Positions 1-64,000 of a stretch of DNA of 64,000 nt are shown in pieces; positions within the stretch are counted from its first letter, which is position 1, and the number at the start of each line of letters is the position of its first letter. The DNA is taken from sequence record ON470617.2; one strand, written 5' to 3'. The position numbers and the translations under genes were made by a program. The stretch is from Escherichia phage vB_EcoM-813R1. The notes under the pieces were generated by a model. That model saw only the letters and a list, made by a program, of their open reading frames with translations, did not search any database and was not told the origin of the DNA.

Positions 1-861
1 ATGAATCAATCATTTATCTCCGATATTCTTTACGCAGACATTGAAAGTAAGGCAAAAGAACTAACAGTTAATTCAAACAACACTGTGCAGCCTGTAGCGT
101 TGATGCGCTTGGGGGTATTCGTGCCGAAGCCATCAAAGAGCAAAGGAGAAAGTAAAGAGATTGATGCCACCAAAGCGTTTTCCCAGCTGGAGATAGCTAA
201 AGCCGAGGGTTACGATGATATTAAAATCACCGGTCCTCGACTCGATATGGATACTGATTTCAAAACGTGGATCGGTGTCATCTACGCGTTCAGCAAATAC
301 GGCTTGTCCTCAAACACCATCCAGTTATCGTTTCAGGAATTCGCTAAAGCCTGTGGTTTCCCCTCAAAACGTCTGGATGCGAAACTGCGTTTAACCATTC
401 ATGAATCACTTGGACGCTTGCGTAACAAGGGTATCGCTTTTAAGCGCGGAAAAGATGCTAAAGGCGGCTATCAGACTGGTCTGCTGAAGGTCGGGCGTTT
501 TGATGCTGACCTTGATCTGATAGAGCTGGAGGCTGATTCGAAGTTGTGGGAGCTGTTCCAGCTTGATTATCGCGTTCTGTTGCAACACCACGCCTTGCGT
601 GCCCTTCCGAAGAAAGAAGCTGCACAAGCCATTTACACTTTCATCGAAAGCCTTCCGCAGAACCCGTTGCCGCTATCGTTCGCGCGAATCCGTGAGCGCC
701 TGGCTTTGCAGTCAGCTGTTGGCGAGCAAAACCGTATCATTAAGAAAGCGATAGAACAGCTTAAAACAATCGGCTATCTCGACTGTTCAATTGAGAAGAA
801 AGGCCGGGAAAGTTTTGTAATCGTCCATTCTCGCAATCCAAAGCTGAAACTCCCCGAATAA
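1..861 (+). CDS. repA: Iteron-binding plasmid replication initiator RepA (P1 RepA type)
   Basis: 286-aa ORF beginning at window position 1, immediately followed by an iteron array; sequence recognised as P1-type RepA. Upstream origin iterons would lie outside the window. Confidence 0.9.
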   Translation: MNQSFISDILYADIESKAKELTVNSNNTVQPVALMRLGVFVPKPSKSKGESKEIDATKAFSQLEIAKAEGYDDIKITGPRLDMDTDFKTWIGVIYAFSKYGLSSNTIQLSFQEFAKACGFPSKRLDAKLRLTIHESLGRLRNKGIAFKRGKDAKGGYQTGLLKVGRFDADLDLIELEADSKLWELFQLDYRVLLQHHALRALPKKEAAQAIYTFIESLPQNPLPLSFARIRERLALQSAVGEQNRIIKKAIEQLKTIGYLDCSIEKKGRESFVIVHSRNPKLKLPE

Positions 862-1113
862 GTGTGTGCTGGAGGGCAGCTGCATTCAAAAATGTGTGCT
901 GCCGGGAAGGCTTGTCCAATTTCCTGTTTTTGATGTGCGCTGGAGGGGGACGCCCCGCAGTTTGCCCAGACTTTCCCTCCAGCACACATCTGTCCATCAG
1001 TCTTTCCCTCCAGCACACATATTTGATACCAGCGATCCCTCCACAGCACATAATTCAATGCGACTTCCCTCTATCGCACATCTTAGACTTTTATTCTCCC
1101 TCCAGCACACATC
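861..1113. repeat. incA: incA-like iteron array (copy-number control): about 8 copies of a 19-bp iteron, three direct then five inverted
   Basis: Repeated motif (a/g)aTGTGtGCTGGAGGG at 861, 891 and 932 on the top strand, and CCCTCCAGCACACAT-type inverted copies at about 972, 1003, 1035, 1066 and 1094. Confidence 0.75.
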
Positions 1114-1386
1114 GAAGCTGCCGGGCAAGCCGTTCTCACCAGTTGATAGAGAGTGAAGCCTGGCTGCCCGTTGAAGCAGGAAATCACCAAAATGATTCAG
1201 GCTACAACCTGAACATAGAAGAAATCCGCGTCCTTTATACGTGGAGGATGCCAAAGCATGTTGTGACACACTTGGCAAAGGAGTAAACATGCAGAGAATG
1301 CTATGTACAAGCATCTACGCATACATTATTATTTTATGCAGCATTTTTAATTAAATTCAAAAATACAGCATAAAGGATGACTTTCG

Positions 1387-2583
1387 ATGAGTGATTCCAG
1401 CCAGCTTCACAAGGTTGCTCAAAGAGCAAACAGAATGCTCAATGTTCTGACTGAACAAGTACAGTTGCAAAAGGATGAGCTACACGCGAACGAGTTTTAC
1501 CAGGTCTATGCGAAAGCGGCACTGGCAAAATTGCCTCTACTGACTCGAGCGAACGTTGACTATGCCGTAAGTGAAATGGAAGAAAAGGGCTATGTTTTCG
1601 ATAAACGCCCTGCTGGCTCTTCAATGAAATATGCGATGTCAATTCAGAACATCATTGACATATATGAACATCGCGGAGTGCCAAAATACCGGGATCGCTA
1701 CAGCGAAGCGTATGTGATTTTCATCTCCAATCTTAAAGGCGGTGTGTCAAAAACTGTATCGACGGTTTCTCTGGCGCATGCAATGCGTGCCCACCCTCAT
1801 CTTCTGATGGAAGATTTAAGGATTCTGGTTATTGACCTTGATCCGCAATCTTCAGCAACGATGTTTTTAAGCCATAAACACTCTATTGGTATCGTAAACG
1901 CAACATCTGCACAGGCTATGTTGCAGAATGTAAGCCGTGAAGAGCTGTTAGAGGAGTTTATTGTTCCTTCTGTTGTACCTGGGGTTGACGTTATGCCTGC
2001 GTCGATTGACGATGCCTTTATTGCATCCGATTGGAGAGAGCTGTGCAATGAGCATCTACCGGGTCAGAACATCCATGCTGTCCTGAAAGAAAATGTGATT
2101 GATAAGCTGAAGAGCGATTATGACTTTATCCTCGTTGATAGTGGTCCTCACCTTGACGCCTTCCTGAAAAATGCTTTGGCCTCGGCCAATATACTGTTTA
2201 CACCTCTGCCGCCAGCAACTGTCGATTTCCACTCATCGCTTAAATACGTTGCCCGCCTTCCTGAGTTGGTGAAACTCATTTCGGATGAAGGCTGCGAGTG
2301 CCAGCTTGCGACTAACATTGGTTTTATGTCCAAGTTGAGTAACAAGGCAGATCATAAGTATTGCCATAGCTTGGCTAAAGAAGTGTTCGGTGGGGATATG
2401 CTCGATGTCGTCCTCCCTCGCCTTGACGGTTTTGAACGTTGCGGCGAGTCTTTTGACACTGTTATTTCAGCTAACCCGGCAACGTATGTTGGTAGTGCTG
2501 ATGCATTGAAGAACGCGCGAATTGCCGCGGAAGATTTTGCTAAAGCAGTTTTTGACCGTATTGAATTTATCAGATCTAACTGA
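1387..2583 (+). CDS. parA: Partition ATPase ParA (type Ia, with N-terminal HTH extension)
   Basis: 398-aa ORF with deviant Walker A (KGGVSKT) and the long N-terminal extension typical of P1/F-type ParA; lies directly upstream of parB and parS. Confidence 0.9.
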   Translation: MSDSSQLHKVAQRANRMLNVLTEQVQLQKDELHANEFYQVYAKAALAKLPLLTRANVDYAVSEMEEKGYVFDKRPAGSSMKYAMSIQNIIDIYEHRGVPKYRDRYSEAYVIFISNLKGGVSKTVSTVSLAHAMRAHPHLLMEDLRILVIDLDPQSSATMFLSHKHSIGIVNATSAQAMLQNVSREELLEEFIVPSVVPGVDVMPASIDDAFIASDWRELCNEHLPGQNIHAVLKENVIDKLKSDYDFILVDSGPHLDAFLKNALASANILFTPLPPATVDFHSSLKYVARLPELVKLISDEGCECQLATNIGFMSKLSNKADHKYCHSLAKEVFGGDMLDVVLPRLDGFERCGESFDTVISANPATYVGSADALKNARIAAEDFAKAVFDRIEFIRSN

Positions 2584-2599
2584 GGAGTAAGAAACCCCC

Positions 2600-3601
2600 A
2601 TGTCAAAGAAAAACAGACCAACAATTGGGCGAACCCTTAATCCTTCAATATTAAGCGGATTTGATAGTTCTTCAGCCTCTGGCGATCGAGTCGAGCAGGT
2701 ATTCAAGTTATCAACTGGTCGCCAGGCCACATTTATTGAAGAGGTAATACCTCCGAACCAGGTAGAAAGCGATACCTTTGTTGATCAGCATAACAACGGG
2801 CGTGACCAGGCATCTCTTACGCCAAAATCATTAAAAAGTATCCGAAGCACTATTAAGCATCAGCAATTTTACCCTGCAATAGGTGTTAGACGGGCTACAG
2901 GGAAAATTGAAATTTTGGATGGTTCCCGGCGTCGAGCTTCTGCCATCTTAGAGAACGTAGGGTTGCGGGTTTTAGTCACGGACCAGGAGATCAGCGTTCA
3001 GGAAGCGCAAAATTTAGCGAAAGACGTTCAGACAGCATTGCAGCACAGCATTCGAGAAATAGGTCTGCGTTTGATGCGAATGAAAAATGATGGGATGAGT
3101 CAGAAGGATATTGCAGCCAAGGAAGGGCTGTCTCAGGCGAAAGTCACGCGTGCTCTCCAGGCAGCGAGTGCTCCGGAAGAATTAGTCGCCCTTTTCCCTG
3201 TGCAGTCGGAATTAACCTTTTCGGACTACAAAACGCTTTGTGCTGTTGGCGACGAAATGGGGAACAAGAATTTAGAGTTTGATCAGCTTATTCAAAACAT
3301 ATCCCCGGAAATAAACGACATCTTATCCATTGAAGAAATGGCCGAAGATGAAGTTAAAAATAAAATCCTGCGCTTGATAACAAAGGAAGCCTCACTACTC
3401 ACGGATAAAGGTTCTAAAGATAAGTCCGTAGTTACTGAATTATGGAAATTTGAGGACAAGGATCGCTTTGCAAGGAAGCGCGTGAAAGGCCGTGCATTTT
3501 CTTATGAGTTTAATCGACTTTCAAAAGAGCTACAGGAAGAACTCGACAGGATGATTGGGCATATCCTTAGAAAGAGCCTCGATAAAAAGCCGAATCCTTA
3601 A
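2600..3601 (+). CDS. parB: Partition centromere-binding protein ParB
   Basis: 333-aa ORF overlapping-adjacent to parA with an RBS (ggagtaag); followed by a parS-like site. Confidence 0.9.
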   Translation: MSKKNRPTIGRTLNPSILSGFDSSSASGDRVEQVFKLSTGRQATFIEEVIPPNQVESDTFVDQHNNGRDQASLTPKSLKSIRSTIKHQQFYPAIGVRRATGKIEILDGSRRRASAILENVGLRVLVTDQEISVQEAQNLAKDVQTALQHSIREIGLRLMRMKNDGMSQKDIAAKEGLSQAKVTRALQAASAPEELVALFPVQSELTFSDYKTLCAVGDEMGNKNLEFDQLIQNISPEINDILSIEEMAEDEVKNKILRLITKEASLLTDKGSKDKSVVTELWKFEDKDRFARKRVKGRAFSYEFNRLSKELQEELDRMIGHILRKSLDKKPNP

Positions 3602-3605
3602 ACTT

Positions 3606-3692
3606 TCGCCATTCAAATTTCACTATTAACCTACTGTTTTTAAAGTAAATCACTCTAAAATTTCAAGGTGAAATCGCCACGATTTCACCTTG
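3606..3692. promoter_or_regulatory. parS: parS centromere: ParB heptamer boxes (ATTTCAC) and hexamer boxes (TCGCCA) flanking an AT-rich IHF-type core
   Basis: tcgccATTCAAATTTCACtattaac...ttttaaagtaaatcactctaaaatttcaaggtgaaaTCGCCAcgATTTCACcttgg immediately after the parB stop. Confidence 0.75.
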
Positions 3693-3826
3693 GATTTTAC
3701 CTTCCTCCCCTACTCCCGAAAAAAATAAAAAAATTGCTTGTCACGAGAAAGTCAACAAGTGACTTTCAATAAAATCTCTTCCGAAAAGGGATTCACACAA
3801 GTGCCTTGTGTTTAAGGAAGAGTAAA

Positions 3827-5532
3827 TTGAGTAACTTACGCGAATACCAGAATCGTATTGCAGATATCGCAAAACGCTCTAAAGCTGTGCTTGGCTGGGC
3901 AAGCACTGCGCAGTTCGGTACTGATAACCAATTCATTAAAGATGATGCCGCGCGTGCCGCATCTATCCTTGAAGCTGCACGTAAAGACCCAATTTTTGCG
4001 GGTATCTCTGATAATGCCACCGCTCAAATCGCTACAGCGTGGGCAAGTGCACTGGCTGACTACGCCGCAACACATAAATCTATGCCACGTCCGGAAATTC
4101 TGGCCTCCTGCCATCAGACGCTGGAAAACTGCCTGATTGAGTCCACCCGCAATAACATGGACGCCACCAATAAAGCGATGCTGGAATCAGTCGCGGCAGA
4201 GATGATGAGTGTTTCTGACGGGGTTATGCGTCTGCCTTTATTCTTGGCGATGATCCTGCCTGTTCAGTTGGGGGCAGCTACCGCTGATGCGTGTACATTC
4301 ATTCCGGTTACGCGTGACAAGTCCGAAATCTATGAAATCTTTAACGTAGCGGGTTCTTCTTTTGGCTCCTATGCTATTGGTGATGTTCTGGACATGCAAT
4401 CCGTTGGCGTGTACAGTCAGTTGCGCCGCCGCTATGTGCTGGTTGCAAGCTCCGACGGCACCAGCAAAACTGCAACCTTCAAGATGGAAGATGTCGAAGG
4501 TCAGAATGTCCCGATTCGCAAAGGTCGCACAAACATCTACGTTAACCGTATTAAGTCTGTTGTTGATAACGGCTCCGGTACTCTGCTTCACACATTCAAT
4601 AACAAAGCAGGCGAACAAATCACTGTTACTTGCTCTTTGAATTACAACGTTGGTCAGATTGCCCTGTCGTTCTCCAAAGCGCCGGATAAAGGCACTGAGA
4701 TCGCCATTGAGGCGGAGATCAATATAGAAGCAGCTCCTGAGCTGATCCCACTTATCAACCACGAAATGAAGAGTTACACCCTGTTCCCAAACCAGTTCGT
4801 CATCGCGGCTGAGCACACGGTACAGGCGGCGTATGAAGCACAGCGTGAATTTGGTCTGGATCTAACTCCCTACAGTTCCGCACCCTGAAGGAATACCTAT
4901 CCCATGAGCAAGATATGCTTCGTCTTCGTATCATGATTTGGCGAACTCTTGCGACCGACTCCTTTGATATTGCACTACCAGCTAACCAGACCTTTGATGT
5001 GTGGGCAACCATCATTCGAGGCAAATTCCAGACGGTATATCGCGGTATTATTGAGCGTGTTAAATCTTCTGGTGCGATGGGGATGTATGCCGGTGCTGAT
5101 GCGGCATCTTTCTTCAAACAATTGCCGAAGGATTTCTTCCAGCCAGCAGAAGATTACATCCAGACCCCATACGTCCACTACATTGGCACTCTGTTCGGCA
5201 ACGTCAAAGTGTTCGAAGTACCAGAAGGTATTTGTACGAACCTGACCGCCGACGGTATCCAGTTCAGCCCAATGGATGTGCTGTGCTACGTCCGTGATGA
5301 AAATCCGGGCAAAGCGGGCTTCGTAACTGGTGATGCAGTCCCGGCTGTCCCATTCCAGCATCCGACCACCCCGGCACTAGTCAACCGAACCACTCTGTGG
5401 GGTTCGGCTATCAACGATATGCATCCACGCAACGGTGCTGACTACTTCACCCGTGTAACTCTGACTATGGCAAAAAATGGCGGAATTAACTTCCTGACCG
5501 GTAACACGATTGATGCTGGTGACTCTGAGTAA
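3827..5532 (+). CDS. Large virion structural protein, probably major head protein precursor (P1 gene 23 position); split by an apparent frameshift near 4870-4890
   Basis: Two ORFs (3806-4888 in frame 2 and 4915-5532 in frame 1) with frame 1 open upstream to at least 4861, so a single-base change fuses them into about 565 aa. Probable TTG start at 3827 after RBS aaggaag. Assigned by synteny (first gene after parS). Confidence 0.45.
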
Positions 5533-5592
5533 TCAGGGGAAGCTCTCCGTTTAACATAGCGCCCCCGCGCGGGGCGCATAACAGGGAAAGTT

Positions 5593-7182
5593 ATGTCTCA
5601 ATATTCAATTCAACAGTCATTAGGTAATGCATCCGGCGTCGCGGTTAGCCCGATCAATGCCGATGCGACGTTATCTACCGGTGTTGCATTAAATAGCAGC
5701 TTGTGGGCTGGTATTGGCGTATTTGCGCGTGGCAAGCCGTTTACTGTTCTTGCGGTTACTGAGTCCAATTACGAAGATGTTCTTGGCGAACCGCTGAAGC
5801 CGTCTTCCGGCTCACAGTTTGAACCAATTCGCCATGTGTACGAAGCTATTCAGCAAACGTCTGGTTATGTTGTCCGTGCTGTTCCGGATGATGCGAAGTT
5901 CCCGATTATTATGTTCGATGAATCAGGCGAACCGGCTAACAGTGCGTTGCCATACGGTTCTGAAATTGAACTTGATAGCGGCGAAGCCTTTGCTATCTAC
6001 GTTGATGATGGTGATCCGTGTATTTCACCTACCCGTGAGTTAACCATCGAAACGGCAACAGCGGACAGCGCGGGTAATGAACGCTTCCTCTTAAAACTGA
6101 CCCAGACGACTTCGCTCGGTGTGGTAACGACCCTGGAGACACACACTGTGTCTTTGGCGGAAGAAGCGAAAGATGACATGGGCCGCTTGTGTTATCTGCC
6201 TACGGCTCTGGAAGCCCGTTCTAAATATCTGCGTGCGGTTGTTAATGAAGAGCTGATTTCTACAGCGAAAGTAACAAATAAAAAATCGGTGGCATTCACT
6301 GGCGGTACCAATGGCGATCAGTCGAAAATCTCAACCGCTGCTTACCTGCGTGCGGTTAAAGTGCTGAATAATGCGCCGTACATGTACACCGCTGTTCTTG
6401 GCCTGGGCTGCTATGACAATGCGGCTATCACCGCATTAGGTAAAATCTGTGCAGATCGCCTGATTGATGGCTTCTTTGATGTCAAACCGACATTAAGGTA
6501 CGCAGAAGCACTAACAGCTGTTGAGGGTACCGGTTTACTTGGTACCGATTATGTAAGCTGTTCTGTCTATCACTACCCGTTCTCCTGCAAAGACAAATGG
6601 ACCCAATCCCGTGTGGTCTTCGGTCTGTCTGGCGCGGCGTATGCGGCGAAAGCTCGTGGCGTCAAGAAAAACTCTGATGTCGGCGGTTGGCATTACTCAC
6701 CGGCTGGTGAAGAACGTGCCGTCATTGCTCGTGCGTCAATTCAACCGCTGTATCCGGAAGATACCCCGGACGAAGAAGCAATGGTCAAGGGCCGTCTCAA
6801 TAAAGTATCTGTTGGCACCTCTGGCCAGATGATCATCGACGATGCTTTAACTTGCTGCACGCAGGATAACTATCTGCACTTCCAGCACGTCCCATCCCTG
6901 ATGAATGCAATCAGTCGTTTCTTTGTCCAGTTAGCCCGACAGATGAAGCATAGCCCGGACGGTATTACTGCGGCTGGCCTGACTAAAGGGATGACCAAAC
7001 TTTTAGATCGCTTTGTCGCCTCCGGCGCTCTGGTGGCTCCTCGTGATCCCGATGCTGACGGTACAGAACCGTATGTGCTGAAAGTTACGCAGGCGGAATT
7101 CGATAAATGGGAAGTAGTCTGGGCCTGCTGCCCGACTGGCGTAGCCCGTCGTATCCAGGGCGTACCGCTGCTTATTAAGTAA
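5593..7182 (+). CDS. Probable contractile tail sheath protein (P1 gene 22 position)
   Basis: 529-aa intact ORF at the position and of the size expected for a myovirus sheath gene; no motif-level confirmation. Confidence 0.45.
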   Translation: MSQYSIQQSLGNASGVAVSPINADATLSTGVALNSSLWAGIGVFARGKPFTVLAVTESNYEDVLGEPLKPSSGSQFEPIRHVYEAIQQTSGYVVRAVPDDAKFPIIMFDESGEPANSALPYGSEIELDSGEAFAIYVDDGDPCISPTRELTIETATADSAGNERFLLKLTQTTSLGVVTTLETHTVSLAEEAKDDMGRLCYLPTALEARSKYLRAVVNEELISTAKVTNKKSVAFTGGTNGDQSKISTAAYLRAVKVLNNAPYMYTAVLGLGCYDNAAITALGKICADRLIDGFFDVKPTLRYAEALTAVEGTGLLGTDYVSCSVYHYPFSCKDKWTQSRVVFGLSGAAYAAKARGVKKNSDVGGWHYSPAGEERAVIARASIQPLYPEDTPDEEAMVKGRLNKVSVGTSGQMIIDDALTCCTQDNYLHFQHVPSLMNAISRFFVQLARQMKHSPDGITAAGLTKGMTKLLDRFVASGALVAPRDPDADGTEPYVLKVTQAEFDKWEVVWACCPTGVARRIQGVPLLIK

Positions 7183-7191
7183 GGGAATACA

Positions 7192-8007
7192 ATGAGCAAA
7201 AACTTTTTTCAATCCGGGGCATTTTTGGGGAATGGACTGTCCCGTTTCGCTTTGAACTCTGATCCTGTGCAGCTGATGGAGTCTGCCCGAGCAAGCGCCG
7301 AACCGCCAACAGATCCGGTTATTAATAATAATCCGGAACCGGCGGCACAGACTAACGATAACGTTCCATCTGCCCCGGCTCCAGAGCAAATCCTGGAAGG
7401 GAAAGACGGTAAAGAATGGACCGTCGAACAGGCGCACCAGATGATTCTGGAAGCTGCAAATCGAAGTGCTATGCAGAATGCGTTGAGTGATGCGGCCGAC
7501 GCCGTTTTCTCCTGGGCTGATAGCGGTGATCTGACTTTCGACTCCCTTGATGGTTTCGTTCAGGCTATCGCTGGTATCTCTGATGACGACGACTCCGAAG
7601 TTACAGAAGAACAGGACGATGCCTATAACGAAGCATGGGCAAATGTTGCTGACTTCCTCGCAGCATGCGGTGTAGATGATGACCTGATCGAAGCACTGGC
7701 TGACGATGAAGACGACGACGCTGCTGCTGATGTTGGTGCCTCTATCGCTGGTTTAGATAGCGACGACCGCGACGAACTGGAAGCGGCGTTTGTTGTTGCT
7801 GGCACTTCTGATGAAATGCTGACTGAAGCATTTAAGAAGGTTGTTCGTAACGGTGAGATCAAACTCATCCGTAAACGCCTGCGTAAAAAACGTCTGACTG
7901 CGGCTCAAAAATCGGCGCTGAAAAAAGCGCGTCGAAAAGCCCAGACCGGCGCGGCAAAACTTGCCCGCAAAAAGTCAATGAAACTGCGCCGTAAGCGCCT
8001 TGGCTAA
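7192..8007 (+). CDS. Virion-associated protein with highly acidic central region and lysine/arginine-rich C-terminal tail (P1 gene 21 position)
   Basis: 271-aa ORF tightly coupled to the upstream gene; D/E-rich stretch (DDDDSEVTEEQDD, ADDEDDDAAAD) and C-terminal KLIRKRLRKKRL...KLRRKRLG; followed by hairpin at 8014-8031. Confidence 0.35.
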   Translation: MSKNFFQSGAFLGNGLSRFALNSDPVQLMESARASAEPPTDPVINNNPEPAAQTNDNVPSAPAPEQILEGKDGKEWTVEQAHQMILEAANRSAMQNALSDAADAVFSWADSGDLTFDSLDGFVQAIAGISDDDDSEVTEEQDDAYNEAWANVADFLAACGVDDDLIEALADDEDDDAAADVGASIAGLDSDDRDELEAAFVVAGTSDEMLTEAFKKVVRNGEIKLIRKRLRKKRLTAAQKSALKKARRKAQTGAAKLARKKSMKLRRKRLG

Positions 8008-8157
8008 GGAGGAGGCCGGAGAACTCCGGCCTTTAACTTGAATGGCACCTATACCTTATGGGGTTTACAGCCAGGCTGACGGTGTATCGCCATTTCTGAA
8101 AGTTACTTTAACGAACTCTCAGTACCAGGTTACCGGATATATCAGCCAGGGGCAGCA

Positions 8158-8621
8158 ATGAACATGGCCCAGAATTGGGAAGCGCCGTTTACCGGTATGT
8201 CCATGGGGTCTGTTGCTGGTGCTTTCAGTGGTTTTGCGCAGGTTGGTACTGAAACAACGTCGGTGGCCCGTTGGAACAGCTTAATGGTTTGGGAGGGGGA
8301 ACACCGCCGACTTTCACGCTGCCAGTAACTTTCATCGCTTTGTTTGACCCATTCACGGAGGTTTCAGGAGCTATCGCCGCATTGTCAGCGATGATTAGCC
8401 CGGAACTTAAAGATGCCAGTATTGGTGGTCGAATCCCGGAGCGTGTGACGCTAAACATTGGTCGCCGGATCAACATCATTGATGTCGCTATCCAGGACAT
8501 AAGTTTCGATCTCGATGCACCCAGGGACAGCAATGGGCATTTCCTGAAAAACACCGTCAACCTCCAGTTGACCGGTTCTTCGATATATAACAGCTCCGAT
8601 ATTGTTCGGGCGTTCCAGTAA
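8158..8621 (+). CDS. Small tail/baseplate morphogenesis protein, frameshifted at a G-run near 8290
   Basis: ORF starting ATGAACATGGCC at 8158 in frame 1 runs into the frame-3 ORF 8271-8621 across tgggagggggaac. A further 38-codon ORF at 8043-8159 may be its N-terminus. Confidence 0.35.
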
Positions 8622-8632
8622 AAGGATTTTAT

Positions 8633-9141
8633 ATGGGGCACAATAACACTAAGGGAAACCGTAAATTTATTAAGGGCCGCTATACTGCCAACGCGGCCAA
8701 AGGCGAACGACTGGTATCTTCTGAATTCCAGCTCACTTTTGCAGGCCATGAAGATATCAGCGTACTGGTTCGCACGTCGCAAATTCCTGAAATGACCCGC
8801 GAGGATGTGGAGGACTATGGTCCGAATGGTGTGAAGTTCAACCAGCACGGTCCAATCCGTAACTCCGGGGAAATCAGGTCCAGTGCGTGGAGACTATCGA
8901 AGGCGATATTCTTCAGTTCATTAAAGATCGCATTGCGGCGAAGGACTATGTTGATATCACGATGGCTGCGACCCCTGAATCCAAATCTTCCGGGGTTAAC
9001 GCTGTGACAAAAGCTGCTACAACAATTGAAATGTTGGACTGCAAAATCTACAGTGATGCAATCGACTTTAGTACCGAAGATGTGACTGCCGCTGTGCGTC
9101 CGTCACTTCGTATCGTTTACAACTGGATTGAGTGGGATTAA
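8633..9141 (+). CDS. Small tail/baseplate morphogenesis protein, frameshifted near 8870
   Basis: ORFs 8633-9007 and 8887-9141 join through ccgggg at about 8873, giving one roughly 169-aa product; rho-independent terminator follows. Confidence 0.35.
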
Positions 9142-9160
9142 GAGTCACCCCTTGTATTTT

Positions 9161-9184
9161 AAAGCTCCTACGGGAGCTTTTTTG
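9161..9184 (+). terminator. Rho-independent terminator closing the head/tail operon
   Basis: aaAGCTCCtacgGGAGCTtttttg: GC stem followed by a T-run. Confidence 0.6.
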
Positions 9185-9224
9185 TGCTTAAATTATGCCG
9201 GTATAGCGAAATTTTGAGCATATT

Positions 9225-9521
9225 ATGGAAATTGATTTTTCATACTCTCCTGAAACGATAGAACGAAGATTCGAAATAATTGGATGTAAAACTATTTCAG
9301 AGGAGCATTATTGGATTCTCTATGATGCCAATACATGGTTATGTGCCTTAGCAGAATGTCGGCCATCGTTATGTGCAGGGGAGGGAGGACTTCGACATAA
9401 GGTGCTGGCTACACTTGAAGTGAACACGTTACGATATTGGTGTGTCGAAATACTTAGGGATAACAAAGAATTACATTTATTATTGCTGAATAAGTGTGCG
9501 CCTCTGCGCAGGAAAGCATAA
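9225..9521 (+). CDS. Hypothetical 98-aa Cys/Trp-containing protein
   Basis: Isolated ORF in the variable region between the structural operon and the DUF3800-like module; no recognisable motif. Confidence 0.3.
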   Translation: MEIDFSYSPETIERRFEIIGCKTISEEHYWILYDANTWLCALAECRPSLCAGEGGLRHKVLATLEVNTLRYWCVEILRDNKELHLLLLNKCAPLRRKA

Positions 9522-9687
9522 GAAAACCCAACCGCCATACTGGAATTATCAGAAGAATATGTGCGGAAAGTTATAGCTAGCTATTGAAAAGCTAAAGTAG
9601 ATCGGTTAGATTTACCTTACTCATCTACCATGCGTAGAAAGAGCGATCGAACCCGATACATAGCAATATGTGTCGGGTTCAGCTTTT

Positions 9688-10167
9688 TTATGTCCCAAGT
9701 GCTCTTTTTCTGCTTTGTTTGAGTGTTCTGATTTTACTGTCATAGGTTACAACATAGGCTGTTTTGAGAAGCCAATAGTCTCTACGTGCGGATAGCACAA
9801 CAACGTAGTTTTCACACTCGTTCCAGATTACCCACTCTTCAGTTGGTCCTCGTCTTTCAGACCAACATGATATATCGCAATGGTCATAATTCCTTATCAT
9901 ATGCGCGATCCAGCGGATCCGCTTACACCGTTCAAGATCAGGTATTCGTTCTTCTTCTATTTTTCCCTCTGATACTAAATGCCAAAATCCGAACTCTTTC
10001 CCATCATATTCCGGTGAATAACGTAATCGAACAGGGAGACCCTTAAACGTTATATTAGAGATTAAAATATCTTCTCTAACAACATCATATACATCGTCTA
10101 TATACTCTTGCCAACTTCCATTGAAGTACAATAAATCTGGCATTTGAAGCATCAGCGAGCCTCCCAC
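9688..10167 (-). CDS. Hypothetical 159-aa protein, downstream partner of the DUF3800-like gene (candidate accessory/defence module)
   Basis: ORF directly downstream of and overlapping the DUF3800-like gene on the same strand; AT-rich; Trp/Cys-rich with no motif I can assign. Confidence 0.4.
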   Translation of the reverse strand: MGGSLMLQMPDLLYFNGSWQEYIDDVYDVVREDILISNITFKGLPVRLRYSPEYDGKEFGFWHLVSEGKIEEERIPDLERCKRIRWIAHMIRNYDHCDISCWSERRGPTEEWVIWNECENYVVVLSARRDYWLLKTAYVVTYDSKIRTLKQSRKRALGT

Positions 10168-10854
10168 ACGAAAATATTAAATTTACTTTCTGTTGGAAGA
10201 GTGCTTTTTAGTAACTCCCTGTTTGTATGTGATTTTATCCTGTTTATGACTTGGATTTTTCCCGCGTTGCTATTCATTCCTCGATGAACGTAGCCTAACG
10301 CACCAATGAAAAGATCCGTTAGCTGCAATTGTTGCACTTCATGAGATCGTATATGTTGAATTCTGTTTATCGACTCATGATTGTAATCATAGCGATCATT
10401 GTGAAGAACTCCTCTTAATTTCTCAATTTTTTCAATACCTAAAGTATCTTTTATATCTAGGTAGATATTGTATGTGTTGTTACTTTCTATTATGTTTTTT
10501 AAGACATAAAAAACATCTTATAATAGAAAGTATTGTGATCTTGATGGAATCGAGCATGGTCCAGTTGCTCTTTATCAGGAACAACAACACCTCTAAAGCG
10601 CAATGCTGGGTTGCTGAAGAAGTAATCTACGACCTCTAAGTAAAATTCAACTTTGGACGCAGATACTTTAGTCCACTTGATTTCGAAATCAGGTTTTAAA
10701 TTGTGTTTTAATTTTAATCCCTTGATGTCTCTAGCAATTTTTTTGTGATAGTGCCAGGACACCAAAGCGCACCCAATACCATGACTTTATTATGATCATT
10801 TAGTAGGTGACAGGATTCATCGCAGAATACATTAAATGTTCTTCGGTTCAACAT
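10152..10854 (-). CDS. DUF3800-like protein (N-terminal FCDES motif, C-terminal QLTDLFIGA motif); apparently frameshifted at a T7 run near 10740 and again near 10490
   Basis: Minus-strand start (+10852-10854) gives MLNRRTFNVFCDESCHL...; joins ORF 10499-10765 through a 7-nt homopolymer; downstream piece contains QLQLTDLFIGALGYVH. About 233 aa in total; strongly AT-rich. Confidence 0.45.
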
Positions 10855-11002
10855 GTTAACTCCACTTATTGTTAGGTAGAATTGTCCGTTAGTTGTTTAT
10901 TAATTGCAATAATGGGACGTTCTGATTTGCTAACTACGTCATCTTACCAGGACGCCTATGAGTTTTCCTCATGGCAAACTAGAGGTGTTGAAAGTATGCA
11001 TG

Positions 11003-11865
11003 GTTATAATTAGAGCAATCTATCACCCTCTGAATCCTACCGGTATACCCCATTGTTCGTTATCTTTATTTTTGGCTAATACCGCATTAAGTGCTTCGTT
11101 TACCGTCATGCAATGCGGTAGATTATCGAAGTTTGATATCCAGCCAATATCAGGAGAACGCTTGTTCTTCAGGTAAGCATATTTCCGCGCTGCCGCCTCT
11201 ACTTTCTGCTTGAACTCATGTTTTTGAGCGCGTTTTTGGATAACCGCAGATTGTCAGCCTTTGCTTTTGCCTCAGCGATCCATGAAGTCAGTTTTTTGAG
11301 GCTGGTCGTTCCGGTACCGCCGGAAACTGATCTTTTTGTTTTTTAATTTGTGACTTCTTATTCTTTATTGCCACGTCATCCTGACAGGGGAGGGGGTATC
11401 ATTTTGACATGGGGGTGTGGATAAAAAATCAAATAAAGCCAATGTCTTAGCGAGAACAGCTTTAACCTTGGTTGCGGCTGAAGAGATCTTTAATTTGCTT
11501 TCAATCAGCGCGTTTTTAGCGTGTTGTGCGAAGGCCAAAAAGGATGGTGTAAACCGGTACAGGTTAGCGCGGCGTTCACGGTGATCGCCGATAACAATCT
11601 CTACAGACAGAATTCCTTTGTTTACAGCTTCACGGAATGCACGAACGACGGTTGATTGGCTATAACCAGTTTCTGCCGCGATCAGGCGGTGAGGCTTGTG
11701 AATGAAGTATTCACTGGTTGTTGCCGCGAGATTTGCACATTGCGACAGGATATGCCCGGCGCTACGGGATAAACCGGAGTGTGTTACAAAGCAGGCCAAT
11801 TCATAGCCAGAAAAAGTAAAATCGCTCATCGTTATACAGCTCAGGAAAGTGACTTTAGCCAGCAT
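11003..11865 (-). CDS. repL: RepL-like lytic replication protein (HTH), apparently frameshifted near 11210 and 11350
   Basis: 166-aa ORF (11365-11865) with HTH GYSQSTVVRAFREAVNKGIL directly downstream of kilA; protein-like reading frames continue on the minus strand to about 11003, giving about 280 aa as expected for RepL. Confidence 0.45.
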
Positions 11866-11894
11866 TACAATGCTGGTGGTTCTTACTACGTCTG

Positions 11895-12695
11895 TTAGCG
11901 CGTTGCTGCGACAGGTACCAGCACACCAGCATCAAGCAATCGCTTCATCAGCCACTGCTGACCTTTGCCGGTTATACGAGTCGTGAAAGAAATCCTGCTT
12001 CCATTGCTTGTATCGATCACGGTTTCTTTAAGGGTGAAATACCCACGGGATATGTATTCTTGTTTGGGGACGTTCCTGCGTTCACCGGTTGCGATCAGAA
12101 TTCCGTTATCACGCAACCAGGTGAAGAGATAGTTTTGGCCCAGGCCGAGCACTTTGGCATAGTTGCCGATTAGAACCCCGCTGGCGGTAGCAACGCGTTC
12201 GGCGAATTCGACTTTAGGTGCATCCATAAGCATTTTTTGCTCCAGCCGTTGCTTTTGCTCTGCCAGGTCGGCAGCCAAACGGAGAGCTTCAGGGAGACTC
12301 TGCGGAATAGCAGGTTGTAATCTTCCGGCTCGATAGTCGATAAATGTCTGGTTTACCTTCAGCCGAAACGCGGGAGAAATCCAGCCTGCGTACTCCACAG
12401 CGAGCAATTCATGGGCAAAAGTGCCGCCGCCACGGCCTTCGAACGAAACTATGCAATTCTGCATAGTTTCTTTTTCAAGCTCTTCGATGAGCTGTTTGGC
12501 TGACAGCGTTCTTAGCCATTGAGCTGGCGCTTTATGGGCACCGAGTCCGCTCGCTCTGTGTAGAGCATTAAGGTTGTAACGGCCAGCGCGGTCGGTCGTA
12601 ATTTCAACACCACAAATAACAGGCAGAGTGGTTGAAGGATCGACATTTTGATGAAGGTTTGATATATTCATATCCGCATTGAATGTTTGTTGCAT
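11895..12695 (-). CDS. kilA: KilA (KilA-N/Bro-N type N-terminal domain plus KilA-C/Ant C-terminal domain)
   Basis: 266-aa ORF; C-terminal about 130 aa is a close paralogue of the Ant C-terminus (LPEALRLAAxLAEQK...TGKGQQWL); a C1 operator lies just upstream and repL downstream. Confidence 0.65.
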   Translation of the reverse strand: MQQTFNADMNISNLHQNVDPSTTLPVICGVEITTDRAGRYNLNALHRASGLGAHKAPAQWLRTLSAKQLIEELEKETMQNCIVSFEGRGGGTFAHELLAVEYAGWISPAFRLKVNQTFIDYRAGRLQPAIPQSLPEALRLAADLAEQKQRLEQKMLMDAPKVEFAERVATASGVLIGNYAKVLGLGQNYLFTWLRDNGILIATGERRNVPKQEYISRGYFTLKETVIDTSNGSRISFTTRITGKGQQWLMKRLLDAGVLVPVAATR

Positions 12696-12764
12696 TTTTT
12701 CTCCAAATTTGCATCAACCTTCAATCACCAGCTCGAAATGGTGATTCTTTGCACTTAGAAAACG

Positions 12765-12781
12765 AAATTTATTAGAGCAAA
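12765..12781 (-). promoter_or_regulatory. C1 repressor operator (16/17 match to ATTGCTCTAATAAATTT) upstream of kilA-repL
   Basis: Top strand aaatttattagagcaaa; located 70 bp upstream of the kilA start. Confidence 0.65.
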
Positions 12782-12859
12782 TTTTTCTGACTCGATCCAG
12801 ATCGGGTTGGACGATCTGCTCAGAAACCTGCCAGTTTGCTGGCAGGTTTTTTTCTTTTG

Positions 12860-13903
12860 TTAACCTATTGCTACTGGTTTTAACAAACCAGCATCAAGTA
12901 GCTTGCGAGTTAACCACTGCTGGCCTTTACCCGTTAATTGGGGCGTCAGCCGTATCTGGTAGCCATTTTCATCATCCAGCACCACTTCTTTCACCGTGAA
13001 ATACCCGGCGTTGATGTACTGTTGGCGCGGTACGTTTTTGCGCGCACCAAAAGCCATGAGAATGCCGTTCTGGCGCAACCATGAGAAAAGGGCGTTTTGC
13101 TTAAGTCCAACGACCTTTGCAAAGTTCCCGATCAGGATTCCATTGGCCGCTGATACCCGGTCGGCAAAATCGACTTTAGGGGCTGCGGCCACCAGCTGCT
13201 GTTCCAACTGCATTTTCTGTTCTGCCAACTCGGCAGCCAGGCGTAGAGCTTCTGGTAATGTTTGGGGGATCGATGGGGCAGGGGAGTTTGCCTGCTGCAA
13301 TTCTTCCAGTTTGTCGATCAGCGAACGGCGGACCGCTTTTGACTCACGCGCGGCGACTCGCAAGGCTTGTTTGTAGGTCATGGTGATGACCTCAAAAGAG
13401 CGCCCAGCCCTTGTGCCATGGGATTTTGCACTTTTTGTGTAAAATTCACCTTCAAGTTCATCGAGTATTTTTTCGATGAATTTATTGTTTCTAACCTCTG
13501 GTTCTCCACATAACTTGCGTGCCTCATTGACCATCTTCAACAATGTTTGGCTGTCGATTGTGTCTCCGGTGTTGGGGATGACATTCACGGCTGGTGTTGG
13601 CGTAGCTGACGTAACAGGTGCTGGTTTCTCAACATTCAAATTTTTACCGGTCACTCTATGTGCCTCCTTTCTCATTTCTGCTGCCACTGTTGCGTAACGT
13701 AGACGTCCTTGTTCAATCAAATAATCCCTGATCTCGGCTATCAGTAGCCTGTTGATCACAGCCTTATCTGTTCGGGTATAAAAACGTCTGGTTATCATGA
13801 AATAGTTAGCAATTGCGCCGGGGATCTCCCGTGTCGGCATACAGGCAGTATGCAAGGCGATCGCTTCGGCTATTTCATTACGGGTGACGAGAGGTGTTTT
13901 CAT
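12860..13903 (-). CDS. ant1: Antirepressor Ant (immI region)
   Basis: ORF 12860-14005; likely start MKTPLVTRNEIAE at 13903, immediately after the icd stop (translational coupling); C-terminal KilA-C/Ant domain shared with KilA. Confidence 0.6.
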   Translation of the reverse strand: MKTPLVTRNEIAEAIALHTACMPTREIPGAIANYFMITRRFYTRTDKAVINRLLIAEIRDYLIEQGRLRYATVAAEMRKEAHRVTGKNLNVEKPAPVTSATPTPAVNVIPNTGDTIDSQTLLKMVNEARKLCGEPEVRNNKFIEKILDELEGEFYTKSAKSHGTRAGRSFEVITMTYKQALRVAARESKAVRRSLIDKLEELQQANSPAPSIPQTLPEALRLAAELAEQKMQLEQQLVAAAPKVDFADRVSAANGILIGNFAKVVGLKQNALFSWLRQNGILMAFGARKNVPRQQYINAGYFTVKEVVLDDENGYQIRLTPQLTGKGQQWLTRKLLDAGLLKPVAIG

Positions 13904-14118
13904 AACCCCCTGAACGTCGGCAGAGAAGGGGAGGCTCCAGTAACTAAGTGAATTGCGCGAGTTAGTTGAAAAACGGGCAGTAAAAATGCAGGGGCCATCA
14001 GGCAATTGAGAGCGTGCTTCGTCTTCTGTTGCTGCGATAACGAAGTGATAGTGGTGTTTTTACAGGAATAGAAACGCCAGATGAATTCTTGGCGTGCGCA
14101 AGGATTGGCATTAACCAT
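13900..14118 (-). CDS. icd: Icd-like small protein (interference with cell division), translationally coupled to ant
   Basis: About 72-codon reading frame starting MVNANPCARQEF... and ending on the codon adjacent to the ant start; position between the c4-like RNA region and ant. Confidence 0.5.
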   Translation of the reverse strand: MVNANPCARQEFIWRFYSCKNTTITSLSQQQKTKHALNCLMAPAFLLPVFQLTRAIHLVTGASPSLPTFRGL

Positions 14119-14275
14119 AGTTACGGCCTCATTCGTAGGTTTAACAACCTGCGCCCCGCTGCTAAACGGGTGGCAGGACGTGACGGGGTTAGCAGACTGG
14201 CACGAATGAAACCAGCAGGCCGAAGCCTCCCCATCACGCCCCACCATAATTCGGGCGTAACGTGGTTTTACGGAC

Positions 14276-14365
14276 ACAAAAATTCCGCAATATCGGATAT
14301 CTGCGGTTGTCCGCATTCGTATTCAGGCTGCTAAACCCGGTCGCAGAATTTGCTACGACGGCGGA
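14276..14365 (-). ncRNA. c4: Candidate c4-type antisense RNA with intrinsic terminator
   Basis: Between the C1 operator/promoter (about 14434) and icd; minus-strand hairpin CCGCAGATATCCGATATTGCGG followed by AATTTTTGTG (top strand 14275-14306). Exact 5' end not determined. Confidence 0.35.
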
Positions 14366-14433
14366 ACTATAAGCCTGAACGATTAAAAGGTCAATATGAT
14401 GCGAAAAGATAGCATTCGCGACTTAAAAATACA

Positions 14434-14450
14434 AATTTATTAGAGCATTA
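14434..14450 (-). promoter_or_regulatory. C1 operator (16/17) with overlapping second degenerate copy, at the immI promoter
   Basis: Top strand aaatttattagagcatt followed by atttgtgcaataaatgcac. Confidence 0.6.
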
Positions 14451-14545
14451 TTTGTGCAATAAATGCACAAATGGATCTAATAACCTCTTTTTTTAAAGGC
14501 GAAAATATGTACCCTAAATGGGTTATAAGGCAGGTGAGATTATAA

Positions 14546-14677
14546 TGAGAAGACTATTACTACCGTTATTATTTATGGCCGGGACTGTTAATGCAGCATC
14601 AAGCGTAAAGGAGATTTGTACCGATTATACGAAATACCTTGGGCACGTTTACGCCTTTGCGATCAATGACTATTAAT
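14546..14677 (+). CDS. 43-aa secreted peptide (signal peptide MRRLLLPLLFMAGTVNA)
   Basis: Short ORF with RBS and classic signal peptide, first gene of an AT-rich plus-strand cluster. Confidence 0.3.
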
Positions 14678-14679
14678 CC

Positions 14680-15015
14680 ATGCGTAGGAGTGGATTTATG
14701 CTGATTCGTTTGTTTTTAGTGCTTTCCTTTTTAACATTTAATGTTTTTGCTGATGAAGTTGACTTTTCGAAGGTAGATTGCAATTCAGTGGAAACAAGAA
14801 AAGCTCTTATTGAAGAATATAACGAAATATTATCGTCATATGGAATAACAGTGGTTGATTCTTATAATCAAAAAACTATTCAGAAAGGAATAAATAAACT
14901 GGTTTGTTATGGTGTTTACCAATATTCAGATGGCTCTTCGGAGTATGTTATTTATAAAGCATACCCAAATAGTCTTGGTGAATTGATTAGTGAGTTTAAA
15001 CCGATTAATGAGTGA
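14680..15015 (+). CDS. Small secreted protein (signal peptide; about 90 aa mature)
   Basis: 111-aa ORF with hydrophobic N-terminus LIRLFLVLSFLTFNVFA; AT-rich codon usage. Confidence 0.4.
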   Translation: MRRSGFMLIRLFLVLSFLTFNVFADEVDFSKVDCNSVETRKALIEEYNEILSSYGITVVDSYNQKTIQKGINKLVCYGVYQYSDGSSEYVIYKAYPNSLGELISEFKPINE

Positions 15016-15022
15016 ATGGAAA

Positions 15023-15616
15023 ATGAAATTATTTAATGTAATAACATTTTGTTGTGCTATTTTTGCTGGAAGCGCGATAGCTGATAATAAATTGCCAGAT
15101 TGGCTTTCTACTTCAAAAAAAGATTATGATTTAGTAAGGGTGTTCTATTTGTCTGGATTTGCCTCGAAAGCAATGAATAATCAATTTGGTTATCATTTTC
15201 CATCTGAGTTGGTTAATGATTTTAAAGATAATGAATTTGCCGCTCAGGAAAAATGGAATACAATTTCAATTCTATATGGTGAAATAAAATCCATAAGAAT
15301 GGTGAATAATGAACCAATTGTAGAGTTATTTACTCCAGGGGAAAATGCAACGCCACTAAATTATATCAAATTGAAAGTGTTGGATTCAAAACAAAACTCT
15401 CTGTTAAAACTAAAAAAATGGGATGATATATATGCAGTGTGCTCCGGTGCTAATTTTAGGTTAGTGCCAATTCTGAGCAACTGCACTCCAGCAACTGACG
15501 TCATTGATGCTGCACTCTCTTTTCTGGTGAATATATGTTCCCTGCTTTTGATTCTTTTTCACCTACTAAGCAAAACGTCAAATATATATTCACAAATCAA
15601 GATCCTGTTCAGATGA
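15023..15616 (+). CDS. Secreted protein, possibly SimC-like superinfection-exclusion factor
   Basis: Start MKLFNVITFCCAIFAGSAIA (signal peptide) inside ORF 14990-15616; about 198 aa; position between immI and pmgC matches the P1 sim locus. Confidence 0.4.
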   Translation: MKLFNVITFCCAIFAGSAIADNKLPDWLSTSKKDYDLVRVFYLSGFASKAMNNQFGYHFPSELVNDFKDNEFAAQEKWNTISILYGEIKSIRMVNNEPIVELFTPGENATPLNYIKLKVLDSKQNSLLKLKKWDDIYAVCSGANFRLVPILSNCTPATDVIDAALSFLVNICSLLLILFHLLSKTSNIYSQIKILFR

Positions 15617-15801
15617 TGAATTTTATAGGGTACCTATCCTTAGTCGATACAACGAAGGATAAGAATAAAATGGATATGGTTCGTAAGTGTACGCCTTGGA
15701 AGCCGGAATGTTCACAACAATTCGTTGATGTAATGGAAGGATTTGATAACATCATGTATAAATATGAGAGGGAATTTAAAAATTACATAGAATTAAAATA
15801 G
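15535..15801 (+). CDS. Hypothetical small protein (62-88 aa)
   Basis: ORF overlapping the end of the preceding gene; likely real start at the internal MM (about 15613); followed by a terminator. Confidence 0.3.
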   Translation: MFPAFDSFSPTKQNVKYIFTNQDPVQMMNFIGYLSLVDTTKDKNKMDMVRKCTPWKPECSQQFVDVMEGFDNIMYKYEREFKNYIELK

Positions 15802-15833
15802 TATTTGAAAGGATAGTCAATTTAAGTTTTAAC

Positions 15834-15864
15834 AAAACGCCCATTAAAGGGCGTTTTATTGTTT
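15834..15864 (+). terminator. Rho-independent terminator
   Basis: aaAACGCCCattaaaGGGCGTTttattgtttt. Confidence 0.65.
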
Positions 15865-15986
15865 TACTCAAAACAATCTGATTATGTGATAACCATATCA
15901 TATTCCTCATTCCACCTACACTGATTACCCCCCAGACAACAACATTCCTACTCAATGAACAAATGACTACTCGTAGAATCGGTTAA

Positions 15987-16577
<591 letters not shown>

Positions 16578-16587
16578 GGGGGCTGAT

Positions 16588-17199
16588 ATGGGGCTTAATG
16601 TTGCTTCAGTAAAGTCTTATGTATCTTCGGCATTAACGACGACATTATTTGGCTCCGGCGTTGGTGAGCGGGAAGTTGGTAAGCTGACGTCAATCATCAT
16701 GAACAAAATGCTGTTCGCGCAAGGATGGCAGTTCTCTGTCGAAGTTGATGGTCTGGAGGGGGCAGACTTCTTTGCTAAAGACATTACCTACCACGATTAC
16801 AGCATCGAATATGAAACGATTAAAATCGGCGGAGGGAATATCCTTCAGCCAACGGAGCGTTCGCCTGGGCAGATAACAATGATGGTCAGGGATACCGTTG
16901 ATGGCCTCGTTTTGGACTGGTTTAAGACGGCAAAAAGTCGGGTGATCAATCCGGACGGTACCGGGAATATACCGTCTAAATATTTGCTCAATGTGCGTAT
17001 TTATCGGTTGCTGTCCTCCGGTTTAACCAAACTGGAAAATGAGATGACGGTATTCCCGGTCACTACCGGCGATGTCACCTATGCGCGGGATCAGGTTACG
17101 GAATTTAAGTCATTCCCAATGACCTTCGCATTGCACAGCACGTTTAACCAATCCTCAAGTTCTTTGGCTTCCCTTCTGGGCTTTAGTTTTTCTCTTTGA
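16588..17199 (+). CDS. Probable tail tube protein (P1 tub position)
   Basis: 203-aa intact ORF with RBS gagggggc; synteny-based. Confidence 0.35.
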   Translation: MGLNVASVKSYVSSALTTTLFGSGVGEREVGKLTSIIMNKMLFAQGWQFSVEVDGLEGADFFAKDITYHDYSIEYETIKIGGGNILQPTERSPGQITMMVRDTVDGLVLDWFKTAKSRVINPDGTGNIPSKYLLNVRIYRLLSSGLTKLENEMTVFPVTTGDVTYARDQVTEFKSFPMTFALHSTFNQSSSSLASLLGFSFSL

Positions 17200-17213
17200 A
17201 TTAAGGAGCAAGG

Positions 17214-18164
17214 ATGCTTTTACCCCTTTTCCCGCTACCATCGCGGCCAACTGAATTGATCCAGTTCCGTCAGCCAAATATTGCTGATGCGATGCGTTTC
17301 AACTCGATAACACTGGAGGAACAAGAACAACAGACAACGGCGTATTTAAAAGCCTTGCTGGCTGAACCCGCGAAACATGATCCCCTGACATGGACGGCGC
17401 AGGACCGGATTACCGCGTTATGGTGGATATTTACCGGCTCCCGTGAAACACCGGTCGAGACATTCACCTACACCTGTAAACATTGCGGTAAAGAGCATTA
17501 TTACGATTGCGATATGAATGCTCTGGCTGAAGATATCCAGGTCCTGGAAGTGGAACCTTTCATTGACGATATTGAGGTGTCTGTAGAGGAGTACCTTATC
17601 AATGGCGTATCGTGCCGCTTGATGGTTGGGCAATGGAAATGCTGGAGATGCGCCGTGCAGCATTGCCACCTGAAGACGACGCGGAATTCAAAGAAGCGAT
17701 CGTTGATTTGCGTTTTTGGGAATTCGCTTATCAGTGTGAGCTTTATAACGATGTTAGCGGTACTCGTGAAGATCAGGCTGAGCGTCGTTATGAAACGATT
17801 AAACGGATGGCCATTGATACTGAATTTATGAAGCTGGCTGCACACATCCGGCTGGCTCATGAAAAGCTCGAACATGGTTTACCGTGCTACATCGATAAAG
17901 GCGAAATGCGTCTTCGTCTCCCGCCGCACAAATGCCCAAACCAGGATACAAAGGAGTCCACAGAGGGTGCGTATACCCGTCTGTGGGTGCCCTTTCGGGC
18001 TACCGACTTCATTCCACAGGTGGGGATTGAAAAGCTATCAGACCTTAGTGTCCAACCTGGTTTTGTATGGGGGTATACCGATTCAGGACGCTGAAAGGCT
18101 CACTGAATCCTATGCGTTTTTCCTGTTGGAGAAACTGGAAGAAAAACTTAAACCGAAGCGGTAG
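17214..18164 (+). CDS. Putative morphogenetic protein (P1 pmgB position), with two apparent frameshifts (about 17620 and 18070)
   Basis: ORF 17214-17831 turns into Cys-rich junk after about 17620, while ORF 17612-18094 continues protein-like; C-terminus again switches frame at gggggtat (about 18065). Confidence 0.35.
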
Positions 18165-18175
18165 GCGATAAGATC

Positions 18176-21100
18176 ATGGAAAGAAAAAACGCCAACATTG
18201 ACGATGTTATAAGGACAGTTGAAACCGCCAGCGCGAAAGAGCTGGAAGAGCTTGCAGGTATTCGGGAAGCTGTTGAAGATTTGAAAGGGGAACGAGTTGC
18301 AACTGTTGATCCTGTCTCTCGCAGTGTGTCGGCATTAAATCGCACAATCGAAAATTCACGTCCTGACTTTGTGACCAATGTGCCATCAGTGGACTCTATT
18401 GTTGACGCAATGAAACGGCTTAATTTAGGGGACGTTTCTCGTATACGGAGGACAAAGTCACTAACCGTGAACAGCAGGCTGCACCAACAGCGCACAATCC
18501 CCCAAATAGACGAAGAGAGGCAATAACAGAGGATGTTAAAGCACAGCGGTTAGAAACGGTCAAACTCGCTCGTGATTTGAAAGGGGAACGCGTTGCAACG
18601 GTTGACCCAGTATCTCGCAGTGTGTCGGCATTAAATCGAACAATCGAAAATTCCCGGCCAGACTTTGTGGCCAATGCGCCATCAGTGGACTCTATTGTTG
18701 ACGCAATGAAACGGCTTAATTTAGGGGGCGTTTCTCGTATACGGGAGGACAAAGTCACTAACCGTGAACAGCAGGCTGCACCAACAGCGCACAATCCCCC
18801 AAATAGACGAAGAGAGGCAATAACAGAGGATGTTAAAGCACAGCGGTTAGAAACGGTCAAACTCGCTCGTGATTTGAAAGGGGAACGCGTTGCAACGGTT
18901 GACCCAGTATCTCGCAGTGTGTCGGCATTAAATCGAACAATCGAAAATTCCCGGCCAGACTTTGTGGCCAATGCGCCATCAGTAGACCCTATTGTTGACG
19001 CAATGAAACGGCTTAATTTAGGGGACGTTTCTCGTGTAGTTCAGGAGGGCATTGCTCAACAGGAACAGCAGGCCAAATCAACTACACCAAAGGGTAAAAA
19101 AAGACGCAGGAAGGCTATAACAGAAGATGTAAAGGCGCAACGGACCGAAGCAGCCGAACACGCTCGCGAAATGTTCGGTCAAAAAGGCGGTGCGCAAAAA
19201 GCCAAAACCAACGCGATGCGCGTGGTCGTTTTATTGGAAAGTCAGGGAGTAAGGCCGCAGCGGAAGATGCCCGTGCTGAACGTGCTGAAAAGGCCAGGCG
19301 CAAAGAGGATGATGAGCGTCTAAATGCTGAATCAGGTTTATTAAAAAAACTGTCAAAAGTAGCTGAAGGCATAGGTAACCCTTCAGAGACTCGTGCCGTC
19401 GATGCGTTAGGTTATGCCGTTGCTGGTCCATTGTGGGCAGCAGGGAAGGAGCTTGGCGGGATATCAAAAGAAGTTGGTGGATCGCTTAATGGCGCCAGAA
19501 AGTCTATTGCCGATGTGATTCGTGGCAATGACGATAACAGCCGTAGAAAAGGTTTTTTAGGCGTAAATCGCAAAATAGTGCCGATGTCGTTCAGGTTAAC
19601 ACCCAAAAACGGACGGTTCAGGAACTTCAGGAGCAGACCAGCGAAATTAAAGAGGGCAATGACAAGATTCTCAGCGCCCTTGATCAGATAGCCAAAAACA
19701 CCGGGAAAAAGAAGGGCGGCTTGCTGTCCAAACTATTTAGCCTGTTAGGGAAGGGGGCCGGTGGCGTCGCGTCGTTGTTAATGGGGCGTGGCATGCTGAA
19801 AAAGCTGGAGCACTCGCTTTTGGCGCTCTGGGGGTAAAGAAACTTGTAGGAATGCTACGCGGTGGTGGTAAGAAGACTCTCGCCCATGAAGGCGGAGATT
19901 TGGCTGCCCGGGCAGCAGGTAAACTTGGATTAAAGGCAGTTGGTAAAGGGGCGTTACGCGCAATTCCCCTAGTCGGCACAGTGGCTGGAGGTATTTATGA
20001 TGCGGTAACCGGTTGGAATGATACAGAAGCGCAACGTCGAGCGTTTGGGCTTAAATCAGGACAAGATCCATCATTCCAGCAAAAAGCCGCTTATACGTTA
20101 GCTAATATTCTTGATATGGGGGGACTGGTATCTGGTATTAGCAGCGCCATTGGTGAGGTTCTCAAATCACTTGGATTTGAGGATATCGGCAATATGTTGC
20201 AATCATTTTCGACGGAAAGTATTGCACAGGCCATTGATAGTGGGGTTACCAACTTAGAAACATATATTTCTAATCTTGGCGACACCATTTCTACCAAGTT
20301 CGATGATTACACAGCAAAGATTGGTGATGCTGTTTCAGCATGGTTTAGCGATACATCTAATAAGTTGCTTGAAAAGCTGGATGCCATAAAAGACTTCTTT
20401 ACTGTCGATAACCTGAAACAGGTTTTCAGTGATGCAATTGATAGTGCAATTGATTTCATTAAGAACCCGGGGAAACACATTAAAGAGGCGGCTGGTAATA
20501 TTTGGGATGGGGTTAAAAATTTACCCGGTAAAGCAATAGATGCAGCGTTTGATGCCGTTAAAAATACCCCTGCGGCAATAATTGTATCAAAAATACCCAA
20601 TCCGATCGGCGAGGCTAATGCGAAAGAAATCACTCCAGAGTTAAAAGCTCCGGTTAATAGCCACCAGGAGACGTCTGATTCTAAAACTGAATCCGATGCC
20701 AAACAGAGTAATATTGCTACCCGCGTGATAAATGCGGCACTGGACACGGCGAAAGATAGCAATAAAACAGTTAAACAAACTGCCAATCAGATTATCAATG
20801 CAAATGCCGTAGAAACGGGCAATAGCGCGTTGCAGAAAATTGATAAAGCTATTGGTCAAAATAGCTCGTCATCATCCTCGCTTAATACCACTGGCACCAG
20901 GAATGACATTCAGAAAGCTGCGGATACCTACAATAATGGCAACTTGGATGTAAAAGTCGGAAGTCTTGGAGCTGAAGGTAAGGCAAATCTCGATAAGTTG
21001 GCTCCGTATTTTGCTGAACTAGAGAATAAATATAGCCTTCCTGAAGGTACTCTTTACGCGATCGCTGCAACTGAATCTGGTGGTGATCCTAACGCAAAAT

Positions 21101-22188
21101 CTACGCTTACAAGATCACCAAATGGAAAGCTAAGTGGTGGCGCTCTCGGAATGTTCCAGTTTACGAGCGTTGCTCGTGAGGAAACTGGATTATCCCGGGA
21201 AGATTCTTTTAATCCGGAAAAATCGGCAGAAGCTGCGGCTCTTCTCATGAGCAAGTATCTGAAGCAAGCCAATGGAGACTTAAACGAGGCCATCACTGCA
21301 TATAACGCTGGGTTTGGCACTATTAATAAGTGGAAAAAAGGCACAGGTGACTTATCGAAAGAAAACCGTGAGTACGCGATCAAGGTCAATACTCATCGTG
21401 CTCGCTATTTAGGTGGTGAAATCTATACACCTGGGGCAGGAGCACAGGGTGGGGCGCAATATGGAGTGAGGGGACCACTGCCTGATAACGCCGTTATCGA
21501 TCAGTCTACTGGTCTGGCGTTTACCCTGGTGATAGCCCGTTTGAGAAAGGCGGTCTGGTAGACAAAATCGGCAATGCTGTTGGCGTTAACGATCTGGTCA
21601 ACAAATTCATGAATGGCCGGGGGATGCGTCGGGAAGTCGTCCAGGGGAACCCTCGAAGAACGTGCACGAGGAAGGGGAACCGCAACGGCAGCTGGCAATG
21701 TGTATGTTGATACACCTATGCCAGTTGAAGAGGCACGTCCGGTGGCCAACAACTCAAGTTACTTTGACCAGCTCGGCGCACAAATGGGGATTGATGGACT
21801 GTATGACAAACTCATTAATGCCCGGGGAATGCGCTCAAATAATTCTCCTCAACCAGCCTCCACGTCCCAGGTGACGACTGCCGCCAACGATTTGCAGCAA
21901 CCAACCGGTCGTATGCAGATAGACGGACAGGTTATTAGTGACCTTGGTGGCTCCGGTGCCAAGCCGACAATGCAGTTGGCTGATAATACCGTTTCACTTG
22001 ATGGTGAAACGAAGCGGCTGTTTGCGCAGATGACCTCATTGCTTGCCAGGATTGAAGAGCACACCAAAGACTCAGCGAAAGGCCAGGGAACTGTCGTAAA
22101 GGTCAGCACGCCTCAGCCGGGCGTTATGCGCACGGTACCACTGTCAATTGATGATCCGTTGATGAATGACTACGCGAGAGTTGATTGA
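18176..22188 (+). CDS. sit: Sit-like tape-measure / injection transglycosylase (soluble lytic transglycosylase domain about 21000-21400); multiply frameshifted
   Basis: Consecutive protein-like ORFs (18176-18526, 18577-19323, 19431-19691, 19852-21561, 21613-22188) in shifting frames; SLT-type motif GALGMFQFTSVAREETGLS...AEAAALLMSKYL; three 300-bp tandem repeats at the N-terminal end. Confidence 0.55.
18283..19180 (+). repeat. Three tandem copies of a roughly 300-bp coding repeat inside sit
   Basis: Motif LKGERVATVDPVSRSVSALNRTIENSRPDFV(A/T)N(A/V)PSVD(S/P)IVDAMKRLNLG repeated starting near 18283, 18580 and 18880; copy 1 differs from copy 2 by one G in a G-run (tacggagg versus tacgggagg). Confidence 0.8.
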
Positions 22189-22544
22189 TGGCCAACAATA
22201 ACGAAATTGATCCTTTGCTGACGCTGGAGTTATCCGGCGTAAAAACGTATGAGTCCCAGGAGGAGGCCTGGGGCGCTCGTTTATATGAGTGGCTAAACAC
22301 TTATCAGGGTGAGGTATACGGGGATCCGTCATGGGGCAATGTTTTACCGCAGTTTAAACACGAACCGACCAACTTGTCGCATGTTCAAATTGCGGTTGAG
22401 GCAATGCTGTTGCAAAAACTGACGGTAGATTTACCTGACATACCGATTTCTGGCTTGTCAGTAGCCGAGGGAGATGCTTTTGATAAGTTGAAAATATCCA
22501 TTCGTATCAGGGATATAACTATCACACAGGACGTGGTGCTATGA
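22185..22544 (+). CDS. Small baseplate protein (P1 pmgA position)
   Basis: 119-aa ORF translationally coupled (ATGA overlaps) to neighbours on both sides. Confidence 0.35.
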   Translation: MMANNNEIDPLLTLELSGVKTYESQEEAWGARLYEWLNTYQGEVYGDPSWGNVLPQFKHEPTNLSHVQIAVEAMLLQKLTVDLPDIPISGLSVAEGDAFDKLKISIRIRDITITQDVVL

Positions 22545-23974
22545 GTAAAACAACACCGACTAAAGACAGTATTCGTGCAGAGTTTGAAGAGCTTGTCGAG
22601 AAAGATTCATTCTGGTCGAAGTTTGTCGGCTCTCAATTTGTCTCGATGCTGACATTGTTTATTACCCAGATTGTCTACAGGTGCTTTCAGTATGCCGATG
22701 CGGCGCTGGCTGAAGGCTTTATATCGACCGCGACGCGGCGTTCCTCTATCCTGGCAGCGGCAGAAACGAATAGTTACGTTGGTACCAAGCCAACACCGTC
22801 ATCGGGGATGATTGAGATCACCGCCACAAGTGAAGATGCCCCAGCGGTAATCCCCAAAAATATGCCTTTAATATCTGACGACCAGTACCCTTACATGACT
22901 ATGGATGTATGCAGGTTGGTTGACGGCACCGGTACGGTAGAAGTGGCACAGTTGGAAATCCAGGAGGTGACATATACCGTTACGGCAGCCAAAGAATTTC
23001 TGGAAGTCGTGTTATCAAAGGCTCTCACTGCTGTCTGCTATAAGCTGGAAGTATTCGTGACGACCGATGGTAAGACCACGCAGTGGTCTTCCAGCACTAT
23101 GTTCCGGTTAGCCGGTAGTAAAAGCCAGGTCTACGTTGAGTTTTATAAACCATCCGAGCAGTTGGGGGTTCGATTCGGTGATGGGCTAATTGGGCAAATA
23201 CCGCCAGAAGGCTCGACCATTACACTTAAGGTATGGTGCACCAACGGAGATATAACCTTGGTTGCTGGCCAAAATCTGACGCCTGTCGATTCTGCGGCTA
23301 ATTTAGCTAATTTGATTTCAGTTAAGACAACGACACCCATAACCGCAGGTACCGATGCCGAAACAACGGAGATCACACGTAATCGTGCACAATATTACCT
23401 TGCCTATGATGATCAGGTCGTATGGGGCGGGGACTATACGTATTTTCTGGTGCGTAACATCCCGGGACTGTCCTGGGTAAAGGCATGGGGCGAAGGCCAG
23501 CAAGAGAAATTAGATGGTGCTTATAATGTTCGGAATATCAATAAGATATTTATTTCAGGATGGCATCCAAACAAAAGCCAGTCAGAGCTTGAAGAAATGA
23601 TCCTGGCTGCCTTTAAGAAGGTGCCGAATGAGTTGAACAAGAAATTCTCGTATAAAGAGGTCAGAAAACTACCCTTTAAGATCACCATCACTGGGCGGAT
23701 ATCGGCAAGCCTGACCATTGAGAACGTGACTGATGAGCTGAAGTCGGCACTGGAAACAAAATTTGGGCGTGACTCAACTTTCTTTGATCCGAACCGTGTC
23801 GGCAAGTACATTCTAATCAAGAAAAAAGACGTTTGGGCATTTATCGAAACGCTGGGTTATTTCCGCGACTTTTATCTGGAATTTGTCGAGTGGAATGAGT
23901 CCAACGGCTTTTACGATTTCGTTTATCTGGATACAGAAAACTCCACCTTTAATATTTCGTATGAGGAGGAGTGA
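22541..23974 (+). CDS. Baseplate protein (P1 bplA position)
   Basis: 477-aa intact ORF overlapping its neighbours by 4 nt; synteny with the baseplate cluster upstream of tail-fibre genes. Confidence 0.45.
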   Translation: MSKTTPTKDSIRAEFEELVEKDSFWSKFVGSQFVSMLTLFITQIVYRCFQYADAALAEGFISTATRRSSILAAAETNSYVGTKPTPSSGMIEITATSEDAPAVIPKNMPLISDDQYPYMTMDVCRLVDGTGTVEVAQLEIQEVTYTVTAAKEFLEVVLSKALTAVCYKLEVFVTTDGKTTQWSSSTMFRLAGSKSQVYVEFYKPSEQLGVRFGDGLIGQIPPEGSTITLKVWCTNGDITLVAGQNLTPVDSAANLANLISVKTTTPITAGTDAETTEITRNRAQYYLAYDDQVVWGGDYTYFLVRNIPGLSWVKAWGEGQQEKLDGAYNVRNINKIFISGWHPNKSQSELEEMILAAFKKVPNELNKKFSYKEVRKLPFKITITGRISASLTIENVTDELKSALETKFGRDSTFFDPNRVGKYILIKKKDVWAFIETLGYFRDFYLEFVEWNESNGFYDFVYLDTENSTFNISYEEE

Positions 23975-24810
23975 TGCAGCGTTCCTGGTTTAATAACCGG
24001 CTTACATCAGCTAAGCAAAAGTCATTACTTTATAAATCATTGGCTGATTTGGTTCAGTCAATGATGGACACCTTTGTTGACCCATGGTTGGAGCGAATTA
24101 CCAACCGGAAGTCTATTTTCTCCATGAGCAAGGAGGATCTGGAGACTAGGACAAATGAACTTGGCCAGTTTTTTACTATCAGAACGTCGAATTCATCTTC
24201 CGTTCCGATGTTGTTACAACAGCGGTTTGATGAGATCCATTTTAAGGGTACTGAACGCCCTATAAACCAGACAATTTATCGCGAATTTAACGGTATATCG
24301 GTTTTATGGGATCCCATATATGCTCCGGTGGACTTTGAACGTCATCCCTATGGCACGGTCCTGATTCCAGAAAGCACACTGGAAACTACCGGCGGCACAT
24401 TCGGCGAGATGTTTCTGACTTCCAGAGGAATGATCAGTATTCCCATAAACGACCTGGCCCAGACAATGGGTATTACTGGAACGATAGATCAGTCCGCAAT
24501 TACAGAAGAAATTCTCAGAAAGTTTAATCAGTTCGTAAAGCCTCTACTGCCACTGCATATAGTGTTTGATGGGCTTACGCTCTATTTGTCGGTTGTTGTA
24601 AATGAACAGGCCGACATGATCACTTTGAACGAGATTTCTGATACCGAAAAAGCATTCTGCTGGTTTGAAACTTCGGATACAACTTCGCTTACTGGAGTTA
24701 CGTCGATTAGCGCCCCGATCACCGCAACGCCTGGTGGCGCTATTGTGAAAGTAACGCCTACGTTTGATCGCACCCGCGCAGATGATTTGCTGTTGGATAG
24801 CGATGCGTGA
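23971..24810 (+). CDS. Baseplate/tail protein (P1 gene 16 position)
   Basis: 279-aa ORF, translationally coupled to the preceding gene; followed by GC-rich hairpin at 24815-24837. Confidence 0.4.
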   Translation: MMQRSWFNNRLTSAKQKSLLYKSLADLVQSMMDTFVDPWLERITNRKSIFSMSKEDLETRTNELGQFFTIRTSNSSSVPMLLQQRFDEIHFKGTERPINQTIYREFNGISVLWDPIYAPVDFERHPYGTVLIPESTLETTGGTFGEMFLTSRGMISIPINDLAQTMGITGTIDQSAITEEILRKFNQFVKPLLPLHIVFDGLTLYLSVVVNEQADMITLNEISDTEKAFCWFETSDTTSLTGVTSISAPITATPGGAIVKVTPTFDRTRADDLLLDSDA

Positions 24811-24888
24811 CAATCACCCCGTCCGCAGGGCGGGGTGACAAGTTACTTATCTTACAATGAGGCTTCACAACATTGATTAGGGAAAATC

Positions 24889-25323
24889 ATGTCTGACGTC
24901 TCAACAAACCTCTATAAGAGTCAGTTGTTGGACTATTACTATCAGCGGCGCGCTGAATCGTCCATTAACAAAGGCTCTCGATTTTTAATCAGCAAGGCCG
25001 TTTTCGGTACCAGTTCACTGGTTACTAAGAAAGGAGATGGCACTTATGAGATTGGAGAACTGCCAAAGGCTTTCGATCTGGCAGAACTGACCAGTCAATT
25101 TTGCACCATCAACCTCGTCCCAACCTACTCAGGAGGGATAATTACTGTCCGAATGGACCTTGATCAAAGTCAGTTGCAGGAAGGGAAAAACTACCCATTC
25201 AACACTCTGGTTGTTCTGGATAACGAGAATAAGCCAATCGCCATTATTTGTGTCCAAGAAGACTCGCTGTATGTGGGCAAAACATATACCGCAGTTATGG
25301 CCATAAACACGACTACAGCATAA
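24889..25323 (+). CDS. Tail-fibre-associated structural protein (P1 R position)
   Basis: 144-aa ORF immediately upstream of the tail-fibre gene. Confidence 0.4.
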   Translation: MSDVSTNLYKSQLLDYYYQRRAESSINKGSRFLISKAVFGTSSLVTKKGDGTYEIGELPKAFDLAELTSQFCTINLVPTYSGGIITVRMDLDQSQLQEGKNYPFNTLVVLDNENKPIAIICVQEDSLYVGKTYTAVMAINTTTA

Positions 25324-25334
25324 GGATATGCTTG

Positions 25335-28300
25335 ATGAATGACGTTACAGTTGTTACATCGGTTACTTACCCATCACCCGAGTCGTTGGCTCTGGTGGCT
25401 GATGTGCAATACCACGAACCATATCTGTCAGCCGCTCTAAACCGAAAATTCAGGGGAATTGTTGACCCGGGATTTTATGCTGGTTTCTTGCCTAAGCCTG
25501 GCGGTGGGATGAAACTGTTAATCACCTCAGTGGATGGTGATAAAACCGCTGGCGCGGCGTCAGTGAATATTGGTGAATTCTACCAGGTAACTATTCAGCA
25601 GCGTAAGGATATTTCTCTTGCACTTAGCGCAGGTAAGAAATATGCAATTGTGCTGAAGGGAAGATACCTCCTTGGAGAAGATTCTTATCAGGTTAATACC
25701 GCGTCACATATTCATGCGGCTGAATTTGTTGCCAGAACCTATACCGATTCATATCAGTTAGGAGATGGGGAACTGCTTGTTTGTACGGTGAATATCCCTG
25801 CTGGCGTATCTGCTATTACTCAGGAAATGATAGATGTATCCGACCGCATCGATCTCACGATAGGCATTGAAATTTCCGACTCTGTAACCAGTACCAGAAG
25901 TGATGTCGCTGCAAGTTCGCTGGCAGTTAAAAAAGCCTACGATCTGGCGAAAAGCAAGTATACGGCGCAGGATGCAAGCACAACGCAAAAGGGATTAGTT
26001 CAGCTCAGTAGTGCTACTAACAGCACGTCTGAAGTGCTGGCCGCCACACCGAAAGCTGTCAAGGCTGCATATGACCTGGCTAACGGGAAGTATACGGCCC
26101 AGGATGCAACCACGACACAAAAAGGGATAGTTCAGCTCAGTAGCGACACCAACAGCACTTCTGAAACATTAGCTGCAACGCCAAAAGCGGTTAAAGCTGC
26201 ATACGATCTAGCAGCCGGAAAGGCACCATCCAGTCATACACATCCCTGGAATCAGATCACTGGTGTGCCAACAGCTTCATTGACAGCGAAAGGCATCACT
26301 CAGCTCAGTAGCGACACCAACAGCACTTCTGAAACATTAGCTGCAACTCCAAAAGCGGTTAAAGCTGCATACGATCTAGCAGCCGGAAAGGCACCATCCA
26401 GTCATACACATCCCTGGAATCAGATTACTGGTGTGCCAACAGCTTCATTGACAGCGAAAGGCATCACTCAGCTCAGTAGTGCCACTAACAGCACGTCCGA
26501 AGTGCTGGCCGCCACACCGAAAGCAGTCAAGGCAGCATATGACCTGGCTAACGGGAAGTATACGGCCCAGGATGCAACCACGACACAAAAAGGGATAGTT
26601 CAGCTCAGTAGCGACACCAACAGCACTTCTGAAACATTAGCTGCAACTCCAAAAGCGGTTAAAGCTGCATACGATCTAGCAGCCGGAAAGGCACCATCTA
26701 GTCATACACATCCCGGAATCAGATTACTGGTGTGCCAACAGCTTCATTGACAGCGAAAGGCATCACTCAGCTCAGTAGTGCCACTAACAGCACGTCCGAA
26801 GTGCTGGCCGCCACACCGAAAGCAGTCAAGGCAGCATATGACCTGGCTAACGGGAAGTATACGGCCCAGGATGCAACCACGACACAAAAAGGGATAGTTC
26901 AGCTCAGTAGCGACACCAACAGCACTTCTGAAACATTAGCTGCAACTCCAAAAGCGGTTAAAGCTGCATACGATCTAGCAGCCGGAAAGGCACCATCTAG
27001 TCATACACATCCCTGGAATCAGATTACTGGTGTGCCAACAGCTTCATTGACAGCGAAAGGCATCACTCAGCTCAGTAGCGACACCAACAGCACTTCTGAA
27101 ACATTAGCTGCAACTCCAAAAGCGGTTAAAGCTGCATACGATCTAGCAGCCGGAAAGGCACCATCCAGTCATACACATCCTGGAATCAGATTACTGGTGT
27201 GCCAACAGCTTCATTGACAGCGAAAGGCATCACTCAGCTCAGTAGTGCCACTAACAGCACGTCCGAAGTGCTGGCCGCCACACCGAAAGCAGTCAAGGCA
27301 GCATATGACCTGGCTAACGGGAAGTATACGGCCCAGGATGCAACCACGACACAAAAAGGGATAGTTCAGCTCAGTAGCGACACCAACAGCACTTCTGAAA
27401 CATTAGCTGCAACGCCAAAAGCGGTTAAAGCTGCATACGATCTAGCAGCCGGAAAGGCACCATCCAGTCATACACATCCCCGAATCAGATCACTGGTGTG
27501 CCAACAGCTTCATTGACAGCGAAAGGCATCACTCAGCTCAGTAGTGCCACTAACAGTACGTCTGAAGTGCTGGCCGCCACACCGAAAGCTGTCAAGGCTG
27601 CATATGACCTGGCTAACGGGAAGTATACAGCCCAGGATGCAACCACGACACAAAAAGGGATAGTTCAGCTCAGTAGCGACACCAACAGCACTTCTGAAAC
27701 ATTAGCTGCAACGCCAAAAGCGGTTAAAGCTGCATACGATCTAGCAGCCGGAAAGGCACCATCCAGTCATACACATCCCTCGAATCAGATCACTGGTGTG
27801 CCAACAGCTTCATTGACAGCGAAAGGCATCACTCAGCTCAGTAGTGCCACTAACAGCACGTCCGAAGTGCTGGCCGCCACACCGAAAGCAGTCAAGGCAG
27901 CATATGACCTGGCTAACGGGAAGTATACGGCCCAGGATGCAACCACGACACAAAAAGGGATAGTTCAGCTCAGTAGCGACACCAACAGCACTTCTGAAAC
28001 ATTAGCTGCAACTCCAAAAGCGGTTAAAGCTGCATACGATCTAGCAGCCGGAAAGGCACCATCCAGTCATACACATCCCTGGAATCAGATCACTGGTGTG
28101 CCAACAGCTTCATTGACAGCGAAAGGCATCACTCAGCTCAGTAGTGCCACTAACAGCACGTCTGAAGTGCTGGCCGCTACACCGAAAGCTGTCAAGGCTG
28201 CATATGATTTGGCTAATGGAAAGCAAGCGGCAGACGCTACGCTCACTGCTCTAGCGGCACTAGCTACCGCAGCAGATAAACTCCCTTATTTCACAGGGGT

Positions 28301-28853
28301 TGATCGTGCCGCGTTAACTGCACTGACAAGTGTTGGACGTGCAATTCTTAGTAAGCCCAGTATTCAGAGCGTTCTTAATTACCTTGGTTTGGGAGAAACG
28401 ATAGATAAAGCCTCCGGAGCTATGCAGAAATCGGCTAATGGATATGATATTTCTGATGTATCAGCCTTCCGAAATGCGCTCCAGTTAGGGACCGCTGCAA
28501 CACGAGATGTTGGAGCAGATAATGCCTCGAAGTTACTGGATTTAGACAGCTTCAGGTCAATGATGTCAGGTAATGGCTACATCTACATTCCATGCATTGC
28601 GACGACAGGAAACCCGGTGAAACTTATGTTGCAGTGGGGAATGGTGGCAACACAAAAGGGAGTTGATGCTGGATATGCCTTACCATTTGCTTTTCCCTAT
28701 GCAGGTTTGTTTGCGACCGGAAACCGTGGAACATCTGGCTACAATGCCGCGATGAATGTGCGTATTGCCAGCAGAACGCATATCAGTATTCAGAACTGGT
28801 CGCCATCCGGAGAGGGCACCGAAGATTGTTGTTTTATCGCGTTGGGGTATTAA
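25335..28853 (+). CDS. S: Tail fibre protein S (constant part Sc plus currently fused variable part Sv), with a greatly expanded phage tail-fibre repeat array; three apparent frameshifts
   Basis: Start MNDVTVVTSV at 25335; repeats of the tail-fibre motif TTQKGIVQLSS(A/D)TNSTSE(V/T)LAATPKAVKAAYDLA; four ORFs (25248-26750, 26732-27217, 27199-27516, 27498-28853) each break at the same HTHPWNQITG position; C-terminal Sv domain lies inside the invertible segment. Confidence 0.7.
25960..28200 (+). repeat. In-frame tandem repeat array in S: alternating 300-bp and 168-bp units
   Basis: The string ggcatcactcagctcagtag recurs at 26292, 26460, 26759, 27059, 27225, 27525, 27825 and 28125 (spacings 168, 299, 300, 166, 300, 300, 300). 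Confidence 0.85.
28373..28398. other. Candidate cixL recombination site (Cin crossover site at the Sc/Sv junction)
   Basis: ttcttaattaccTTggtttgggagaa; core TTGGTTT(G/A)GG(A/G)A is shared with the inverted copy at 30282-30307. Confidence 0.5.
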
Positions 28854-28855
28854 GA

Positions 28856-29521
28856 ATGAATAAATTTTATAAAGGCTCTTTCTATCCGGAAGCACTAAAA
28901 GATGTATATATCAGCGCCGGTTCATGGCCTGAAAATGGCGCTGATGTTGATGATGAAACAATGGCAATTTACACAGGCGTAGCGCCAGAAGGCAAAACGC
29001 TGGGGGCTGATAAAAATGGTAATCCTGCGTGGATTGATATCCCGCCACTCTCCGCTGAACAACAGATTATTCAGGCTGAACAGAAAAGAACGGTATTGCG
29101 TTCTATGGCTGATAAGGAAATAGTCTGGAGACAGGATGCTTTTGATGCGGAAATCGCGACGGCAGAAGAAACCGCCGCGTTATCTGAATGGAAAAAATAC
29201 CGGGTCTTGCTGATGCGCGTTGATACATCAAATCCCGTCTGGCCTACGCCTCCGGGGAGCAGGCCAATTGATATCCGGCGCGGTGCTGGTATCTGTTGCC
29301 GTCACCGCGTCAATGTAATCCAGCACAGCGTTAAGTCTAGTTGTTTCTGCCTGCGTCAGTTTACGTCCGGCCTGCAATTTCAGTTGAATCAGACTGATGG
29401 AAGCCATTGCAGTATCAATCAGCGACTGGCGCTGTGCTTCTGCCGCTTCTACTGCGGCGCTATGCTGTGCCTCGGTATCCGTCACCCATTTCTCACCATC
29501 CCATTTATCGTATGGCGTTAA
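28856..29521 (+). CDS. U: Tail fibre assembly chaperone U (Tfa family); 3' end uncertain
   Basis: Start MNKFYKGSFYPEAL at 28856; conserved Tfa C-terminal signature ...NPVWPTPPG at about 29262, after which the ORF reads antisense to U' as Cys-rich sequence, suggesting a lost stop or indel. Confidence 0.55.
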   Translation: MNKFYKGSFYPEALKDVYISAGSWPENGADVDDETMAIYTGVAPEGKTLGADKNGNPAWIDIPPLSAEQQIIQAEQKRTVLRSMADKEIVWRQDAFDAEIATAEETAALSEWKKYRVLLMRVDTSNPVWPTPPGSRPIDIRRGAGICCRHRVNVIQHSVKSSCFCLRQFTSGLQFQLNQTDGSHCSINQRLALCFCRFYCGAMLCLGIRHPFLTIPFIVWR

Positions 29522-40032: not shown

Positions 40033-41103
40033 TCAGCCAACAGTGCTCGTGCAAATCTCTTGGTGGTTTTTCGACAAATGCCTCTTCAGCCACATCCTGC
40101 CAGGGATTTGTTTAGCCCATTCAGCTATAGCGTTATGGTTTGCCGAGAATAACGGTATTGTATAGGCCTTCAGCCAGTCTAATGTGCTGGAGTTGTGTTT
40201 TTGAGCGTGATGTTTCGCATGGTGTTTGGCGATCACGATCGTAGGCACTACCCATTTACTACCGTCAGTCATTGTGAAGTGCATATTACGGGGAACAGAT
40301 GACTTTTCCATCAACTCCCGAATCCCGGGAAATTTCCCCAAGATCAATCGGCGATATTCATCGCTATTGCGCCCACCAAACTCTTTGGCTTTGAATTCAA
40401 GATATGCTTCAGAAACGAGAGGTGAATCCTCTGTGTTTAGAGTTATCGCCGTGAAAAAACCAGCAGGATTGTTTTTACTATGGGCCAACCGGTGATGCGA
40501 ATCATAAAAGTACCCTTTCTCGCGTTCCGATGGTTTCGACAGCAACAGCAGGCGCGAGTCATAATTGGTTAAATTGCCAGTTATCACTGCATGAGCGCGA
40601 TCGCTGATTTCCGCCGAGTTAATAACGATGAAAAGATCGTGCGGTCCAGTAAAACCAGCCAGAGACTCTTCGTTATTCAGACAATAGGTTATATAGACGC
40701 ATCCCCATGTTTCACTGATATGCACCAACCCTTTGTCAGGGTGTATTCTGAAATAATTGCCAAGAAAAGGGTGTTTTTGGGTAACTCGCTCCCAATAACG
40801 GAACATATAGTCAATTATTGTTTTTCGACTATCGTTAATCGCAGGAGAAACAACCACTGTACGGGAACACGAATACAGTATTGTTTGCAGGATGCTAATC
40901 ACTGCCACAATAGAGGTTTCCCCAATACCATGTGGTGTGGTGGCAGTGACTTTGGCTCCGGTGTTCTTTATCGCGTTAATAATTTTTGCTTGATGAGGTG
41001 TTAACTCAATATCAAGCAACTCTTTTGCTGCCAGTTCCCAATTGTCTTTATACCGTTCTATCAGTGCTAACCAGGCAGATTCATTCTGTATACGATTAAT
41101 CAC
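40033..41103 (-). CDS. Hypothetical protein with degenerate P-loop, terminase-large-subunit-like N-terminal region
   Basis: 356-aa ORF; N-terminal TPHQAKIINAI...TATTPHGIGETSIVAV resembles a Walker-A region with Thr in place of Lys; the last about 70 aa are His/Lys-rich and low-complexity (possible frame error). Confidence 0.3.
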   Translation of the reverse strand: MINRIQNESAWLALIERYKDNWELAAKELLDIELTPHQAKIINAIKNTGAKVTATTPHGIGETSIVAVISILQTILYSCSRTVVVSPAINDSRKTIIDYMFRYWERVTQKHPFLGNYFRIHPDKGLVHISETWGCVYITYCLNNEESLAGFTGPHDLFIVINSAEISDRAHAVITGNLTNYDSRLLLLSKPSEREKGYFYDSHHRLAHSKNNPAGFFTAITLNTEDSPLVSEAYLEFKAKEFGGRNSDEYRRLILGKFPGIRELMEKSSVPRNMHFTMTDGSKWVVPTIVIAKHHAKHHAQKHNSSTLDWLKAYTIPLFSANHNAIAEWAKQIPGRMWLKRHLSKNHQEICTSTVG

Positions 41104-41883
41104 TTTCCACCTCTTCCGTGGTGTTTTCTTGCAGTTCTGTTAATGCAGCACGACATAGGTTCCGGGCATTGGCTATAGCCACACTTTTGACTTCATCCGT
41201 CATCGTGCAGGTAATGTACTGATCGAGTTCTTCAGCGCGGATGATGCTTTTGCCAATCAGAAACTGTATTTGCCATAGCAGATCGGCATCCATAATCAGA
41301 ATTTCTGCCGGGCCTTCAGGGCCAGCCGGGAAGGAAACATAAGACTGTTTGCCCAGGCCGACAACTCGACAACTTGCTTCAAGAATTGCGCGCTTGAGGT
41401 CTGACTTTATAACGGAAACAGGTTGATTTTCACCAGTGATTACGCCGTTGACATGGAAAGGCATGTAGCTTGAAATACGCTCCACTTTCCACACGCCAGC
41501 AAGCGATCCTTCATGCAGCACAATGGGGGTAACCGCGAGTTTCATCTCACCATATAACTGCTGGCAGATAGCTGGATTGCTGAATACATCTAAAGGCTCA
41601 CATTCAAACAGCGGCGCAATCTGCATGAGGTCCATCATGGTCATCCCTGGGGTACGAGCAGTAATGAATTTGCGCATACCAGTATCCATTGCGCTCCAGA
41701 TTGCTACACCATGCTTTTTGCTCACTTCTTCAGTAAAGCCAAGGTGGCACATGATGGTTTTTTCGATAGCCAGATCGGAGATAGAAACCTTTTCGCCAGG
41801 TACACCATCATTATTGATGGTCACTTCGACACTCTGGCCATTACGCAGGCGGTATTGAATTGTTTTAGTATTTTGTGCTGCCA
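41096..41883 (-). CDS. Hypothetical protein (about 262 aa)
   Basis: ORF 41096-42004, probable start MAAQNTKTIQ at 41883; overlaps the downstream gene start by 8 nt; no recognisable motif. Confidence 0.3.
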
Positions 41884-42086
41884 TAGTCTTTTCTCTGCTT
41901 AAAAACTGATGTATTGCGCCTTCAGGTGGGTCAGGAATGTTTTCCCACCAGCGAAAGCAATATCTCGGGGTGTTCTGTTCGTTAAAAACGCGTTCCATTG
42001 CCAACTTTGGCGTTTTTTAGCGAGTTCGTGCTTTTGTTGGCGTTTGGACCACCGCTTTTCTTTCAGTCGTTTTTTACTCATAAACT

Positions 42087-42575
42087 CTAAAACGGAATAT
42101 CGTCTTCAAAGTCCATTGGAGGTTCGTTATTGGCGCTGCTCTGAGGTTTGCCACCACCGCTGTATTGCTGGTGGTTTTGAGGTTGGTTTGACTGCCCCCA
42201 GCCATTTGAGGACTGTGAATCGTCGCGGCGAGCGCCGATCATTTGCATGGTGCCGCCCTGGCTGACGATAATTTCCGTCGTGTAACGTTCTACACCGGCG
42301 TCATCTGCCCACTTACGGGTTTTAAGTTTCCCTTCGATGTAGACCTGAGAACCTTTTCGTAAATACTCACTCGCAATTTCAGCAAGTTTTCCGAACAAAA
42401 CGACTTTATGCCATTCTGTTTGCTCTTTCTGTTGGCCCGTTTGCTTGTCGCGCCATGATTCATTCGTTGCGATGCTGAGTCTTCCGACCGCGCCGCCATT
42501 TGGTATATACCTGATCTCCGGGTCTTGCCCCAGGGTGCCAATCAGGATGACTTTGTTTACACCGCGTTGTGCCAC
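42087..42575 (-). CDS. ssb: Single-stranded DNA-binding protein
   Basis: 162-aa ORF with OB-fold core ([23 protein letters not shown]...) and the acidic C-terminal tail DFEDDIPF diagnostic of SSB. Confidence 0.92.
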
Positions 42576-42594
42576 TTATCTTACCTAATAAAAT

Positions 42595-42611
42595 AAATTA
42601 ATTAGAGCAAT
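42595..42611 (-). promoter_or_regulatory. C1 operator (16/17) in the ssb/lyz divergent promoter region
   Basis: Top strand aaattaattagagcaat, 20 bp upstream of the ssb start. Confidence 0.6.
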
Positions 42612-42744
42612 AATGTATATCTTTGAAACGTAGCTAACAAGTGATTTGCATTATCCTGTGCCTTCTAAAGGGATCGAGTCAGTCGGTATTGGCTGTGAAT
42701 GGGTGTTTGTCCTGGAGCGTAAAAAATTCGCTTATGAGGTCTTT

Positions 42745-43302
42745 ATGAAGGGAAAAACAGCCGCAGGAGGCGGTGCAATTTGCGCTATCGCGGTGATGAT
42801 TACCATCGTGATGGGTAATGGCAATGTGCGAACCAACCAGGCGGGGCTTGAGCTGATTGGTAACGCTGAAGGTTGCCGACGTGATCCATACATGTGCCCG
42901 GCGGGGGTATGGACTGACGGGATCGGTAATACACACGGAGTAACGCCGGGTGTGCGAAAAACCGACCAGCAAATCGCCGCTGATTGGGAAAAGAATATCC
43001 TGATCGCTGAACGCTGTATTAATCAGCACTTTCGGGGCAAAGACATGCCCGATAATGCCTTTAGCGCAATGACAAGCGCGGCATTCAATATGGGATGCAA
43101 TAGTTTACGGACCTACTACAGCAAAGCGCGAGGCATGCGAGTAGAAACGTCCATCCACAAGTGGGCGCAGAAAGGAGAATGGGTGAATATGTGTAACCAT
43201 CTCCCTGATTTCGTGAACAGTAACGGCGTGCCCCTGCGAGGTTTAAAGATTCGCCGTGAAAAAGAACGCCAGCTTTGCCTGACGGGACTGGTCAATGAAT
43301 AA
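42745..43302 (+). CDS. lyz: SAR endolysin (T4-lysozyme-like muramidase with N-terminal signal-anchor-release domain)
   Basis: Start MKGKTAAGGGAICAIAVMITIVMG (Gly/Ala-rich weakly hydrophobic SAR segment) followed by catalytic E..D..T triad region ELIGNAEGCRRDPY...DGIGNT. Confidence 0.8.
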   Translation: MKGKTAAGGGAICAIAVMITIVMGNGNVRTNQAGLELIGNAEGCRRDPYMCPAGVWTDGIGNTHGVTPGVRKTDQQIAADWEKNILIAERCINQHFRGKDMPDNAFSAMTSAAFNMGCNSLRTYYSKARGMRVETSIHKWAQKGEWVNMCNHLPDFVNSNGVPLRGLKIRREKERQLCLTGLVNE

Positions 43303-43549
43303 ACTCCGGCAGCTCCGCCGACTTTCGACAATGAAGTTATCGCTGGCGGCGATAGTTTTCGACTCGATTTTCATGGCGGTATATGTGCTCAATGAGACGT
43401 GGCCACTGGAACCGCTATTATATGCCGGGCTTCGGCTGTGCCTGACATTTTTGAGCATGGCTGCAAGATTGATGCAGCAGAAAGAAACCGCTTCAGATTG
43501 CCCACGTCGCGCGGTGCGAAAATATATGGCACGCAGACGAAGGCGATAA
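43295..43549 (+). CDS. Small membrane protein with Arg-rich C-terminus
   Basis: 84-aa ORF overlapping the lyz stop; hydrophobic core, C-terminal RKYMARRRRR; terminator follows. Confidence 0.3.
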   Translation: MNKLRQLRRLSTMKLSLAAIVFDSIFMAVYVLNETWPLEPLLYAGLRLCLTFLSMAARLMQQKETASDCPRRAVRKYMARRRRR

Positions 43550-43560
43550 TAGTTAACGAG

Positions 43561-43590
43561 AACCCCGGCAGCCGCCGGGGTTATTTTTGA
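43561..43590. terminator. Bidirectional rho-independent terminator
   Basis: AACCCCGGCagccGCCGGGGTTatttttg between convergent genes. Confidence 0.65.
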
Positions 43591-43593
43591 TGG

Positions 43594-46324
<2,731 letters not shown>

Positions 46325-46390
46325 TTAATTAGAATAATTCGCATCGTGTTTGAACGGAATTTAACACTAGTCACTTGTTAAGGATTACCA

Positions 46391-49300
46391 ATGAACAAGC
46401 TATCTATGGGGGTGTTTCGCTGTTCAAGTGTCAGCGAAATATTGAAATACATTAGGGCAATAACATCTCACCGAGCGCCGATTAGATACGGCGTGGAAAA
46501 GGTGGAAGGCAAAAGCTATGACCGACTACGCCGGGAGGCGAATCAGAAGGCGATTGATTTGCTTAATTCGCTGGTGGACGGCGCGACACTGACAGATGAA
46601 CAGCGCCAGATCCTGGCTGGGTACACCGGTGAAGGCGGCATTGGCGGGTCCGTCTCCGAATATTACACACCAAAGCCGATCGCTGAAGGTGTCTGGGAGA
46701 TCATGAAGCTCTACGGCGCGGACGTAGGTAACACTCTGGAACCATCGGCGGGAACCGGCGTTTTTAATGAGACAAAACCGGTTGGTACGGTGATGACCGC
46801 GACTGAGATCAGCAGTGTTTCCGGTCGTATAAACCAGCTGTTACATCCGGAAGACAGCGTACAGATTTCCCCGTTCGAACAACTGGCTGTAAGCACGCCT
46901 AACGATTCATTCGACCATGTGGTGGGTAACGTTCCGTTCGGTGGTCGTGATAACACACGCAACATCGATAAACCTTACGCAGAAGAAACGGACATGGGGT
47001 CTTACTTCATGCTCCGCATGTTGGACAAGATAAAGCCTGGCGGATTCATGTGCGTGATTGTGCCGCCGTCCATTGTTTCAGGTTCAAACATGAAGCGGTT
47101 ACGCCTGCGTCTATCCCGTAAAGCTAAATTTCTTGGCGCTCACCGCTTGCCTACCGGTACTTTTGACGCAAACGGGACCAGTACGGTCGTTGATGTGGTG
47201 CTGATGCGTAAACATCCGGCAGAGATGGCTGAGAAAATCCCCTGGTGGATGAAGGCACTCTTGAATCGGCAAATGTGCTTTGGCCAACGTTTATTTCTGG
47301 CAAGTGGTTTGAAAAGGACGGCCGCCGGTTTGTTCATGGTACTCAGGAGAAGGGATTCCAGGGCGTATTGAGGTTCGTGCCGACGGGCAGATTGATAACC
47401 TGGCTCTTAAAGCGAAGCTGATTCATCGTTTCGAAAGTCGTATCGACTGGTCTTTGCTCGATATGGCTGAACCGTCACCGACCGCAGATGTTGTTGATGA
47501 AGGGGAAATGCGCCTGATTAATGGCGTATGGCAAAAATATGCTGGTGGTCGCTGGATTGAAGCTGATGCCGGGAAGGAGCTGAAGATTGATGTTGCCAGT
47601 TATGGCGCGGATAGCTGGGAGGCTCTTCAGCGTAACCTGACTACCACAGAAGGTCGTCTCGGCATGACATTTACCCAGATGGCAAATGTCCGCGATAAGT
47701 ACACCACATCAATCAGCGACGATATGGTGCAACTGGTGGACTGGATTAACAGCCAGCCTGAAAAATACCGTGAACGCTTGTATCGCGGGGCGATGATTGG
47801 CCGGATGTTAATTGAATATCAGGATATGAAGGCCGCCGGGCATAGTGCTGAACAAATCGAACAGCAGCGCCTTTCTCTGGTATCCCGTTTGCAGGCAGAG
47901 ATTGACCGCTTTGGTAATCCTGGTCGCGGTCCTATAGCGAAATTGTCGGGGAGCGGTGCGCGCGCCTGGTTTGCTTTCCGTGGTGCGATTAAGCTGGATG
48001 GCACTATTTCAGACGAGCTGACAGGAAAGCTGGTTACGCATGACTCCAGCGCCAGTTATGACTCCACCAGCTATCAGGACACCCTGCGTTATCTCTATAG
48101 CGATCTTACCCGCGATCCAATCCAGCTCGATGATTTCCGCCTTGCGTTTACCGGCGAACTGCCAGCCAGTGATGACGAGTTGCTTAATTTATTGGCCAGC
48201 ACCCTGGTATTGCGGTTTCACCGTATGGCGGGATTGTTCCGTTTGCCCGCGCCACCAGCGGCGACATTAACGAGATAGTGGCTCCAAAACAGGAATTCCT
48301 CGCCACGCTCCCCGACGGTCCAGTAAAGAACAACGTCCTTAATCAGCTGGCAGCGATCGAAGAGAAGCGCATCAAGACGCCAGCAGAGAATATCCGGTTT
48401 AAGCTCAATAGCCGTTGGTTCGACCGTTCCGTCATTCTGGAATTTTTGCAGGAAAACGGCTATCCGGATCTGCGCTATGTGCAGTCAGTGCAGCTGGAAG
48501 GCGACGAAATGGTTTCTGACACCTATCACGGTGGTGATGGCCTGTTCGTAGGACACCGATACGGTGTCGTCCAGCGCAAGGATAAAGAAACAGGCGAGAT
48601 CCGCTACGAGTGGGACCGTAAATCAGGTGAAAACGCGACCGGGTTCCCGGCACAGCTGGAAAAGTATCTCAATGGTGCGCGTATCGGTGGCAAAGATAGC
48701 GCGACGGCGAACGGCTACCGCGAGCAGATGGCACTGCTTGAGGACCAGTTCAATAAGTGGATCAAGACGCACGATCGCTACGATGAGTTGGTTGCCAAAT
48801 ACAACGATGTGTTCAATAGCAATATCCCGTATGAACACTCTGGCGATCCGCTTGGGTTGAAGGGATTAAGCGGTAAGCGCCAGCCATTTGATTACCAGAA
48901 TAGCGAGGTGCGCCGACTGTCCGAAGATGGGCGCGGCATCCTGGGCTTCGGCACCGGGCTGGGTAAAACGACGACCGCGCTGGCGCTTGAGGCGTTCAAC
49001 TATGAGAACGGTCGCTCCACCCGTACTGCTTATGTAGTGCCTAAAGCAGTGCTGGAAAACTGGTATTACGAAGCAAAAGAGTTCCTGAGTGAAGAGGCAT
49101 TCAGTAACTACCTGTTCGTCGGTCTTGATGTGCTGATGGATGGCGATCAGATTCGCCAGGTGCCGGTGCTCGATGAGAACGGTAAACCTGTTCTTGGTAC
49201 TGATGGCACTCCAGTTATGCGCGATGCTCTTAAGCTGGCAGATGAAGCCACTATCACGGCGCGGATGAACGCGATCCCGCACTCAAATTACCGTGCAGTC

Positions 49301-52300
49301 GTGTTTACCAAAGAACAATACGCCCGCATTCCGCTACGTGATGACACCGTAGATGAGCATGCACAGGATATGCTTTATGACTTCGTTGCCGCTGGGCGCG
49401 TAGCCAGCGCAATGGATTCCGATTCCCATCGCAAAGAGGCGGCGCGTCGCCGGGTATTGTCGGAGTATTCAGATACCGGCACCGAAAAAGCAGAGAAGTA
49501 TCCGTACTTTGAGGATATGGGCTTCGATAGTGTGATCGCTGACGAAGGTCACAACTACCGCAATAGCTATAAAAATGGTCGCGAAGCGTCACAACTGGCC
49601 TATCTGCCCACCAGCGCGGTGGCGCAATCGGCGCGGGATATGGCAATTAAAAACGCGTACCTGATGAAAAAGAATGGTGGGCGCGGACCGGTTCTCCTGA
49701 CTGCAACGCCAGTCGTTAACACCCCGATCGATGCATACAACATGCTTTCTCATGTTCTGCCGAAGGAATACTGGCAGAAGATGGGGATCTACGGTCCTGA
49801 TGACTTCGTTAAATTCTTCGGCAAGACCAGGCTGGAAACGGTACAGAAAATCAGCGGTGAAGTTGAAGAAAAATGGCACTGGTGGGCTTTGAAAACCTTG
49901 ATGCGCTGCGCGGTATATTCCATCGCTGGGTAACGCTTAAAACGGCGGAAGACGTTAAGGATACCGTGGAGATCCCGGAACTGGACGAACACCAGCAGGA
50001 TGCACCACTTACTGAAGAACAACTGGCGGCGTATGAAGAATTGCGTCAGCAGGCGGAAGCGGCGGCCAAAGCCAACAATGGCGTAACGACCTCGGTCAAT
50101 GAAGACGGCGTGATTGAGCACGAGAAGGCCCGTCCGATCTTCTCAATAATCAGGGATATGGACCGCGTATGTACTGACATGGACCTGTACTATCGCCGGA
50201 TCACCTATCGTTTCCTGCCGGAGTACGCCGATGCGGTGCAGCAGCTGGCGGACAGTTTGCCTAAACAAGCCACCAGCGAAGACGACGACAGTGATGATTC
50301 AATCACGCAGCAATCGCAATACTCCCTGATAGATAAGGGCGAGTTTATTCAGTTACAGGTTCCGGAAGCGTTCGAGCAGGAAGTGAATAAGCGCCTGGCC
50401 AGGTTTGGCATTGACGAACAGACCGTAACTCACCCCGTTACGCCCAAATACGCGAAGCTGATTGCCACGCTGAAGGAGTTTTTCCCGGAAGGTAAGCAAA
50501 TCATCTTCACCGATGAAAAAACGCAGCACCAGAAGCTCAAGCGCATTATCTGCAATGCTCTTAACCTTGAACCTTCAAAGGTGGGGATACTGAATGCTCA
50601 GACGGTTGCCGAGGCAGGTAAAACCGGTAAGAAACTGAAAGCGGTTAAACCGCCGAAAGAGTTACCGGATGAACCAACAGATGCACAGATAGCGAAATAC
50701 AACGAGCAAATGGCTCTGTATGACGCCTATATCGCGCAGCAAAATGAAATGTCGTTGGGCGGTCTGGAAAAGATTGCAGCCGACTTCCAGGAGGGCCGGA
50801 CTCCGATCATCATCTGCAACAAAAAGGCAGAGGTGGGTATCAACCTGCATCGAGGAACGACTGACATCCATCATCTGACGTTGCCATGGACTCCAGCCAG
50901 TATTGCGCAACGAAACGGTCGCGGTGCCCGAGTTGGCTCCAACCGTGCAAGCGTTCGCGTTCACTACTACTGCGGCAAGGGTTCTTTCGATGAATACCGA
51001 CTGAAGACGCTGAAGCGTAAAGCAGGCTGGATCTCCGATATCCTCCGTTCAGATAAGTCAGAAATGGAGAACGCCGACGCCAACGATATGATCGAAATGC
51101 AGATGTATACCGCTAAGGATGATGGCGAACGTCTGGCAATGATGCAGGTTCAAATGGATAAGGCGAAAGCTGCGAAACGCGCTCGCCAGAAAGAACAGGC
51201 TACTATCGACCTTCAGAACTACATCAAGGTGCAGCACGCAGCTGGTGAGGATGTGGAGGTACTTACCGCTGAATTGGAGCGAAGCAAAGCGGAACTTGAA
51301 AAGACCACCGCCGACGTCGCCAAATTCAAACAGGCGGTAATGGCCAAAGCAGCTGATAACGCAGACTGGAAAGCCCGCTGGGGTAGCGTCCATCACACAG
51401 ACCGTATGTTGTTAGCACAGTATCGCGCGTCGTTGAAAAGCGCCATTCAGCGCAAGGCTAATATCTCTCAGGCCATCTCCCGCTATGAGAAATTATTGAA
51501 CCGTACTCAGAAGGCCGCGACGGATATCAAACGCCTGCGCCCGCAGGTGGAGGATGCAATAAATAAAGGCATTCTGGATGTTGATCCTGATCTGGTTAAC
51601 CATGCGAATGAGTTCCTTGTTATCGGCGATCGCTCATGGCGTGTAGGCCAATACTACGATTGTGCCGGTGATATCGTTCGCATTAAGTCGCTGGACTTCG
51701 ACAGCCAGCGCGCAGACGTGGAGATCATCTTTACCTTCAAAGGCACCAAATCGGGTAACTGGGATGTGAAGACGCTGGATAAACAGGTTGATGTAACTCC
51801 CGATGAAGATGCTGTTATGCAGAAAATCAGTGGTGGCGTCTCCATCGCCGGGATTAACGACATCATTTCCTGTGACGATTTCTACCGTTTCCAGCAGCGC
51901 GGCATGATCAAAATAACTGACTCGTACGGCGTTCAGACTACAGAGTCAGGCTATAGCATTGATTTTGTTGGTACCTATACGGACCCACTGAAGCATGCGG
52001 TTTACCCGGATCGCCGTGACGGCGCGCTGAAGTCGTCAATTGCAAAATGGGTGCTTGGTATGATGTCGGAAGGGAATAACCGCCAGGTCCGTTTGGCAGA
52101 AGTATTCCTGACTGAACTGTTTGGCTCCAATTATGGCGAGGTAATCGCGTCATACGGAGATACTCTATCCCCTGAAGCACTTCAGGAGAAAATAGCGGAT
52201 TCGATCGCCAAAATGCCGGAGAAAACAAGCCAGGGGCTACTCGTAACGGGGATTCTGAACTTGAGGTCACCAATGCTATTTTCGGTACCCATGAGTTCCG

Positions 52301-53153
52301 GGCGTCAGATTATGAGATCACCACAGCACAGTTTGGCACCATTGGCATTTACAGCAATAAAGACGAGATCAAGCAGGCAATGGACGCAGCAAGTGCGCGC
52401 ATTGCAGCAGAACGGAAAGCCAATCTGAATCATGCAGTCGCCGCGCTGACTCAATCGTGGGTAACAGCAATCAGGGAGGCCGCCACCACAGGAAAAATCA
52501 CACCGGCAATTGCGGATGTCGTAAACGACGGCTCTAAATTTATGGATGCCTATAAAATGGATGCGGTGCAGTTGCCATCAGCCTATGGCCAACTCAGCTA
52601 TCGCATAACCTACAACCTGGTATCAATGTTTACTGACCTTGCCATCCTTGGGCTGGTGGACCTTAACGAGGTTACGCCGGAATTACTCAGCATGCGCAAG
52701 AATCATGTGGAGATATTGCAGAGAATTAACACGGTTCTTGCCGGGCGCACCGATGAAGAGAAACAGGCCGACGCTGATCGGATAAACCTGGCCCTTGGCA
52801 ACATCACGGAGGAAGAAATTGCCGCCAGAAACGAGAAACAAGAAGAGTTATCATCAATACAGGGTGATGCCACCAGCATAGCTCAGTCTCTTGGTCTGAA
52901 TTATCGCGTATCCACCGCCGATCTGAAGATGATGTACGCACCAAAATTCGCCGCTGGCGAGGTATTTGGGCTTCAGGAAGCCTCAGGCATGAAAGGCGTT
53001 CTTTTCCGTGCGAAAGACGCAATCAAGGCGAAATTCGGCGCTCGCTGGCTGCCAGCGAAGGCGAAGAACAGCGATTTCCCGGGTAACTGGTGGATTATCG
53101 AGACAAAACACAACGTGGCGGACGTTCTGGCCGTCATCCAACAATACGCATAA
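46391..53153 (+). CDS. darB: DarB-like giant antirestriction protein (N6-adenine methyltransferase domain plus superfamily-2 helicase domain), fragmented into at least five ORFs
   Basis: Total span 6763 nt, about 2254 codons; MTase-like motif VVGNVPFGG (about 46930); helicase motifs GFGTGLGKTTTALA (Walker A), VIADEGHNYRN (motif II), LLTATPVVNTP (motif III). ORFs 46391-47371, 47454-48278, 48278-49933, 49873-52428, 52380-53153. Confidence 0.7.
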
Positions 53154-53186
53154 CAGGAGCGCCCGGTTCGCCGGGCGTCGCATAAT

Positions 53187-53627
53187 ATGGCCACACTATC
53201 TGATACAATAAAACCGAATAAAACATATCTTGAGGCGGTACTGCGTACAGCGTTGTTAGGAAAGACAGAAGACGAATACGTTGATTTCTTCCTGTCAGGG
53301 CTACGCGGGCGATTACTGAAAAATCCCCGCCTGTACCGCAGCTATGGTCCATACTGGCCGGAAATTAAAAAATTATTACTGGAGCGCGGTTATGGTAATT
53401 TCGGTCGTCTCGTTGACCGTGACGTTCGCAAAATTTACCGTTATGACCGCCCGGCGCTAACACTCATAGCCGCGACGCTCTACAGCCAGGAGCGTTTTGA
53501 TAATGGTCAGATATACTCAGCCTGGCATTTACTGCCAGTGCCTGAAGAAGTTGACGACCAGGACTATGAGTTTGAGTCTTACGATTTGGAAGTTGAAGCC
53601 TTGGCACAGGCTGGAGAGAAAACTTGA
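53187..53627 (+). CDS. Hypothetical protein (P1 ulx position)
   Basis: 146-aa intact ORF after the darB hairpin. Confidence 0.3.
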   Translation: MATLSDTIKPNKTYLEAVLRTALLGKTEDEYVDFFLSGLRGRLLKNPRLYRSYGPYWPEIKKLLLERGYGNFGRLVDRDVRKIYRYDRPALTLIAATLYSQERFDNGQIYSAWHLLPVPEEVDDQDYEFESYDLEVEALAQAGEKT

Positions 53628-53842
53628 AAAAGCGATACTACACAGTAAAGCATGGGACGCTACGAGCATTACAAGAGTTTGCTGACAAGCATAACGTTGA
53701 GGTGCGCAGGGAAGGGGGAAGTAAAGCTCTGCGCATGTACCGTCCGGACGGGAAATGGCGTACGGTCGTCGATTTCAAAACTAACAGCGTTCCCAGGGCG
53801 TCCGTGACCGGGCATTCGAAGAATGGGAGCAGATCATCATAG
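53624..53842 (+). CDS. Small basic protein, possibly Lxc-like modulator of C1
   Basis: 72-aa ORF between ulx-position gene and mod; assignment by position only. Confidence 0.3.
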   Translation: MKKRYYTVKHGTLRALQEFADKHNVEVRREGGSKALRMYRPDGKWRTVVDFKTNSVPRASVTGHSKNGSRSS

Positions 53843-54001
53843 ATAATGCATTGCTTCTCAATGCGGATTAAACTTCCCCAAATTATGGCTGTTTGCTCAC
53901 CGAGCATCGCTCAAAGAAGCACGATTCTTCAAACATATAGATAGTGATAGTGCCACAACTTCTGGCTCTAACGGGCTGGGGAGGCGGCGCTTTGTTGCTA
54001 A

Positions 54002-64000: not shown

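What the first reader, a model, noticed from the sequence alone, without database searches (positions are those of the whole stretch)
9225..10854. AT-rich DUF3800-like gene with a downstream partner in the variable region next to the lytic replicon
Between the structural operon terminator (9184) and repL lies a strongly AT-rich minus-strand unit: a gene with the DUF3800 hallmark FCDES near its N-terminus and a QLTDLFIGAL motif further on, followed by an overlapping 159-aa Trp/Cys-rich partner (9688-10167), plus a divergent 98-aa ORF (9225-9521). DUF3800-family proteins recur in defence islands and prophage hotspots, and a two-gene AT-rich module beside a phage replicon is the typical footprint of an abortive-infection or exclusion cassette. 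I cannot tell from memory whether this corresponds to the P1 rlfA/rlfB genes that occupy this position in the reference, so it may be backbone rather than cargo.
Basis: partly seen in the sequence, partly recalled or inferred. Interest (0 to 1): 0.6.

Follow-up and report, generated by a model that had tools for sequence, protein, structure and literature searches.

The report
P1 rlfA-rlfB two-gene cargo cassette
This stretch is the already catalogued rlfA-rlfB-pmgF cassette of a P1-like phage-plasmid, whose apparent frameshifts are sequencing errors; the rlfA-rlfB pair is a widespread two-nuclease-like module listed as an untested anti-phage defence candidate, so it is ordinary as a sequence but still has no known function.

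Summary
An AT-rich (37.6% GC) 1.8-kb block at 9184-11008 carries a DUF3800 gene (10152-10854, minus), an overlapping 154-aa partner (9688-10152, minus) and a 98-aa ORF (9225-9521, plus).

These are P1 rlfA, rlfB and pmgF. After restoring two single-base homopolymer deletions in rlfA, all three proteins are 100% identical to phage JL22 and 232/234, 152/154 and 92/98 identical to P1. The same error type breaks essential neighbouring genes, so the frameshifts are assembly artefacts.

RlfA and RlfB match PADLOC's untested candidate system PDC-M04 (E 2e-95 and 3.5e-51). The pair is obligate: RlfB followed RlfA in 79 of 80 genomes across more than 10 phyla. About a third of these loci sit between hsdS and hsdR of type I restriction operons; others lie at prophage ends.

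In P1-like plasmids the cassette is swappable cargo. Only 98 of 654 carry it, and most others carry hokD in the same slot.

The best reading is an RNA-targeting toxin/regulator (abortive-infection or exclusion) module, not a replication function. This is untested. The object is already known, and interest is modest.

The parts
9161..9183 (+). Terminator hairpin and T-run after bplB. It is the last backbone sequence shared by all P1-like elements, and the left border of the variable cassette lies at 9183/9184.
   Evidence: Terminator scan. Alignment of the window, P1 and three hokD-type or other P1-like phages shows identity up to GCTTTTTT and divergence after it.
9184..11008 (.). Swappable low-GC accessory cassette of 1825 bp (37.6% GC measured over 9187-11008) carrying pmgF, rlfB, rlfA and the rlfA leader.
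   Evidence: GC profile. Phage and plasmid records that match only the flanks (query 1-84 and 1910-2301) define the borders. The literature lists rlfA-rlfB-pmgF as variable region 5 of P1-like phage-plasmids (PMC9603915).
9225..9521 (+). pmgF, 98 aa, function unknown. It is convergent with rlfB and is not part of the rlfAB module.
   Evidence: 100% identical to JL22 PmgF and 92/98 to P1. PHROG 7349; no Pfam or PADLOC hit. Classed non-essential in P1. No homologue next to the pair outside P1-like elements.
9649..9680 (.). Hairpin with a 14-bp stem between the convergent pmgF and rlfB genes; a likely shared terminator.
   Evidence: Terminator scan gives a T-run on the plus strand. The rlfB stop codon is at 9688-9690.
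9688..10152 (-). rlfB (P7 rapB; PADLOC PDC-M04B). Intact, 154 aa, predicted RelE/colicin-D-like (BECR) fold with an N-terminal helix.
10152..10854 (-). rlfA (P7 rapA; PADLOC PDC-M04A), a DUF3800 predicted RNase H-fold nuclease of 234 aa. In this assembly it is broken by two artefactual 1-nt homopolymer deletions (after 10507 and 10737).
   Evidence: The repaired protein is 100% identical to JL22 and 232/234 to P1. PF12686 E 7.6e-14. PDC-M04A E 2.2e-95. Invariant residues D12 E13 S14 C15 H16 E58 K60 W61 D134 K136 D137 D181. The RNase H fold comes from the literature.
10881..10909 (-). Predicted sigma-70 promoter PrlfA (TTGCAA, 17-nt spacer, GACAAT), transferred from the P1 annotation.
   Evidence: P1 RefSeq annotation, mapped to the window with a fixed coordinate offset anchored on the rlfA start codon. 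The sequence is read. The simple promoter scan did not report it, so it remains a prediction only.
11003..11019 (-). C1 repressor operator Orlf (formerly Op55), ATTGCTCTAATTATAAC, immediately after the repL stop codon. The right border of the cassette falls inside it, after ATTGCTCTAAT.
   Evidence: P1 and P7 annotations. Sequence. hokD-type elements share ...GGGTGATAGATTGCTCTAAT and diverge from the next base. The site has 5 mismatches to the 17-mer consensus, so the 3-mismatch search did not find it.

Best explanation
The region is the rlfA-rlfB-pmgF accessory cassette of a P1-like phage-plasmid. rlfA and rlfB form one obligate, translationally coupled module, equivalent to PADLOC candidate PDC-M04. 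RlfA is a DUF3800 enzyme, predicted to be an RNase H-fold, metal-dependent nuclease with the DE...D...QxxD motifs. RlfB is a small protein whose core resembles the BECR/RelE-colicin D fold of metal-independent RNase toxins.

The most likely function is a toxin/regulator-type abortive-infection or exclusion module, TA-like, that attacks RNA (tRNA or mRNA) when triggered. In bacterial chromosomes it often sits inside type I restriction operons, in the position occupied by PrrC. In P1 it rides as exchangeable cargo in a slot behind the C1 operator downstream of repL, the same slot that holds the Hok toxin gene hokD in most relatives.

**Shown here:** gene identity; that the frameshifts are artefacts; the domain and HMM assignments; the obligate pairing; the genomic contexts; the cassette borders.

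**Inferred:** the RNase activity of RlfB; which partner is the toxin (weak hints point to RlfB); the trigger; and the anti-phage outcome itself.
For: - **Identity.** The region is 99.4% identical to JL22 and 96.2% to P1 at the DNA level. The proteins are 100% and 99% identical after repair.
- **HMM matches.** PADLOC hits are PDC-M04A at 2.2e-95 and PDC-M04B at 3.5e-51. PDC systems were defined by embedding in BREX, DISARM or type I R-M loci.
- **Independent reproduction of the pairing.** RlfA relatives of 49-74% identity occur in more than 10 phyla. An RlfB-like ORF follows directly on the same strand in 79 of 80 loci; the 80th is cut by a contig end. In the reciprocal test, 28 of 31 viral loci chosen by RlfB have a full-length RlfA upstream.
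- **Neighbours.** Of 122 upstream proteins (positions -1/-2), 23-25 are type I S subunits and 12-23 are type I methylases. Of 140 downstream proteins (+1/+2), 11 are type I R subunits and 4 are type III R subunits, with GmrSD, YhcG and NYN also present.
- **Individual loci.** Methylomonas has hsdS-rlfA-rlfB-hsdR. Algoriphagus has hsdMS-RT-rlfA-rlfB-hsdR-x-pAgo. In Enterobacter and E. coli the pair lies next to an integrase at a mobile-element end. In Serratia it is a lambdoid moron.
- **DUF3800 elsewhere.** The domain is linked to retron type VII, Cas12a2/a3 and type VI-F loci.
- **Slot logic.** Most P1-like plasmids carry hokD at exactly this site.
- **Which partner is lost.** rlfB has a nonsense codon at invariant W57 in Methylomonas and is truncated next to IS600 in pAUSMDU00014361_02. 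rlfA is intact in both.
Against: - No experiment exists. PDC-M04 is one of 145 untested candidates, and no paper links rlfAB to a phenotype.
- In P1 the cassette follows an annotated C1 operator and is induced with repL during lytic growth. Expression in the lysogen, which a classical prophage defence needs, is not shown.
- RlfA was not modelled here; its RNase H fold is taken from the literature.
- RlfA is much more conserved than RlfB and does not look like a typical antitoxin: no DNA-binding domain was detected.
- The two cases of rlfB loss are anecdotes.
Confidence: 0.55

Rival explanations
1. Lytic-replication helper, the historical reading behind the names 'replication-linked function' and 'replication-associated protein'. 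In this view the RNase H-like RlfA processes R-loops or RNA primers at oriL and RlfB assists it.
For: The genes lie directly downstream of repL/oriL, behind a C1 operator. They are co-induced with repL early in P1vir infection. An RNase H-type fold suits primer or R-loop processing.
Against: rlfA, rlfB and pmgF are classed non-essential in the P1 CRISPRi screen. About 85% of P1-like plasmids with the same repL lack the cassette. Expression of repL alone drives replication of reporter plasmids (abstract of PMC9948254). The pair occurs in contexts unrelated to replication, inside type I R-M operons and at prophage ends, across many phyla. There is no Pfam RNase H hit.
Confidence: 0.1
2. Offensive lytic-phase function. 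The pair is expressed after C1 is lost and degrades host or competitor RNA or DNA. It would serve host shut-off, nucleotide scavenging, counter-defence, or exclusion of co-infecting phages only during P1's own lytic cycle.
For: The C1 operator sits at the cassette border and the genes are induced in the lytic cycle. The pair is common on viral contigs, with 31 IMG/VR loci of which 17 are not P1-like. Both proteins have nuclease-like folds.
Against: Roughly a third of chromosomal homologues are co-oriented inside host type I R-M operons, with no phage nearby. That placement is expected for host defence and not for phage attack genes. The genes are non-essential for plaque formation, which is only weak evidence.
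Confidence: 0.17
3. Pure plasmid-addiction module (post-segregational killing) that stabilises the P1 plasmid prophage and other mobile elements, with no anti-phage role.
For: The layout is bicistronic and overlapping, as in type II TA operons. RlfB has a toxin-like fold. The alternative cargo at the same slot is hokD. The pair sits on integrative elements and prophages.
Against: P1 already carries phd-doc (established knowledge). The strong embedding within R-M operons argues for a defence link. The upstream partner is a 234-aa conserved enzyme, not a labile DNA-binding antitoxin.
Confidence: 0.1
4. Decaying pseudogene remnant: the frameshifts in rlfA are real and the module is dead in this element.
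For: rlfA is read as three ORF fragments in the window as given.
Against: The only differences from plasmid pEC-16-35-3 over 2.7 kb are five 1-nt homopolymer deletions, with no substitutions. The same kind of deletion splits the essential genes pmgG and bplB and also repL. This is typical of uncorrected long-read assembly.
Confidence: 0.02

Closest known systems
Bacteriophage P1 rlfA / rlfB / pmgF (P7 rapA / rapB / upf52.1); JL22 gp047-049
   Same: Same genes in the same position between repL and bplB. Protein identity is 99% to P1 and 100% to JL22, with the same C1 operator and terminators.
   Different: Only sequencing-type homopolymer deletions and a few substitutions differ. The function of the reference genes is itself unknown; the annotation reads 'possibly associated with lytic replication'.
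PADLOC phage defence candidate PDC-M04 (cassette CAS_00034; Payne et al. 2024 bioRxiv, guilt-by-embedding)
   Same: Both proteins match the A and B models strongly, and the gene order and overlap are the same.
   Different: PDC-M04 was defined from copies embedded in R-M, BREX or DISARM loci and has not been tested. The P1 copy is free-standing on a phage-plasmid behind a repressor operator.
PrrC / EcoprrI (anticodon nuclease held latent inside a type I R-M locus)
   Same: The position is the same in about a third of homologous loci: between hsdS and hsdR, on the same strand. An RNase-type effector is predicted in both.
   Different: There is no ABC-ATPase domain and no sequence or fold similarity to PrrC. 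This module has two proteins rather than one. The P1 copy is not linked to R-M genes. The PrrC biology cited here is established knowledge and was not tested.
Type II toxin-antitoxin modules of the RelE/ParE (BECR) superfamily, and BECR effectors in defence operons (HEC-07, PtuZ)
   Same: The small downstream protein has a BECR-like core, and the two genes overlap in a bicistronic layout.
Other DUF3800 contexts: retron type VII, TPR-DUF3800 next to Cas12a2/Cas12a3 and type VI-F, and the DUF3800-I to -XI RNA motifs
   Same: The same Pfam domain, with the N-terminal DE and C-terminal QxxD motifs, and the same association with defence and RNA biology.
   Different: The RlfA clade has a protein partner (RlfB). 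It has no RT, TPR or Cas neighbour as a rule, and no Rfam DUF3800 motif was found in the window or in 8 related loci.

Membership tests
P1 rlfA/rlfB/pmgF locus | Full-length near-identity to P1 RlfA, RlfB and PmgF, and synteny repL - rlfA - rlfB - pmgF - bplB | tested here: met
   232/234, 152/154 and 92/98 identical to P1, and 100% identical to JL22 after repair. Synteny confirmed.
Pfam DUF3800 (PF12686) | HMM score above the gathering threshold | tested here: met
   53.1 bits against a cut-off of 21, E 7.6e-14, covering profile positions 1-148 of 149.
Pfam DUF3800 (PF12686) | N-terminal DE motif and C-terminal QxxD motif | tested here: met
   D12-E13 (FCDES) and Q178-L-T-D181. D12, E13 and D181 are invariant and Q178 is nearly invariant in 26 homologues. 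The motif definition comes from PMC7736814.
Pfam DUF3800 (PF12686) | RNase H-like fold and nuclease activity | not tested
The fold is taken from the literature. A profile of RlfA homologues finds no solved structure by sequence. Activity has never been assayed.
PADLOC PDC-M04 | Both the A and B proteins match the models and are adjacent on the same strand | tested here: met
   A at 2.2e-95 and B at 3.5e-51. The genes overlap by 1 nt.
PADLOC PDC-M04 / anti-phage defence system | Protection against phage infection shown experimentally | not testable with these tools
   The source lists it among 145 untested candidates. A full-text search for 'PDC-M04' returns no papers.
BECR / RelE-ParE toxin superfamily (RlfB) | Structural similarity of the core fold | tested here: inconclusive
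BECR / RelE-ParE toxin superfamily (RlfB) | Sequence-profile membership in a Pfam BECR family, or similarity to RelE or YoeB | tested here: not met
   No Pfam hit at E<=1. hhalign against RelE and YoeB gives a probability below 1%. No significant PDB sequence hit.
Type II toxin-antitoxin module | A small, labile DNA-binding antitoxin encoded upstream of the toxin | tested here: not met
   The upstream gene encodes a 234-aa conserved DUF3800 enzyme, and Pfam detects no HTH, RHH or AbrB domain.
PrrC-like R-M-linked anticodon nuclease | Embedded between type I hsd genes | tested here: not met
   Not met for the window copy, which lies between repL and bplB. Met for about a third of homologous loci.
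PrrC-like R-M-linked anticodon nuclease | N-terminal ABC-ATPase domain and C-terminal anticodon-nuclease domain | tested here: not met
   Neither protein has an ATPase or PrrC family hit in Pfam or PADLOC.
DUF3800-associated structured RNAs (Rfam DUF3800-I to XI, drum, skipping-rope) | A covariance-model hit next to the DUF3800 gene | tested here: not met
   None at E<=10 in window 8900-11500. None at the gathering threshold in 8 related loci.

The most novel reading that the evidence does not exclude
RlfAB (PDC-M04) is a genuine and mechanistically new two-component immunity module. It would couple a DUF3800 RNase H-fold enzyme to a divergent BECR-fold RNase. In bacterial chromosomes it would act as a PrrC-style back-up embedded in type I restriction operons. 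In the model phage P1 it would be wired to the C1 repressor, so that it fires on induction or infection to shut out competing phages. This would make P1 a ready genetic system for working out what DUF3800 nucleases do. That answer would also bear on their roles beside retrons, Cas12a2/a3 and Cas13.
Probability: 0.3. Interest if true: 0.6.

Novelty: already known. Interest (0 to 1): 0.33.

Why it matters
If rlfAB turns out to be an active defence or exclusion module, one of the oldest 'unknown function' gene pairs of phage P1 would gain a role. The name 'replication-linked function' would be shown to be a misnomer of position.

The large DUF3800 family would also get its first tractable experimental model. 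This family is seen next to retrons, Cas12a2/a3, type VI-F CRISPR loci and eleven orphan RNA motifs.

On the practical side, the work shows three things. The frameshifts in this window are assembly errors and should not be read as gene decay. The site between repL and bplB is a defined cargo slot in P1-like phage-plasmids. That slot alternates between rlfAB-pmgF and hokD.

Tried and rejected
- **Single-sequence AlphaFold of RlfB.** It gave pLDDT 44 and was unusable, so the model was redone with a 113-sequence alignment.
- **Foldseek of the RlfB model.** Against the PDB there was no hit below E 0.06. Against BFVD it found only one uncharacterised homologue. The afdb50 library was not available.
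- **Sequence-profile searches of solved structures.** Nothing significant for RlfB or RlfA.
- **NCBIfam.** No hits for any of the three proteins.
- **Rfam.** No DUF3800-associated RNA motifs near rlfA in the window or in 8 related loci.
- **Literature.** The P1 genome paper (PMC523184) and one 2026 preprint that mentions DUF3800 are not held. A search for 'PDC-M04' returned no papers.
- **pmgF as a third component.** Rejected, because no PmgF relative lies next to the pair outside P1-like elements.
- **Pseudogene reading of the frameshifts.** Rejected.
- **Asymmetric decay of the two partners.** A systematic test was not possible. Loci picked by RlfA similarity are biased towards intact RlfA. 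The reciprocal viral set showed no clear asymmetry. Only two anecdotal rlfB losses were found.
Full report
**1. What is in the sequence**

A low-GC block lies between the terminator after bplB (hairpin 9161-9180) and the end of repL. On the minus strand it holds a gene read as three fragments (10714-10854, 10499-10765, 10152-10337) and an ORF at 9688-10167. On the plus strand it holds a 98-aa ORF at 9225-9521.

The cassette is 37.6% GC, against 50.6% to its left and 46.7% to its right.

**2. Identity**

Megablast against phage genomes shows the stretch 9100-11400 is 99.4% identical to Escherichia phage JL22, 97.1% to P7 and 96.2% to P1 over its full length. In those records the genes are annotated as follows:
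- rlfA ('DUF3800 domain-containing protein'; rapA in P7);
- rlfB (rapB in P7);
- pmgF;
- a C1 repressor operator, Orlf (formerly Op55), just downstream of the repL stop.

**3. The frameshifts are artefacts**

I aligned window 7600-12900 with P1, P7 and JL22. All nine internal gaps shared against the three references are deletions of one base in the window, mostly in homopolymer runs. Two fall in rlfA: A7->A6 at 10507 and T8->T7 at 10737. Three fall in repL. Others split pmgG and bplB, which are essential in the P1 CRISPRi screen.

Over 8900-11600 the window differs from E. coli plasmid pEC-16-35-3 (NZ_CP093228.1, IncY) only by five such deletions and by no substitution.

Restoring the two bases in rlfA gives a 234-aa protein identical to JL22 RlfA and 232/234 identical to P1 RlfA. 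RlfB (154 aa from the ATG at 10152) and PmgF are intact and identical to JL22. The pseudogene reading is rejected.

**4. Gene layout**

- rlfA ends in TGA, which overlaps the rlfB ATG by one base (TGATG), and a GGGAGG lies upstream. This arrangement suggests translational coupling.
The two share a hairpin with a 14-bp stem at 9649-9680.
- The operator ATTGCTCTAATTATAAC lies at 11003-11019, about 150 nt upstream of the rlfA start.

**5. Family assignments**

- **RlfA:** Pfam DUF3800, E 7.6e-14, 53 bits against a cut-off of 21.
- **RlfB and PmgF:** no Pfam or NCBIfam family.
- **PHROGs:** places them in families 3732, 16230 and 7349. The only 'replication protein' label there is inherited from the P1 name.
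- **PADLOC-DB v2:** RlfA matches PDC-M04A (E 2.2e-95) and RlfB matches PDC-M04B (E 3.5e-51).

PDC systems come from Payne et al. (bioRxiv 10.1101/2024.01.29.577857). That study collected gene cassettes embedded inside BREX, DISARM and type I R-M loci and released 145 untested candidates. PDC-M04 is cassette CAS_00034 in its supplement. A full-text search for 'PDC-M04' finds no paper.

**6. What the literature says about the genes and the domain**

- rlfA, rlfB and pmgF are 'possibly associated with lytic replication' or 'putative morphogenetic', and are classed non-essential in the P1 CRISPRi screen (PMC10695390).
- They form variable, low-GC 'region 5' of P1-like phage-plasmids (PMC9603915).
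- Other ORFs replace them in pSvP1 and pTZ20_1P (PMC6906374).
- They are induced together with repL in P1vir infection (bioRxiv 10.64898/2025.12.28.696737).
- DUF3800 is described as an RNase H-fold nuclease with an N-terminal DE motif and a C-terminal QxxD motif. It is found fused or adjacent to retron type VII reverse transcriptases, next to Cas12a2/Cas12a3 and in type VI-F loci, and beside eleven unrelated structured-RNA motifs.
- RlfA has both motifs, and D12, E13, D134, D137 and D181 are invariant in 26 diverse homologues.

**7. The pair is obligate and widely mobile**

RlfA has thousands of relatives. A scan of one genome per species returned at least 564 loci. The best 80 are 49-74% identical to RlfA. 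They come from Nitrospirota, Bacteroidota, Desulfobacterota, Chloroflexota, Cyanobacteria, Gammaproteobacteria, Actinomycetota, Gemmatimonadota, Lentisphaerota and other phyla.

With HMMs built from my alignments, an RlfB-like ORF lies directly downstream on the same strand, usually overlapping, in 79 of 80 loci. The one exception ends at a contig edge.

In the reverse test, 31 IMG/VR viral contigs were picked by RlfB similarity. Of these, 28 have a full-length RlfA upstream, two are cut by contig ends, and one encodes a fused RlfA(N-half)-RlfB ORF.

RlfB is the faster-evolving partner. It is 33-45% identical among distant members, against 52-66% for RlfA. An exhaustive HMMER search counts 1,855 RlfB clusters at 50% identity with E<=1e-3.

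**8. Genomic context**

Individual loci:
- **Methylomonas:** hsdM-hsdS-rlfA-rlfB-hsdR.
- **Algoriphagus:** hsdMS-reverse transcriptase-rlfA-rlfB-hsdR-x-Piwi/pAgo, on an integrative element.
- **Enterobacter:** the pair lies between a prophage integrase and a tRNA cluster.
- **E. coli:** the pair is next to the integrase of a mobilisable island that also carries a NACHT gene.
- **Serratia:** an oppositely oriented moron inside a lambdoid prophage.

I then scanned the two nearest ORFs on each side of the pair in the 80 genomic loci.
- **Upstream (122 proteins):** Pfam finds 23 Methylase_S and 12 N6_Mtase/HsdM_N, plus Eco57I, MmeI and AbiEii-type AAA_21. PADLOC finds 25 type I specificity subunits and 23 type I methylases.
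- **Downstream (140 proteins):** Pfam finds 14 ResIII, 13 SWI2_SNF2 and 11 HSDR_N, plus GmrSD, YhcG and NYN. PADLOC finds 11 type I and 4 type III restriction enzymes.

So about a third of the loci sit between hsdS and hsdR. This reproduces independently the evidence on which PDC-M04 was proposed. From established knowledge, it is also the position occupied by the anticodon nuclease PrrC.

**9. Structure of RlfB**

A single-sequence model failed, with pLDDT 44. With 113 homologues the model reached pLDDT 91.5 and pTM 0.87. It has an N-terminal helix, then a short strand, small helices, a four-stranded antiparallel sheet and a C-terminal helix.

Several other methods give no support:
- Foldseek;
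- Pfam;
- a PDB sequence-profile search;
- hhalign against RelE and YoeB.

I therefore treat the BECR fold as a moderate, fold-level lead and not as family membership. The invariant residues (F56 W57 H58, R69, R75, W81, W97, with E62, D72, R78, R101, R123 and Y133 nearly invariant) are of the kind used by metal-independent RNases. I could not map them onto the active-site cleft.

BECR domains are already known as effectors in defence operons, for example HEC-07 in Payne et al. and PtuZ in PMC11980606.

**10. The cassette as cargo in P1-like elements**

Among PLSDB plasmids, 654 records match some part of the query, but only 98 hold at least 80% of it. Most of the remaining records listed match only the flanks and carry hokD instead. 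A few carry other ORFs (phage examples).

The borders are sharp. On the left, identity ends after the bplB terminator T-run (9183/9184). On the right, identity resumes at ...ATTGCTCTAAT, which lies inside the C1 operator, at 11009.

The slot therefore lies directly downstream of the conserved half of a C1 operator. It alternates between rlfAB-pmgF and a Hok-family toxin locus.

pmgF has no relative next to the pair outside P1-like elements. A distant PmgF-like ORF occupies the same side of another cassette variant. pmgF is therefore an independent passenger.

**11. Interpretation**

The best-supported reading is that rlfAB is a self-contained, horizontally mobile two-protein module of the toxin/regulator (abortive-infection or exclusion) type that acts on RNA. 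Six lines of evidence support it:
- the obligate pairing;
- the extreme phyletic spread at high identity;
- the location in defence islands and at mobile-element ends;
- two nuclease-like folds;
- the other defence contexts of DUF3800;
- the Hok toxin alternative at the same P1 slot.

Which partner is the toxin is open. Two anecdotes point to RlfB: a nonsense codon at invariant W57 in Methylomonas, and a truncation next to IS600 in an E. coli plasmid, both with rlfA intact. However, DUF3800 is the presumed effector in retron type VII.

The historical 'replication-linked' reading is weak for three reasons:
- the genes are non-essential;
- about 85% of relatives that share repL lack them;
- repL alone drives replication of reporter plasmids.

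The main caveat for a classical prophage defence is the C1 operator together with lytic-phase induction. This keeps open a lytic-phase role, such as exclusion of competitors, host shut-off or counter-defence. None of these functions has been tested experimentally.

**12. Verdict**

- **The object is already known.** It corresponds to P1 rlfA/rlfB/pmgF and PADLOC PDC-M04.
- **This analysis adds four points.** The frameshifts are artefacts. P1 rlfAB and PDC-M04 are explicitly equated. RlfB gets a BECR-like fold prediction. The cargo slot is defined to the base, with its border inside the C1 operator.
- **Interest is modest.** The hypothesis is cheap to test in a model phage, but no new kind of element has been found.

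Noticed in passing
window 7600-12900 (8005, 8151, 8293, 8874, 10507, 10737, 11232, 11338, 11386): Systematic single-base deletions, mostly in homopolymer runs, relative to P1, P7, JL22 and pEC-16-35-3. They split the essential genes pmgG and bplB as well as repL and rlfA. The pattern is typical of an unpolished long-read assembly, so ORF fragmentation elsewhere in this window should be read the same way.
   Followed up: yes
window 11003-11019 and 9183/9184: The right border of the variable cassette falls inside the C1 operator Op55, after ATTGCTCTAAT. hokD-type P1-like elements keep that half-operator and diverge from the next base. Whatever cargo sits in this slot therefore lies just downstream of a conserved C1 half-site. 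Whether C1 still binds the hybrid operators is unknown.
   Followed up: partly
L006 10699-11166 and L007 (Methylomonas sp. 11b); L127 2447-2713 (pAUSMDU00014361_02): rlfB carries a single nonsense codon at the invariant Trp of the FWH motif in Methylomonas. In an E. coli P1-like plasmid it is truncated beside an IS600 copy. rlfA is intact in both. This is a possible hint that RlfB is the toxic partner.
   Followed up: partly
L124 5695-6555 (IMG/VR contig 3300004628_000350): A single 287-aa ORF matches the N-terminal half of RlfA (profile positions 1-114) followed by nearly all of RlfB (18-156). It is either a deletion-derived fusion or a natural fused variant.
   Followed up: no
L008 / L020 (Algoriphagus pacificus, 4177-17617 of L008): A dense defence island on an integrative element: an HsdM-S fusion, a reverse transcriptase (RVT_1), the rlfA-rlfB pair, HsdR, an unknown 325-aa gene and a Piwi-domain pAgo. 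The reverse transcriptase directly upstream of the DUF3800 gene recalls retron type VII.
   Followed up: no
window 12765-12781, 14433-14449, 42595-42611, 62472-62488, 62555-62571 and others: Eight matches to the 17-bp C1 operator consensus with at most 3 mismatches, against 0.3 expected by chance. This fits a complete P1-type immunity regulon in the window. The Op55 site itself is more degenerate (5 mismatches) and was not among them.
   Followed up: no
window 11895-12695 and 12860-14005 (minus strand): Two KilA/antirepressor-type ORFs (kilA and ant1/ant2 by synteny with P1) share a similar C-terminal half (PQSLPEALRLAA...GKGQQWL...).
   Followed up: no

What the first reader, a model, noticed from the sequence alone, without database searches (positions are those of the whole stretch)
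14500..15860. AT-rich cluster of three or four small secreted proteins
This stretch is markedly AT-richer than the flanking genes and encodes consecutive plus-strand ORFs that each begin with a classic signal peptide (MRRLLLPLLFMAGTVNA; MLIRLFLVLSFLTFNVFA; MKLFNVITFCCAIFAGSAIA), ending in a strong terminator. It occupies the position of the P1 sim superimmunity locus, whose product is a processed periplasmic protein. Periplasmic proteins expressed from a prophage are typical superinfection-exclusion factors.
Basis: partly seen in the sequence, partly recalled or inferred. Interest (0 to 1): 0.5.

Follow-up and report, generated by a model that had tools for sequence, protein, structure and literature searches.

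The report
P1 sim superinfection-exclusion operon, already known
This AT-rich stretch is the well-known simA-simB-simC superinfection-exclusion operon of a P1-like phage-plasmid, and the apparent "fourth gene" is only the tail of simC, cut off by what is almost certainly a one-base sequencing error.

Summary
Window 14450-15957 is the lowest-GC 1.4 kb of the 64 kb window (0.33 against a mean of 0.47). It carries three plus-strand genes with Sec-type signal peptides and ends in a strong hairpin terminator. It is 96.9% identical in DNA to P1 simA-simB-simC, 99.8% identical to IncY P1-like plasmids, and has the same neighbours as in P1.

There are three genes, not four. The 88-aa ORF at 15535-15801 is the C-terminal third of simC. 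One T is missing from a T5 run at 15520-15523. Adding it back gives a simC with no differences from plasmid NZ_CP093228. The window shows 31 such deletions in 36 kb, mostly in homopolymers. The T4 allele is absent from 127 complete E. coli genomes and occurs in 1 of 139 plasmids, itself an error-ridden assembly. I therefore read it as an assembly artefact.

Small additions: SimC is a near-orphan whose core resembles a PF12869 "tRNA_anti-like" OB fold, and it has two conserved cysteine pairs. SimB models as a cystatin-like fold. P7-type relatives carry a different envelope-protein cassette in the same slot.

Already known; low interest.

The parts
14433..14449 (-). C1 repressor operator Oc4 (formerly Op51). 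It marks the left edge of the variable cassette. The divergent c4-icd-ant promoters lie to its left.
   Evidence: Position transferred from the P1 annotation. The window reads aaatttattagagcatt. Homology between P1 or the window and P7 stops just to the right of this site.
14455..14481 (+). Predicted sigma-70 promoter PsimA. This is a prediction only, carried over from the P1 record.
   Evidence: P1 annotation 'predicted sigma 70 promoter PsimA' at L001 3156-3182, mapped to the window through alignment A1. The simple consensus scan did not call it on its own.
14545..14676 (+). simA: a 43-aa pre-protein (MRRLLLPLLFMAGTVNA|AS...). P1 annotates a 52-aa form starting at 14518.
   Evidence: A GGTGAG ribosome-binding site lies 8 nt upstream of the ATG at 14545. 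phrog_3933 matches at E 1.3e-23. Only 3 relatives were found among 5.8 billion proteins.
14698..15015 (+). simB: a 105-aa pre-protein (signal peptide ...NVFA|DE) with 2 Cys in the mature part. P1 annotates a 111-aa form starting at 14680.
15023..15801 (+). simC (the sim gene proper): 259 aa once the missing T is restored. As sequenced it reads as a 197-aa fragment (15023-15616, out of frame from codon 168) plus the 88-aa ORF at 15535-15801.
   Evidence: With one T added it has 0 differences over 780 nt from simC of NZ_CP093228 and 11 aa differences from P1 SimC, with dN/dS 0.20. phrog_14355 matches at E 1.5e-178.
15520..15523 (+). T4 homopolymer. It is T5 in P1, in 138 of 139 plasmid records and in 127 of 127 complete E. 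coli genomes. This is the site of the frameshift and is very probably a sequencing error.
15834..15866 (+). Intrinsic terminator of the sim operon: AAAACGCCC-ATTAAA-GGGCGTTTT followed by ATTGTTTT. The A run before it and the T run after it would allow it to act in both directions.
15961..15979 (+). Late promoter LPsit (-22 box and TAGAAT -10). It marks the right edge of the variable cassette and starts the pmgC-tub-pmgB-sit tail operon.
   Evidence: Position transferred from the P1 annotation. Homology with P7 resumes at about 15958.

Best explanation
Window 14450-15957 is the simA-simB-simC operon of a P1-like (IncY) phage-plasmid. It is a low-GC accessory cassette sitting between the C1 operator Oc4 of the immI region and the late promoter LPsit.

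Shown here:
- All three products carry Sec-type signal peptides with A-X-A-type cleavage sites and no lipobox, so they are predicted to be soluble periplasmic proteins.
- Mature SimC consists of an N-terminal helix, a central OB-fold domain (about residues 60-156) related to Pfam PF12869 and PDB 3f1z, and a helical C-terminal domain.
- SimC has two family-conserved cysteine pairs (C140/C154 and C223/C230), as expected for periplasmic disulfides.

From the literature: sim/simC is called the superinfection-exclusion gene (PMC2409434, PMC9177967), and Sim may prevent superinfecting phages from injecting DNA into the cytoplasm (PMC8546580). From my memory of Kliem & Dreiseikelmann 1989 and Maillou & Dreiseikelmann 1990, which I could not read here: the block comes after adsorption and before DNA reaches the cytoplasm, and Sim is processed in a SecA-dependent way.

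Inferred, not shown: SimC acts in the periplasm by binding either a tail-tip or tape-measure component (Sit) or the host component used for inner-membrane passage. SimA and SimB are accessory factors.

The split of simC into two ORFs comes from a single missing T in a T5 run. This is an assembly error, not biology.
For: Identity and position: 96.9% to P1 simABC over 1701 nt, with the P1 annotation; 99.8% to IncY plasmid NZ_CP093228; C4 RNA and its a1b1 targets immediately to the left.

Export signals.

SimC fold:
- PF12869 scores E 0.0053 on P1-type SimC, residues 62-154. Relatives P0012 and P0014 pass the Pfam cut-off at 53.8 and 25.9 bits. They are linked to SimC by phmmer at E 3e-8 and 2e-4.
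- The best viral-structure matches are 'tRNA_anti-like' phage proteins.

Selection: dN/dS is 0.20 against P1, including the part after the frameshift.

Artefact:
- Against NZ_CP093228 the window has 27 substitutions but 31 single-base deletions in 36 kb. 27 of the 31 fall in runs of 3 or more bases, and others fall at CCWGG sites.
- In 12801-18200 there are 0 substitutions and 7 deleted bases.
- The T4 allele occurs in 0 of 127 complete E. coli genomes and 1 of 139 plasmids. That one record has 34 gaps in 5.3 kb.

Function from the literature: PMC8546580, PMC2409434, PMC9177967. The genes are non-essential for lytic growth (PMC10695390). The region is a known low-GC variable region of P1-like phage-plasmids (PMC9603915).
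Against: - Taken literally, simC is interrupted in this sequence, so this copy could be a real pseudogene. Without reads this cannot be excluded.
- No dedicated signal-peptide predictor was available; the cleavage sites come from a rule-based check.
- The SimC model is only of medium confidence (mean pLDDT 63.9, from a 7-sequence alignment).
- SimC itself scores below the Pfam cut-off, and the window's own variant gave no Pfam hit at E <= 1.
- The primary sim papers (Devlin 1982, Kliem 1989, Maillou 1990, Lobocka 2004) are not in the library. The details of the phenotype rest on secondary citations and my memory.
- As I recall those papers, exclusion was seen with multicopy sim, so its strength at prophage copy number is uncertain.
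- Nothing here identifies SimC's binding partner.
Confidence: 0.9

Rival explanations
1. The 1-nt deletion is real. This plasmid carries a simC pseudogene that makes a 197-aa protein with a hydrophobic out-of-frame tail (LVNICSLLLILFHLL...), and exclusion is lost or altered.
For: The sequence as given has T4. One other public record has the same allele. Protein databases hold similar frameshifted SimC fragments, such as P0011 with the same ...LFLVNICSLLLILF tail.
Against: The same window has 31 homopolymer-type deletions in 36 kb against 27 substitutions. These also break the essential tail gene pmgB (at 17587) and disturb the icd/ant1 junction (at 13905). The only other T4 record is an even poorer assembly. 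265 other records carry T5. Apart from this base, simC has no differences from an intact copy.
Confidence: 0.07
2. The T run is a programmed -1 ribosomal frameshift site or a slippage-based phase switch, yielding both a short and a full-length SimC.
For: A -1 shift of tRNA-Phe on T_TTT_C (15520-15524) would restore the SimC frame. This follows from the sequence alone.
Against: There is no X_XXY_YYZ heptamer: the preceding TCT codon would re-pair on CTC. No downstream stimulatory structure was looked for or is known. A 4-5 nt run is too short for efficient slippage. Essentially all relatives encode the protein in a single frame.
Confidence: 0.02
3. The cassette is sim, but self-exclusion of P1 is not its natural role at prophage copy number. 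It would instead be an envelope-acting accessory cassette that protects the lysogen from other phages or colicins, or otherwise alters the envelope. The P1 exclusion seen with multicopy clones would then be an overexpression effect.
For: - The slot is a swap site. P7 and SJ46 carry an unrelated outer-membrane lipoprotein plus a DUF5384 secreted protein there.
- 139 plasmids carry sim, 168 carry the P7 cassette, and 556 carry the flank.
- The low GC points to horizontal acquisition (PMC9603915).
- The sim genes are dispensable for lytic growth (PMC10695390).
- From memory, the phenotype needed multicopy sim.
Against: Published work assigns P1 exclusion to sim. Purifying selection (dN/dS 0.2) fits either role. 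Nothing here points to a specific alternative target.
Confidence: 0.2

Closest known systems
Bacteriophage P1 sim (simA, simB, simC), GenBank NC_005856 46786-48070 and M34382
   Same: The same locus. 96.9% nucleotide identity over the whole cassette, and the same gene order, flanks, signal peptides and terminator. SimB has no amino-acid differences from P1. SimC differs at 11 of 259 residues.
   Different: Eleven SimC substitutions (A40V, L59F, P82S, V84L, K97E, I119V, D125N, G133W, S146R, S243N, G250R) and one missing T at 15520-15523, judged to be a sequencing error.
P7 / SJ46 cassette Upf50.5 (outer-membrane lipoprotein) + Upf50.0 (DUF5384 secreted protein)
   Same: It occupies exactly the same slot between Oc4 and LPsit, reads in the same direction, and both products have signal peptides.
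   Different: No sequence similarity to SimA, SimB or SimC. One product has a lipobox (LLSGC) and the other is a long charged coiled-coil-like protein. Its function is unknown.
PF12869 'tRNA_anti-like' OB-fold proteins, e.g. PDB 3f1z (Klebsiella putative nucleic acid-binding lipoprotein)
   Different: SimC scores below the Pfam cut-off, is not a lipoprotein, and carries an extra 100-residue helical C-terminal domain. No function is established for PF12869, so the match names a fold and not a mechanism.
Envelope-located superinfection-exclusion proteins of other phages (T4 Imm/Sp, P22 SieA, TP-J34 Ltp, T5 Llp, phi80/HK022 Cor); comparison from general knowledge
   Same: Prophage- or phage-encoded proteins acting at the envelope that block a step between adsorption and DNA arrival in the cytoplasm.
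   Different: No sequence relationship was found. PADLOC has no model that hits SimA, SimB or SimC. Ltp, Llp and Cor are lipoproteins or outer-membrane proteins, and Imm and SieA are inner-membrane proteins. SimC is predicted to be a soluble periplasmic protein. One Ltp-type 'host cell surface-exposed lipoprotein' appeared among the viral fold hits, but with poor superposition (TM 0.30/0.23).

Membership tests
P1 sim (simABC) superimmunity operon | Sequence identity to P1 simA, simB and simC | tested here: met
   96.9% nucleotide identity over 1701 nt with 100% coverage. SimC matches at 248 of 259 aa and SimB has no non-synonymous differences. phrog_14355 and phrog_14329 match full length.
P1 sim (simABC) superimmunity operon | Position between the immI operator Oc4 / c4-icd-ant and LPsit-pmgC-tub, transcribed away from c4 | tested here: met
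   P1 annotation transferred. C4 RNA and a1b1 found by Rfam at 14166-14372(-). pmgC and tub homologues start at 16011.
P1 sim (simABC) superimmunity operon | SimC made as a precursor with a cleavable Sec signal peptide | tested here: met
   Rule-based check: K2, hydrophobic core VITFCCAIFA, cleavage site AIA|DN after residue 20, no lipobox. No SignalP-type tool was available. Processing itself is not testable here.
P1 sim (simABC) superimmunity operon | Uninterrupted simC reading frame | tested here: inconclusive
   The frame is broken in the window as given (T4 at 15520-15523). The pattern of 31 homopolymer deletions in 36 kb and T5 in 265 other records indicate a sequencing error. Reads are needed to settle it.
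P1 sim (simABC) superimmunity operon | Exclusion of superinfecting P1 after adsorption | not testable with these tools
   Known only from the literature.
Pfam PF12869 tRNA_anti-like (OB fold) | HMM score at or above the gathering cut-off (23.5 bits) | tested here: not met
   P1-type SimC scores 16.8 bits at E 0.0053 and P0002 scores 15.4 bits. The window-type SimC gave no hit at E <= 1. Distant SimC relatives P0012 (53.8 bits) and P0014 (25.9 bits) do pass.
Pfam PF12869 tRNA_anti-like (OB fold) | Five-stranded OB barrel that superposes on a solved family member | tested here: met
Lipoprotein-type exclusion factors (Ltp, Llp, Cor) | Lipobox [LVI][ASTVI][GAS]C at the end of the signal peptide | tested here: not met
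   No lipobox in SimA, SimB or SimC.

The most novel reading that the evidence does not exclude
SimC's periplasmic OB-fold domain may be the working part of the exclusion. It would capture either the incoming DNA end or the tape-measure/transglycosylase protein Sit as it crosses the periplasm. By extension, the large and uncharacterised PF12869 'tRNA_anti-like' family of exported proteins and lipoproteins, common in prophages, would be a widespread class of superinfection-exclusion proteins. The evidence here (a fold match, weak sequence links and phage-encoded structural neighbours) allows this reading but does not test it.
Probability: 0.15. Interest if true: 0.55.

Novelty: already known. 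Interest (0 to 1): 0.12.

Why it matters
It matters little beyond correct annotation. The sim operon has been known since 1982-1990 and is annotated in the P1 reference genome. Its low GC content and variable presence among P1-like phage-plasmids are already published.

Three points are useful in practice:
- The window comes from an assembly with frequent homopolymer deletions. Split or short ORFs anywhere in it, including simC, pmgB and the icd/ant1 junction, should not be read as biology.
- RefSeq labels these genes only 'hypothetical protein', although they are simB and simC.
- SimC's mechanism is still unsolved. The OB-fold assignment and the two conserved cysteine pairs give a concrete starting point for experiments.

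Tried and rejected
- Fourth independent secreted protein: rejected. The ORF at 15535-15801 has no signal peptide or ribosome-binding site and aligns with the C-terminus of P1 SimC.
- Lipoproteins: rejected, no lipobox.
- Programmed frameshift or phase variation at the T run: considered unlikely. The run is short, there is no slippery heptamer, and T5 is found in 265 of 266 other records.
- Known defence-system models: PADLOC gives no hit.
- Direct Pfam scan of the window-type proteins: nothing significant. The PF12869 link appeared only through P1-type SimC and distant relatives.
- PDB search by sequence, with the SimC family profile and with P0012: nothing meaningful.
- Deep homologue searches: SimC has 4 hits among 5.8 billion proteins and 13 among 1.84 billion representatives. 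SimB has 12 hits and SimA has 3. This was too few for a deep alignment, hence the medium-quality SimC model.
- Diversifying selection on SimC: not seen (dN/dS 0.20 against P1).
- AlphaFold-database fold search: library unavailable.
- Lobocka et al. 2004 (the P1 genome paper) and the primary sim papers: not held in the library.

Full report
**1. The observation**

The stretch is as described.
- GC is 0.30-0.37 across 14350-16000, against 0.45-0.55 on both sides.
- At 0.329, the 1.4 kb starting near 14400-14500 is the lowest of 626 sliding windows in the 64 kb (mean 0.469, sd 0.048).
- Three consecutive plus-strand ORFs begin with the quoted signal-peptide-like sequences.
- A rule-based check finds a basic N-region, a hydrophobic core and a small-X-small cleavage site in each. 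SimA has VNA|AS after residue 17, SimB has VFA|DE after residue 18, and SimC has AIA|DN after residue 20. None has a lipobox.
- The cluster ends in a 9-bp GC-rich hairpin with a T tract at 15834-15866. It folds at -13.7 kcal/mol, with z = -4.0 against shuffles.

**2. What it is**

This is the P1 sim locus itself.
- Megablast of 14300-16000 covers 100% of the query at 96.9% identity on phage P1 (NC_005856 46587-48289). The annotation there reads simA, simB, simC.
- The original 1990 'sim region' entry M34382 also matches, at 96.1%.
- The closest records are IncY P1-like plasmids of E. coli at 99.8%, such as NZ_CP093228. There the genes are labelled only 'hypothetical protein'.

The surroundings are those of P1.
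- To the left, on the minus strand, lie ant1/ant2, icd and the C4 antisense RNA. Rfam places RF01695 at 14166-14251 and the a1b1 targets at 14320-14372.
- The C1 operator Oc4 is at 14433-14449.
- To the right are the late promoter LPsit (15961-15979) and pmgC, tub, pmgB and sit.

The window is therefore part of a P1-like phage-plasmid, and the finding is its sim operon.

**3. Three genes, not four**

In P1 and in NZ_CP093228, simC is a single ORF of 259 aa (264 aa in the P1 annotation, which uses an upstream ATG). In the window it appears as 15023-15616 plus 15535-15801. The alignment shows one missing T in a T5 run: CTCTC-TTTTCTGG at window 15520-15523. Restoring that T gives a simC with no differences over 780 nt from the NZ_CP093228 copy.

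The deletion is very probably not biological.
- Against NZ_CP093228, the first 36 kb of the window have 27 substitutions but 31 single-base deletions and 1 insertion. 27 of the 31 deletions fall in homopolymers of 3 or more bases, and others fall at CCWGG sites.
- Between 12801 and 18200 there are 0 substitutions and 7 deleted bases.
- These deletions also break pmgB at 17587 and remove two C's at 13905, at the icd/ant1 junction. That explains the odd 381-aa TTG-started ORF.
- A 61-nt probe across the site finds the T4 allele in 0 of 127 complete E. coli genomes and in 1 of 139 plasmid records. That single record, E. fergusonii NZ_CP070875, has 34 gaps in 5.3 kb relative to the window.

This is the signature of uncorrected long-read homopolymer errors. 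A real pseudogene cannot be excluded without reads; I give it about 7%.

**4. What is known about function**

- Papers in the library call sim/simC the P1 superinfection-exclusion gene (PMC2409434; PMC9177967).
[quoted passage not shown] 1982 and Kliem & Dreiseikelmann 1989.
- A CRISPRi screen scored simA, simB and simC as non-essential for lytic growth (PMC10695390).
- A comparison of 77 P1-like phage-plasmids lists simC-simB-simA as one of eight highly variable regions and notes their low G+C (PMC9603915).
- From memory, not verified here because the primary papers are not held: Sim is processed in a SecA-dependent way, adsorption is normal, and exclusion was seen with multicopy sim.

**5. 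What the tools add**

(a) The cassette has sharp boundaries. P1/window and P7 sequences diverge immediately after Oc4 and rejoin at LPsit. In that slot P7 and SJ46 carry an unrelated pair: an outer-membrane lipoprotein (Upf50.5, lipobox LLSGC) and a secreted DUF5384 protein (Upf50.0). In PLSDB, 556 records match some part of the 14300-16000 query, which takes in the conserved flanks. Of these, about 139 carry simC and 168 carry the P7 cassette. The site is therefore a swap locus for exported proteins.

(b) All three Sim proteins are near-orphans.
- SimC has 4 hits among 5.8 billion clustered proteins and 13 among 1.84 billion representatives. The most distant full-length relative is 39% identical.
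- SimB has 12 hits, including a 59% variant.
- SimA has 3 hits.

(c) SimC's central part is a divergent OB fold.
- PF12869 'tRNA_anti-like' scores E 0.0053 on P1-type SimC residues 62-154, which is below the Pfam cut-off.
- Two distant SimC relatives pass the cut-off, at 53.8 and 25.9 bits.
- The best matches among viral models are phage 'tRNA_anti-like' proteins.
- The four cysteines of mature SimC (C140, C154, C223, C230) are conserved in every family member that covers them. The two cysteines in the signal peptide are not. This fits two periplasmic disulfides.

(e) simC is under purifying selection against P1 (dN/dS 0.20), including the part downstream of the frameshift. No PADLOC defence model matches any of the three proteins.

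**6. Mechanism**

Most likely, the operon is transcribed rightward from a promoter next to Oc4 and stops at the hairpin. This promoter is predicted only. SimA, SimB and SimC are exported by Sec and released into the periplasm. SimC then blocks superinfecting P1 between adsorption and arrival of DNA in the cytoplasm.

The status of each step is as follows.
- The export signals, the fold and the cysteines are shown here.
- The exclusion phenotype comes from the literature.
- The molecular target is my inference. Candidates are the tape-measure/transglycosylase Sit, another tail-tip component, the DNA end, or a host inner-membrane factor. None of these is tested.

**7. Verdict**

The feature is already known, and interest is low. 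The residual novel angle is the possible link between PF12869 OB-fold exported proteins and exclusion.

Noticed in passing
window 1-36200 (for example 887, 3718, 8148, 10737, 13905, 14487, 15519, 15927, 17587, 19195, 30671, 33124): Against the 99.8%-identical plasmid NZ_CP093228, the window has 31 single-base deletions and 1 insertion but only 27 substitutions. Nearly all deletions fall in homopolymers or at CCWGG sites. This looks like an unpolished long-read assembly, so short or split ORFs anywhere in the window are suspect.
   Followed up: yes
window 17214-18095 (pmgB) and 12860-14120 (ant1/icd): pmgB reads as a 205-aa ORF instead of 293 aa because of a missing G at 17587. Two missing C's at 13905 disturb the icd/ant1 junction and produce an artificial 381-aa TTG-started ORF.
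   Followed up: partly
window about 18277-19035 (inside sit, the tape-measure/transglycosylase gene): The window aligns to NZ_CP093228 in two overlapping blocks offset by 297 nt. This means the window has one extra copy of a roughly 297-bp tandem unit inside sit. P1 Sit (3423 bp) is shorter than the NZ_CP093228 copy (3720 bp), so tape-measure length seems to vary by repeat number among P1-like elements.
   Followed up: no
window 26000-28223 (tail-fibre gene): Many internal repeats of about 300 bp and multiples, 94-98% identical to one another, lie inside the long tail-fibre ORF.
   Followed up: no
window about 9200-10900: A second low-GC island (0.32-0.38). In NZ_CP093228 it holds a DUF3800 protein and a hypothetical protein on the minus strand, next to repL. 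This corresponds to the variable rlfA/rlfB region of P1-like elements (PMC9603915).
   Followed up: no
window about 53900-58100: A third and larger low-GC island (0.34-0.37 over about 4 kb). I did not examine it.
   Followed up: no
L005 3932-4996 (P7) and L006 3932-4996 (SJ46): In the sim slot, P7-type elements carry an outer-membrane lipoprotein with a glycine-rich segment plus a DUF5384 secreted protein rich in charged residues. The cassette is at least 99% conserved in 168 plasmid records and its function is unknown. It could be an alternative exclusion cassette.
   Followed up: partly
simA, window 14545-14676: SimA (43 aa) matches only positions 1-41 of the 213-position profile phrog_3933 (E 1.3e-23). 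It may be the N-terminal remnant of a longer exported protein and not a complete gene product.
   Followed up: no
public protein collections (P0003, P0004, P0006, P0011): Several database 'proteins' related to SimC are frameshifted or chimeric fragments. P0011 carries the same out-of-frame ...LFLVNICSLLLILF tail as the window, so the same T-run error recurs in other public assemblies.
   Followed up: partly
L003 35121-36018 (about window 35390 onward): A TnpB-family RNA-guided endonuclease gene is annotated downstream of darA in the closest plasmid. I did not examine it in the window.
   Followed up: no

What the first reader, a model, noticed from the sequence alone, without database searches (positions are those of the whole stretch)
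18283..19180. Three tandem 300-bp coding repeats at the start of the Sit-like tape-measure gene
The N-terminal region of sit contains three near-identical about 100-residue repeats. In tape-measure proteins length scales with tail length, so in-frame repeat gain or loss is a plausible route to tail-length variation; alternatively the repeats could be collapsed or expanded by the assembler. Copy 1 differs from copy 2 by a single G in a G-run, which creates the first frame break.
Basis: seen in the sequence. Interest (0 to 1): 0.45.

Follow-up and report, generated by a model that had tools for sequence, protein, structure and literature searches.

The report
Copy-number-variable repeat in P1 tape-measure gene
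The start of the tail tape-measure gene (sit) of this P1-like phage-plasmid carries three copies of a 99-codon unit that phage P1 has once and many relatives have twice; the expansion is real and arose by unequal recombination, but the frame breaks are almost certainly sequencing errors, and any effect on tail length is untested.

Summary
The repeat is real. Three head-to-tail units start at 18278, 18574 and 18871 (296/297/297 nt), from codon 35 of sit (18176-22188).

Each unit has a conserved 165-nt "A" half and a 132-nt linker. Units 1 and 2 carry linker b. Unit 3 carries the P1-type linker b', only 62% identical to b.

P1, P7, RCS47 and SJ46 have one unit. About 40% of sit-bearing complete E. 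coli records have two, at most 2% have three, and none has more. Intact three-unit ORFs (1338 and 1340 aa) occur on 15 and 8 public contigs, so this is not an assembler artefact.

The middle unit is a chimera of the two flanking unit types, as unequal crossing-over predicts. A second three-unit lineage has a different junction, so expansion happened at least twice.

The frame break at the G-run (18447-18448) is one of 37 one-base indels relative to the closest plasmid. Of these, 36 are deletions, and 32 lie in homopolymers or at Dcm sites. The window's sit has no substitutions against that plasmid's intact gene. These are base-calling errors.

Whether extra units lengthen the tail (about 4-4.5 tube rings per unit predicted) is plausible but untested. 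This is a modestly interesting, ordinary kind of tape-measure polymorphism.

The parts
18176..22188 (+). sit orthologue (tail tape-measure protein with a lytic transglycosylase domain). 4013 nt here, 4017 nt (1338 aa) when the six one-base indels are repaired.
   Evidence: 97.8% identical to P1 sit outside the extra units. Identical to the intact sit of NZ_CP068934.1 apart from 6 one-base indels, with 0 substitutions. Gene order is tub-pmgB-sit-pmgA-bplA.
18278..18573 (+). Repeat unit 1 (296 nt): A1 half 18278-18442, linker b 18443-18573 lacking one G.
   Evidence: Identical to unit 1 of the two-unit allele of NZ_CP093228.1 apart from the missing G.
18574..18870 (+). Repeat unit 2 (297 nt): chimeric A half 18574-18738 (A2-type at nt 1-104, A1-type at nt 114 and 118, private G at nt 155), linker b 18739-18870.
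   Evidence: unit alignment. This is the extra unit relative to two-unit alleles.
18871..19167 (+). Repeat unit 3 (297 nt): A2 half 18871-19035, P1-type linker b' 19036-19167. This unit is collinear with the 3' part of P1's single unit.
   Evidence: Window sit 696-4013 aligns to P1 sit 103-3423..
18447..18448 (+). G-run with one G missing (GG here, GGG in unit 2 and in all nine compared alleles). It causes the first frame break, with a stop ending at 18526.
19196..19196 (+). One-base deletion in an A6 run of sit.
19553..19553 (+). One-base deletion in a T7 run of sit. The same G2T7 stretch is also shortened by one base in NZ_CP060921.1 and NZ_CP102674.1.
19799..19799 (+). One-base deletion in an A6 run of sit.
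21524..21524 (+). One-base deletion in a C4 run at a CCTGG (Dcm) site of sit.
21644..21644 (+). One-base insertion in a G run at a CCAGG (Dcm) site of sit. It is the only insertion among the 37 indels.
21007..21366 (+). SLT lytic transglycosylase domain of Sit (aa 946-1065 of the intact 1338-aa protein). Window coordinates were converted from L003.
   Evidence: Pfam PF01464, E = 7e-26.
17214..18094 (+). pmgB, the proposed tape-measure chaperone, immediately upstream. It is broken by a one-base deletion at 17588.
   Evidence: The role is the one proposed in PMC9024508.

Best explanation
The window carries a genuine three-unit allele of the P1 tape-measure gene sit.

Shown:
- The unit is 99 codons: a conserved 55-aa A segment plus a 44-aa basic linker predicted to be disordered.
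- The two-unit allele common in P1-like plasmids has the form [A1-b][A2-b'].
- The window's allele is [A1-b][A2/A1 chimera-b][A2-b']. This is the product expected when the A2 segment of one copy of a two-unit gene recombines out of register with the A1 segment of another copy, with the crossover between unit nt 104 and 114.
- The allele is maintained as an intact 1338-aa ORF in other plasmids.
- The six frame breaks in the window are uncorrected long-read base-calling errors, not mutations.

Inferred, about 50% likely: Sit is the tail ruler. The extra 2 x 99 residues sit at its head-proximal N-terminus and extend the ruler. Tube and sheath would then polymerise further before termination. That gives roughly 4-4.5 extra tube rings per unit, or about 60-61 rings against 52 in P1.
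For: Repeat anatomy.

Copy number in relatives:
- P1 sit has one unit.
- Two-unit genes of 3720 and 3741 nt are intact.
- Three-unit genes of 4017 and 4023 nt are intact in NZ_CP068934.1 (Netherlands), NZ_CP041960.1 (USA) and NZ_CP130449.1 (Senegal).
- The exact 1338-aa protein is on 15 contigs and the 1340-aa protein on 8. Length ladders of 1140/1239/1338 and 1142/1241/1340 aa occur in two protein clusters.
- Linker b occurs in 137 of 479 sit-bearing PLSDB records (145 places) and in 198 of 472 complete E. coli records (207 places, at most 2 per genome).

Recombination:
- The chimeric middle unit is shown.
- A second three-unit lineage (NZ_CP060921.1, NZ_CP102674.1) has a different junction, with the middle unit fully A2 followed by b.
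- A1 and A2 differ at 10 synonymous against 3 non-synonymous codons, so both copies are selected as protein.

Sequencing errors:
- 36 of 37 indels are one-base deletions in the window.
- 26 lie in runs of 4 or more bases (p = 4e-23), 12 lie within 3 nt of CCWGG (p = 4e-10), and 32 fall in one or the other class.
- 32 of 37 are in coding sequence, which matches the coding fraction. 19 of 47 CDS are hit.
- sit has 0 substitutions against 6 indels relative to CP068934.

Ruler role, from the literature:
- Sit is a virion protein assigned as the tape measure, and its N-terminal two-thirds are predicted to be helical (PMC9024508).
- The P1 tube has 52 rings, and Sit lies unresolved in the tail lumen and baseplate (PMC12810830).
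- phi456, which has a two-unit sit, forms plaques.
Against: - No reads are available, so neither the copy number in this particular assembly nor the error status of the indels is directly verified.
- The G3 run at 18447 is a shorter homopolymer than most error sites. It is one of the 5 indels outside the two main error classes.
- No experiment links Sit length to tail length in P1.
- Pfam finds only the SLT domain and no tape-measure family.
- The single-sequence AlphaFold2 model is of low confidence (pLDDT 50). It shows the linker as non-helical, so the unit may not behave as a rigid 1.5 A per residue ruler.
- 99 residues is not a whole number of tube rings.
Confidence: 0.8

Rival explanations
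1. The units are real and translated but lie outside the length-determining part of Sit. They would form an N-terminal accessory module, for example a docking site for the PmgB chaperone or the tail terminator, a basic segment that contacts the DNA end, or a part that is trimmed. Copy number would then be nearly neutral and would not change tail length.
For: - The linker is basic, rich in Pro and Gly, and predicted non-helical: unit pI 10.1, and the AF2 model has no helix across about 35 residues of each linker.
- The module has no detectable relatives outside P1-like Sit. Only 3 representative clusters were found among 1.84 billion proteins.
- More distant Sit relatives (about 41% identity) have a single, poorly conserved version that keeps only the AMKKLNLG motif.
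- In lambda gpH and T4 gp29 the ends of the ruler have assembly roles rather than purely metric ones (own knowledge of Katsura 1987 and Abuladze 1994).
Against: - P1 has only about 22 Sit residues per tube ring even when the globular SLT domain is counted. That leaves little room for a non-ruler N-terminus.
- Synonymous changes dominate between A1 and A2 (10 against 3), so the copies are not neutral filler.
- Engineered duplications in other tape measures do lengthen tails (cited in PMC13585406).
Confidence: 0.4
2. The three-unit arrangement in this window is an assembly artefact, an expansion of a true two-unit gene.
For: The window is a low-accuracy assembly. Tandem repeats can be mis-counted.
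Against: - The block is only 891 nt, which long reads span easily.
- The same arrangement, including the private G at unit-2 nt 155, is in three independent complete plasmids.
- The intact protein is on 15 contigs.
- The window's sit is base-for-base identical to one of those plasmids apart from homopolymer indels.
Confidence: 0.03
3. The frame breaks are real. sit, and much of the element, would be decaying in a defective phage-plasmid that survives only as a plasmid.
For: Sit is broken into at least five ORFs, and 19 of 47 compared CDS carry indels. P1-like plasmids that no longer make phage do exist (own knowledge).
Against: - Decay would give substitutions, nonsense codons, insertions and larger deletions. 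Here sit has 0 substitutions.
- 36 of 37 indels are one-base deletions concentrated in homopolymers and Dcm sites, the known signature of nanopore base-calling.
- The indels hit coding and non-coding DNA in proportion to their lengths.
Confidence: 0.05

Closest known systems
Sit of Escherichia phage P1 (YP_006507.1, 1140 aa; putative tail ruler and structural injection transglycosylase)
   Same: Orthologue. About 97-98% nucleotide identity outside the extra units, the same SLT domain, and the same tub-pmgB-sit-pmgA-bplA neighbourhood.
   Different: P1 has one unit and the window has three (+198 aa). Linker b of units 1 and 2 is absent from P1, P7, RCS47 and SJ46.
Sit of plasmid pRIVM_C029554_1 (NZ_CP068934.1, WP_225104282.1, 1338 aa), and the 1340-aa Sit of pEC2_5 and p211899A_LBHALD (WP_250663835.1)
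   Same: The same three-unit allele with the same chimeric middle unit. The window's sit is identical to CP068934's apart from six one-base indels.
   Different: Those records have an intact ORF. The window's copy is broken by presumed base-calling errors.
Two-unit sit alleles (for example NZ_CP093228.1, 1239 aa; phage phi456, 1231 aa)
   Same: Units 1 and 3 of the window equal units 1 and 2 of the NZ_CP093228.1 allele. This is the likely parent allele. phi456 is a plaque-forming phage.
   Different: They lack the chimeric middle unit.
Length-engineered tape measures of lambda (gpH), T4 (gp29) and TP901-1
   Same: How it may work: in-frame duplications or deletions in the ruler change tail length proportionally (cited in PMC13585406; own knowledge of Katsura 1987, Abuladze 1994 and Pedersen 2000).
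   Different: There is no sequence relationship. The effect is not demonstrated for P1. Here the variation is natural, sits at the extreme N-terminus, and comes in 99-aa steps.
Tandem-repeat evolution of siphophage tape measures (Belcaid et al. 2011, cited)
   Same: Tape-measure length evolves by gain and loss of units.
   Different: Those units are short. Myovirus tape measures are reported mostly to lack tandem repeats (PMC13585406), so a 99-aa tandem repeat in a myovirus tape measure is less usual.

Membership tests
P1 Sit orthologue | High identity to P1 sit along the gene, in the same gene neighbourhood | tested here: met
   Window sit 696-4013 aligns to P1 sit 103-3423 at 97.8%. Gene order is tub-pmgB-sit-pmgA-bplA.
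P1 Sit orthologue | C-terminal-proximal SLT lytic transglycosylase domain | tested here: met
   PF01464, E = 7e-26, at aa 946-1065 of the intact three-unit protein.
Phage tail tape-measure protein | Match to a curated tape-measure family | tested here: not met
   Pfam gives only SLT. The best PHROG (phrog_2533) has no assigned function. The PDB sequence search found nothing.
Phage tail tape-measure protein | Long, largely helical virion protein encoded between the tube/chaperone genes and the baseplate genes | tested here: inconclusive
   The gene position is met. The virion location and helical prediction come from PMC9024508. My own AF2 model is mostly helical but of low confidence, pLDDT 50.
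Phage tail tape-measure protein | Changing the protein's length changes tail length | not testable with these tools
   This needs electron microscopy of virions with one-, two- and three-unit alleles. No tail measurements were found for two-unit phages.
Tandem-repeat expansion by unequal homologous recombination | The new unit is a chimera of the flanking unit types, with a single switch point | tested here: met
   The middle unit has A2 markers at nt 18-104 and A1 markers at nt 114 and 118, followed by linker b.
Tandem-repeat expansion by unequal homologous recombination | Independent events with different junctions, and contracted alleles, in the population | tested here: met
   The lineage II three-unit alleles have a fully A2 middle unit. 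The single units of P1, RCS47, SJ46 and Ro157 are A1-like at nt 18-66 and A2-like at nt 81-118, followed by b'; P7 shows a slightly different marker pattern.
Uncorrected long-read (nanopore-type) base-calling errors | Indels are overwhelmingly one-base deletions in homopolymers and at Dcm (CCWGG) sites, and occur in coding and non-coding DNA alike | tested here: met
   36 of 37 are deletions. 26 of 37 lie in runs of 4 or more bases, 12 of 37 lie at CCWGG, and 32 of 37 are in one or the other class. 32 of 37 are in coding DNA, which makes up 87% of the sequence.
Uncorrected long-read (nanopore-type) base-calling errors | Read pile-ups show the true base count | not testable with these tools
   No reads are available.

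The most novel reading that the evidence does not exclude
P1-like phage-plasmids carry a natural allelic series of the tail ruler, with one, two or three 99-aa N-terminal units. Unequal crossing-over repeatedly creates and collapses this series. It would produce discrete tail-length morphs of about 52, 56-57 and 60-61 tube rings, on which selection could act, for example through host capsule or O-antigen thickness. The series would also settle experimentally the old question of which protein is P1's tape measure.
Probability: 0.4. Interest if true: 0.5.

Novelty: new member of a known kind. Interest (0 to 1): 0.3.

Why it matters
If the units are part of the ruler, strains already in collections offer a ready-made one-, two- and three-unit series. 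That series could test whether Sit measures the P1 tail. The assignment is still bioinformatic and was historically disputed with gp6 (PMC9024508). It could also calibrate residues per ring in a myovirus whose tape measure is unresolved by cryo-EM (PMC12810830).

Practically, the finding shows that this window is an unpolished long-read assembly. Its many broken genes should not be read as pseudogenes. The sit repeat is also a place where short-read assemblies of P1-like plasmids may break.

Tried and rejected
- A word-indexed protein search with the 430-aa N-terminus returned only 22 hits, mostly partial proteins. It could not give a length distribution. I used exact-cluster look-up and linker-specific DNA searches instead.
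- AlphaFold2 on a two-unit N-terminal fragment (P0001) gave pLDDT 50. I took only a weak secondary-structure hint from it and ran no fold search.
- Nothing relevant was found by Pfam tape-measure families, a PDB sequence search, Rfam on 17000-20500, or a promoter/terminator scan of 17900-19400.
- An exhaustive HMMER search with one unit found only 3 representative clusters, all Sit-like. The module therefore has no informative distant relatives.
- The phi456 paper gives no tail length, and no paper on 673R5 was found. No paper describing the sit repeat polymorphism was found.
- I considered and rejected a programmed frameshift at the G-run. The G is present in all nine compared alleles and in unit 2 of the window, and the site is one of 37 scattered homopolymer indels.
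- I considered and rejected a gene on the minus strand. The 183-aa ORF at 18420-18971 is a by-product of the repeat, with no support.

Full report
**What the window is.** The region is the late tail operon of a P1-like (IncY) phage-plasmid. The stretch 17500-20500 matches P1, P7, RCS47 and related phages at 94-97%. The window starts at repA. It is collinear with plasmid pRIVM_C029554_1 (NZ_CP068934.1) at 98.3-99.7% identity over the three collinear blocks. The gene holding the finding is the orthologue of P1 sit. It starts at 18176 and ends at 22188.

**The observation.**
- Tandem Repeats Finder reports one array in 17000-23000: 18278-19035, period 297, 2.6 copies, 96% matches. The repeat finder reports three 297-nt copies.
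- Anchoring on the motif GATTTGAAAGGGGAACG gives unit starts at 18278, 18574 and 18871.
- Each unit is 99 codons and splits into two halves. The 165-nt A half is conserved. The 132-nt linker half comes in two forms.
- Units 1 and 2 carry linker b, identical in both apart from one missing G in unit 1. Unit 3 carries linker b', which differs from b at 50 of 132 positions and is the form found in P1.

**Copy number in relatives.**
- One unit: P1 sit is 3423 nt (1140 aa). P7, RCS47, SJ46 and Ro157c2YLVW also have one.
- Two units: many plasmid records have two. The 1301-nt query spans 1004-1006 nt in the record, with intact genes of 3720 and 3741 nt.
- Three units: seven PLSDB records have three. 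In three of them the gene is intact at 4017 or 4023 nt: NZ_CP068934.1 (Netherlands), NZ_CP041960.1 (USA) and NZ_CP130449.1 (Senegal).
- Census with linker b as a probe: it is present in 137 of 479 sit-bearing PLSDB records (145 places). It is present in 198 of 472 complete-genome E. coli records (207 places, never more than two per genome). Roughly 40% of sit-bearing E. coli records therefore have two units, at most 2% have three, and none has four.
- One record with two linker-b places, NZ_CP029117.1, has places that each span only two units. It probably holds two separate two-unit genes.
- The exact 1338-aa protein is recorded on 15 contigs and the 1340-aa protein on 8. Two Sit protein clusters each show a ladder, 1140/1239/1338 and 1142/1241/1340 aa.
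- The three-unit allele is therefore real, recurrent and kept open.

**How the allele arose.**
- Aligning all units from ten alleles shows the two-unit allele is [A1-b][A2-b'], with 13 diagnostic differences between A1 and A2.
- In the window and its three closest three-unit relatives, units 1 and 3 equal those two units. The middle unit has A2 bases at the diagnostic sites from nt 18 to nt 104, A1 bases at nt 114 and 118, then linker b.
- That is the product expected from out-of-register homologous recombination between A2 of one gene copy and A1 of another, with a switch between nt 104 and 114. One later private change (G at nt 155) is shared by all four.
- A second group of three-unit alleles (NZ_CP060921.1, NZ_CP102674.1 and their near-duplicate records, all from Hangzhou) has a middle unit that is A2 throughout, followed by b. 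Its unit 1 is also a different A1 variant. That is a different junction, hence an independent expansion.
- The single units of P1, RCS47, SJ46 and Ro157 are A1-like at nt 18-66 and A2-like at nt 81-118, followed by b'. P7 shows a slightly different marker pattern. This is what a contraction of a two-unit gene would leave, although the direction cannot be fixed without an outgroup.
- A1 and A2 differ at 10 synonymous and 3 non-synonymous codons. b and b' differ at 11 codons synonymously and at 23 non-synonymously. The A segment is under purifying selection in both copies. It is far less diverged than the linker, which suggests homogenisation by recombination, a foreign origin of b, or both.

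**The frame breaks.**
- Against NZ_CP068934.1 the window has 37 indels in about 46 kb of aligned sequence. Of these, 36 are one-base deletions in the window.
- 26 lie in runs of four or more identical bases (6.4% of positions; p = 4e-23). 12 lie within 3 nt of a CCWGG Dcm site (2.9% of positions; p = 4e-10). 32 fall in one class or the other.
- The indels hit coding DNA in proportion to its share (32 of 37 against 87%) and would break 19 of 47 genes.
- Within sit there are six indels and no substitutions.
- This is the familiar signature of unpolished nanopore-type base-calling (own knowledge), not of gene decay.
- The missing G at 18447-18448 sits in a run of only three G's. It is a slightly less typical site, but the G is present in unit 2 of the window and in all nine compared alleles.
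- With the six sites repaired, the gene is 4017 nt and encodes the 1338-aa protein already seen on 15 contigs.

**What the units may do.**
- Sit is a virion protein and has been assigned as the P1 tape measure. The grounds are its size, its position after tub and pmgB, a predicted helical N-terminal two-thirds, and the SLT domain. pmgB is proposed as its chaperone (PMC9024508).
- Cryo-EM of P1 counts 52 tube rings and could not resolve Sit (PMC12810830).
- That gives about 22 Sit residues per ring, or about 1.8 A per residue at a 40 A rise. The rise is my assumption, by analogy with T4.
- So little slack exists for a large non-ruler part, which favours the N-terminal units being part of the ruler. 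On that basis each unit would add about 15-18 nm, or 3.7-4.5 rings. The three-unit allele would give about 60-61 rings.
- This step is inference. My own evidence on structure is weak. A single-sequence AlphaFold2 model of a two-unit fragment has pLDDT 50. It shows helices in the A segment and at the end of the linker, with about 35 non-helical residues between them.
- The unit is basic (pI 10.1). It has no detectable relatives beyond P1-like Sit: 3 representative clusters among 1.84 billion proteins. More distant Sit relatives have one poorly conserved version.
- phi456, with a two-unit sit, forms plaques. Extra units are therefore compatible with infectivity. No tail length was reported.

**Comparison with what is known.** Tape-measure length change by in-frame duplication is established for lambda, T4 and TP901-1, and repeat gain and loss is a described mode of tape-measure evolution (PMC13585406 and its references). 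The same paper reports that myovirus tape measures mostly lack tandem repeats. A 99-aa repeat series in P1-like myoviruses is therefore a somewhat unusual member of a known kind. I found no paper describing it, although the alleles are present in public records, annotated only as transglycosylase-domain proteins.

**Verdict.** The repeat is real and polymorphic, and it was created by unequal recombination at least twice. The three-unit count is not an artefact. The frame breaks are sequencing errors. The tail-length consequence is plausible (about 0.5) and easily testable, but it is not shown. Interest is modest.

Noticed in passing
whole window; examples 888, 3719, 11233, 13906, 17588, 29254, 47239: 37 one-base indels relative to NZ_CP068934.1. 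36 are deletions, concentrated in homopolymers and at CCWGG sites, and they would break 19 of 47 compared genes. The window looks like an unpolished long-read assembly, so apparent pseudogenes elsewhere in it should be distrusted.
   Followed up: yes
window 25956-28223: The tail-fibre (S-like) gene contains a complex tandem array with periods of 132, 168 and about 300 nt, up to 3.9 copies, at 96-98% identity. The window aligns collinearly across it to NZ_CP068934.1, where the tail-fibre CDS is 3522 nt. Three of the one-base deletions fall at CCTGG sites inside the repeats.
   Followed up: partly
L001 3780-4076 (P1 sit nt 103-399); also L010-L013: The single unit of P1, RCS47, SJ46 and Ro157 is a mosaic relative to two-unit alleles. 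It is A1-like at diagnostic sites 18-66 and A2-like at 81-118, followed by linker b'. P7 shows a slightly different marker pattern. The reference P1 allele may itself be a contraction of a two-unit gene.
   Followed up: partly
L006 and L007, about 1378 nt into sit (equivalent to window 19553): The second three-unit lineage (NZ_CP060921.1, NZ_CP102674.1 and near-duplicate records) lacks one base in the same G2T7 stretch that is shortened in the window. This truncates the ORF at 505 aa, and PLSDB lists no sit CDS there. It is either a shared homopolymer error hot spot or a real frameshift.
   Followed up: partly
window 9183-11009, against NZ_CP068934.1 9190-11870: The collinear alignment breaks here. 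The window's segment is about 850 nt shorter and does not align by megablast. This is a replaced or deleted segment near the DUF3892 and ParA-family genes.
   Followed up: no
window about 35390-36600 (NZ_CP068934.1 36270-37478): A TnpB-family (insQ) gene lies on the opposite strand, downstream of darA and among genes of the opposite orientation.
   Followed up: no
protein hits P0002-P0019: Many public Sit entries are flagged 'partial' and are 265-742 aa long. Several represent dozens to hundreds of member sequences. Short-read assemblies of P1-like plasmids may often break in or near sit, possibly at this repeat.
   Followed up: no
NZ_CP029117.1 (hits H67, H203): One 120.8-kb plasmid has two separate places matching linker b, and each place spans only two units. 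It probably carries two copies of the sit region.
   Followed up: no

What the first reader, a model, noticed from the sequence alone, without database searches (positions are those of the whole stretch)
25960..28200. Expanded tail-fibre repeat array in S
About 2.2 kb of S consists of in-frame tandem repeats of the phage tail-fibre repeat motif, organised as alternating 300-bp and 168-bp units (eight occurrences of the same 20-mer at regular spacing). This gives a fibre shaft of roughly 1170 residues in total. Long perfect repeats are recombinationally unstable, so shaft length is probably variable in the population and may tune reach to the receptor.
Basis: seen in the sequence. Interest (0 to 1): 0.55.

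Follow-up and report, generated by a model that had tools for sequence, protein, structure and literature searches.

The report
Long P1 tail-fibre repeat array, miscalled
The tail-fibre gene S of this P1-like plasmid-phage really does carry an unusually long run of 15-16 shaft repeats whose number varies between otherwise identical relatives, but the gene is not in frame as assembled, because of what look like nanopore base-calling errors at a methylated motif in the repeat.

Summary
The repeat array is real: about 2.27 kb (window 25956-28244) inside the constant part of P1-type tail-fibre gene S (25335-28853). The 20-mer occurs 8 times. The protein has 15 near-identical units of 44 aa (a) and 56 aa (b), ordered a-b-b-a-b-a-b-b-a-b-a-b-a-b-a, which Pfam reads as 16 Phage_fiber_2 repeats; P1 S has 2.

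It is not in frame as assembled. Three 1-nt deletions split S into four ORFs, and there is also one Trp-to-Ser substitution. All lie in the CCCTGG (Dcm site) of the same repeat motif.

Three independent plasmids carry the same array intact (3522 nt, 1173 aa). Across the window, 29 of 33 clean 1-nt deletions sit in homopolymers or CCWGG runs. They also break c1, sit, cin and a darB-like gene, and an unrelated phage record has the same miscalls. The frame breaks are therefore almost certainly nanopore consensus errors.

The length polymorphism is supported between isolates. Eight other S alleles have identical N-terminal 215 aa and near-identical tips but 5, 6, 9, 10, 12, 12, 13 or 14 units. The window's 15 is the longest seen. 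Whether length tunes reach to the receptor is untested.

This is an ordinary kind of feature: a large member of a known family.

The parts
25335..28853 (+). Tail-fibre gene S (P1 gpS type). It is 3519 nt as assembled and split into four ORF fragments. The intact form is 3522 nt and 1173 aa.
   Evidence: ORFs. 92% nt identity to P1 S over nt 1-747. 99.8% identical, apart from three 1-nt gaps, to the intact S of NZ_CP041960.1, which is annotated as tail fiber protein WP_155367602.1. Pfam: 16 x PF03406 plus a PF21882 Gp53-like_C tip.
25956..28244 (+). Tandem repeat array in the constant part (Sc) of S. It has 15 units, 7 of type a (132 nt, 44 aa) and 8 of type b (168 nt, 56 aa, carrying an HTHPW motif), in the order a-b-b-a-b-a-b-b-a-b-a-b-a-b-a.
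26712..26716 (+). Frame break 1. The sequence reads CCCGG where intact relatives have CCCTGG; a T is missing between 26714 and 26715.
27179..27183 (+). Frame break 2. The sequence reads CCTGG where intact relatives have CCCTGG; one C is missing.
27478..27482 (+). Frame break 3. The sequence reads CCCCG where intact relatives have CCCTGG; T is replaced by C and one G is missing.
   Evidence: The same miscall occurs in the independent record ON470615.2.
27777..27782 (+). In-frame miscall. The sequence reads CCCTCG where intact relatives have CCCTGG (G to C at 27781), giving Trp to Ser in unit b12.
28379..28399 (+). cix-like crossover site (TTACCTTGGTTTGGGAGAAAC, encoding ..NYLGLGE..). It marks the Sc/Sv junction: Sc is about 1020 aa and Sv 153 aa.
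   Evidence: Several database S proteins end exactly at ..SVLNYLG. P1 has cixR at the same Sc/Sv junction.
28856..29271 (+). U, the tail-fibre assembly chaperone for the expressed tip. It carries a 1-nt deletion at about 29254.
29244..29845 (-). U', the chaperone for the alternative tip.
29845..30332 (-). Sv', the alternative C-terminal tip segment (ends ..FNYIVRAA). It carries a 1-nt deletion at about 30285.
   Evidence: Database S proteins with this tip have 6-14 units.
30282..30307 (.). Second cix-like site (..TTCCCTAAACCAACGTTTAAGAAA..), inverted relative to the first.
   Evidence: Read directly from the sequence. This is inferred by eye and was not scored.
30363..30934 (+). cin-type serine invertase. 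It is split into two ORFs by a T6-to-T5 deletion at 30672.
24889..25323 (+). R, the tail-fibre operon gene upstream of S.

Best explanation
The region is the shaft-encoding repeat array of tail-fibre gene S in a P1-like (IncY) phage-plasmid.

The array lies entirely in the constant part Sc, upstream of the Cin crossover site. Both alternative tips (Sv and Sv') are therefore carried on the same long shaft.

It encodes 15 near-identical Phage_fiber_2 units. The core is ..KG-I/L-x-QLSS-x-TNSTSE-x-LAATPKAVKAAYDLA-x-GK. Each core is followed by one of two linkers:
- a short one, YTAQDATTTQ;
- a long one, APSSHTHPWNQITGVPTASLTA.

Copy number changes in steps of 44- and 56-codon units, seen as 100- and 156-codon ab and abb modules. 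The likely mechanism is unequal homologous recombination or replication slippage between near-identical units, which always preserves the frame. This yields alleles of 5-15 units with unchanged baseplate-attachment and receptor-binding ends. The window holds the longest allele seen.

The three frame breaks and the Trp-to-Ser change are not biological. They are nanopore-type consensus errors at the Dcm-methylated CCTGG, which sits in a C-run in every long unit. The true gene is the intact 1173-aa S found in pEC2_5 and two other plasmids.

Shown: the array, its architecture, the intact relatives, the copy-number series and the error signature.

Inferred:
- the recombination mechanism;
- a trimeric shaft that lengthens with each added unit;
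- an HxH metal site in each long unit.
For: Array and architecture.

Family and synteny.

Intact identical array: three independent records (Houston, Netherlands, Zhengzhou) carry it, each annotated as a single 3522-nt CDS. The window differs from pEC2_5 S at six aligned positions. Five of them lie in the CCCTGG motif.

Error signature:
- 33 clean 1-nt deletions against pEC2_5 in 51.4 kb.
- 29 of the 33 lie in homopolymers of 4 or more or in runs overlapping CCWGG (7.4% expected, p = 4e-29).
- 13 lie in runs overlapping CCWGG (1.6% expected, p = 1.5e-15).
- CCCTGG/CCAGGG sites are altered at 4 of 8 in the array and 5 of 24 elsewhere. Control pentamers are altered at 4-7%.

Other genes hit: the deletions also break sit (4 times), a darB-like methylase (5 times), the c1 repressor (twice), cin, U and Sv'. 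A lysogen without C1 could not be maintained (established P1 biology).

Independent case: phage record ON470615.2 has the same miscalls at 3 of its 5 CCCTGG sites, and its S is annotated as fragments.

Literature: Dcm motifs and then homopolymers dominate ONT consensus errors in Enterobacteriaceae (PMC6591954).

Copy-number series: eight alleles have 0 mismatches in the N-terminal 215 aa, 0-1 in the C-terminal 202 aa, and 5, 6, 9, 10, 12, 12, 13 or 14 units. All are strings of ab and abb modules. pIso00270_01 (12 units) has flanks 99.97% and 99.67% identical to pEC2_5 (15 units).

Array dynamics: inner units are nearly identical and edge units diverged, as expected for an array homogenised by unequal exchange.
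Against: - No reads are available, so the error origin of the frame breaks is inferred from pattern, not observed.
- Some short alleles in databases could be collapsed short-read assemblies, which would inflate the apparent polymorphism.
- The same 15-unit array in four isolates shows that turnover is not fast.
- No structure of the repeat could be obtained (AF2 monomer mean pLDDT 37). 'Shaft lengthening' and the HxH metal sites rest on analogy (PMC6116203).
Confidence: 0.87

Rival explanations
1. The frameshifts are real. S is a pseudogene in a decaying, defective P1-like prophage-plasmid, and the array is a relic.
For: As assembled, S is four ORFs. cin, U, Sv', sit and c1 are also broken, which is how a dead prophage could look.
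Against: - Nearly all breaks are 1-nt deletions in homopolymers or at CCWGG (29 of 33). That is a technology signature, not a mutational spectrum.
- There are no stop-codon substitutions or larger deletions in S.
- A c1-null P1 plasmid could not be kept as a lysogen.
- The identical miscall CCCCGAAT recurs in an unrelated record.
- The rest of S is 99.8% identical to the intact alleles.
Confidence: 0.06
2. The array length is an assembly artefact: a repeat expansion or mis-join, with the true array shorter.
For: Tandem repeats of 300-468 nt at 96-100% identity are hard to assemble, and this assembly is visibly error-prone.
Against: Three independent assemblies have exactly the same 15-unit order, with a gapless alignment apart from the three 1-nt deletions. 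A 2.3-kb array is easily spanned by long reads.
Confidence: 0.04
3. The -1 breaks are functional: programmed ribosomal frameshifting or phase variation that switches fibre expression or produces truncated fibres.
For: The breaks recur at the same motif of different repeat units.
Against: - There is no slippery heptamer at CAT-CCC-GGA-ATC.
- The C-run is only 2-4 nt, too short for slipped-strand phase variation.
- Three separate shifts would all need correcting.
- Intact relatives show the motif encodes HTHPWNQ in frame.
- The same error class occurs genome-wide.
Confidence: 0.01
4. Copy-number differences among relatives are neutral drift or assembly noise, with no effect on adsorption. This rivals only the 'tunes reach' part of the interpretation.
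For: - There is no correlation between Sc length and tip length (rho = -0.08).
- The modal Sc is 708 aa, with scatter on both sides.
- No experimental data were found.
Against: Flanks are invariant while the array spans a three-fold range, and every variant keeps the frame and the module grammar. This shows that functional fibres are retained, but it does not show adaptation.
Confidence: 0.55

Closest known systems
Bacteriophage P1 tail-fibre protein gpS (Punavirus P1, NC_005856, S 34878-37841) with the Cin-invertible C segment
   Same: - Same operon order: R-S-U/U'-Sv'-cin.
- 92% nt identity over the first 747 nt.
- cix-type site at the Sc/Sv junction.
- PF03406 repeats in Sc. P1's annotated 132-nt 'repeated element a1' corresponds to the a unit here.
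   Different: - P1 Sc is 453 aa with 2 PF03406 matches plus b1/b2 elements of 222 nt. Here Sc is about 1020 aa with 16 matches.
- P1 Sv is 534 aa with a Gp34_trimer domain. Here Sv is 153 aa with a Gp53-like_C tip.
- Total length is 987 aa in P1 and 1173 aa here.
S alleles of other P1-like IncY phage-plasmids, e.g. pEC2_5 NZ_CP041960.1 (WP_155367602.1) and pIso00270_01 NZ_CP095126.1
   Same: pEC2_5, NZ_CP068934.1 and NZ_CP093228.1 have the same 15-unit array and the same tip. Flanks are 99.8-99.97% identical.
   Different: - Those alleles are intact; the window has three 1-nt deletions and a W-to-S change at CCCTGG.
- Other alleles with identical ends carry 5-14 units.
Phage Mu tail fibre S (gp49; PDB 5YVQ, 8JU3, 9KI1) and the G segment
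   Same: It carries one copy of the same motif (KKGLVQLTSATDSPSETLAATAKAVKIAMDNAN), followed by the ..NLGLQET.. inversion junction. The tip is invertible.
   Different: Mu has a single repeat against 15-16 here. The PDB matches are sequence matches only. Whether the motif is resolved in those entries was not checked.
Pfam PF03406 Phage_fiber_2 (Pf2) repeats of lambda Stf and EHEC prophage side tail fibres
   Same: The same repeat family, found in trimeric fibre proteins whose modules vary in length between alleles (PMC3368898).
   Different: Those proteins have one or a few Pf2 copies, combined with collagen or coiled-coil segments. Here a long homogeneous Pf2 array forms most of the protein.
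HxH iron sites of trimeric fibres and spikes (T4 gp37, R-type pyocin fibre, P2 gpV)
   Same: Each 56-aa unit contains H-T-H. In those structures, three copies of an HxH motif form an octahedral Fe site on the trimer axis (PMC6116203).
   Different: This is analogy only. No sequence or structural match was shown here, and metal binding is untested.
Oxford Nanopore consensus errors at Dcm (CCWGG) motifs and homopolymers
   Same: The window's deletions relative to its nearest relative fall in exactly these two classes. The literature reports Dcm motifs as the dominant class of ONT consensus error in Enterobacteriaceae, followed by homopolymers (PMC6591954).
   Different: The sequencing platform of this record is unknown. 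The attribution is by pattern.

Membership tests
P1-type tail-fibre gene S (Punavirus) | N-terminal constant region homologous to P1 gpS | tested here: met
   92.0% nt identity over S nt 1-747 to NC_005856 S. The protein starts MNDVTVVTSVTYPSPES.., as P1-like S proteins do.
P1-type tail-fibre gene S (Punavirus) | Operon context R-S-U, an inverted U'-Sv' pair, and an adjacent cin invertase | tested here: met
   The window's ORFs are collinear with the annotated pEC2_5 genes and with P1.
P1-type tail-fibre gene S (Punavirus) | cix crossover sites in inverted orientation, one inside S at the Sc/Sv junction | tested here: inconclusive
   A unique site at 28379-28399 encodes NYLGLGE. A second, similar inverted site at about 30282-30307 was identified by eye. 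Both tip orientations occur among database relatives. Inversion itself was not testable.
PF03406 Phage_fiber_2 repeat proteins | Matches to the Pfam repeat model above the gathering score | tested here: met
   962 bits against a cutoff of 22, with 16 matched stretches in the intact allele.
Trimeric fibre shaft with HxH metal sites | HxH motifs positioned on the three-fold axis and coordinating Fe or Zn | not testable with these tools
   The HTH motif is present in all 8 long units. The only structure attempt, a monomer from a single sequence, gave mean pLDDT 37.
Nanopore Dcm/homopolymer consensus error | Indels concentrated in CCWGG motifs | tested here: met
   13 of 33 clean deletions lie in runs overlapping CCWGG, against 1.6% expected (p = 1.5e-15). 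9 of 32 CCCTGG/CCAGGG sites are altered, against 4-7% of control pentamers.
Nanopore Dcm/homopolymer consensus error | Indels are mostly 1-nt homopolymer contractions | tested here: met
   43 deleted against 13 inserted bases. The 33 clean deletions sit mostly in runs of 4-8.
Nanopore Dcm/homopolymer consensus error | Read-level or platform evidence | not testable with these tools
   The window's record was not found in the three annotated collections or in the protein index.
Programmed -1 ribosomal frameshift | Slippery heptamer X XXY YYZ at the shift site | tested here: not met
   The sites read CAT CCC GGA ATC, CAT CCT GGA and CAT CCC CGA. There is no heptamer.
Phase-variable simple-sequence contingency locus | Long homopolymer or short-unit tract at the shift site | tested here: not met
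   The C-run is only 2-4 nt at the three sites.

The most novel reading that the evidence does not exclude
Shaft length of the P1-type fibre is a second, rapidly evolving adsorption determinant, independent of Cin tip inversion. Recombination within the Sc array would generate fibres of 5 to 15 or more units on identical baseplate and tip modules. Selection by O-antigen or capsule depth, or by tail geometry, would favour different lengths in different E. coli hosts. The eight HxH-bearing long units would act as metal-clamped registration points that let the trimer fold at any copy number.
Probability: 0.2. Interest if true: 0.5.

Novelty: new member of a known kind. Interest (0 to 1): 0.27.

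Why it matters
Biologically, P1-like phage-plasmids are common carriers of resistance genes in E. coli. Here 846 of 5426 complete genomes matched the S query, although that count includes chromosomal prophage fibre genes. The S shaft turns out to be a hypervariable module: a three-fold range in unit number with invariant ends. This gives a clean natural series for testing how fibre length affects adsorption.

Practically, every long repeat unit carries a Dcm site inside a C-run. Nanopore-based assemblies therefore tend to break this gene. That happened in this window and in ON470615.2, where S is annotated as fragments. Such 'pseudogenes' should not be read as defective phages.

Tried and rejected
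- **Structure.** An AlphaFold2 monomer from a single sequence (window:27801-28850) gave mean pLDDT 37 and is unusable. No fold search was run on it, and no multimer tool is available.
- **Compensation hypothesis.** The idea was that a long array makes up for a short tip. Among 42 relatives with the junction motif, Sc and Sv lengths are uncorrelated (rho = -0.08). It is rejected within this clade. P1 itself (short Sc, long Sv) is a single contrary data point.
- **Source record.** The window's own record could not be identified. There was no 100% match in phages, plasmids or E. coli genomes. The 451-aa fragment is not in the protein index.
- **Literature.** Searches for an explicit description of S repeat-number polymorphism in P1-like elements found only general statements that the tail-fibre/C-segment region is variable. 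The P1 genome paper (PMC523184) is not held.
- **cix search.** An automatic inverted-repeat search did not find the cix pair. A 3-mismatch search found only one site. The second site was read by eye.
- **Solved structures.** A PDB sequence search for the repeat unit found only Mu S.

Full report
**What is in the sequence**

The window is the first 64 kb of a P1-like IncY phage-plasmid that starts at repA. It is collinear with E. coli plasmid pEC2_5 (NZ_CP041960.1).

Gene S starts at ATG 25335 (MNDVTVVTSVTYPSPES...) and ends at 28853. Tandem Repeats Finder and the repeat finder place an array at 25956-28223 with periods of 132, 168, 299/300 and 467.

The core CAGCTCAGTAG occurs 15 times at 132/168-nt spacing.

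At protein level there are 15 units of two kinds:
- a, 44 aa: ..KGITQLSSATNSTSEVLAATPKAVKAAYDLANGKYTAQDAT
- b, 56 aa: ..KGIVQLSSDTNSTSETLAATPKAVKAAYDLAAGKAPSSHTHPWNQITGVPTAS

Their order is a-b-b-a-b-a-b-b-a-b-a-b-a-b-a.

Pfam reads 16 Phage_fiber_2 (PF03406) repeats plus a Gp53-like_C tip.

Inner units differ by 0-5 nt (a) or 0-12 nt (b), while the two edge units are diverged. The longest exact repeat is 299 nt as assembled and 380-389 nt after repair.

**The array is not in frame as assembled**

The 20-mer spacings are 168, 300, 299, 168, 299, 299, 300. S is cut into four ORFs: 25248-26750, 26732-27217, 27199-27516 and 27498-28853.

All four lesions fall in the same hexamer of the b unit, CAT-CCCTGG-AAT:
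- CCCGG at 26712 (T lost);
- CCTGG at 27179 (C lost);
- CCCCG at 27478 (T to C and G lost);
- CCCTCG at 27777 (G to C, giving Trp to Ser).

CCTGG is the Dcm methylation site.

**Why these are sequencing errors**

(i) Intact relatives exist. Three independently sequenced plasmids carry the same array as one 3522-nt CDS of 1173 aa: pEC2_5 from Houston, pRIVM_C029554_1 from the Netherlands and pEC-16-35-3 from Zhengzhou. The window differs from pEC2_5 S at six aligned positions, and five of them lie in CCCTGG.

(ii) The whole window shows the same pattern. Against pEC2_5 it has 33 clean isolated 1-nt deletions in 51.4 kb.
- 29 lie in homopolymers of 4 or more or in runs overlapping CCWGG (7.4% expected, p = 4e-29).
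- 13 lie in runs overlapping CCWGG (1.6% expected, p = 1.5e-15).
- CCCTGG/CCAGGG sites are altered at 4 of 8 in the array and 5 of 24 elsewhere. Control pentamers are altered at 4-7%.

(iii) The same class of deletion breaks other genes: sit (4 times), the darB-like methylase (5 times), cin, U, Sv' and the c1 repressor (twice). A P1 plasmid without C1 could not persist as a prophage.

(iv) An unrelated record shows the same thing. In Escherichia phage vB_EcoM-673R5 (ON470615.2), 3 of 5 CCCTGG sites in the array are miscalled, including the identical CCCCGAAT. Its S is annotated as fragments.

(v) The literature matches. Wick et al. 2019 (PMC6591954) report that Dcm motifs account for about 70% of ONT consensus errors in Enterobacteriaceae, with homopolymer lengths next.

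I could not see reads, so this remains an inference. I put it at about 0.93.

**Is the array length real?**

The gapless identity of the 15-unit order in four independent assemblies argues strongly against an assembly expansion.

**Comparison with P1 and relatives**

P1 S is 987 aa. Its Sc is 453 aa with only 2 PF03406 matches, and GenBank annotates repeated elements a0, a1, b1 and b2 there. Its Sv is 534 aa with a Gp34_trimer domain.

In the window, the cix-like site TTACCTTGGTTTGGGAGAAAC at 28379-28399 places the Sc/Sv junction at residue ~1020. Sc is therefore more than twice P1's, and Sv is only 153 aa. A second, inverted cix-like site lies at about 30282-30307, just before cin.

Because the array lies wholly in Sc, both invertible tips share the same shaft.

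Among 110 full-length homologues the core-motif count runs from 5 to 14, and total length from 648 to 1136 aa. Among the 42 relatives in which the Sc/Sv junction could be located, the modal Sc is 708 aa.

The most telling result concerns eight alleles. They have 0 mismatches in the N-terminal 215 aa and 0-1 in the C-terminal 202 aa, yet carry 5, 6, 9, 10, 12, 12, 13 or 14 units. All are built as strings of ab (100 aa) and abb (156 aa) modules.

pIso00270_01 (12 units) has flanks 99.97% and 99.67% identical to pEC2_5 (15 units).

The window's allele is the longest found. Copy number is thus far more variable than the surrounding sequence. Even so, the 15-unit form is shared by four isolates on three continents, so turnover is not rapid.

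**Mechanism**

Shown:
- a frame-preserving, modular copy-number series with homogenised inner units and diverged edge units;
- exact repeats of several hundred nucleotides.

Inferred:
- Unequal RecA-dependent exchange or replication slippage between units adds or removes 300- or 468-nt modules.
- Each unit adds a segment to a trimeric shaft.
- The H-T-H in each b unit may form an axial octahedral metal site, as HxH motifs do in T4 gp37, R-pyocin fibres and P2 gpV (PMC6116203).

Whether length affects adsorption is untested. A simple compensation between Sc and Sv length is not seen (rho = -0.08).

**Novelty**

The gene family, the repeat family and the invertible-tip system are all textbook. 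The exact intact protein is already in RefSeq as WP_155367602.1.

I found no paper that describes the repeat-number polymorphism of S in P1-like plasmids. Published accounts only state generally that the tail-fibre/C-segment region is variable.

I rate this as a large new member of a known kind. It comes with a useful practical caveat about nanopore errors in this gene.

Noticed in passing
whole window, e.g. 888, 3719, 8149, 11233, 19196, 30672, 33125, 36405, 47239, 52233, 63195: There are 43 deleted bases relative to pEC2_5, 33 of them clean isolated 1-nt deletions. Almost all are in homopolymers or next to CCWGG. The assembly looks like an unpolished nanopore consensus, so many apparent pseudogenes in this window are probably artefacts.
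   Followed up: yes
63130-63953: The c1 immunity repressor is frameshifted after codon 24 (an A7-to-A6 contraction at 63195) and again at about 63860. This is biologically implausible for a maintained prophage.
   Followed up: partly
18278-19035: The sit gene (tape-measure/transglycosylase) contains its own tandem repeat of about 297 nt at about 97% identity. It appeared as off-diagonal BLAST hits against pEC2_5.
   Followed up: no
54002-58561: A Type III restriction-modification module (EcoP1-like mod and res) sits in a segment that is absent from pEC2_5. mod is split into two ORFs covering profile positions 1-330 and 328-657, and res starts at profile position 81. These are probably more base-calling frameshifts.
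   Followed up: partly
9184-11008, 13271-15923, 39977-42082: These segments have no match to pEC2_5 (mosaic replacement). Two ORFs at 40036-42004 on the minus strand (356 and 302 aa) have no Pfam or PADLOC match.
   Followed up: partly
L008 (ON470615.2) 2604-3830: Escherichia phage vB_EcoM-673R5 has the same CCCTGG miscalls in its S array (CCCTGAAT twice, CCCCGAAT once). Its S is annotated as three fragments.
   Followed up: yes
30282-30290: One of the 1-nt deletions (C4 to C3 at about 30285) falls inside the second cix-like site. The site's sequence in this record is probably not exact.
   Followed up: no
43531-43536: There is a 6-nt in-frame insertion (ACGCAG) relative to pEC2_5. This is the only multi-base indel in well-aligned sequence and is likely a real difference.
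   Followed up: no

What the first reader, a model, noticed from the sequence alone, without database searches (positions are those of the whole stretch)
26241..27790. Four different lesions at the same CCTGG pentamer in four repeat copies
The repeat unit contains catcCCTGGaatcag (encoding HPWNQ). Four copies are intact (about 26241, 26410, 27010, 28078), but four others each carry a different change at that exact spot: cccgg (26713), cctgg with a shortened C-run (27179), ccccg (27479) and ccctcg (27781). Three cause the frame breaks in S. Further breaks lie in or beside CC(A/T)GG: ref has a missing C immediately 5' of CCTGG, and cre has TGG to TGA inside CCTGG. CCWGG is the Dcm methylation motif in E. 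coli; the pattern looks like methylation-dependent basecalling error rather than mutation, since true 5-methylcytosine deamination would give CTWGG, which is not what is seen.
Basis: partly seen in the sequence, partly recalled or inferred. Interest (0 to 1): 0.6.

Follow-up and report, generated by a model that had tools for sequence, protein, structure and literature searches.

The report
Nanopore methylation errors break tail-fiber gene
The four different "mutations" at one CCTGG site in the repeated tail-fibre gene of this P1-like E. coli plasmid are almost certainly errors of an unpolished long-read (nanopore-type) assembly at Dcm-methylated sites, a well-known artefact and not biology.

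Summary
Eight copies of AGTCATACACAT-CCCTGG-AATCAG lie in the tail-fibre gene S (window 25335-28853). Four are intact and four carry four different changes: T deletion, C deletion, T>C plus G deletion, and G>C. Three of these shift the reading frame.

The window is the first 64 kb of a P1-like IncY phage-plasmid. It was compared with a 99.87%-identical plasmid, pEC-16-35-3, and it differs from that plasmid by 67 events:
- 20 events hit 20 of the 158 CCWGG sites. CCWGG makes up 1.2% of the bases (P about 2e-17).
- 34 events are one-base (in one case two-base) contractions of homopolymer runs, mostly 5 or more bases long.
- Indel columns are 51 deletions to 1 insertion.
- Only about 12 events look like ordinary SNPs.

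Run length alone predicts 0.6 contractions of runs that touch CCWGG; 14 are seen. None of the 20 events has the 5-methylcytosine deamination signature.

26 of 56 genes are broken, including the C1 repressor, cre, ref, cin and darB. No other plasmid examined shares any of these alleles.

The profile matches published consensus errors of Oxford Nanopore assemblies of dcm+ Enterobacteriaceae. This is a data-quality artefact of low biological interest.

The parts
25335..28853 (+). Tail-fibre gene S of a P1-like phage-plasmid. In the window it is broken into four ORF fragments. The intact homologue is 1173 aa with 16 Pfam Phage_fiber_2 repeats.
   Evidence: intact 3522-nt CDS in three plasmids; Pfam PF03406, E = 2e-298; ORF fragments and frame analysis.
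25956..28223 (+). Tandem repeat array inside S, built from 132-, 168- and 300-nt modules. It contains the eight catCCCTGGaat sites.
   Evidence: Tandem Repeats Finder.
26712..26716 (+). Lesion 1: CCCTGG read as CCCGG (T deleted, -1 frameshift).
   Evidence: All three same-size references have CCCTGG. The allele is absent from 731 copies of the unit in 182 E. coli genomes.
27178..27183 (+). Lesion 2: CCCTGG read as CCTGG (one C of the run deleted, -1 frameshift).
27478..27482 (+). Lesion 3: CCCTGG read as CCCCG (T>C plus loss of one G, -1 frameshift; it restores the original frame after lesions 1 and 2).
27777..27782 (+). Lesion 4: CCCTGG read as CCCTCG (G>C, Trp>Ser, no frameshift).
26244..26249 (+). 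Intact CCCTGG copy. The other intact copies are at 26412-26417, 27011-27016 and 28077-28082.
8146..8152 (+). CCAGGGGG read as CCAGGGG: contraction of a G run that abuts CCWGG.
8875..8878 (+). CCAGG read as CAGG (C deleted). Frameshift in a hypothetical gene.
21523..21529 (+). CCCCTGG read as CCCTGG, in the transglycosylase gene. Nearby, at 21641-21647, CCAGGG is read as CCAGGGG; this is the only insertion in the window.
30008..30012 (+). CCAGG read as CCGGG (central A>G).
   Evidence: This substitution type is described in bioRxiv 10.1101/570192.
36894..36898 (+). CCAGG read as CCGGG (central A>G, Gln>Arg).
38885..38890 (+). CCCTGG read as CCTGG (C deleted, frameshift in a 995-aa hypothetical gene).
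40100..40105 (+). CCAGGGG read as CCAGGG (G deleted, frameshift).
47239..52236 (+). Four contractions of runs adjacent to CCWGG inside the darB-like methylase gene, at 47239, 47361, 48202 and 52233.
53792..53797 (+). CCCCAGG read as CCCAGG (C deleted, frameshift).
58771..58775 (+). CCCAGG read as CCAGG (C deleted), in the type III restriction endonuclease gene.
59895..59900 (-). ref gene: CCCCTGG read as CCCTGG on the coding (minus) strand (frameshift).
61851..61855 (-). cre-like integrase gene: CCTGG read as CCTGA on the coding (minus) strand; TGG (Trp) becomes a TGA stop.
63195..63865 (+). Example of the second error class: two A7>A6 contractions (63195, 63860) that frameshift the C1 repressor gene. 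There are 34 such run contractions across the window.

Best explanation
The lesions are consensus errors of a long-read-only assembly that was never corrected with accurate reads. The most likely source is Oxford Nanopore R9-era data called with a model not trained on Dcm methylation.

In a dcm+ E. coli host the inner cytosine of every CCWGG is 5-methylated on both strands. That shifts the pore current for the k-mers spanning the site. The basecaller then miscalls the central base, drops a base, or miscounts the C/G run that contains the site. At a site where many reads are wrong in several different ways, the majority consensus can come out differently in each copy. This would explain why eight identical contexts give four correct and four differently wrong calls.

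The true sequence is almost certainly CCCTGG in all eight copies, and gene S is intact.

Shown here: motif specificity, deletion bias, co-occurrence with homopolymer errors, uniqueness of the alleles, and implausible gene damage.

Inferred, not shown: the sequencing platform, the methylation state of the DNA, and the read-level ambiguity.
For: 1. Near-identical references. pEC-16-35-3 matches the whole window at 99.87%. It, pEC2_5 and pRIVM_C029554_1 have the same-size array, CCCTGG in 24/24 copies, and an intact 1173-aa S gene.

2. The 67 difference events are 20 at CCWGG, 34 run contractions, 1 complex change and 12 substitutions. Indel columns are 51 deletions to 1 insertion.

3. Enrichment. 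20 of 158 CCWGG sites are hit, and CCWGG is 1.24% of bases (P about 2e-17). Against pEC2_5, indels hit 14/146 CCWGG sites. They hit 0 or 1 sites in every control set except the overlapping pattern CWGGW (8/341), for example CCSGG 1/101 and CCWGC/GCWGG 0/350. After homopolymers of 5 or more are removed, CCWGG is the top pentamer (P = 5.5e-21).

4. Run-length control. Contractions of C/G runs touching CCWGG versus not: length 3, 3/46 vs 2/669; length 4, 6/16 vs 1/154; length 5, 3/3 vs 4/38. Expected 0.62, observed 14 (Poisson P = 7e-15).

5. None of the 51 indel events or the 4 substitution-only CCWGG events is present in pEC2_5 or pIso00270_01. Ten of the 12 other substitutions are present there. 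The T-deleted allele is absent from 731 copies in 182 complete E. coli genomes.

6. 26 of 56 CDSs would be inactivated, including C1 (two frameshifts), cre, cin, ref, darA, darB (five frameshifts) and type III mod/res. All seven non-CCWGG substitutions in S are synonymous, whereas four of the five CCWGG substitutions are W>R, W>S, Q>R or W>stop (the fifth is synonymous).

7. Literature. With default ONT models about 70% of consensus errors lie in CCAGG/CCTGG, and homopolymer-length errors come next (PMC6591954). In E. coli, 93-98% of ONT-versus-Illumina discrepancies are A>G or T>C at the centre of CC(A/T)GG (10.1101/570192). That is the change seen at 30010 and 36896, and partly at 27481.
Against: - No reads, raw signal or assembly metadata are available, so the platform and the methylation state are inferred.
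- Only 13% of CCWGG sites are affected. Two other CCWGG contexts in the same array (tgaCCTGGcta and ggcCCAGGatg) are hit 0/6 each. The wider context therefore matters, and the assembly must have been partly polished or called with a partly trained model.
- Identical local contexts give different outcomes. That needs a stochastic consensus step which cannot be shown here.
- Two changes (G>C at 27781, outer C>T at 61851) are not the most commonly described A>G or T>C type.
Confidence: 0.94

Rival explanations
1. The lesions are real. The plasmid would be a decaying, defective P1-like prophage in which S and many other genes are pseudogenes.
For: Frameshifted tail-fibre genes do occur in deposited P1-like plasmids; for example NZ_CP029117.1 is annotated 'frameshifted; internal stop'. 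Phage-plasmids can lose virion functions.
Against: - Random decay would not put 20 of 67 events into 1.2% of the sequence, nor give 51 deletions to 1 insertion, nearly all of them in runs.
- It would have to break 26 of 56 genes while nucleotide identity to an intact relative stays at 99.87%, with only about 12 ordinary SNPs.
- C1 repressor loss is not compatible with stable P1-type lysogeny (established P1 biology).
- None of the alleles is seen in any relative.
Confidence: 0.02
2. The four lesions are an artefact of assembling or polishing a tandem repeat. Reads would be mis-placed between near-identical units, and methylation would play no part.
For: The sites lie in a 96-98% identical tandem array, where polishing is hardest. 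Identical contexts give different results.
Against: - Sixteen further lesions of the same kinds sit at single-copy CCWGG sites all over the window.
- Within the array, every unique change is at the CCCTGG site. The other differences are synonymous variants shared with other plasmids or other units.
- Mis-placement between units would copy existing variants. It would not create new indels at one pentamer.
- Repeat context may still contribute to the high 4/8 rate.
Confidence: 0.03
3. These are generic homopolymer-length errors of any flow- or pore-based platform, and they only happen to fall next to CCWGG because CCWGG contains CC and GG runs.
For: 13 of the 20 CCWGG events are contractions of a C or G run, and a 14th is a G-run expansion. 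Homopolymer contractions are abundant elsewhere in the window.
Against: - At equal run length, runs touching CCWGG are contracted about 20-90 times more often. Expected 0.62, observed 14.
- Six events are not run-length changes: one T deletion, two A>G, one T>C plus G deletion, one G>C, and one C>T.
- CCSGG, which has the same CC and GG runs, is hit by an indel at 1/101 sites, against 14/146 for CCWGG.
Confidence: 0.01
4. The changes are real mutations driven by Dcm biology, either deamination of 5-methylcytosine or faulty very-short-patch (Vsr) repair at CCWGG.
For: CCWGG inner cytosines are known mutation hot spots in E. coli (established knowledge).
Against: That process gives C>T at the second C (CTWGG, or CCWAG on the other strand). 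None of the 20 events is of this type. 15 of them involve an indel, which deamination cannot produce.
Confidence: 0.003

Closest known systems
Dcm-motif (CCAGG/CCTGG) consensus errors of Oxford Nanopore assemblies of Enterobacteriaceae (Wick, Judd & Holt 2019, Genome Biol 20:129, PMC6591954; Greig et al. 2019, bioRxiv 10.1101/570192)
   Same: Errors are concentrated in CCWGG. The central base is read A>G or T>C. They are accompanied by homopolymer-length errors as the second class. The host family methylates CCWGG. Genes appear frameshifted.
   Different: Here only 30% of the events and 13% of the sites are affected, against about 70% of errors with default models in the paper. Overall apparent accuracy is about Q31, so the assembly was probably partly polished or called with a later model. 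Most CCWGG events here are run contractions and not substitutions.
Homopolymer under-calling in nanopore consensus sequences
   Same: 34 contractions of runs, rising steeply with run length (A/T runs: 2/182 at length 5, 9/65 at 6, 8/15 at 7, 4/6 at 8). Almost all are deletions.
   Different: It does not explain the excess at short C/G runs that touch CCWGG, or the substitutions.
Tail-fibre protein S of phage P1 and P1-like phage-plasmids (Pfam Phage_fiber_2 repeats, with the cin-invertible C segment downstream)
   Same: Same position, between gene R and U/cin. The 5' part is 95% identical to P1/P7 S. The intact homologue has 16 Phage_fiber_2 repeats.
   Different: The long 132/168/300-nt tandem array with the HTHPWNQ unit is not in P1 itself. 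It is shared with a subgroup of IncY plasmids, in variable copy number.
5-methylcytosine deamination hot spots at Dcm sites
   Same: Same pentamer.
   Different: The required C>T at the inner cytosine is absent from all 20 events.

Membership tests
ONT Dcm-motif consensus error | The error lies within, or changes the run that contains, a CCAGG/CCTGG motif of the true sequence | tested here: met
   20 events at 20 of 158 CCWGG sites. All four S lesions are at reference CCCTGG.
ONT Dcm-motif consensus error | Excess over other sequence contexts, not explained by run length | tested here: met
   Binomial P about 2e-17. Top pentamer after removing homopolymers. Run-length-matched Fisher tests P = 1.7e-6 (length 4), 2e-3 (length 3) and 3e-3 (length 5). 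Expected 0.62, observed 14.
ONT Dcm-motif consensus error | Typical substitution is the central W read as S (A>G / T>C) | tested here: met
   30010 and 36896 are CCAGG>CCGGG; 27481 is T>C. The type is described in 10.1101/570192. Two other substitutions (27781 G>C, 61851 C>T) are atypical.
ONT Dcm-motif consensus error | Co-occurs with homopolymer-length errors in the same assembly | tested here: met
   34 run contractions; 51 deletion columns to 1 insertion. PMC6591954.
ONT Dcm-motif consensus error | Variants absent from accurate reads of the same DNA, and raw signal shows 5mC at the sites | not testable with these tools
   No reads or signal data. As a proxy, the alleles are absent from all relatives examined.
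ONT Dcm-motif consensus error | The host carries an active CCWGG cytosine methyltransferase (dcm or M.EcoRII-like) | not testable with these tools
   The host chromosome is not in the window. The closest relatives are all E. coli plasmids, and E. coli is expected to carry Dcm methylation (PMC6591954).
5mC deamination / VSP hot spot | C>T at the inner cytosine, giving CTWGG (or CCWAG on the other strand) | tested here: not met
   0 of 20 events.
Genuine pseudogenisation of a defective prophage | Lesions unbiased with respect to motif and indel direction, accompanied by proportionate substitution divergence; maintenance genes stay intact | tested here: not met
   54 of 67 events are at CCWGG or in runs. 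Indels are 51:1 deletions. Only about 12 SNPs. C1, cre and cin are broken.
Phase-variable simple-sequence contingency locus | A long homopolymer or short-unit tract whose length varies by slippage | tested here: not met
   The tract is only CCC. Two of the four lesions (T deletion, G>C) are not slippage products.
P1-type tail fibre protein S (Phage_fiber_2 family) | Multiple PF03406 repeats; position between R and U upstream of the cin-invertible segment | tested here: met
   16 repeats, E = 2e-298, in the intact homologue. Gene order R-S-U-U'-Sv'-cin in the annotated relatives.

The most novel reading that the evidence does not exclude
The variants are real and record a CCWGG-targeted mutagenic process that produces indels and non-deamination substitutions. 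One example would be error-prone repair after EcoRII-like or Vsr nicking at hemimethylated sites. It would be acting on a P1-like plasmid that is being inactivated gene by gene.
Probability: 0.01. Interest if true: 0.7.

Novelty: not a real feature. Interest (0 to 1): 0.07.

Why it matters
Biologically it does not matter: the tail-fibre gene and the other 25 "broken" genes are very probably intact.

Practically it matters in four ways:
- It is a warning about this record. About 55 positions in 64 kb (about 0.09%, roughly Q31) are likely wrong.
- Nearly half of the genes would be annotated as pseudogenes or split ORFs.
- Any inference of a defective prophage, of loss of cre/c1/cin function, or of tail-fibre variation from this sequence would be spurious.
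- Other findings from the same window that rest on frameshifts, premature stops, or short ORFs next to CCWGG sites or homopolymers should be discounted.

Tried and rejected
1. P1, P7 and other phage records as references. They lack the long repeat array and align only to the 5' 2 kb of the region, so they cannot be used for the site comparison.

2. pEC2_5 as the whole-window reference. It is only 97-99% identical and mosaic. Its many true SNPs blur the substitution analysis: several apparent CCWGG substitutions in the cre region turned out to be shared divergence. It was replaced by pEC-16-35-3.

3. Looking for the same damage in another deposited plasmid with a split S gene (NZ_CP029117.1). 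All seven of its CCCTGG sites are intact, so its frameshifts have another cause.

4. A second methylation motif. Only 1 of 273 GATC sites lies next to a change. A weak GGGAG/CTCCC signal (6/65) was not pursued.

5. Considered and rejected on the mutation spectrum: 5mC deamination; diversity-generating retroelement mutagenesis (adenine-specific, never indels, from established knowledge); phase variation by slippage; and selection against EcoRII sites. On the last point, CCWGG is over-represented, 151 against 92.6 +/- 9.8 in shuffles.

6. PMC10039527 and PMC8495745 were read for error descriptions. They gave only general support.
Full report
**What is in the sequence**

Between 25956 and 28223 the window carries a tandem array of 132-, 168- and 300-nt modules. 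The array contains eight copies of AGTCATACACAT followed by a CCCTGG site.

Four copies read CCCTGGAATCAG (site at 26244, 26412, 27011, 28077). The other four read:
- CCCGGAATCAG at 26712 (T missing)
- CCTGGAATCAG at 27179 (one C missing)
- CCCCGAATCAG at 27478 (T>C and one G missing)
- CCCTCGAATCAG at 27777 (G>C)

The codons are His-Thr-His-Pro-Trp-Asn-Gln. The flanks are identical for at least 12 nt on each side, whether the copy is intact or altered.

**What the region is**

The window is the first 64 kb, starting at repA, of a P1-like IncY phage-plasmid of E. coli. The array lies in the tail-fibre gene S (window 25335-28853), between gene R and the U/cin invertible segment.

In three plasmids with an array of exactly the same size, S is an uninterrupted 3522-nt gene. 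These are pEC2_5 (NZ_CP041960.1), pRIVM_C029554_1 (NZ_CP068934.1) and pEC-16-35-3 (NZ_CP093228.1). The gene encodes 1173 aa with 16 Pfam Phage_fiber_2 repeats (E = 2e-298). All 24 copies of the site read CCCTGG.

In the window the three one-base deletions cut S into ORFs 25248-26750, 26732-27217, 27199-27516 and 27498-28853. Because the deletions sum to -3, the last piece is back in the original frame. Against pEC2_5, the only differences in the whole S gene are the four lesions and one G/T SNP at 27414.

**Whole-window test**

pEC-16-35-3 matches all 64 kb at 99.87%. The comparison gives 71 differing columns: 51 deletions in the window, 1 insertion and 19 substitutions. These group into 67 events:
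- 20 events hit 20 of the 158 CCWGG sites.
- 34 are contractions of runs elsewhere, 30 of them in runs of 5 or more.
- 1 is a complex change at 4864-4866.
- 12 are plain substitutions.

CCWGG occupies 1.24% of the bases, so 20 of 67 events there has a binomial P of about 2e-17.

In an unbiased ranking of all pentamers, only AAAAA and CCCCC rank above CCWGG. Once events in homopolymers of 5 or more are removed, CCWGG is first (17/158, P = 5.5e-21), followed by pentamers that overlap it.

Against pEC2_5, indels hit 14 of 146 CCWGG sites. They hit 1/101 CCSGG, 0/42 GGWCC, 0/158 GCWGC and 0/350 CCWGC/GCWGG sites.

**Not just homopolymers**

Thirteen of the 20 CCWGG events are contractions of the C or G run that includes the motif's CC or GG. 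I therefore compared runs of equal length:

| C/G run length | Contracted, touching CCWGG | Contracted, not touching |
|---|---|---|
| 2 | 2/251 | 1/4334 |
| 3 | 3/46 | 2/669 |
| 4 | 6/16 | 1/154 |
| 5 | 3/3 | 4/38 |

The Fisher P values are 0.009, 0.002, 1.7e-6 and 0.003. Run length alone predicts 0.62 contractions, and 14 are seen (Poisson P = 7e-15).

The other events at CCWGG are one G-run expansion (21644), one T deletion, two CCAGG>CCGGG, one T>C plus G deletion, one G>C, and one outer C>T.

**Real or artefact**

Five independent lines point to artefact.

1. Direction and context. The ratio of 51 deletions to 1 insertion, nearly all in runs or at one pentamer, is an error profile and not a mutation spectrum.

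2. Uniqueness. None of the 51 indel events or the 4 substitution-only CCWGG events occurs in pEC2_5 or pIso00270_01. Wherever the context is conserved, those plasmids carry the reference allele. Ten of the 12 other substitutions are found there. The T-deleted allele is absent from 731 copies of the unit in 182 complete E. coli genomes; the best identity is 98.9%, which is the single gap.

3. Coding consequences. 26 of the 56 genes annotated in the near-identical plasmid would be inactivated. They include C1 repressor (two frameshifts), cre (TGG>TGA), cin, ref, darA, the darB-like methylase (five frameshifts), type III mod and res, and S. By established P1 biology, a P1-type prophage cannot be stably maintained without C1.

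4. Selection signature. All seven non-CCWGG substitutions in S are synonymous. The clustered ones (27557-27629) match pEC2_5 and other units of the array, so they are real variation or gene conversion. Four of the five CCWGG substitutions are W>R, W>S, Q>R or W>stop, and the fifth is synonymous.

5. Deamination of 5-methylcytosine would give CTWGG or CCWAG. None of the 20 events is of that type.

**Comparison with what is known**

Wick, Judd and Holt (PMC6591954) classified ONT consensus errors in an enterobacterial genome into Dcm-motif, homopolymer and other. With default models about 70% of errors lay in CCAGG/CCTGG, and homopolymer-length errors made up most of the rest. Training on Dcm-methylated DNA removed the first class.

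Greig et al. (bioRxiv 10.1101/570192) found that 93-98% of ONT-versus-Illumina discrepancies in E. coli O157 were A>G or T>C between runs of C and G in CC(A/T)GG. All of these discrepancies were at positions called Dcm-methylated by Nanopolish. That is the change seen here at 30010 and 36896, and partly at 27481.

Later R10.4.1 models reach about 99% read accuracy inside CCWGG (PMC11610603). This suggests the window derives from older chemistry or an older model.

About 55 putative errors in 64,000 bases is 0.086%, or roughly Q31. That figure and the 13% site hit rate suggest partial polishing.

**Why four different lesions in identical contexts**

This step is inferred. At a methylated site individual reads err in several ways: they drop the T, drop a C, or miscall a base. 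If correct reads are not a clear majority, the consensus or polisher settles on different answers in different copies. The tandem array may add to this by making read placement less certain.

The wider context clearly matters. In the same array atcCCTGGaat is hit 4/8, while tgaCCTGGcta and ggcCCAGGatg are hit 0/6 each. Only read pile-ups or raw signal could show the mechanism directly.

**Verdict**

The feature is a known sequencing artefact and not a biological feature. Its value is as a quality flag for this record and for other findings from the same window that rest on frameshifts or stops.

The remaining uncertainty, a few per cent, concerns the platform, the methylation state, and a possible contribution of the repeat context. 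None of these can be tested from the sequence alone.

Noticed in passing
window 18278-19035: A 297-bp tandem repeat (2.6 copies) lies inside the large lytic-transglycosylase (P1 Sit-like) gene. The window has one more 297-bp unit than pEC-16-35-3, and the gene length differs among relatives (3021, 3726 and 4023 nt as annotated). This is either a copy-number polymorphism or an assembly difference.
   Followed up: partly
window 4864-4866: A unique complex change, CTTGGCTCC to CTAACTCC (two substitutions plus a 1-base deletion, frameshift), begins one base after a GATC. It is neither at CCWGG nor in a homopolymer. Only 1 of 273 GATC sites lies next to a change, so Dam methylation is not a general cause. 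Unexplained.
   Followed up: partly
window 8006, 11387, 17588, 18447, 29254: The few short-run deletions away from CCWGG share a purine context: a G (or A) run followed by AG/GAGG. GGGAG/CTCCC is hit 6/65 (P = 2e-5), falling to 3/65 after removal of homopolymers of 5 or more. This may be a second, weaker systematic error context.
   Followed up: partly
window 27557-27629: Five clustered synonymous substitutions relative to pEC-16-35-3 match pEC2_5 and other units of the same array. This looks like gene conversion between repeat units of the tail-fibre gene.
   Followed up: partly
whole window: CCWGG is over-represented: 151 sites against 92.6 +/- 9.8 in dinucleotide-preserving shuffles. 20 of the sites are in the S repeat array. 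There is no sign of avoidance of the EcoRII/Dcm site.
   Followed up: no
L010 (NZ_CP029117.1 103615-110427), tail fibre CDS at locus 2336-4746: Another public P1-like plasmid has its S gene annotated as frameshifted with an internal stop, yet all seven of its CCCTGG sites are intact. One unit spacing is 166 nt where 168 is expected, so the errors or mutations there are of another kind.
   Followed up: partly
window about 35390-36600 (minus strand) and about 54020-58890: Accessory cargo is shared with the closest relatives: an IS200/IS605-type TnpB (RNA-guided endonuclease) gene between the darA operon and a 995-aa hypothetical gene, and a type III restriction-modification system (mod, res). 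Both carry homopolymer or CCWGG frameshifts in the window.
   Followed up: no

What the first reader, a model, noticed from the sequence alone, without database searches (positions are those of the whole stretch)
40033..42081. Uncharacterised gene pair upstream of ssb, one with a degenerate terminase-like P-loop
Two overlapping minus-strand genes between the dar terminator and ssb have no function I can assign. The first has an N-terminal region resembling a terminase large-subunit ATPase but with GIGETS in place of a canonical Walker A lysine, suggesting a non-catalytic or altered NTPase; its C-terminal 70 residues are His/Lys-rich and may be out of frame. This interval corresponds to the isaA/isaB/IS1/hxr region of P1, a known site of insertions.
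Basis: partly seen in the sequence, partly recalled or inferred. Interest (0 to 1): 0.45.

Follow-up and report, generated by a model that had tools for sequence, protein, structure and literature searches.

The report
Dead terminase paralogue beside IsaA
This P1-like phage-plasmid carries, next to the known gene isaA, a conserved copy of the ATPase half of its own DNA-packaging enzyme (PacB) that has lost every catalytic residue and its nuclease half, so it probably works by binding something rather than by packaging DNA.

Summary
Between ssb and the hxr/ddr terminator lie two overlapping minus-strand genes.

The ssb-proximal gene (41096-41884) is P1 IsaA, about 95% identical.

The ssb-distal gene (40033-41103) is not IsaB. 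It is a paralogue of the N-terminal ATPase domain of PacB, the P1-family large terminase:
- It is 35% identical to PacB over 269 aa (E 3e-52), and the AlphaFold model matches solved terminase ATPase domains.
- Walker A Lys is Glu, Walker B Asp-Glu is Ile-Asn, and the arginine and coupling-motif positions are changed. The nuclease domain is replaced by a ~100-aa domain of unknown function.
- It belongs to a monophyletic clade of such proteins, nested within PacB-type terminases, in which every sampled member lacks the Walker A lysine and the Walker B Asp-Glu.
- Selection is purifying (dN/dS about 0.2-0.3).
- The isaA pairing, with overlapping stop and start, recurs at about 50% identity at a different site in D6-like phage-plasmids.
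- It is accessory: 120 of about 500 P1-like plasmids carry it, and reference P1 has IS1 plus isaB in its place.

Only the last 22 residues are out of frame, through a C3-versus-C4 homopolymer deletion that is probably a sequencing error. The His/Lys-rich stretch is genuine.

The function is inferred, not shown: a non-catalytic binding protein made early, acting on packaging proteins or on whatever targets them.

The parts
40033..41103 (-). PacB-paralogue pseudo-terminase ('TerLps'), 356 aa as read in the window. Residues 1-260 form a terminase ATPase fold with dead motifs (Walker A GIGE62TS, Walker B position I161-N162). Residues ~262-334 are a conserved C-terminal domain of unknown function. 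The last 22 aa are out of frame.
   Evidence: ORF. phrog_5902 at 6.5e-171 and phrog_2 at 3.3e-9. 35% identity over 269 aa to P1 PacB, E 3e-52. Motif table. AF2 pLDDT above 90 for residues 1-260. Foldseek to terminase ATPase domains. dN/dS 0.2-0.3.
40010..40105 (-). 3' end of the same gene in the frame used by all relatives: ...IPWQDVAEEAFVEKPPRDLHEHCWLTSEKSFS, stop TGA at 40010-40012. It is reached only if a fourth C is restored in the C run at about 40105.
   Evidence: tblastn of P0001 residues 334-364 hits 40105-40013 in another frame. DNA alignment shows CCC against CCCC. 364 aa in the 25 other loci. Plasmid matches span 1072 nt for the 1071-nt query.
41096..41884 (-). isaA (262 aa from ATG 41884). 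Its stop overlaps the GTG start of the pseudo-terminase (GTGATTAA), and GAGGTG lies just upstream as a likely ribosome-binding site.
   Evidence: 94-95% identity to P1 IsaA. phrog_2326 covers 2-261/264 from this ATG. Homologues of 44-48% identity start at the equivalent Met. The upstream extension annotated in P1 contains a TAA here and stops in other variants. dN/dS 0.12-0.22.
41899..42081 (-). Small basic ORF (60 aa, MSKKRLKEKRWSKRQQKH...) that starts 6 nt after the ssb stop and ends 15 nt before the isaA ATG. Possibly a third gene of the operon.
   Evidence: ORF. This frame is open in all 11 full-length sequence variants of the region, while the IsaA-extension frame carries stops in several. 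No family match (Pfam E 0.02 only).
42087..42575 (-). ssb, the first gene of the operon.
   Evidence: 98% identity to P1 Ssb.
42595..42611 (-). C1 repressor operator (P1 Op21/Ossb), ATTGCTCTAATTAATTT, overlapping the ssb promoters. It implies early-lytic, C1-repressed transcription of ssb and the genes downstream of it.
   Evidence: Pattern search: 5 sites against 0.03 expected. Identical to the annotated P1 operator. No promoter-like or terminator-like site on the minus strand between ssb and 40033.
39981..40004 (.). Perfect 10-bp hairpin AAATCCCGCC-GATT-GGCGGGATTT between the convergent ssb-isaA-TerLps and ddr-hxr operons. Likely a bidirectional terminator.
   Evidence: Read directly from the sequence. 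Retained next to isaA in SJ46, where the pseudo-terminase gene is precisely absent. Not picked up by the simple scan (T-run criterion).

Best explanation
What it is (about 0.9 confidence). The interval holds the distal part of the early, C1-controlled ssb operon of a P1-like phage-plasmid: ssb, a small basic ORF, isaA, and a PacB-derived pseudo-terminase (TerLps). TerLps descends from a duplicated large-terminase gene of the P1 lineage. It kept the ATPase-domain fold and several surface and structural motifs (N-terminal DPRW...NW...QQ, LAG, FYDSHH, EDSPLV, YGGRxSxxYR, LGxFP). It lost the Walker A lysine, the Walker B Asp-Glu, the conserved arginine, the coupling motif and the entire nuclease domain. 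It gained a ~100-aa C-terminal domain. It therefore cannot hydrolyse ATP, translocate DNA or cut DNA.

How it most likely works (inferred, about 0.35-0.4). It is a binding protein, made stoichiometrically with IsaA through the overlapping stop/start. It would use the retained terminase surfaces to engage a partner of PacB: PacA, PacB itself in a mixed ring, or the portal. In that way it would modulate or block pac cleavage and packaging early in lytic growth. It is dispensable and polymorphic, so the role is accessory or conflict-related rather than core morphogenesis.

Shown: homology, fold, motif loss, purifying selection, gene pairing, operon position, distribution.

Inferred: expression timing (from the P1 operator), complex with IsaA, binding partner, effect on packaging.
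For: Homology and fold:
- PacB E 3e-52.
- The nearest active relatives among 1.8 billion representative proteins are ~500-aa PacB-type terminases.
- The AF2 model is confident over residues 1-260 and matches solved terminase ATPase domains.

Motif loss:
- Lys is 100% conserved in 58 terminases but is Glu here. Walker B DE is IN. The arginine is Ile. GNPT/SQPT is SKPS. The nuclease aspartates are deleted.

One ancient origin and long persistence:
- The degenerate clade is monophyletic in 99/100 bootstraps, and the degenerate clade plus the PacB-type terminases together are monophyletic in 100/100; the degenerate clade sits among the PacB-type branches in the tree.
- Members are as low as 31-33% identical to the window protein, and all lack the Walker A lysine and the Walker B Asp-Glu.

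Not a pseudogene:
- dN/dS is 0.22-0.34.
- A 364-aa ORF is intact in the 25 other loci and 119 plasmids.

Pairing with IsaA:
- Adjacent and overlapping in P1-type elements, and again at 48-52% identity in D6-like plasmids at a different site: pacA-pacB-c1-recombinase-...-dut-Tad2-like-IsaA-TerLps.

Early operon:
- The P1 Op21 operator is conserved, with no intervening promoter or terminator found.

Accessory status:
- PLSDB counts are ssb 500, isaA 336 and TerLps 120 plasmids.
- Absent from reference P1 and SJ46, with precise gene-boundary breakpoints.
- isaA is non-essential by CRISPRi (PMC10695390).
Against: No experiment or co-folding prediction links TerLps to PacA, PacB, the portal or IsaA. 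The PacA-binding and portal-binding surfaces of PacB are not mapped, so 'retained surfaces' is an argument from conservation only.

A regulator of the phage's own packaging would be expected in the core genome. This gene is present in only about a quarter of P1-like plasmids, and it sits in a variable region beside anti-defence genes (Tad2-like in relatives, dar/ddr next door).

Each partner also occurs alone: IsaA without TerLps (SJ46, L076) and a TerLps-like gene without an adjacent IsaA (L073, L091).

The invariant Q motif and GxG glycines leave open residual nucleotide binding.

The C-terminal domain has weak relatives in replication and recombination modules, which points elsewhere.
Confidence: 0.45

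Rival explanations
1. Counter-defence decoy. TerLps, perhaps with IsaA, is made early. It would occupy or divert host immune sensors that recognise the terminase ATPase domain (Avs1-3, Upx), or satellite or competitor proteins that target PacB, and so shield the real terminase.
For: The gene sits in a polymorphic accessory region. In D6-like, SJ46 and some P1-like elements the gene directly upstream of IsaA is a true Tad2 (anti-Thoeris) homologue: Pfam PF11195 at 1.6e-22, solved Tad2 structures at 5e-20. The dar/ddr anti-restriction operon is convergent with it. Transcription is predicted to be early and C1-controlled. The ATPase domain alone is what Avs2 binds and is sufficient to trigger Upx, and Upx does not need catalytic residues (PMC13601566).
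Against: A protein recognised by these sensors would be expected to activate them, not block them. Avs2 recognition uses terminase-bound ATP, which a protein lacking the Walker A lysine, like this one, is unlikely to hold. No terminase-like decoy appears among known anti-defence proteins. There are no PADLOC or other family matches. The window itself has no Tad2-like gene.
Confidence: 0.2
2. Weapon against related elements. TerLps acts as a dominant-negative subunit that poisons the PacA/PacB-type terminase of competing P1/P7/D6-like phage-plasmids, i.e. packaging interference or exclusion.
For: It is a dead paralogue of exactly the terminase type these elements use. Each lineage carries its own diverged version. 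It shows presence/absence polymorphism typical of conflict genes. From my own knowledge, not from a tool result: satellites (SaPIs, PICIs) interfere with helper packaging through terminase-binding proteins.
Against: It lies behind a C1-repressed promoter (inferred), so it would not be made in the lysogen, where exclusion is useful. It would have to spare its own PacB. There is no evidence of interaction.
Confidence: 0.13
3. Replication or recombination accessory. The protein works with Ssb at the replication fork or in recombination through its C-terminal domain, with the dead ATPase fold serving as a scaffold or DNA-binding module.
For: It is co-operonic with ssb in P1-type elements, and with dut and a recombinase in D6-type elements. 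The C-terminal domain matches phrog_17928 (1e-13). It also matches, weakly, a 470-aa protein with a weak, below-cutoff DUF1351 match that lies next to recombinase, exonuclease and SSB genes in Xanthomonas phage SAC, and a small ORF beside DnaB in Cronobacter phage JK004.
Against: The phage-record matches are marginal (E about 2e-3). Short family members lack the C-terminal domain entirely. The gene is dispensable and absent from most P1-like plasmids.
Confidence: 0.1
4. Decaying relic. A broken duplicate of pacB with no function, with the frameshift in the window as a sign of ongoing decay.
For: All catalytic motifs and the nuclease domain are gone. The window copy has a 3' frameshift. The gene is dispensable.
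Against: dN/dS is 0.2-0.3. The ORF is intact at 364 aa in the 25 other loci and 119 plasmids. The clade persists down to about 31-33% identity to the window protein with conserved non-catalytic motifs. The overlapping start with isaA is conserved. The window has a second C-run deletion in ddrB 1.2 kb away, which points to homopolymer sequencing error.
Confidence: 0.05
5. Altered but active NTPase: a non-canonical P-loop that still binds and hydrolyses a nucleotide.
For: The GxG glycines of the P-loop and the upstream Q motif are invariant across the clade.
Against: The lysine position is E, R, H, M, T, I or C in different members. The Walker B acidic pair is lost in all, and the following Ser/Thr is not conserved. 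No compensating conserved residue is evident.
Confidence: 0.05

Closest known systems
PacB, large terminase ('pacase B subunit') of P1, P7 and D6
   Same: Homologous over the whole N-terminal ATPase domain (35% identity, E 3e-52, PacB residues 11-274), with the same fold. The window gene's clade groups with the PacB-type terminases, which are its closest active relatives.
   Different: No Walker A lysine, no Walker B Asp-Glu, no nuclease domain, and a different C-terminal domain. It is not next to pacA and lies in the early ssb operon. It is accessory rather than essential.
T4 vs.8, an uncharacterised phage protein homologous to the T4 terminase ATPase domain (Evans et al. 2026, PMC13601566)
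   Same: A phage-encoded stand-alone paralogue of the phage's own terminase ATPase domain, of unknown role.
   Different: vs.8 keeps its Walker A and B motifs and is toxic when co-expressed with Avs2. The P1-type protein has lost them. No sequence relationship was tested here.
P1 IsaA (IS1-associated gene A), PHROG 2326
   Same: The gene at 41096-41884 is IsaA at 94-95% identity.
P1 IsaB
   Same: Occupies the same slot between isaA and hxr in reference P1.
   Different: Unrelated protein (phrog_30162 against phrog_5902, with only spurious alignment).
Satellite packaging-interference and terminase-redirecting proteins (SaPI Ppi, PICI TerS-like proteins); from my own knowledge, not tested here
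   Same: Non-catalytic proteins that act on a terminase by binding it. This is the kind of mechanism proposed.
   Different: Those proteins are not terminase-large-subunit derivatives and are encoded by satellites, not by the phage itself. No homology is implied.

Membership tests
Terminase large subunit (functional TerL/PacB) | ASCE ATPase-domain fold homologous to TerL | tested here: met
   AF2 pLDDT above 90 for residues 1-260. Foldseek top hits are Sf6 gp2, P74-26, HK97 and T4 gp17 ATPase domains, E 2.5e-9 to 3e-7. PacB E 3e-52.
Terminase large subunit (functional TerL/PacB) | Walker A GxxxxGK[ST] with the catalytic lysine | tested here: not met
   HGIGE62TS. The lysine is 100% conserved in 58 aligned terminases and in all 14 PacB-type proteins. 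It is E/R/H/M/T/I/C in the degenerate clade.
Terminase large subunit (functional TerL/PacB) | Walker B hhhhDE with the catalytic glutamate | tested here: not met
   IVDEAS in active relatives against FIVI161N162SA here.
Terminase large subunit (functional TerL/PacB) | C-terminal RNase H-like nuclease domain with catalytic aspartates | tested here: not met
   About 130 residues are missing relative to PacB. The second conserved Asp column is deleted and the third is Glu. The C-terminal 100 aa do not fold confidently.
Terminase large subunit (functional TerL/PacB) | Encoded beside a small-terminase/PacA gene in the packaging module | tested here: not met
   The neighbours are isaA, ssb and hxr. 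In P1 and D6-like records pacA-pacB lie elsewhere. IsaA shows no similarity to PacA (hhalign probability 0.2%).
P1 IsaA | Full-length sequence identity and position downstream of ssb | tested here: met
   94-95% identity over the 262-aa core, same position.
P1 IsaB | Sequence similarity to IsaB | tested here: not met
   Only a gapped, spurious alignment. Different PHROG families.
Pseudogene / decaying relic | Relaxed selection and disrupted reading frames across relatives | tested here: not met
   dN/dS is 0.22-0.34. Only the window copy is disrupted, at a homopolymer.
Known anti-phage defence or anti-defence protein families | Match to a curated defence or anti-defence model | tested here: not met
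   No PADLOC, Pfam or NCBIfam hit for either protein. Only the neighbouring gene in relatives is Tad2-like.
Non-catalytic PacB-paralogue clade (PHROG 5902 and relatives) | PacB-type ATPase fold, loss of Walker A Lys and Walker B Asp-Glu, no nuclease domain, monophyly | tested here: met
   phrog_5902 at 6.5e-171. Clade alignment and tree.
Non-catalytic PacB-paralogue clade (PHROG 5902 and relatives) | Absence of ATPase activity, and binding to a packaging or immune partner | not testable with these tools
   Needs biochemistry or multimer prediction, which were not available here.

The most novel reading that the evidence does not exclude
P1-supergroup phage-plasmids keep a catalytically dead copy of their own terminase ATPase domain, co-translated with IsaA. 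It would serve as a molecular decoy or poison in conflicts centred on the packaging motor: either shielding PacB from terminase-sensing immune receptors (Avs1-3, Upx) or from satellite inhibitors, or sabotaging the terminase of rival P1/D6-type elements. That would be the first terminase-derived pseudoenzyme with a role in phage-host or phage-phage conflict.
Probability: 0.3. Interest if true: 0.8.

Novelty: new variant of a known kind. Interest (0 to 1): 0.5.

Why it matters
Large terminases are treated as invariant, essential motors, and they are now known to be a main target of bacterial pattern-recognition immunity. A conserved, selected, catalytically dead paralogue inside a well-studied phage family is therefore unexpected. 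P1-like phage-plasmids are also widespread carriers of resistance genes in E. coli and Salmonella.

The gene escaped notice because reference P1 happens to carry IS1 and isaB in its place. Public records call it 'hypothetical protein' or, misleadingly, 'terminase large subunit'.

It gives a concrete handle on two questions. First, what the isaA variable region is for. Second, whether phages use pseudo-enzymes derived from their own core machinery for regulation or conflict.

Practically, annotation pipelines and terminase-based phylogenies or pac/cos typing should not count this gene as a terminase.

Tried and rejected
- IsaA as a PacA (small-terminase-like) paralogue, which would have made the pair a duplicated pacAB: hhalign probability 0.2%. 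Rejected.
- IsaA N-domain related to the N-terminal part of the neighbouring Tad2-like protein: only a short GV..FITAR match, hhalign probability 6.8%. Not accepted.
- IsaB as a remnant of the terminase-like gene split by IS1: no similarity. P1 homology stops exactly at the isaA stop codon. Rejected.
- Pfam, NCBIfam and PADLOC on both proteins: nothing significant.
- PDB sequence search with the IsaA profile: nothing.
- The afdb50 fold library was unavailable.
- Scan of one genome per species: only 3 loci, one of them an active Xenorhabdus PacB, so no wider host range was found.
- Scan of viral contigs for the short homologue P0149: nothing. An alignment of the short forms was too divergent to scan with.
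- Literature searches for a PacB paralogue, an inactive terminase or a terminase decoy: no description found.
- The simple promoter/terminator scan found no minus-strand site in the interval. It also missed the obvious hairpin at 39981-40004.
- dN/dS pairs that involve the window copy are inflated by its frameshifted tail and were not used.
Full report
**Context.** The window is a P1-like phage-plasmid. The interval 39500-42600 is 96.7% identical to 'Punavirus P1' MH422554 and matches reference P1 only in part. On the minus strand the order is:
- ssb (42087-42575);
- a 60-aa ORF (41899-42081);
- an ORF ending at 41096;
- an ORF at 40033-41103.

Then comes a hairpin, followed by the convergent hxr/ddrB genes. 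The P1 C1 operator Op21/Ossb is present unchanged upstream of ssb at 42595-42611. The consensus scan found no promoter-like or terminator-like site on the minus strand between ssb and 40033. By inference from P1, the genes downstream of ssb are therefore part of an early, C1-repressed transcript.

**The observation.** Both genes exist and overlap by 8 nt (GTGATTAA), with GAGGTG just upstream of the second start. The sequence TTPHGIGETS is there. Terminase similarity is real but weak at the level of general profiles (phrog_2, 3.3e-9). It is strong once the right relatives are used.

**The ssb-proximal gene is IsaA.** It is 94-95% identical to P1 IsaA. The conserved protein starts at ATG 41884 and is 262 aa. 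Three results support this:
- PHROG 2326 and all homologues of 44-48% identity begin there.
- The 56-aa N-terminal extension annotated in P1 is interrupted by TAA in the window.
- That extension also carries stops in several other variants.

**The ssb-distal gene is a dead paralogue of PacB.** It is not IsaB. A word-indexed search found only a 98% cluster (851 members, E. coli), a 53% homologue, and then canonical ~470-aa terminases.

The exhaustive HMMER search of 1.8 billion representatives found 1147 relatives. The closest fall into two groups:
- proteins of ~260-440 aa that share the odd motifs;
- ~500-aa proteins with canonical motifs.

The second group includes the PacB proteins of D6, P7 and P1. 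Directly against P1 PacB, the window protein is 35% identical over 269 aa (E 3e-52), covering PacB residues 11-274, which is the ATPase domain. The AlphaFold model is confident over residues 1-260. Its best PDB matches are all terminase ATPase domains.

*Motifs.* In 58 canonical terminases and 14 PacB-type proteins the motifs are conserved, and here they are changed:

| Position | Active terminases | Window protein |
|---|---|---|
| Walker A lysine | invariant Lys | Glu62 |
| Walker B | Asp-Glu | Ile161-Asn162 |
| Conserved arginine | Arg | Ile138 |
| Coupling motif | GNPT / SQPT | SKPS |

The nuclease domain is absent. After the LGxFP linker there are only ~100 residues, which do not align with the RNase H-like domain and do not fold confidently. 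All ten sampled members of the degenerate group share these losses. The residue replacing the lysine varies (E, R, H, M, T, I, C), which argues against an alternative catalytic solution.

*Origin.* The degenerate group is monophyletic in 99/100 bootstraps. It groups with the PacB-type terminases in 100/100. This fits one ancient duplication and inactivation, followed by long retention.

**It is a maintained gene, not a wreck.** Among distinct P1-type and D6-type sequences, dN/dS is about 0.22-0.34 for this gene and 0.12-0.22 for isaA.

The reading frame is 364 aa in the other 25 P1-type and related loci, and 119 of 120 plasmid matches cover at least 80% of the gene. Only the window copy is 356 aa, because a C run is CCC instead of CCCC near 40105. 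This shifts the last 22 residues. With the fourth C the gene would end at TGA 40010-40012, immediately before the hairpin.

The window also has a second one-base deletion in a C run (CC against CCC) that splits ddrB into two ORFs 1.2 kb away. Homopolymer sequencing error is therefore the likeliest cause of both.

**The pair is a module, but a loose one.** In D6-like phage-plasmids an IsaA homologue (47-49% identity) and a pseudo-terminase homologue (48-52%) are again adjacent and overlapping. They sit in a different place: pacA-pacB-c1-recombinase-two ORFs-dut-Tad2-like-IsaA-TerLps, followed by doc/phd on the other strand.

Some P1-type elements and SJ46 have a Tad2-like gene between ssb and isaA. 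The Tad2 assignment is solid: Pfam at 1.6e-22, solved Tad2 structures at 5e-20.

Other arrangements show that the two genes can separate:
- In a third lineage, a 263-aa short form follows a Cys/His-rich ORF that I read as HNH-like (not checked against any family). It lies ~9 kb downstream of the active pacB, and an IsaA-like gene sits earlier in the same region.
- IsaA occurs without the pseudo-terminase in SJ46 and L076.
- A pseudo-terminase occurs without an adjacent IsaA in L073.

*Distribution.* In PLSDB, P1-type ssb is in 500 plasmids, isaA in 336 and the pseudo-terminase in 120.

Reference P1 shares the window only up to 39976 and from 41095 onwards, so IS1 plus isaB replace the gene exactly at the isaA stop codon. 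SJ46 lacks 40007-41095 precisely.

The literature knows this as variable region RD-2 / 'region 2' (isaA-IS1-isaB) and as a cargo hot spot (PMC9603915, PMC6906374). I found no description of a PacB paralogue.

**How it probably works.** The shown facts are these:
- terminase fold;
- no catalytic residues and no nuclease;
- conserved non-catalytic motifs;
- purifying selection;
- overlapping start with isaA;
- early-operon position;
- accessory distribution.

From these I infer a protein that acts by binding. The most economical partners are those of its parent PacB: PacA, PacB in a mixed ring, or the portal. The effect would be a modulating or inhibitory one on pac cleavage and packaging early in lytic growth. 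I give this about 0.35-0.4.

The accessory, variable-region setting beside anti-defence genes keeps two conflict readings alive.
- One is a decoy connected with terminase-sensing immunity. Avs2 binds the ATPase domain, and Upx is triggered by the ATPase domain alone, independently of catalysis (PMC13601566).
- The other is a dominant-negative weapon against rival P1/D6-type elements.

Both lack direct support. A recognised decoy should trigger rather than block, and the loss of the ATP site argues against Avs2-type recognition.

A replication or recombination role is suggested only by the ssb/dut neighbourhood and by marginal matches of the C-terminal domain. The relic and active-NTPase readings are disfavoured by the selection and motif data.

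**Comparison and novelty.** The closest known protein is PacB. The gene fails the tested defining features of a functional large terminase other than the ATPase fold itself, so the label 'terminase large subunit' in MH422554 is misleading.

The nearest precedent for a phage-encoded terminase-ATPase paralogue is T4 vs.8. That protein keeps its Walker motifs, and its role is also unknown.

I rate this a new variant of a known kind: a terminase-derived pseudoenzyme family restricted, as far as sampled, to P1-supergroup phage-plasmids of enterobacteria and to related metagenomic contigs. Interest is moderate. The anatomy is clear and somewhat surprising, the function is open, and it is directly testable.

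Noticed in passing
window 41899-42081 (-): A 60-aa, very basic ORF (MSKKRLKEKRWSKRQQKHELAKKRQSWQW...) starts 6 nt after the ssb stop and ends 15 nt before the isaA ATG. Its frame is open in all 11 full-length sequence variants of this leader. The overlapping frame that P1 annotates as the IsaA N-terminus has stop codons in several of them. In SJ46 and some other P1-type loci the same leader precedes a Tad2-like gene instead of isaA. It is possibly an unannotated small gene.
   Followed up: partly
window ~38887; ORFs 36694-38994 and 38991-39680 (+): ddrB is split into 766-aa and 229-aa ORFs by a one-base deletion in a C run (CC against CCC in L004 and MH422554). It is a single 995-aa ORF in P1. 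Together with the C-run deletion near 40105, this suggests homopolymer errors in the assembly, so other frameshifts in the window should be treated with suspicion.
   Followed up: yes
L085 7526-8188; L003 3301-4146: D6-like plasmids, SJ46 and some P1-type elements carry a 220-aa protein directly upstream of isaA. Its C-terminal domain is a clear Tad2 (anti-Thoeris / AcrIIA7-like) homologue: Pfam at 1.6e-22, PDB 9eib and 8v3e at about 5e-20. The window lacks it.
   Followed up: partly
L091 5330-6792: In a third P1-related lineage the short (263-aa) pseudo-terminase overlaps the end of a 224-aa protein with a Cys/His-rich motif (CTACW...HHVNG...CRWHH) that I read as HNH-like; it was not checked against any family. 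From my own knowledge, HNH endonucleases are partners of terminases in some phages. The meaning here is unknown.
   Followed up: no
P0001 residues ~262-364; L087 1879-3291; L086 4010-4306: The ~100-aa C-terminal domain of the pseudo-terminase (VIAKHHAxHHAxKH...TLxWLK..TIPLF.A.HNAI.EWAK.IPW) recurs in three places: phrog_17928; weakly at the end of a 470-aa protein with a weak, below-cutoff DUF1351 match in the recombination module of Xanthomonas phage SAC; and as a 98-aa ORF beside DnaB in Cronobacter phage JK004. It looks like a small mobile domain of unknown function.
   Followed up: partly
window 39981-40004: A perfect 10-bp hairpin with a 4-nt loop lies between the convergent operons. It is retained next to isaA in SJ46, where the pseudo-terminase gene is absent, so the gene swaps occur exactly between the isaA stop codon and this terminator.
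   Followed up: partly
window 12765-12781, 14433-14449, 62472-62488, 62555-62571: Four further matches to the P1 C1 operator consensus (1-2 mismatches), against 0.03 expected by chance. They presumably correspond to other C1-controlled operons of the element.
   Followed up: no
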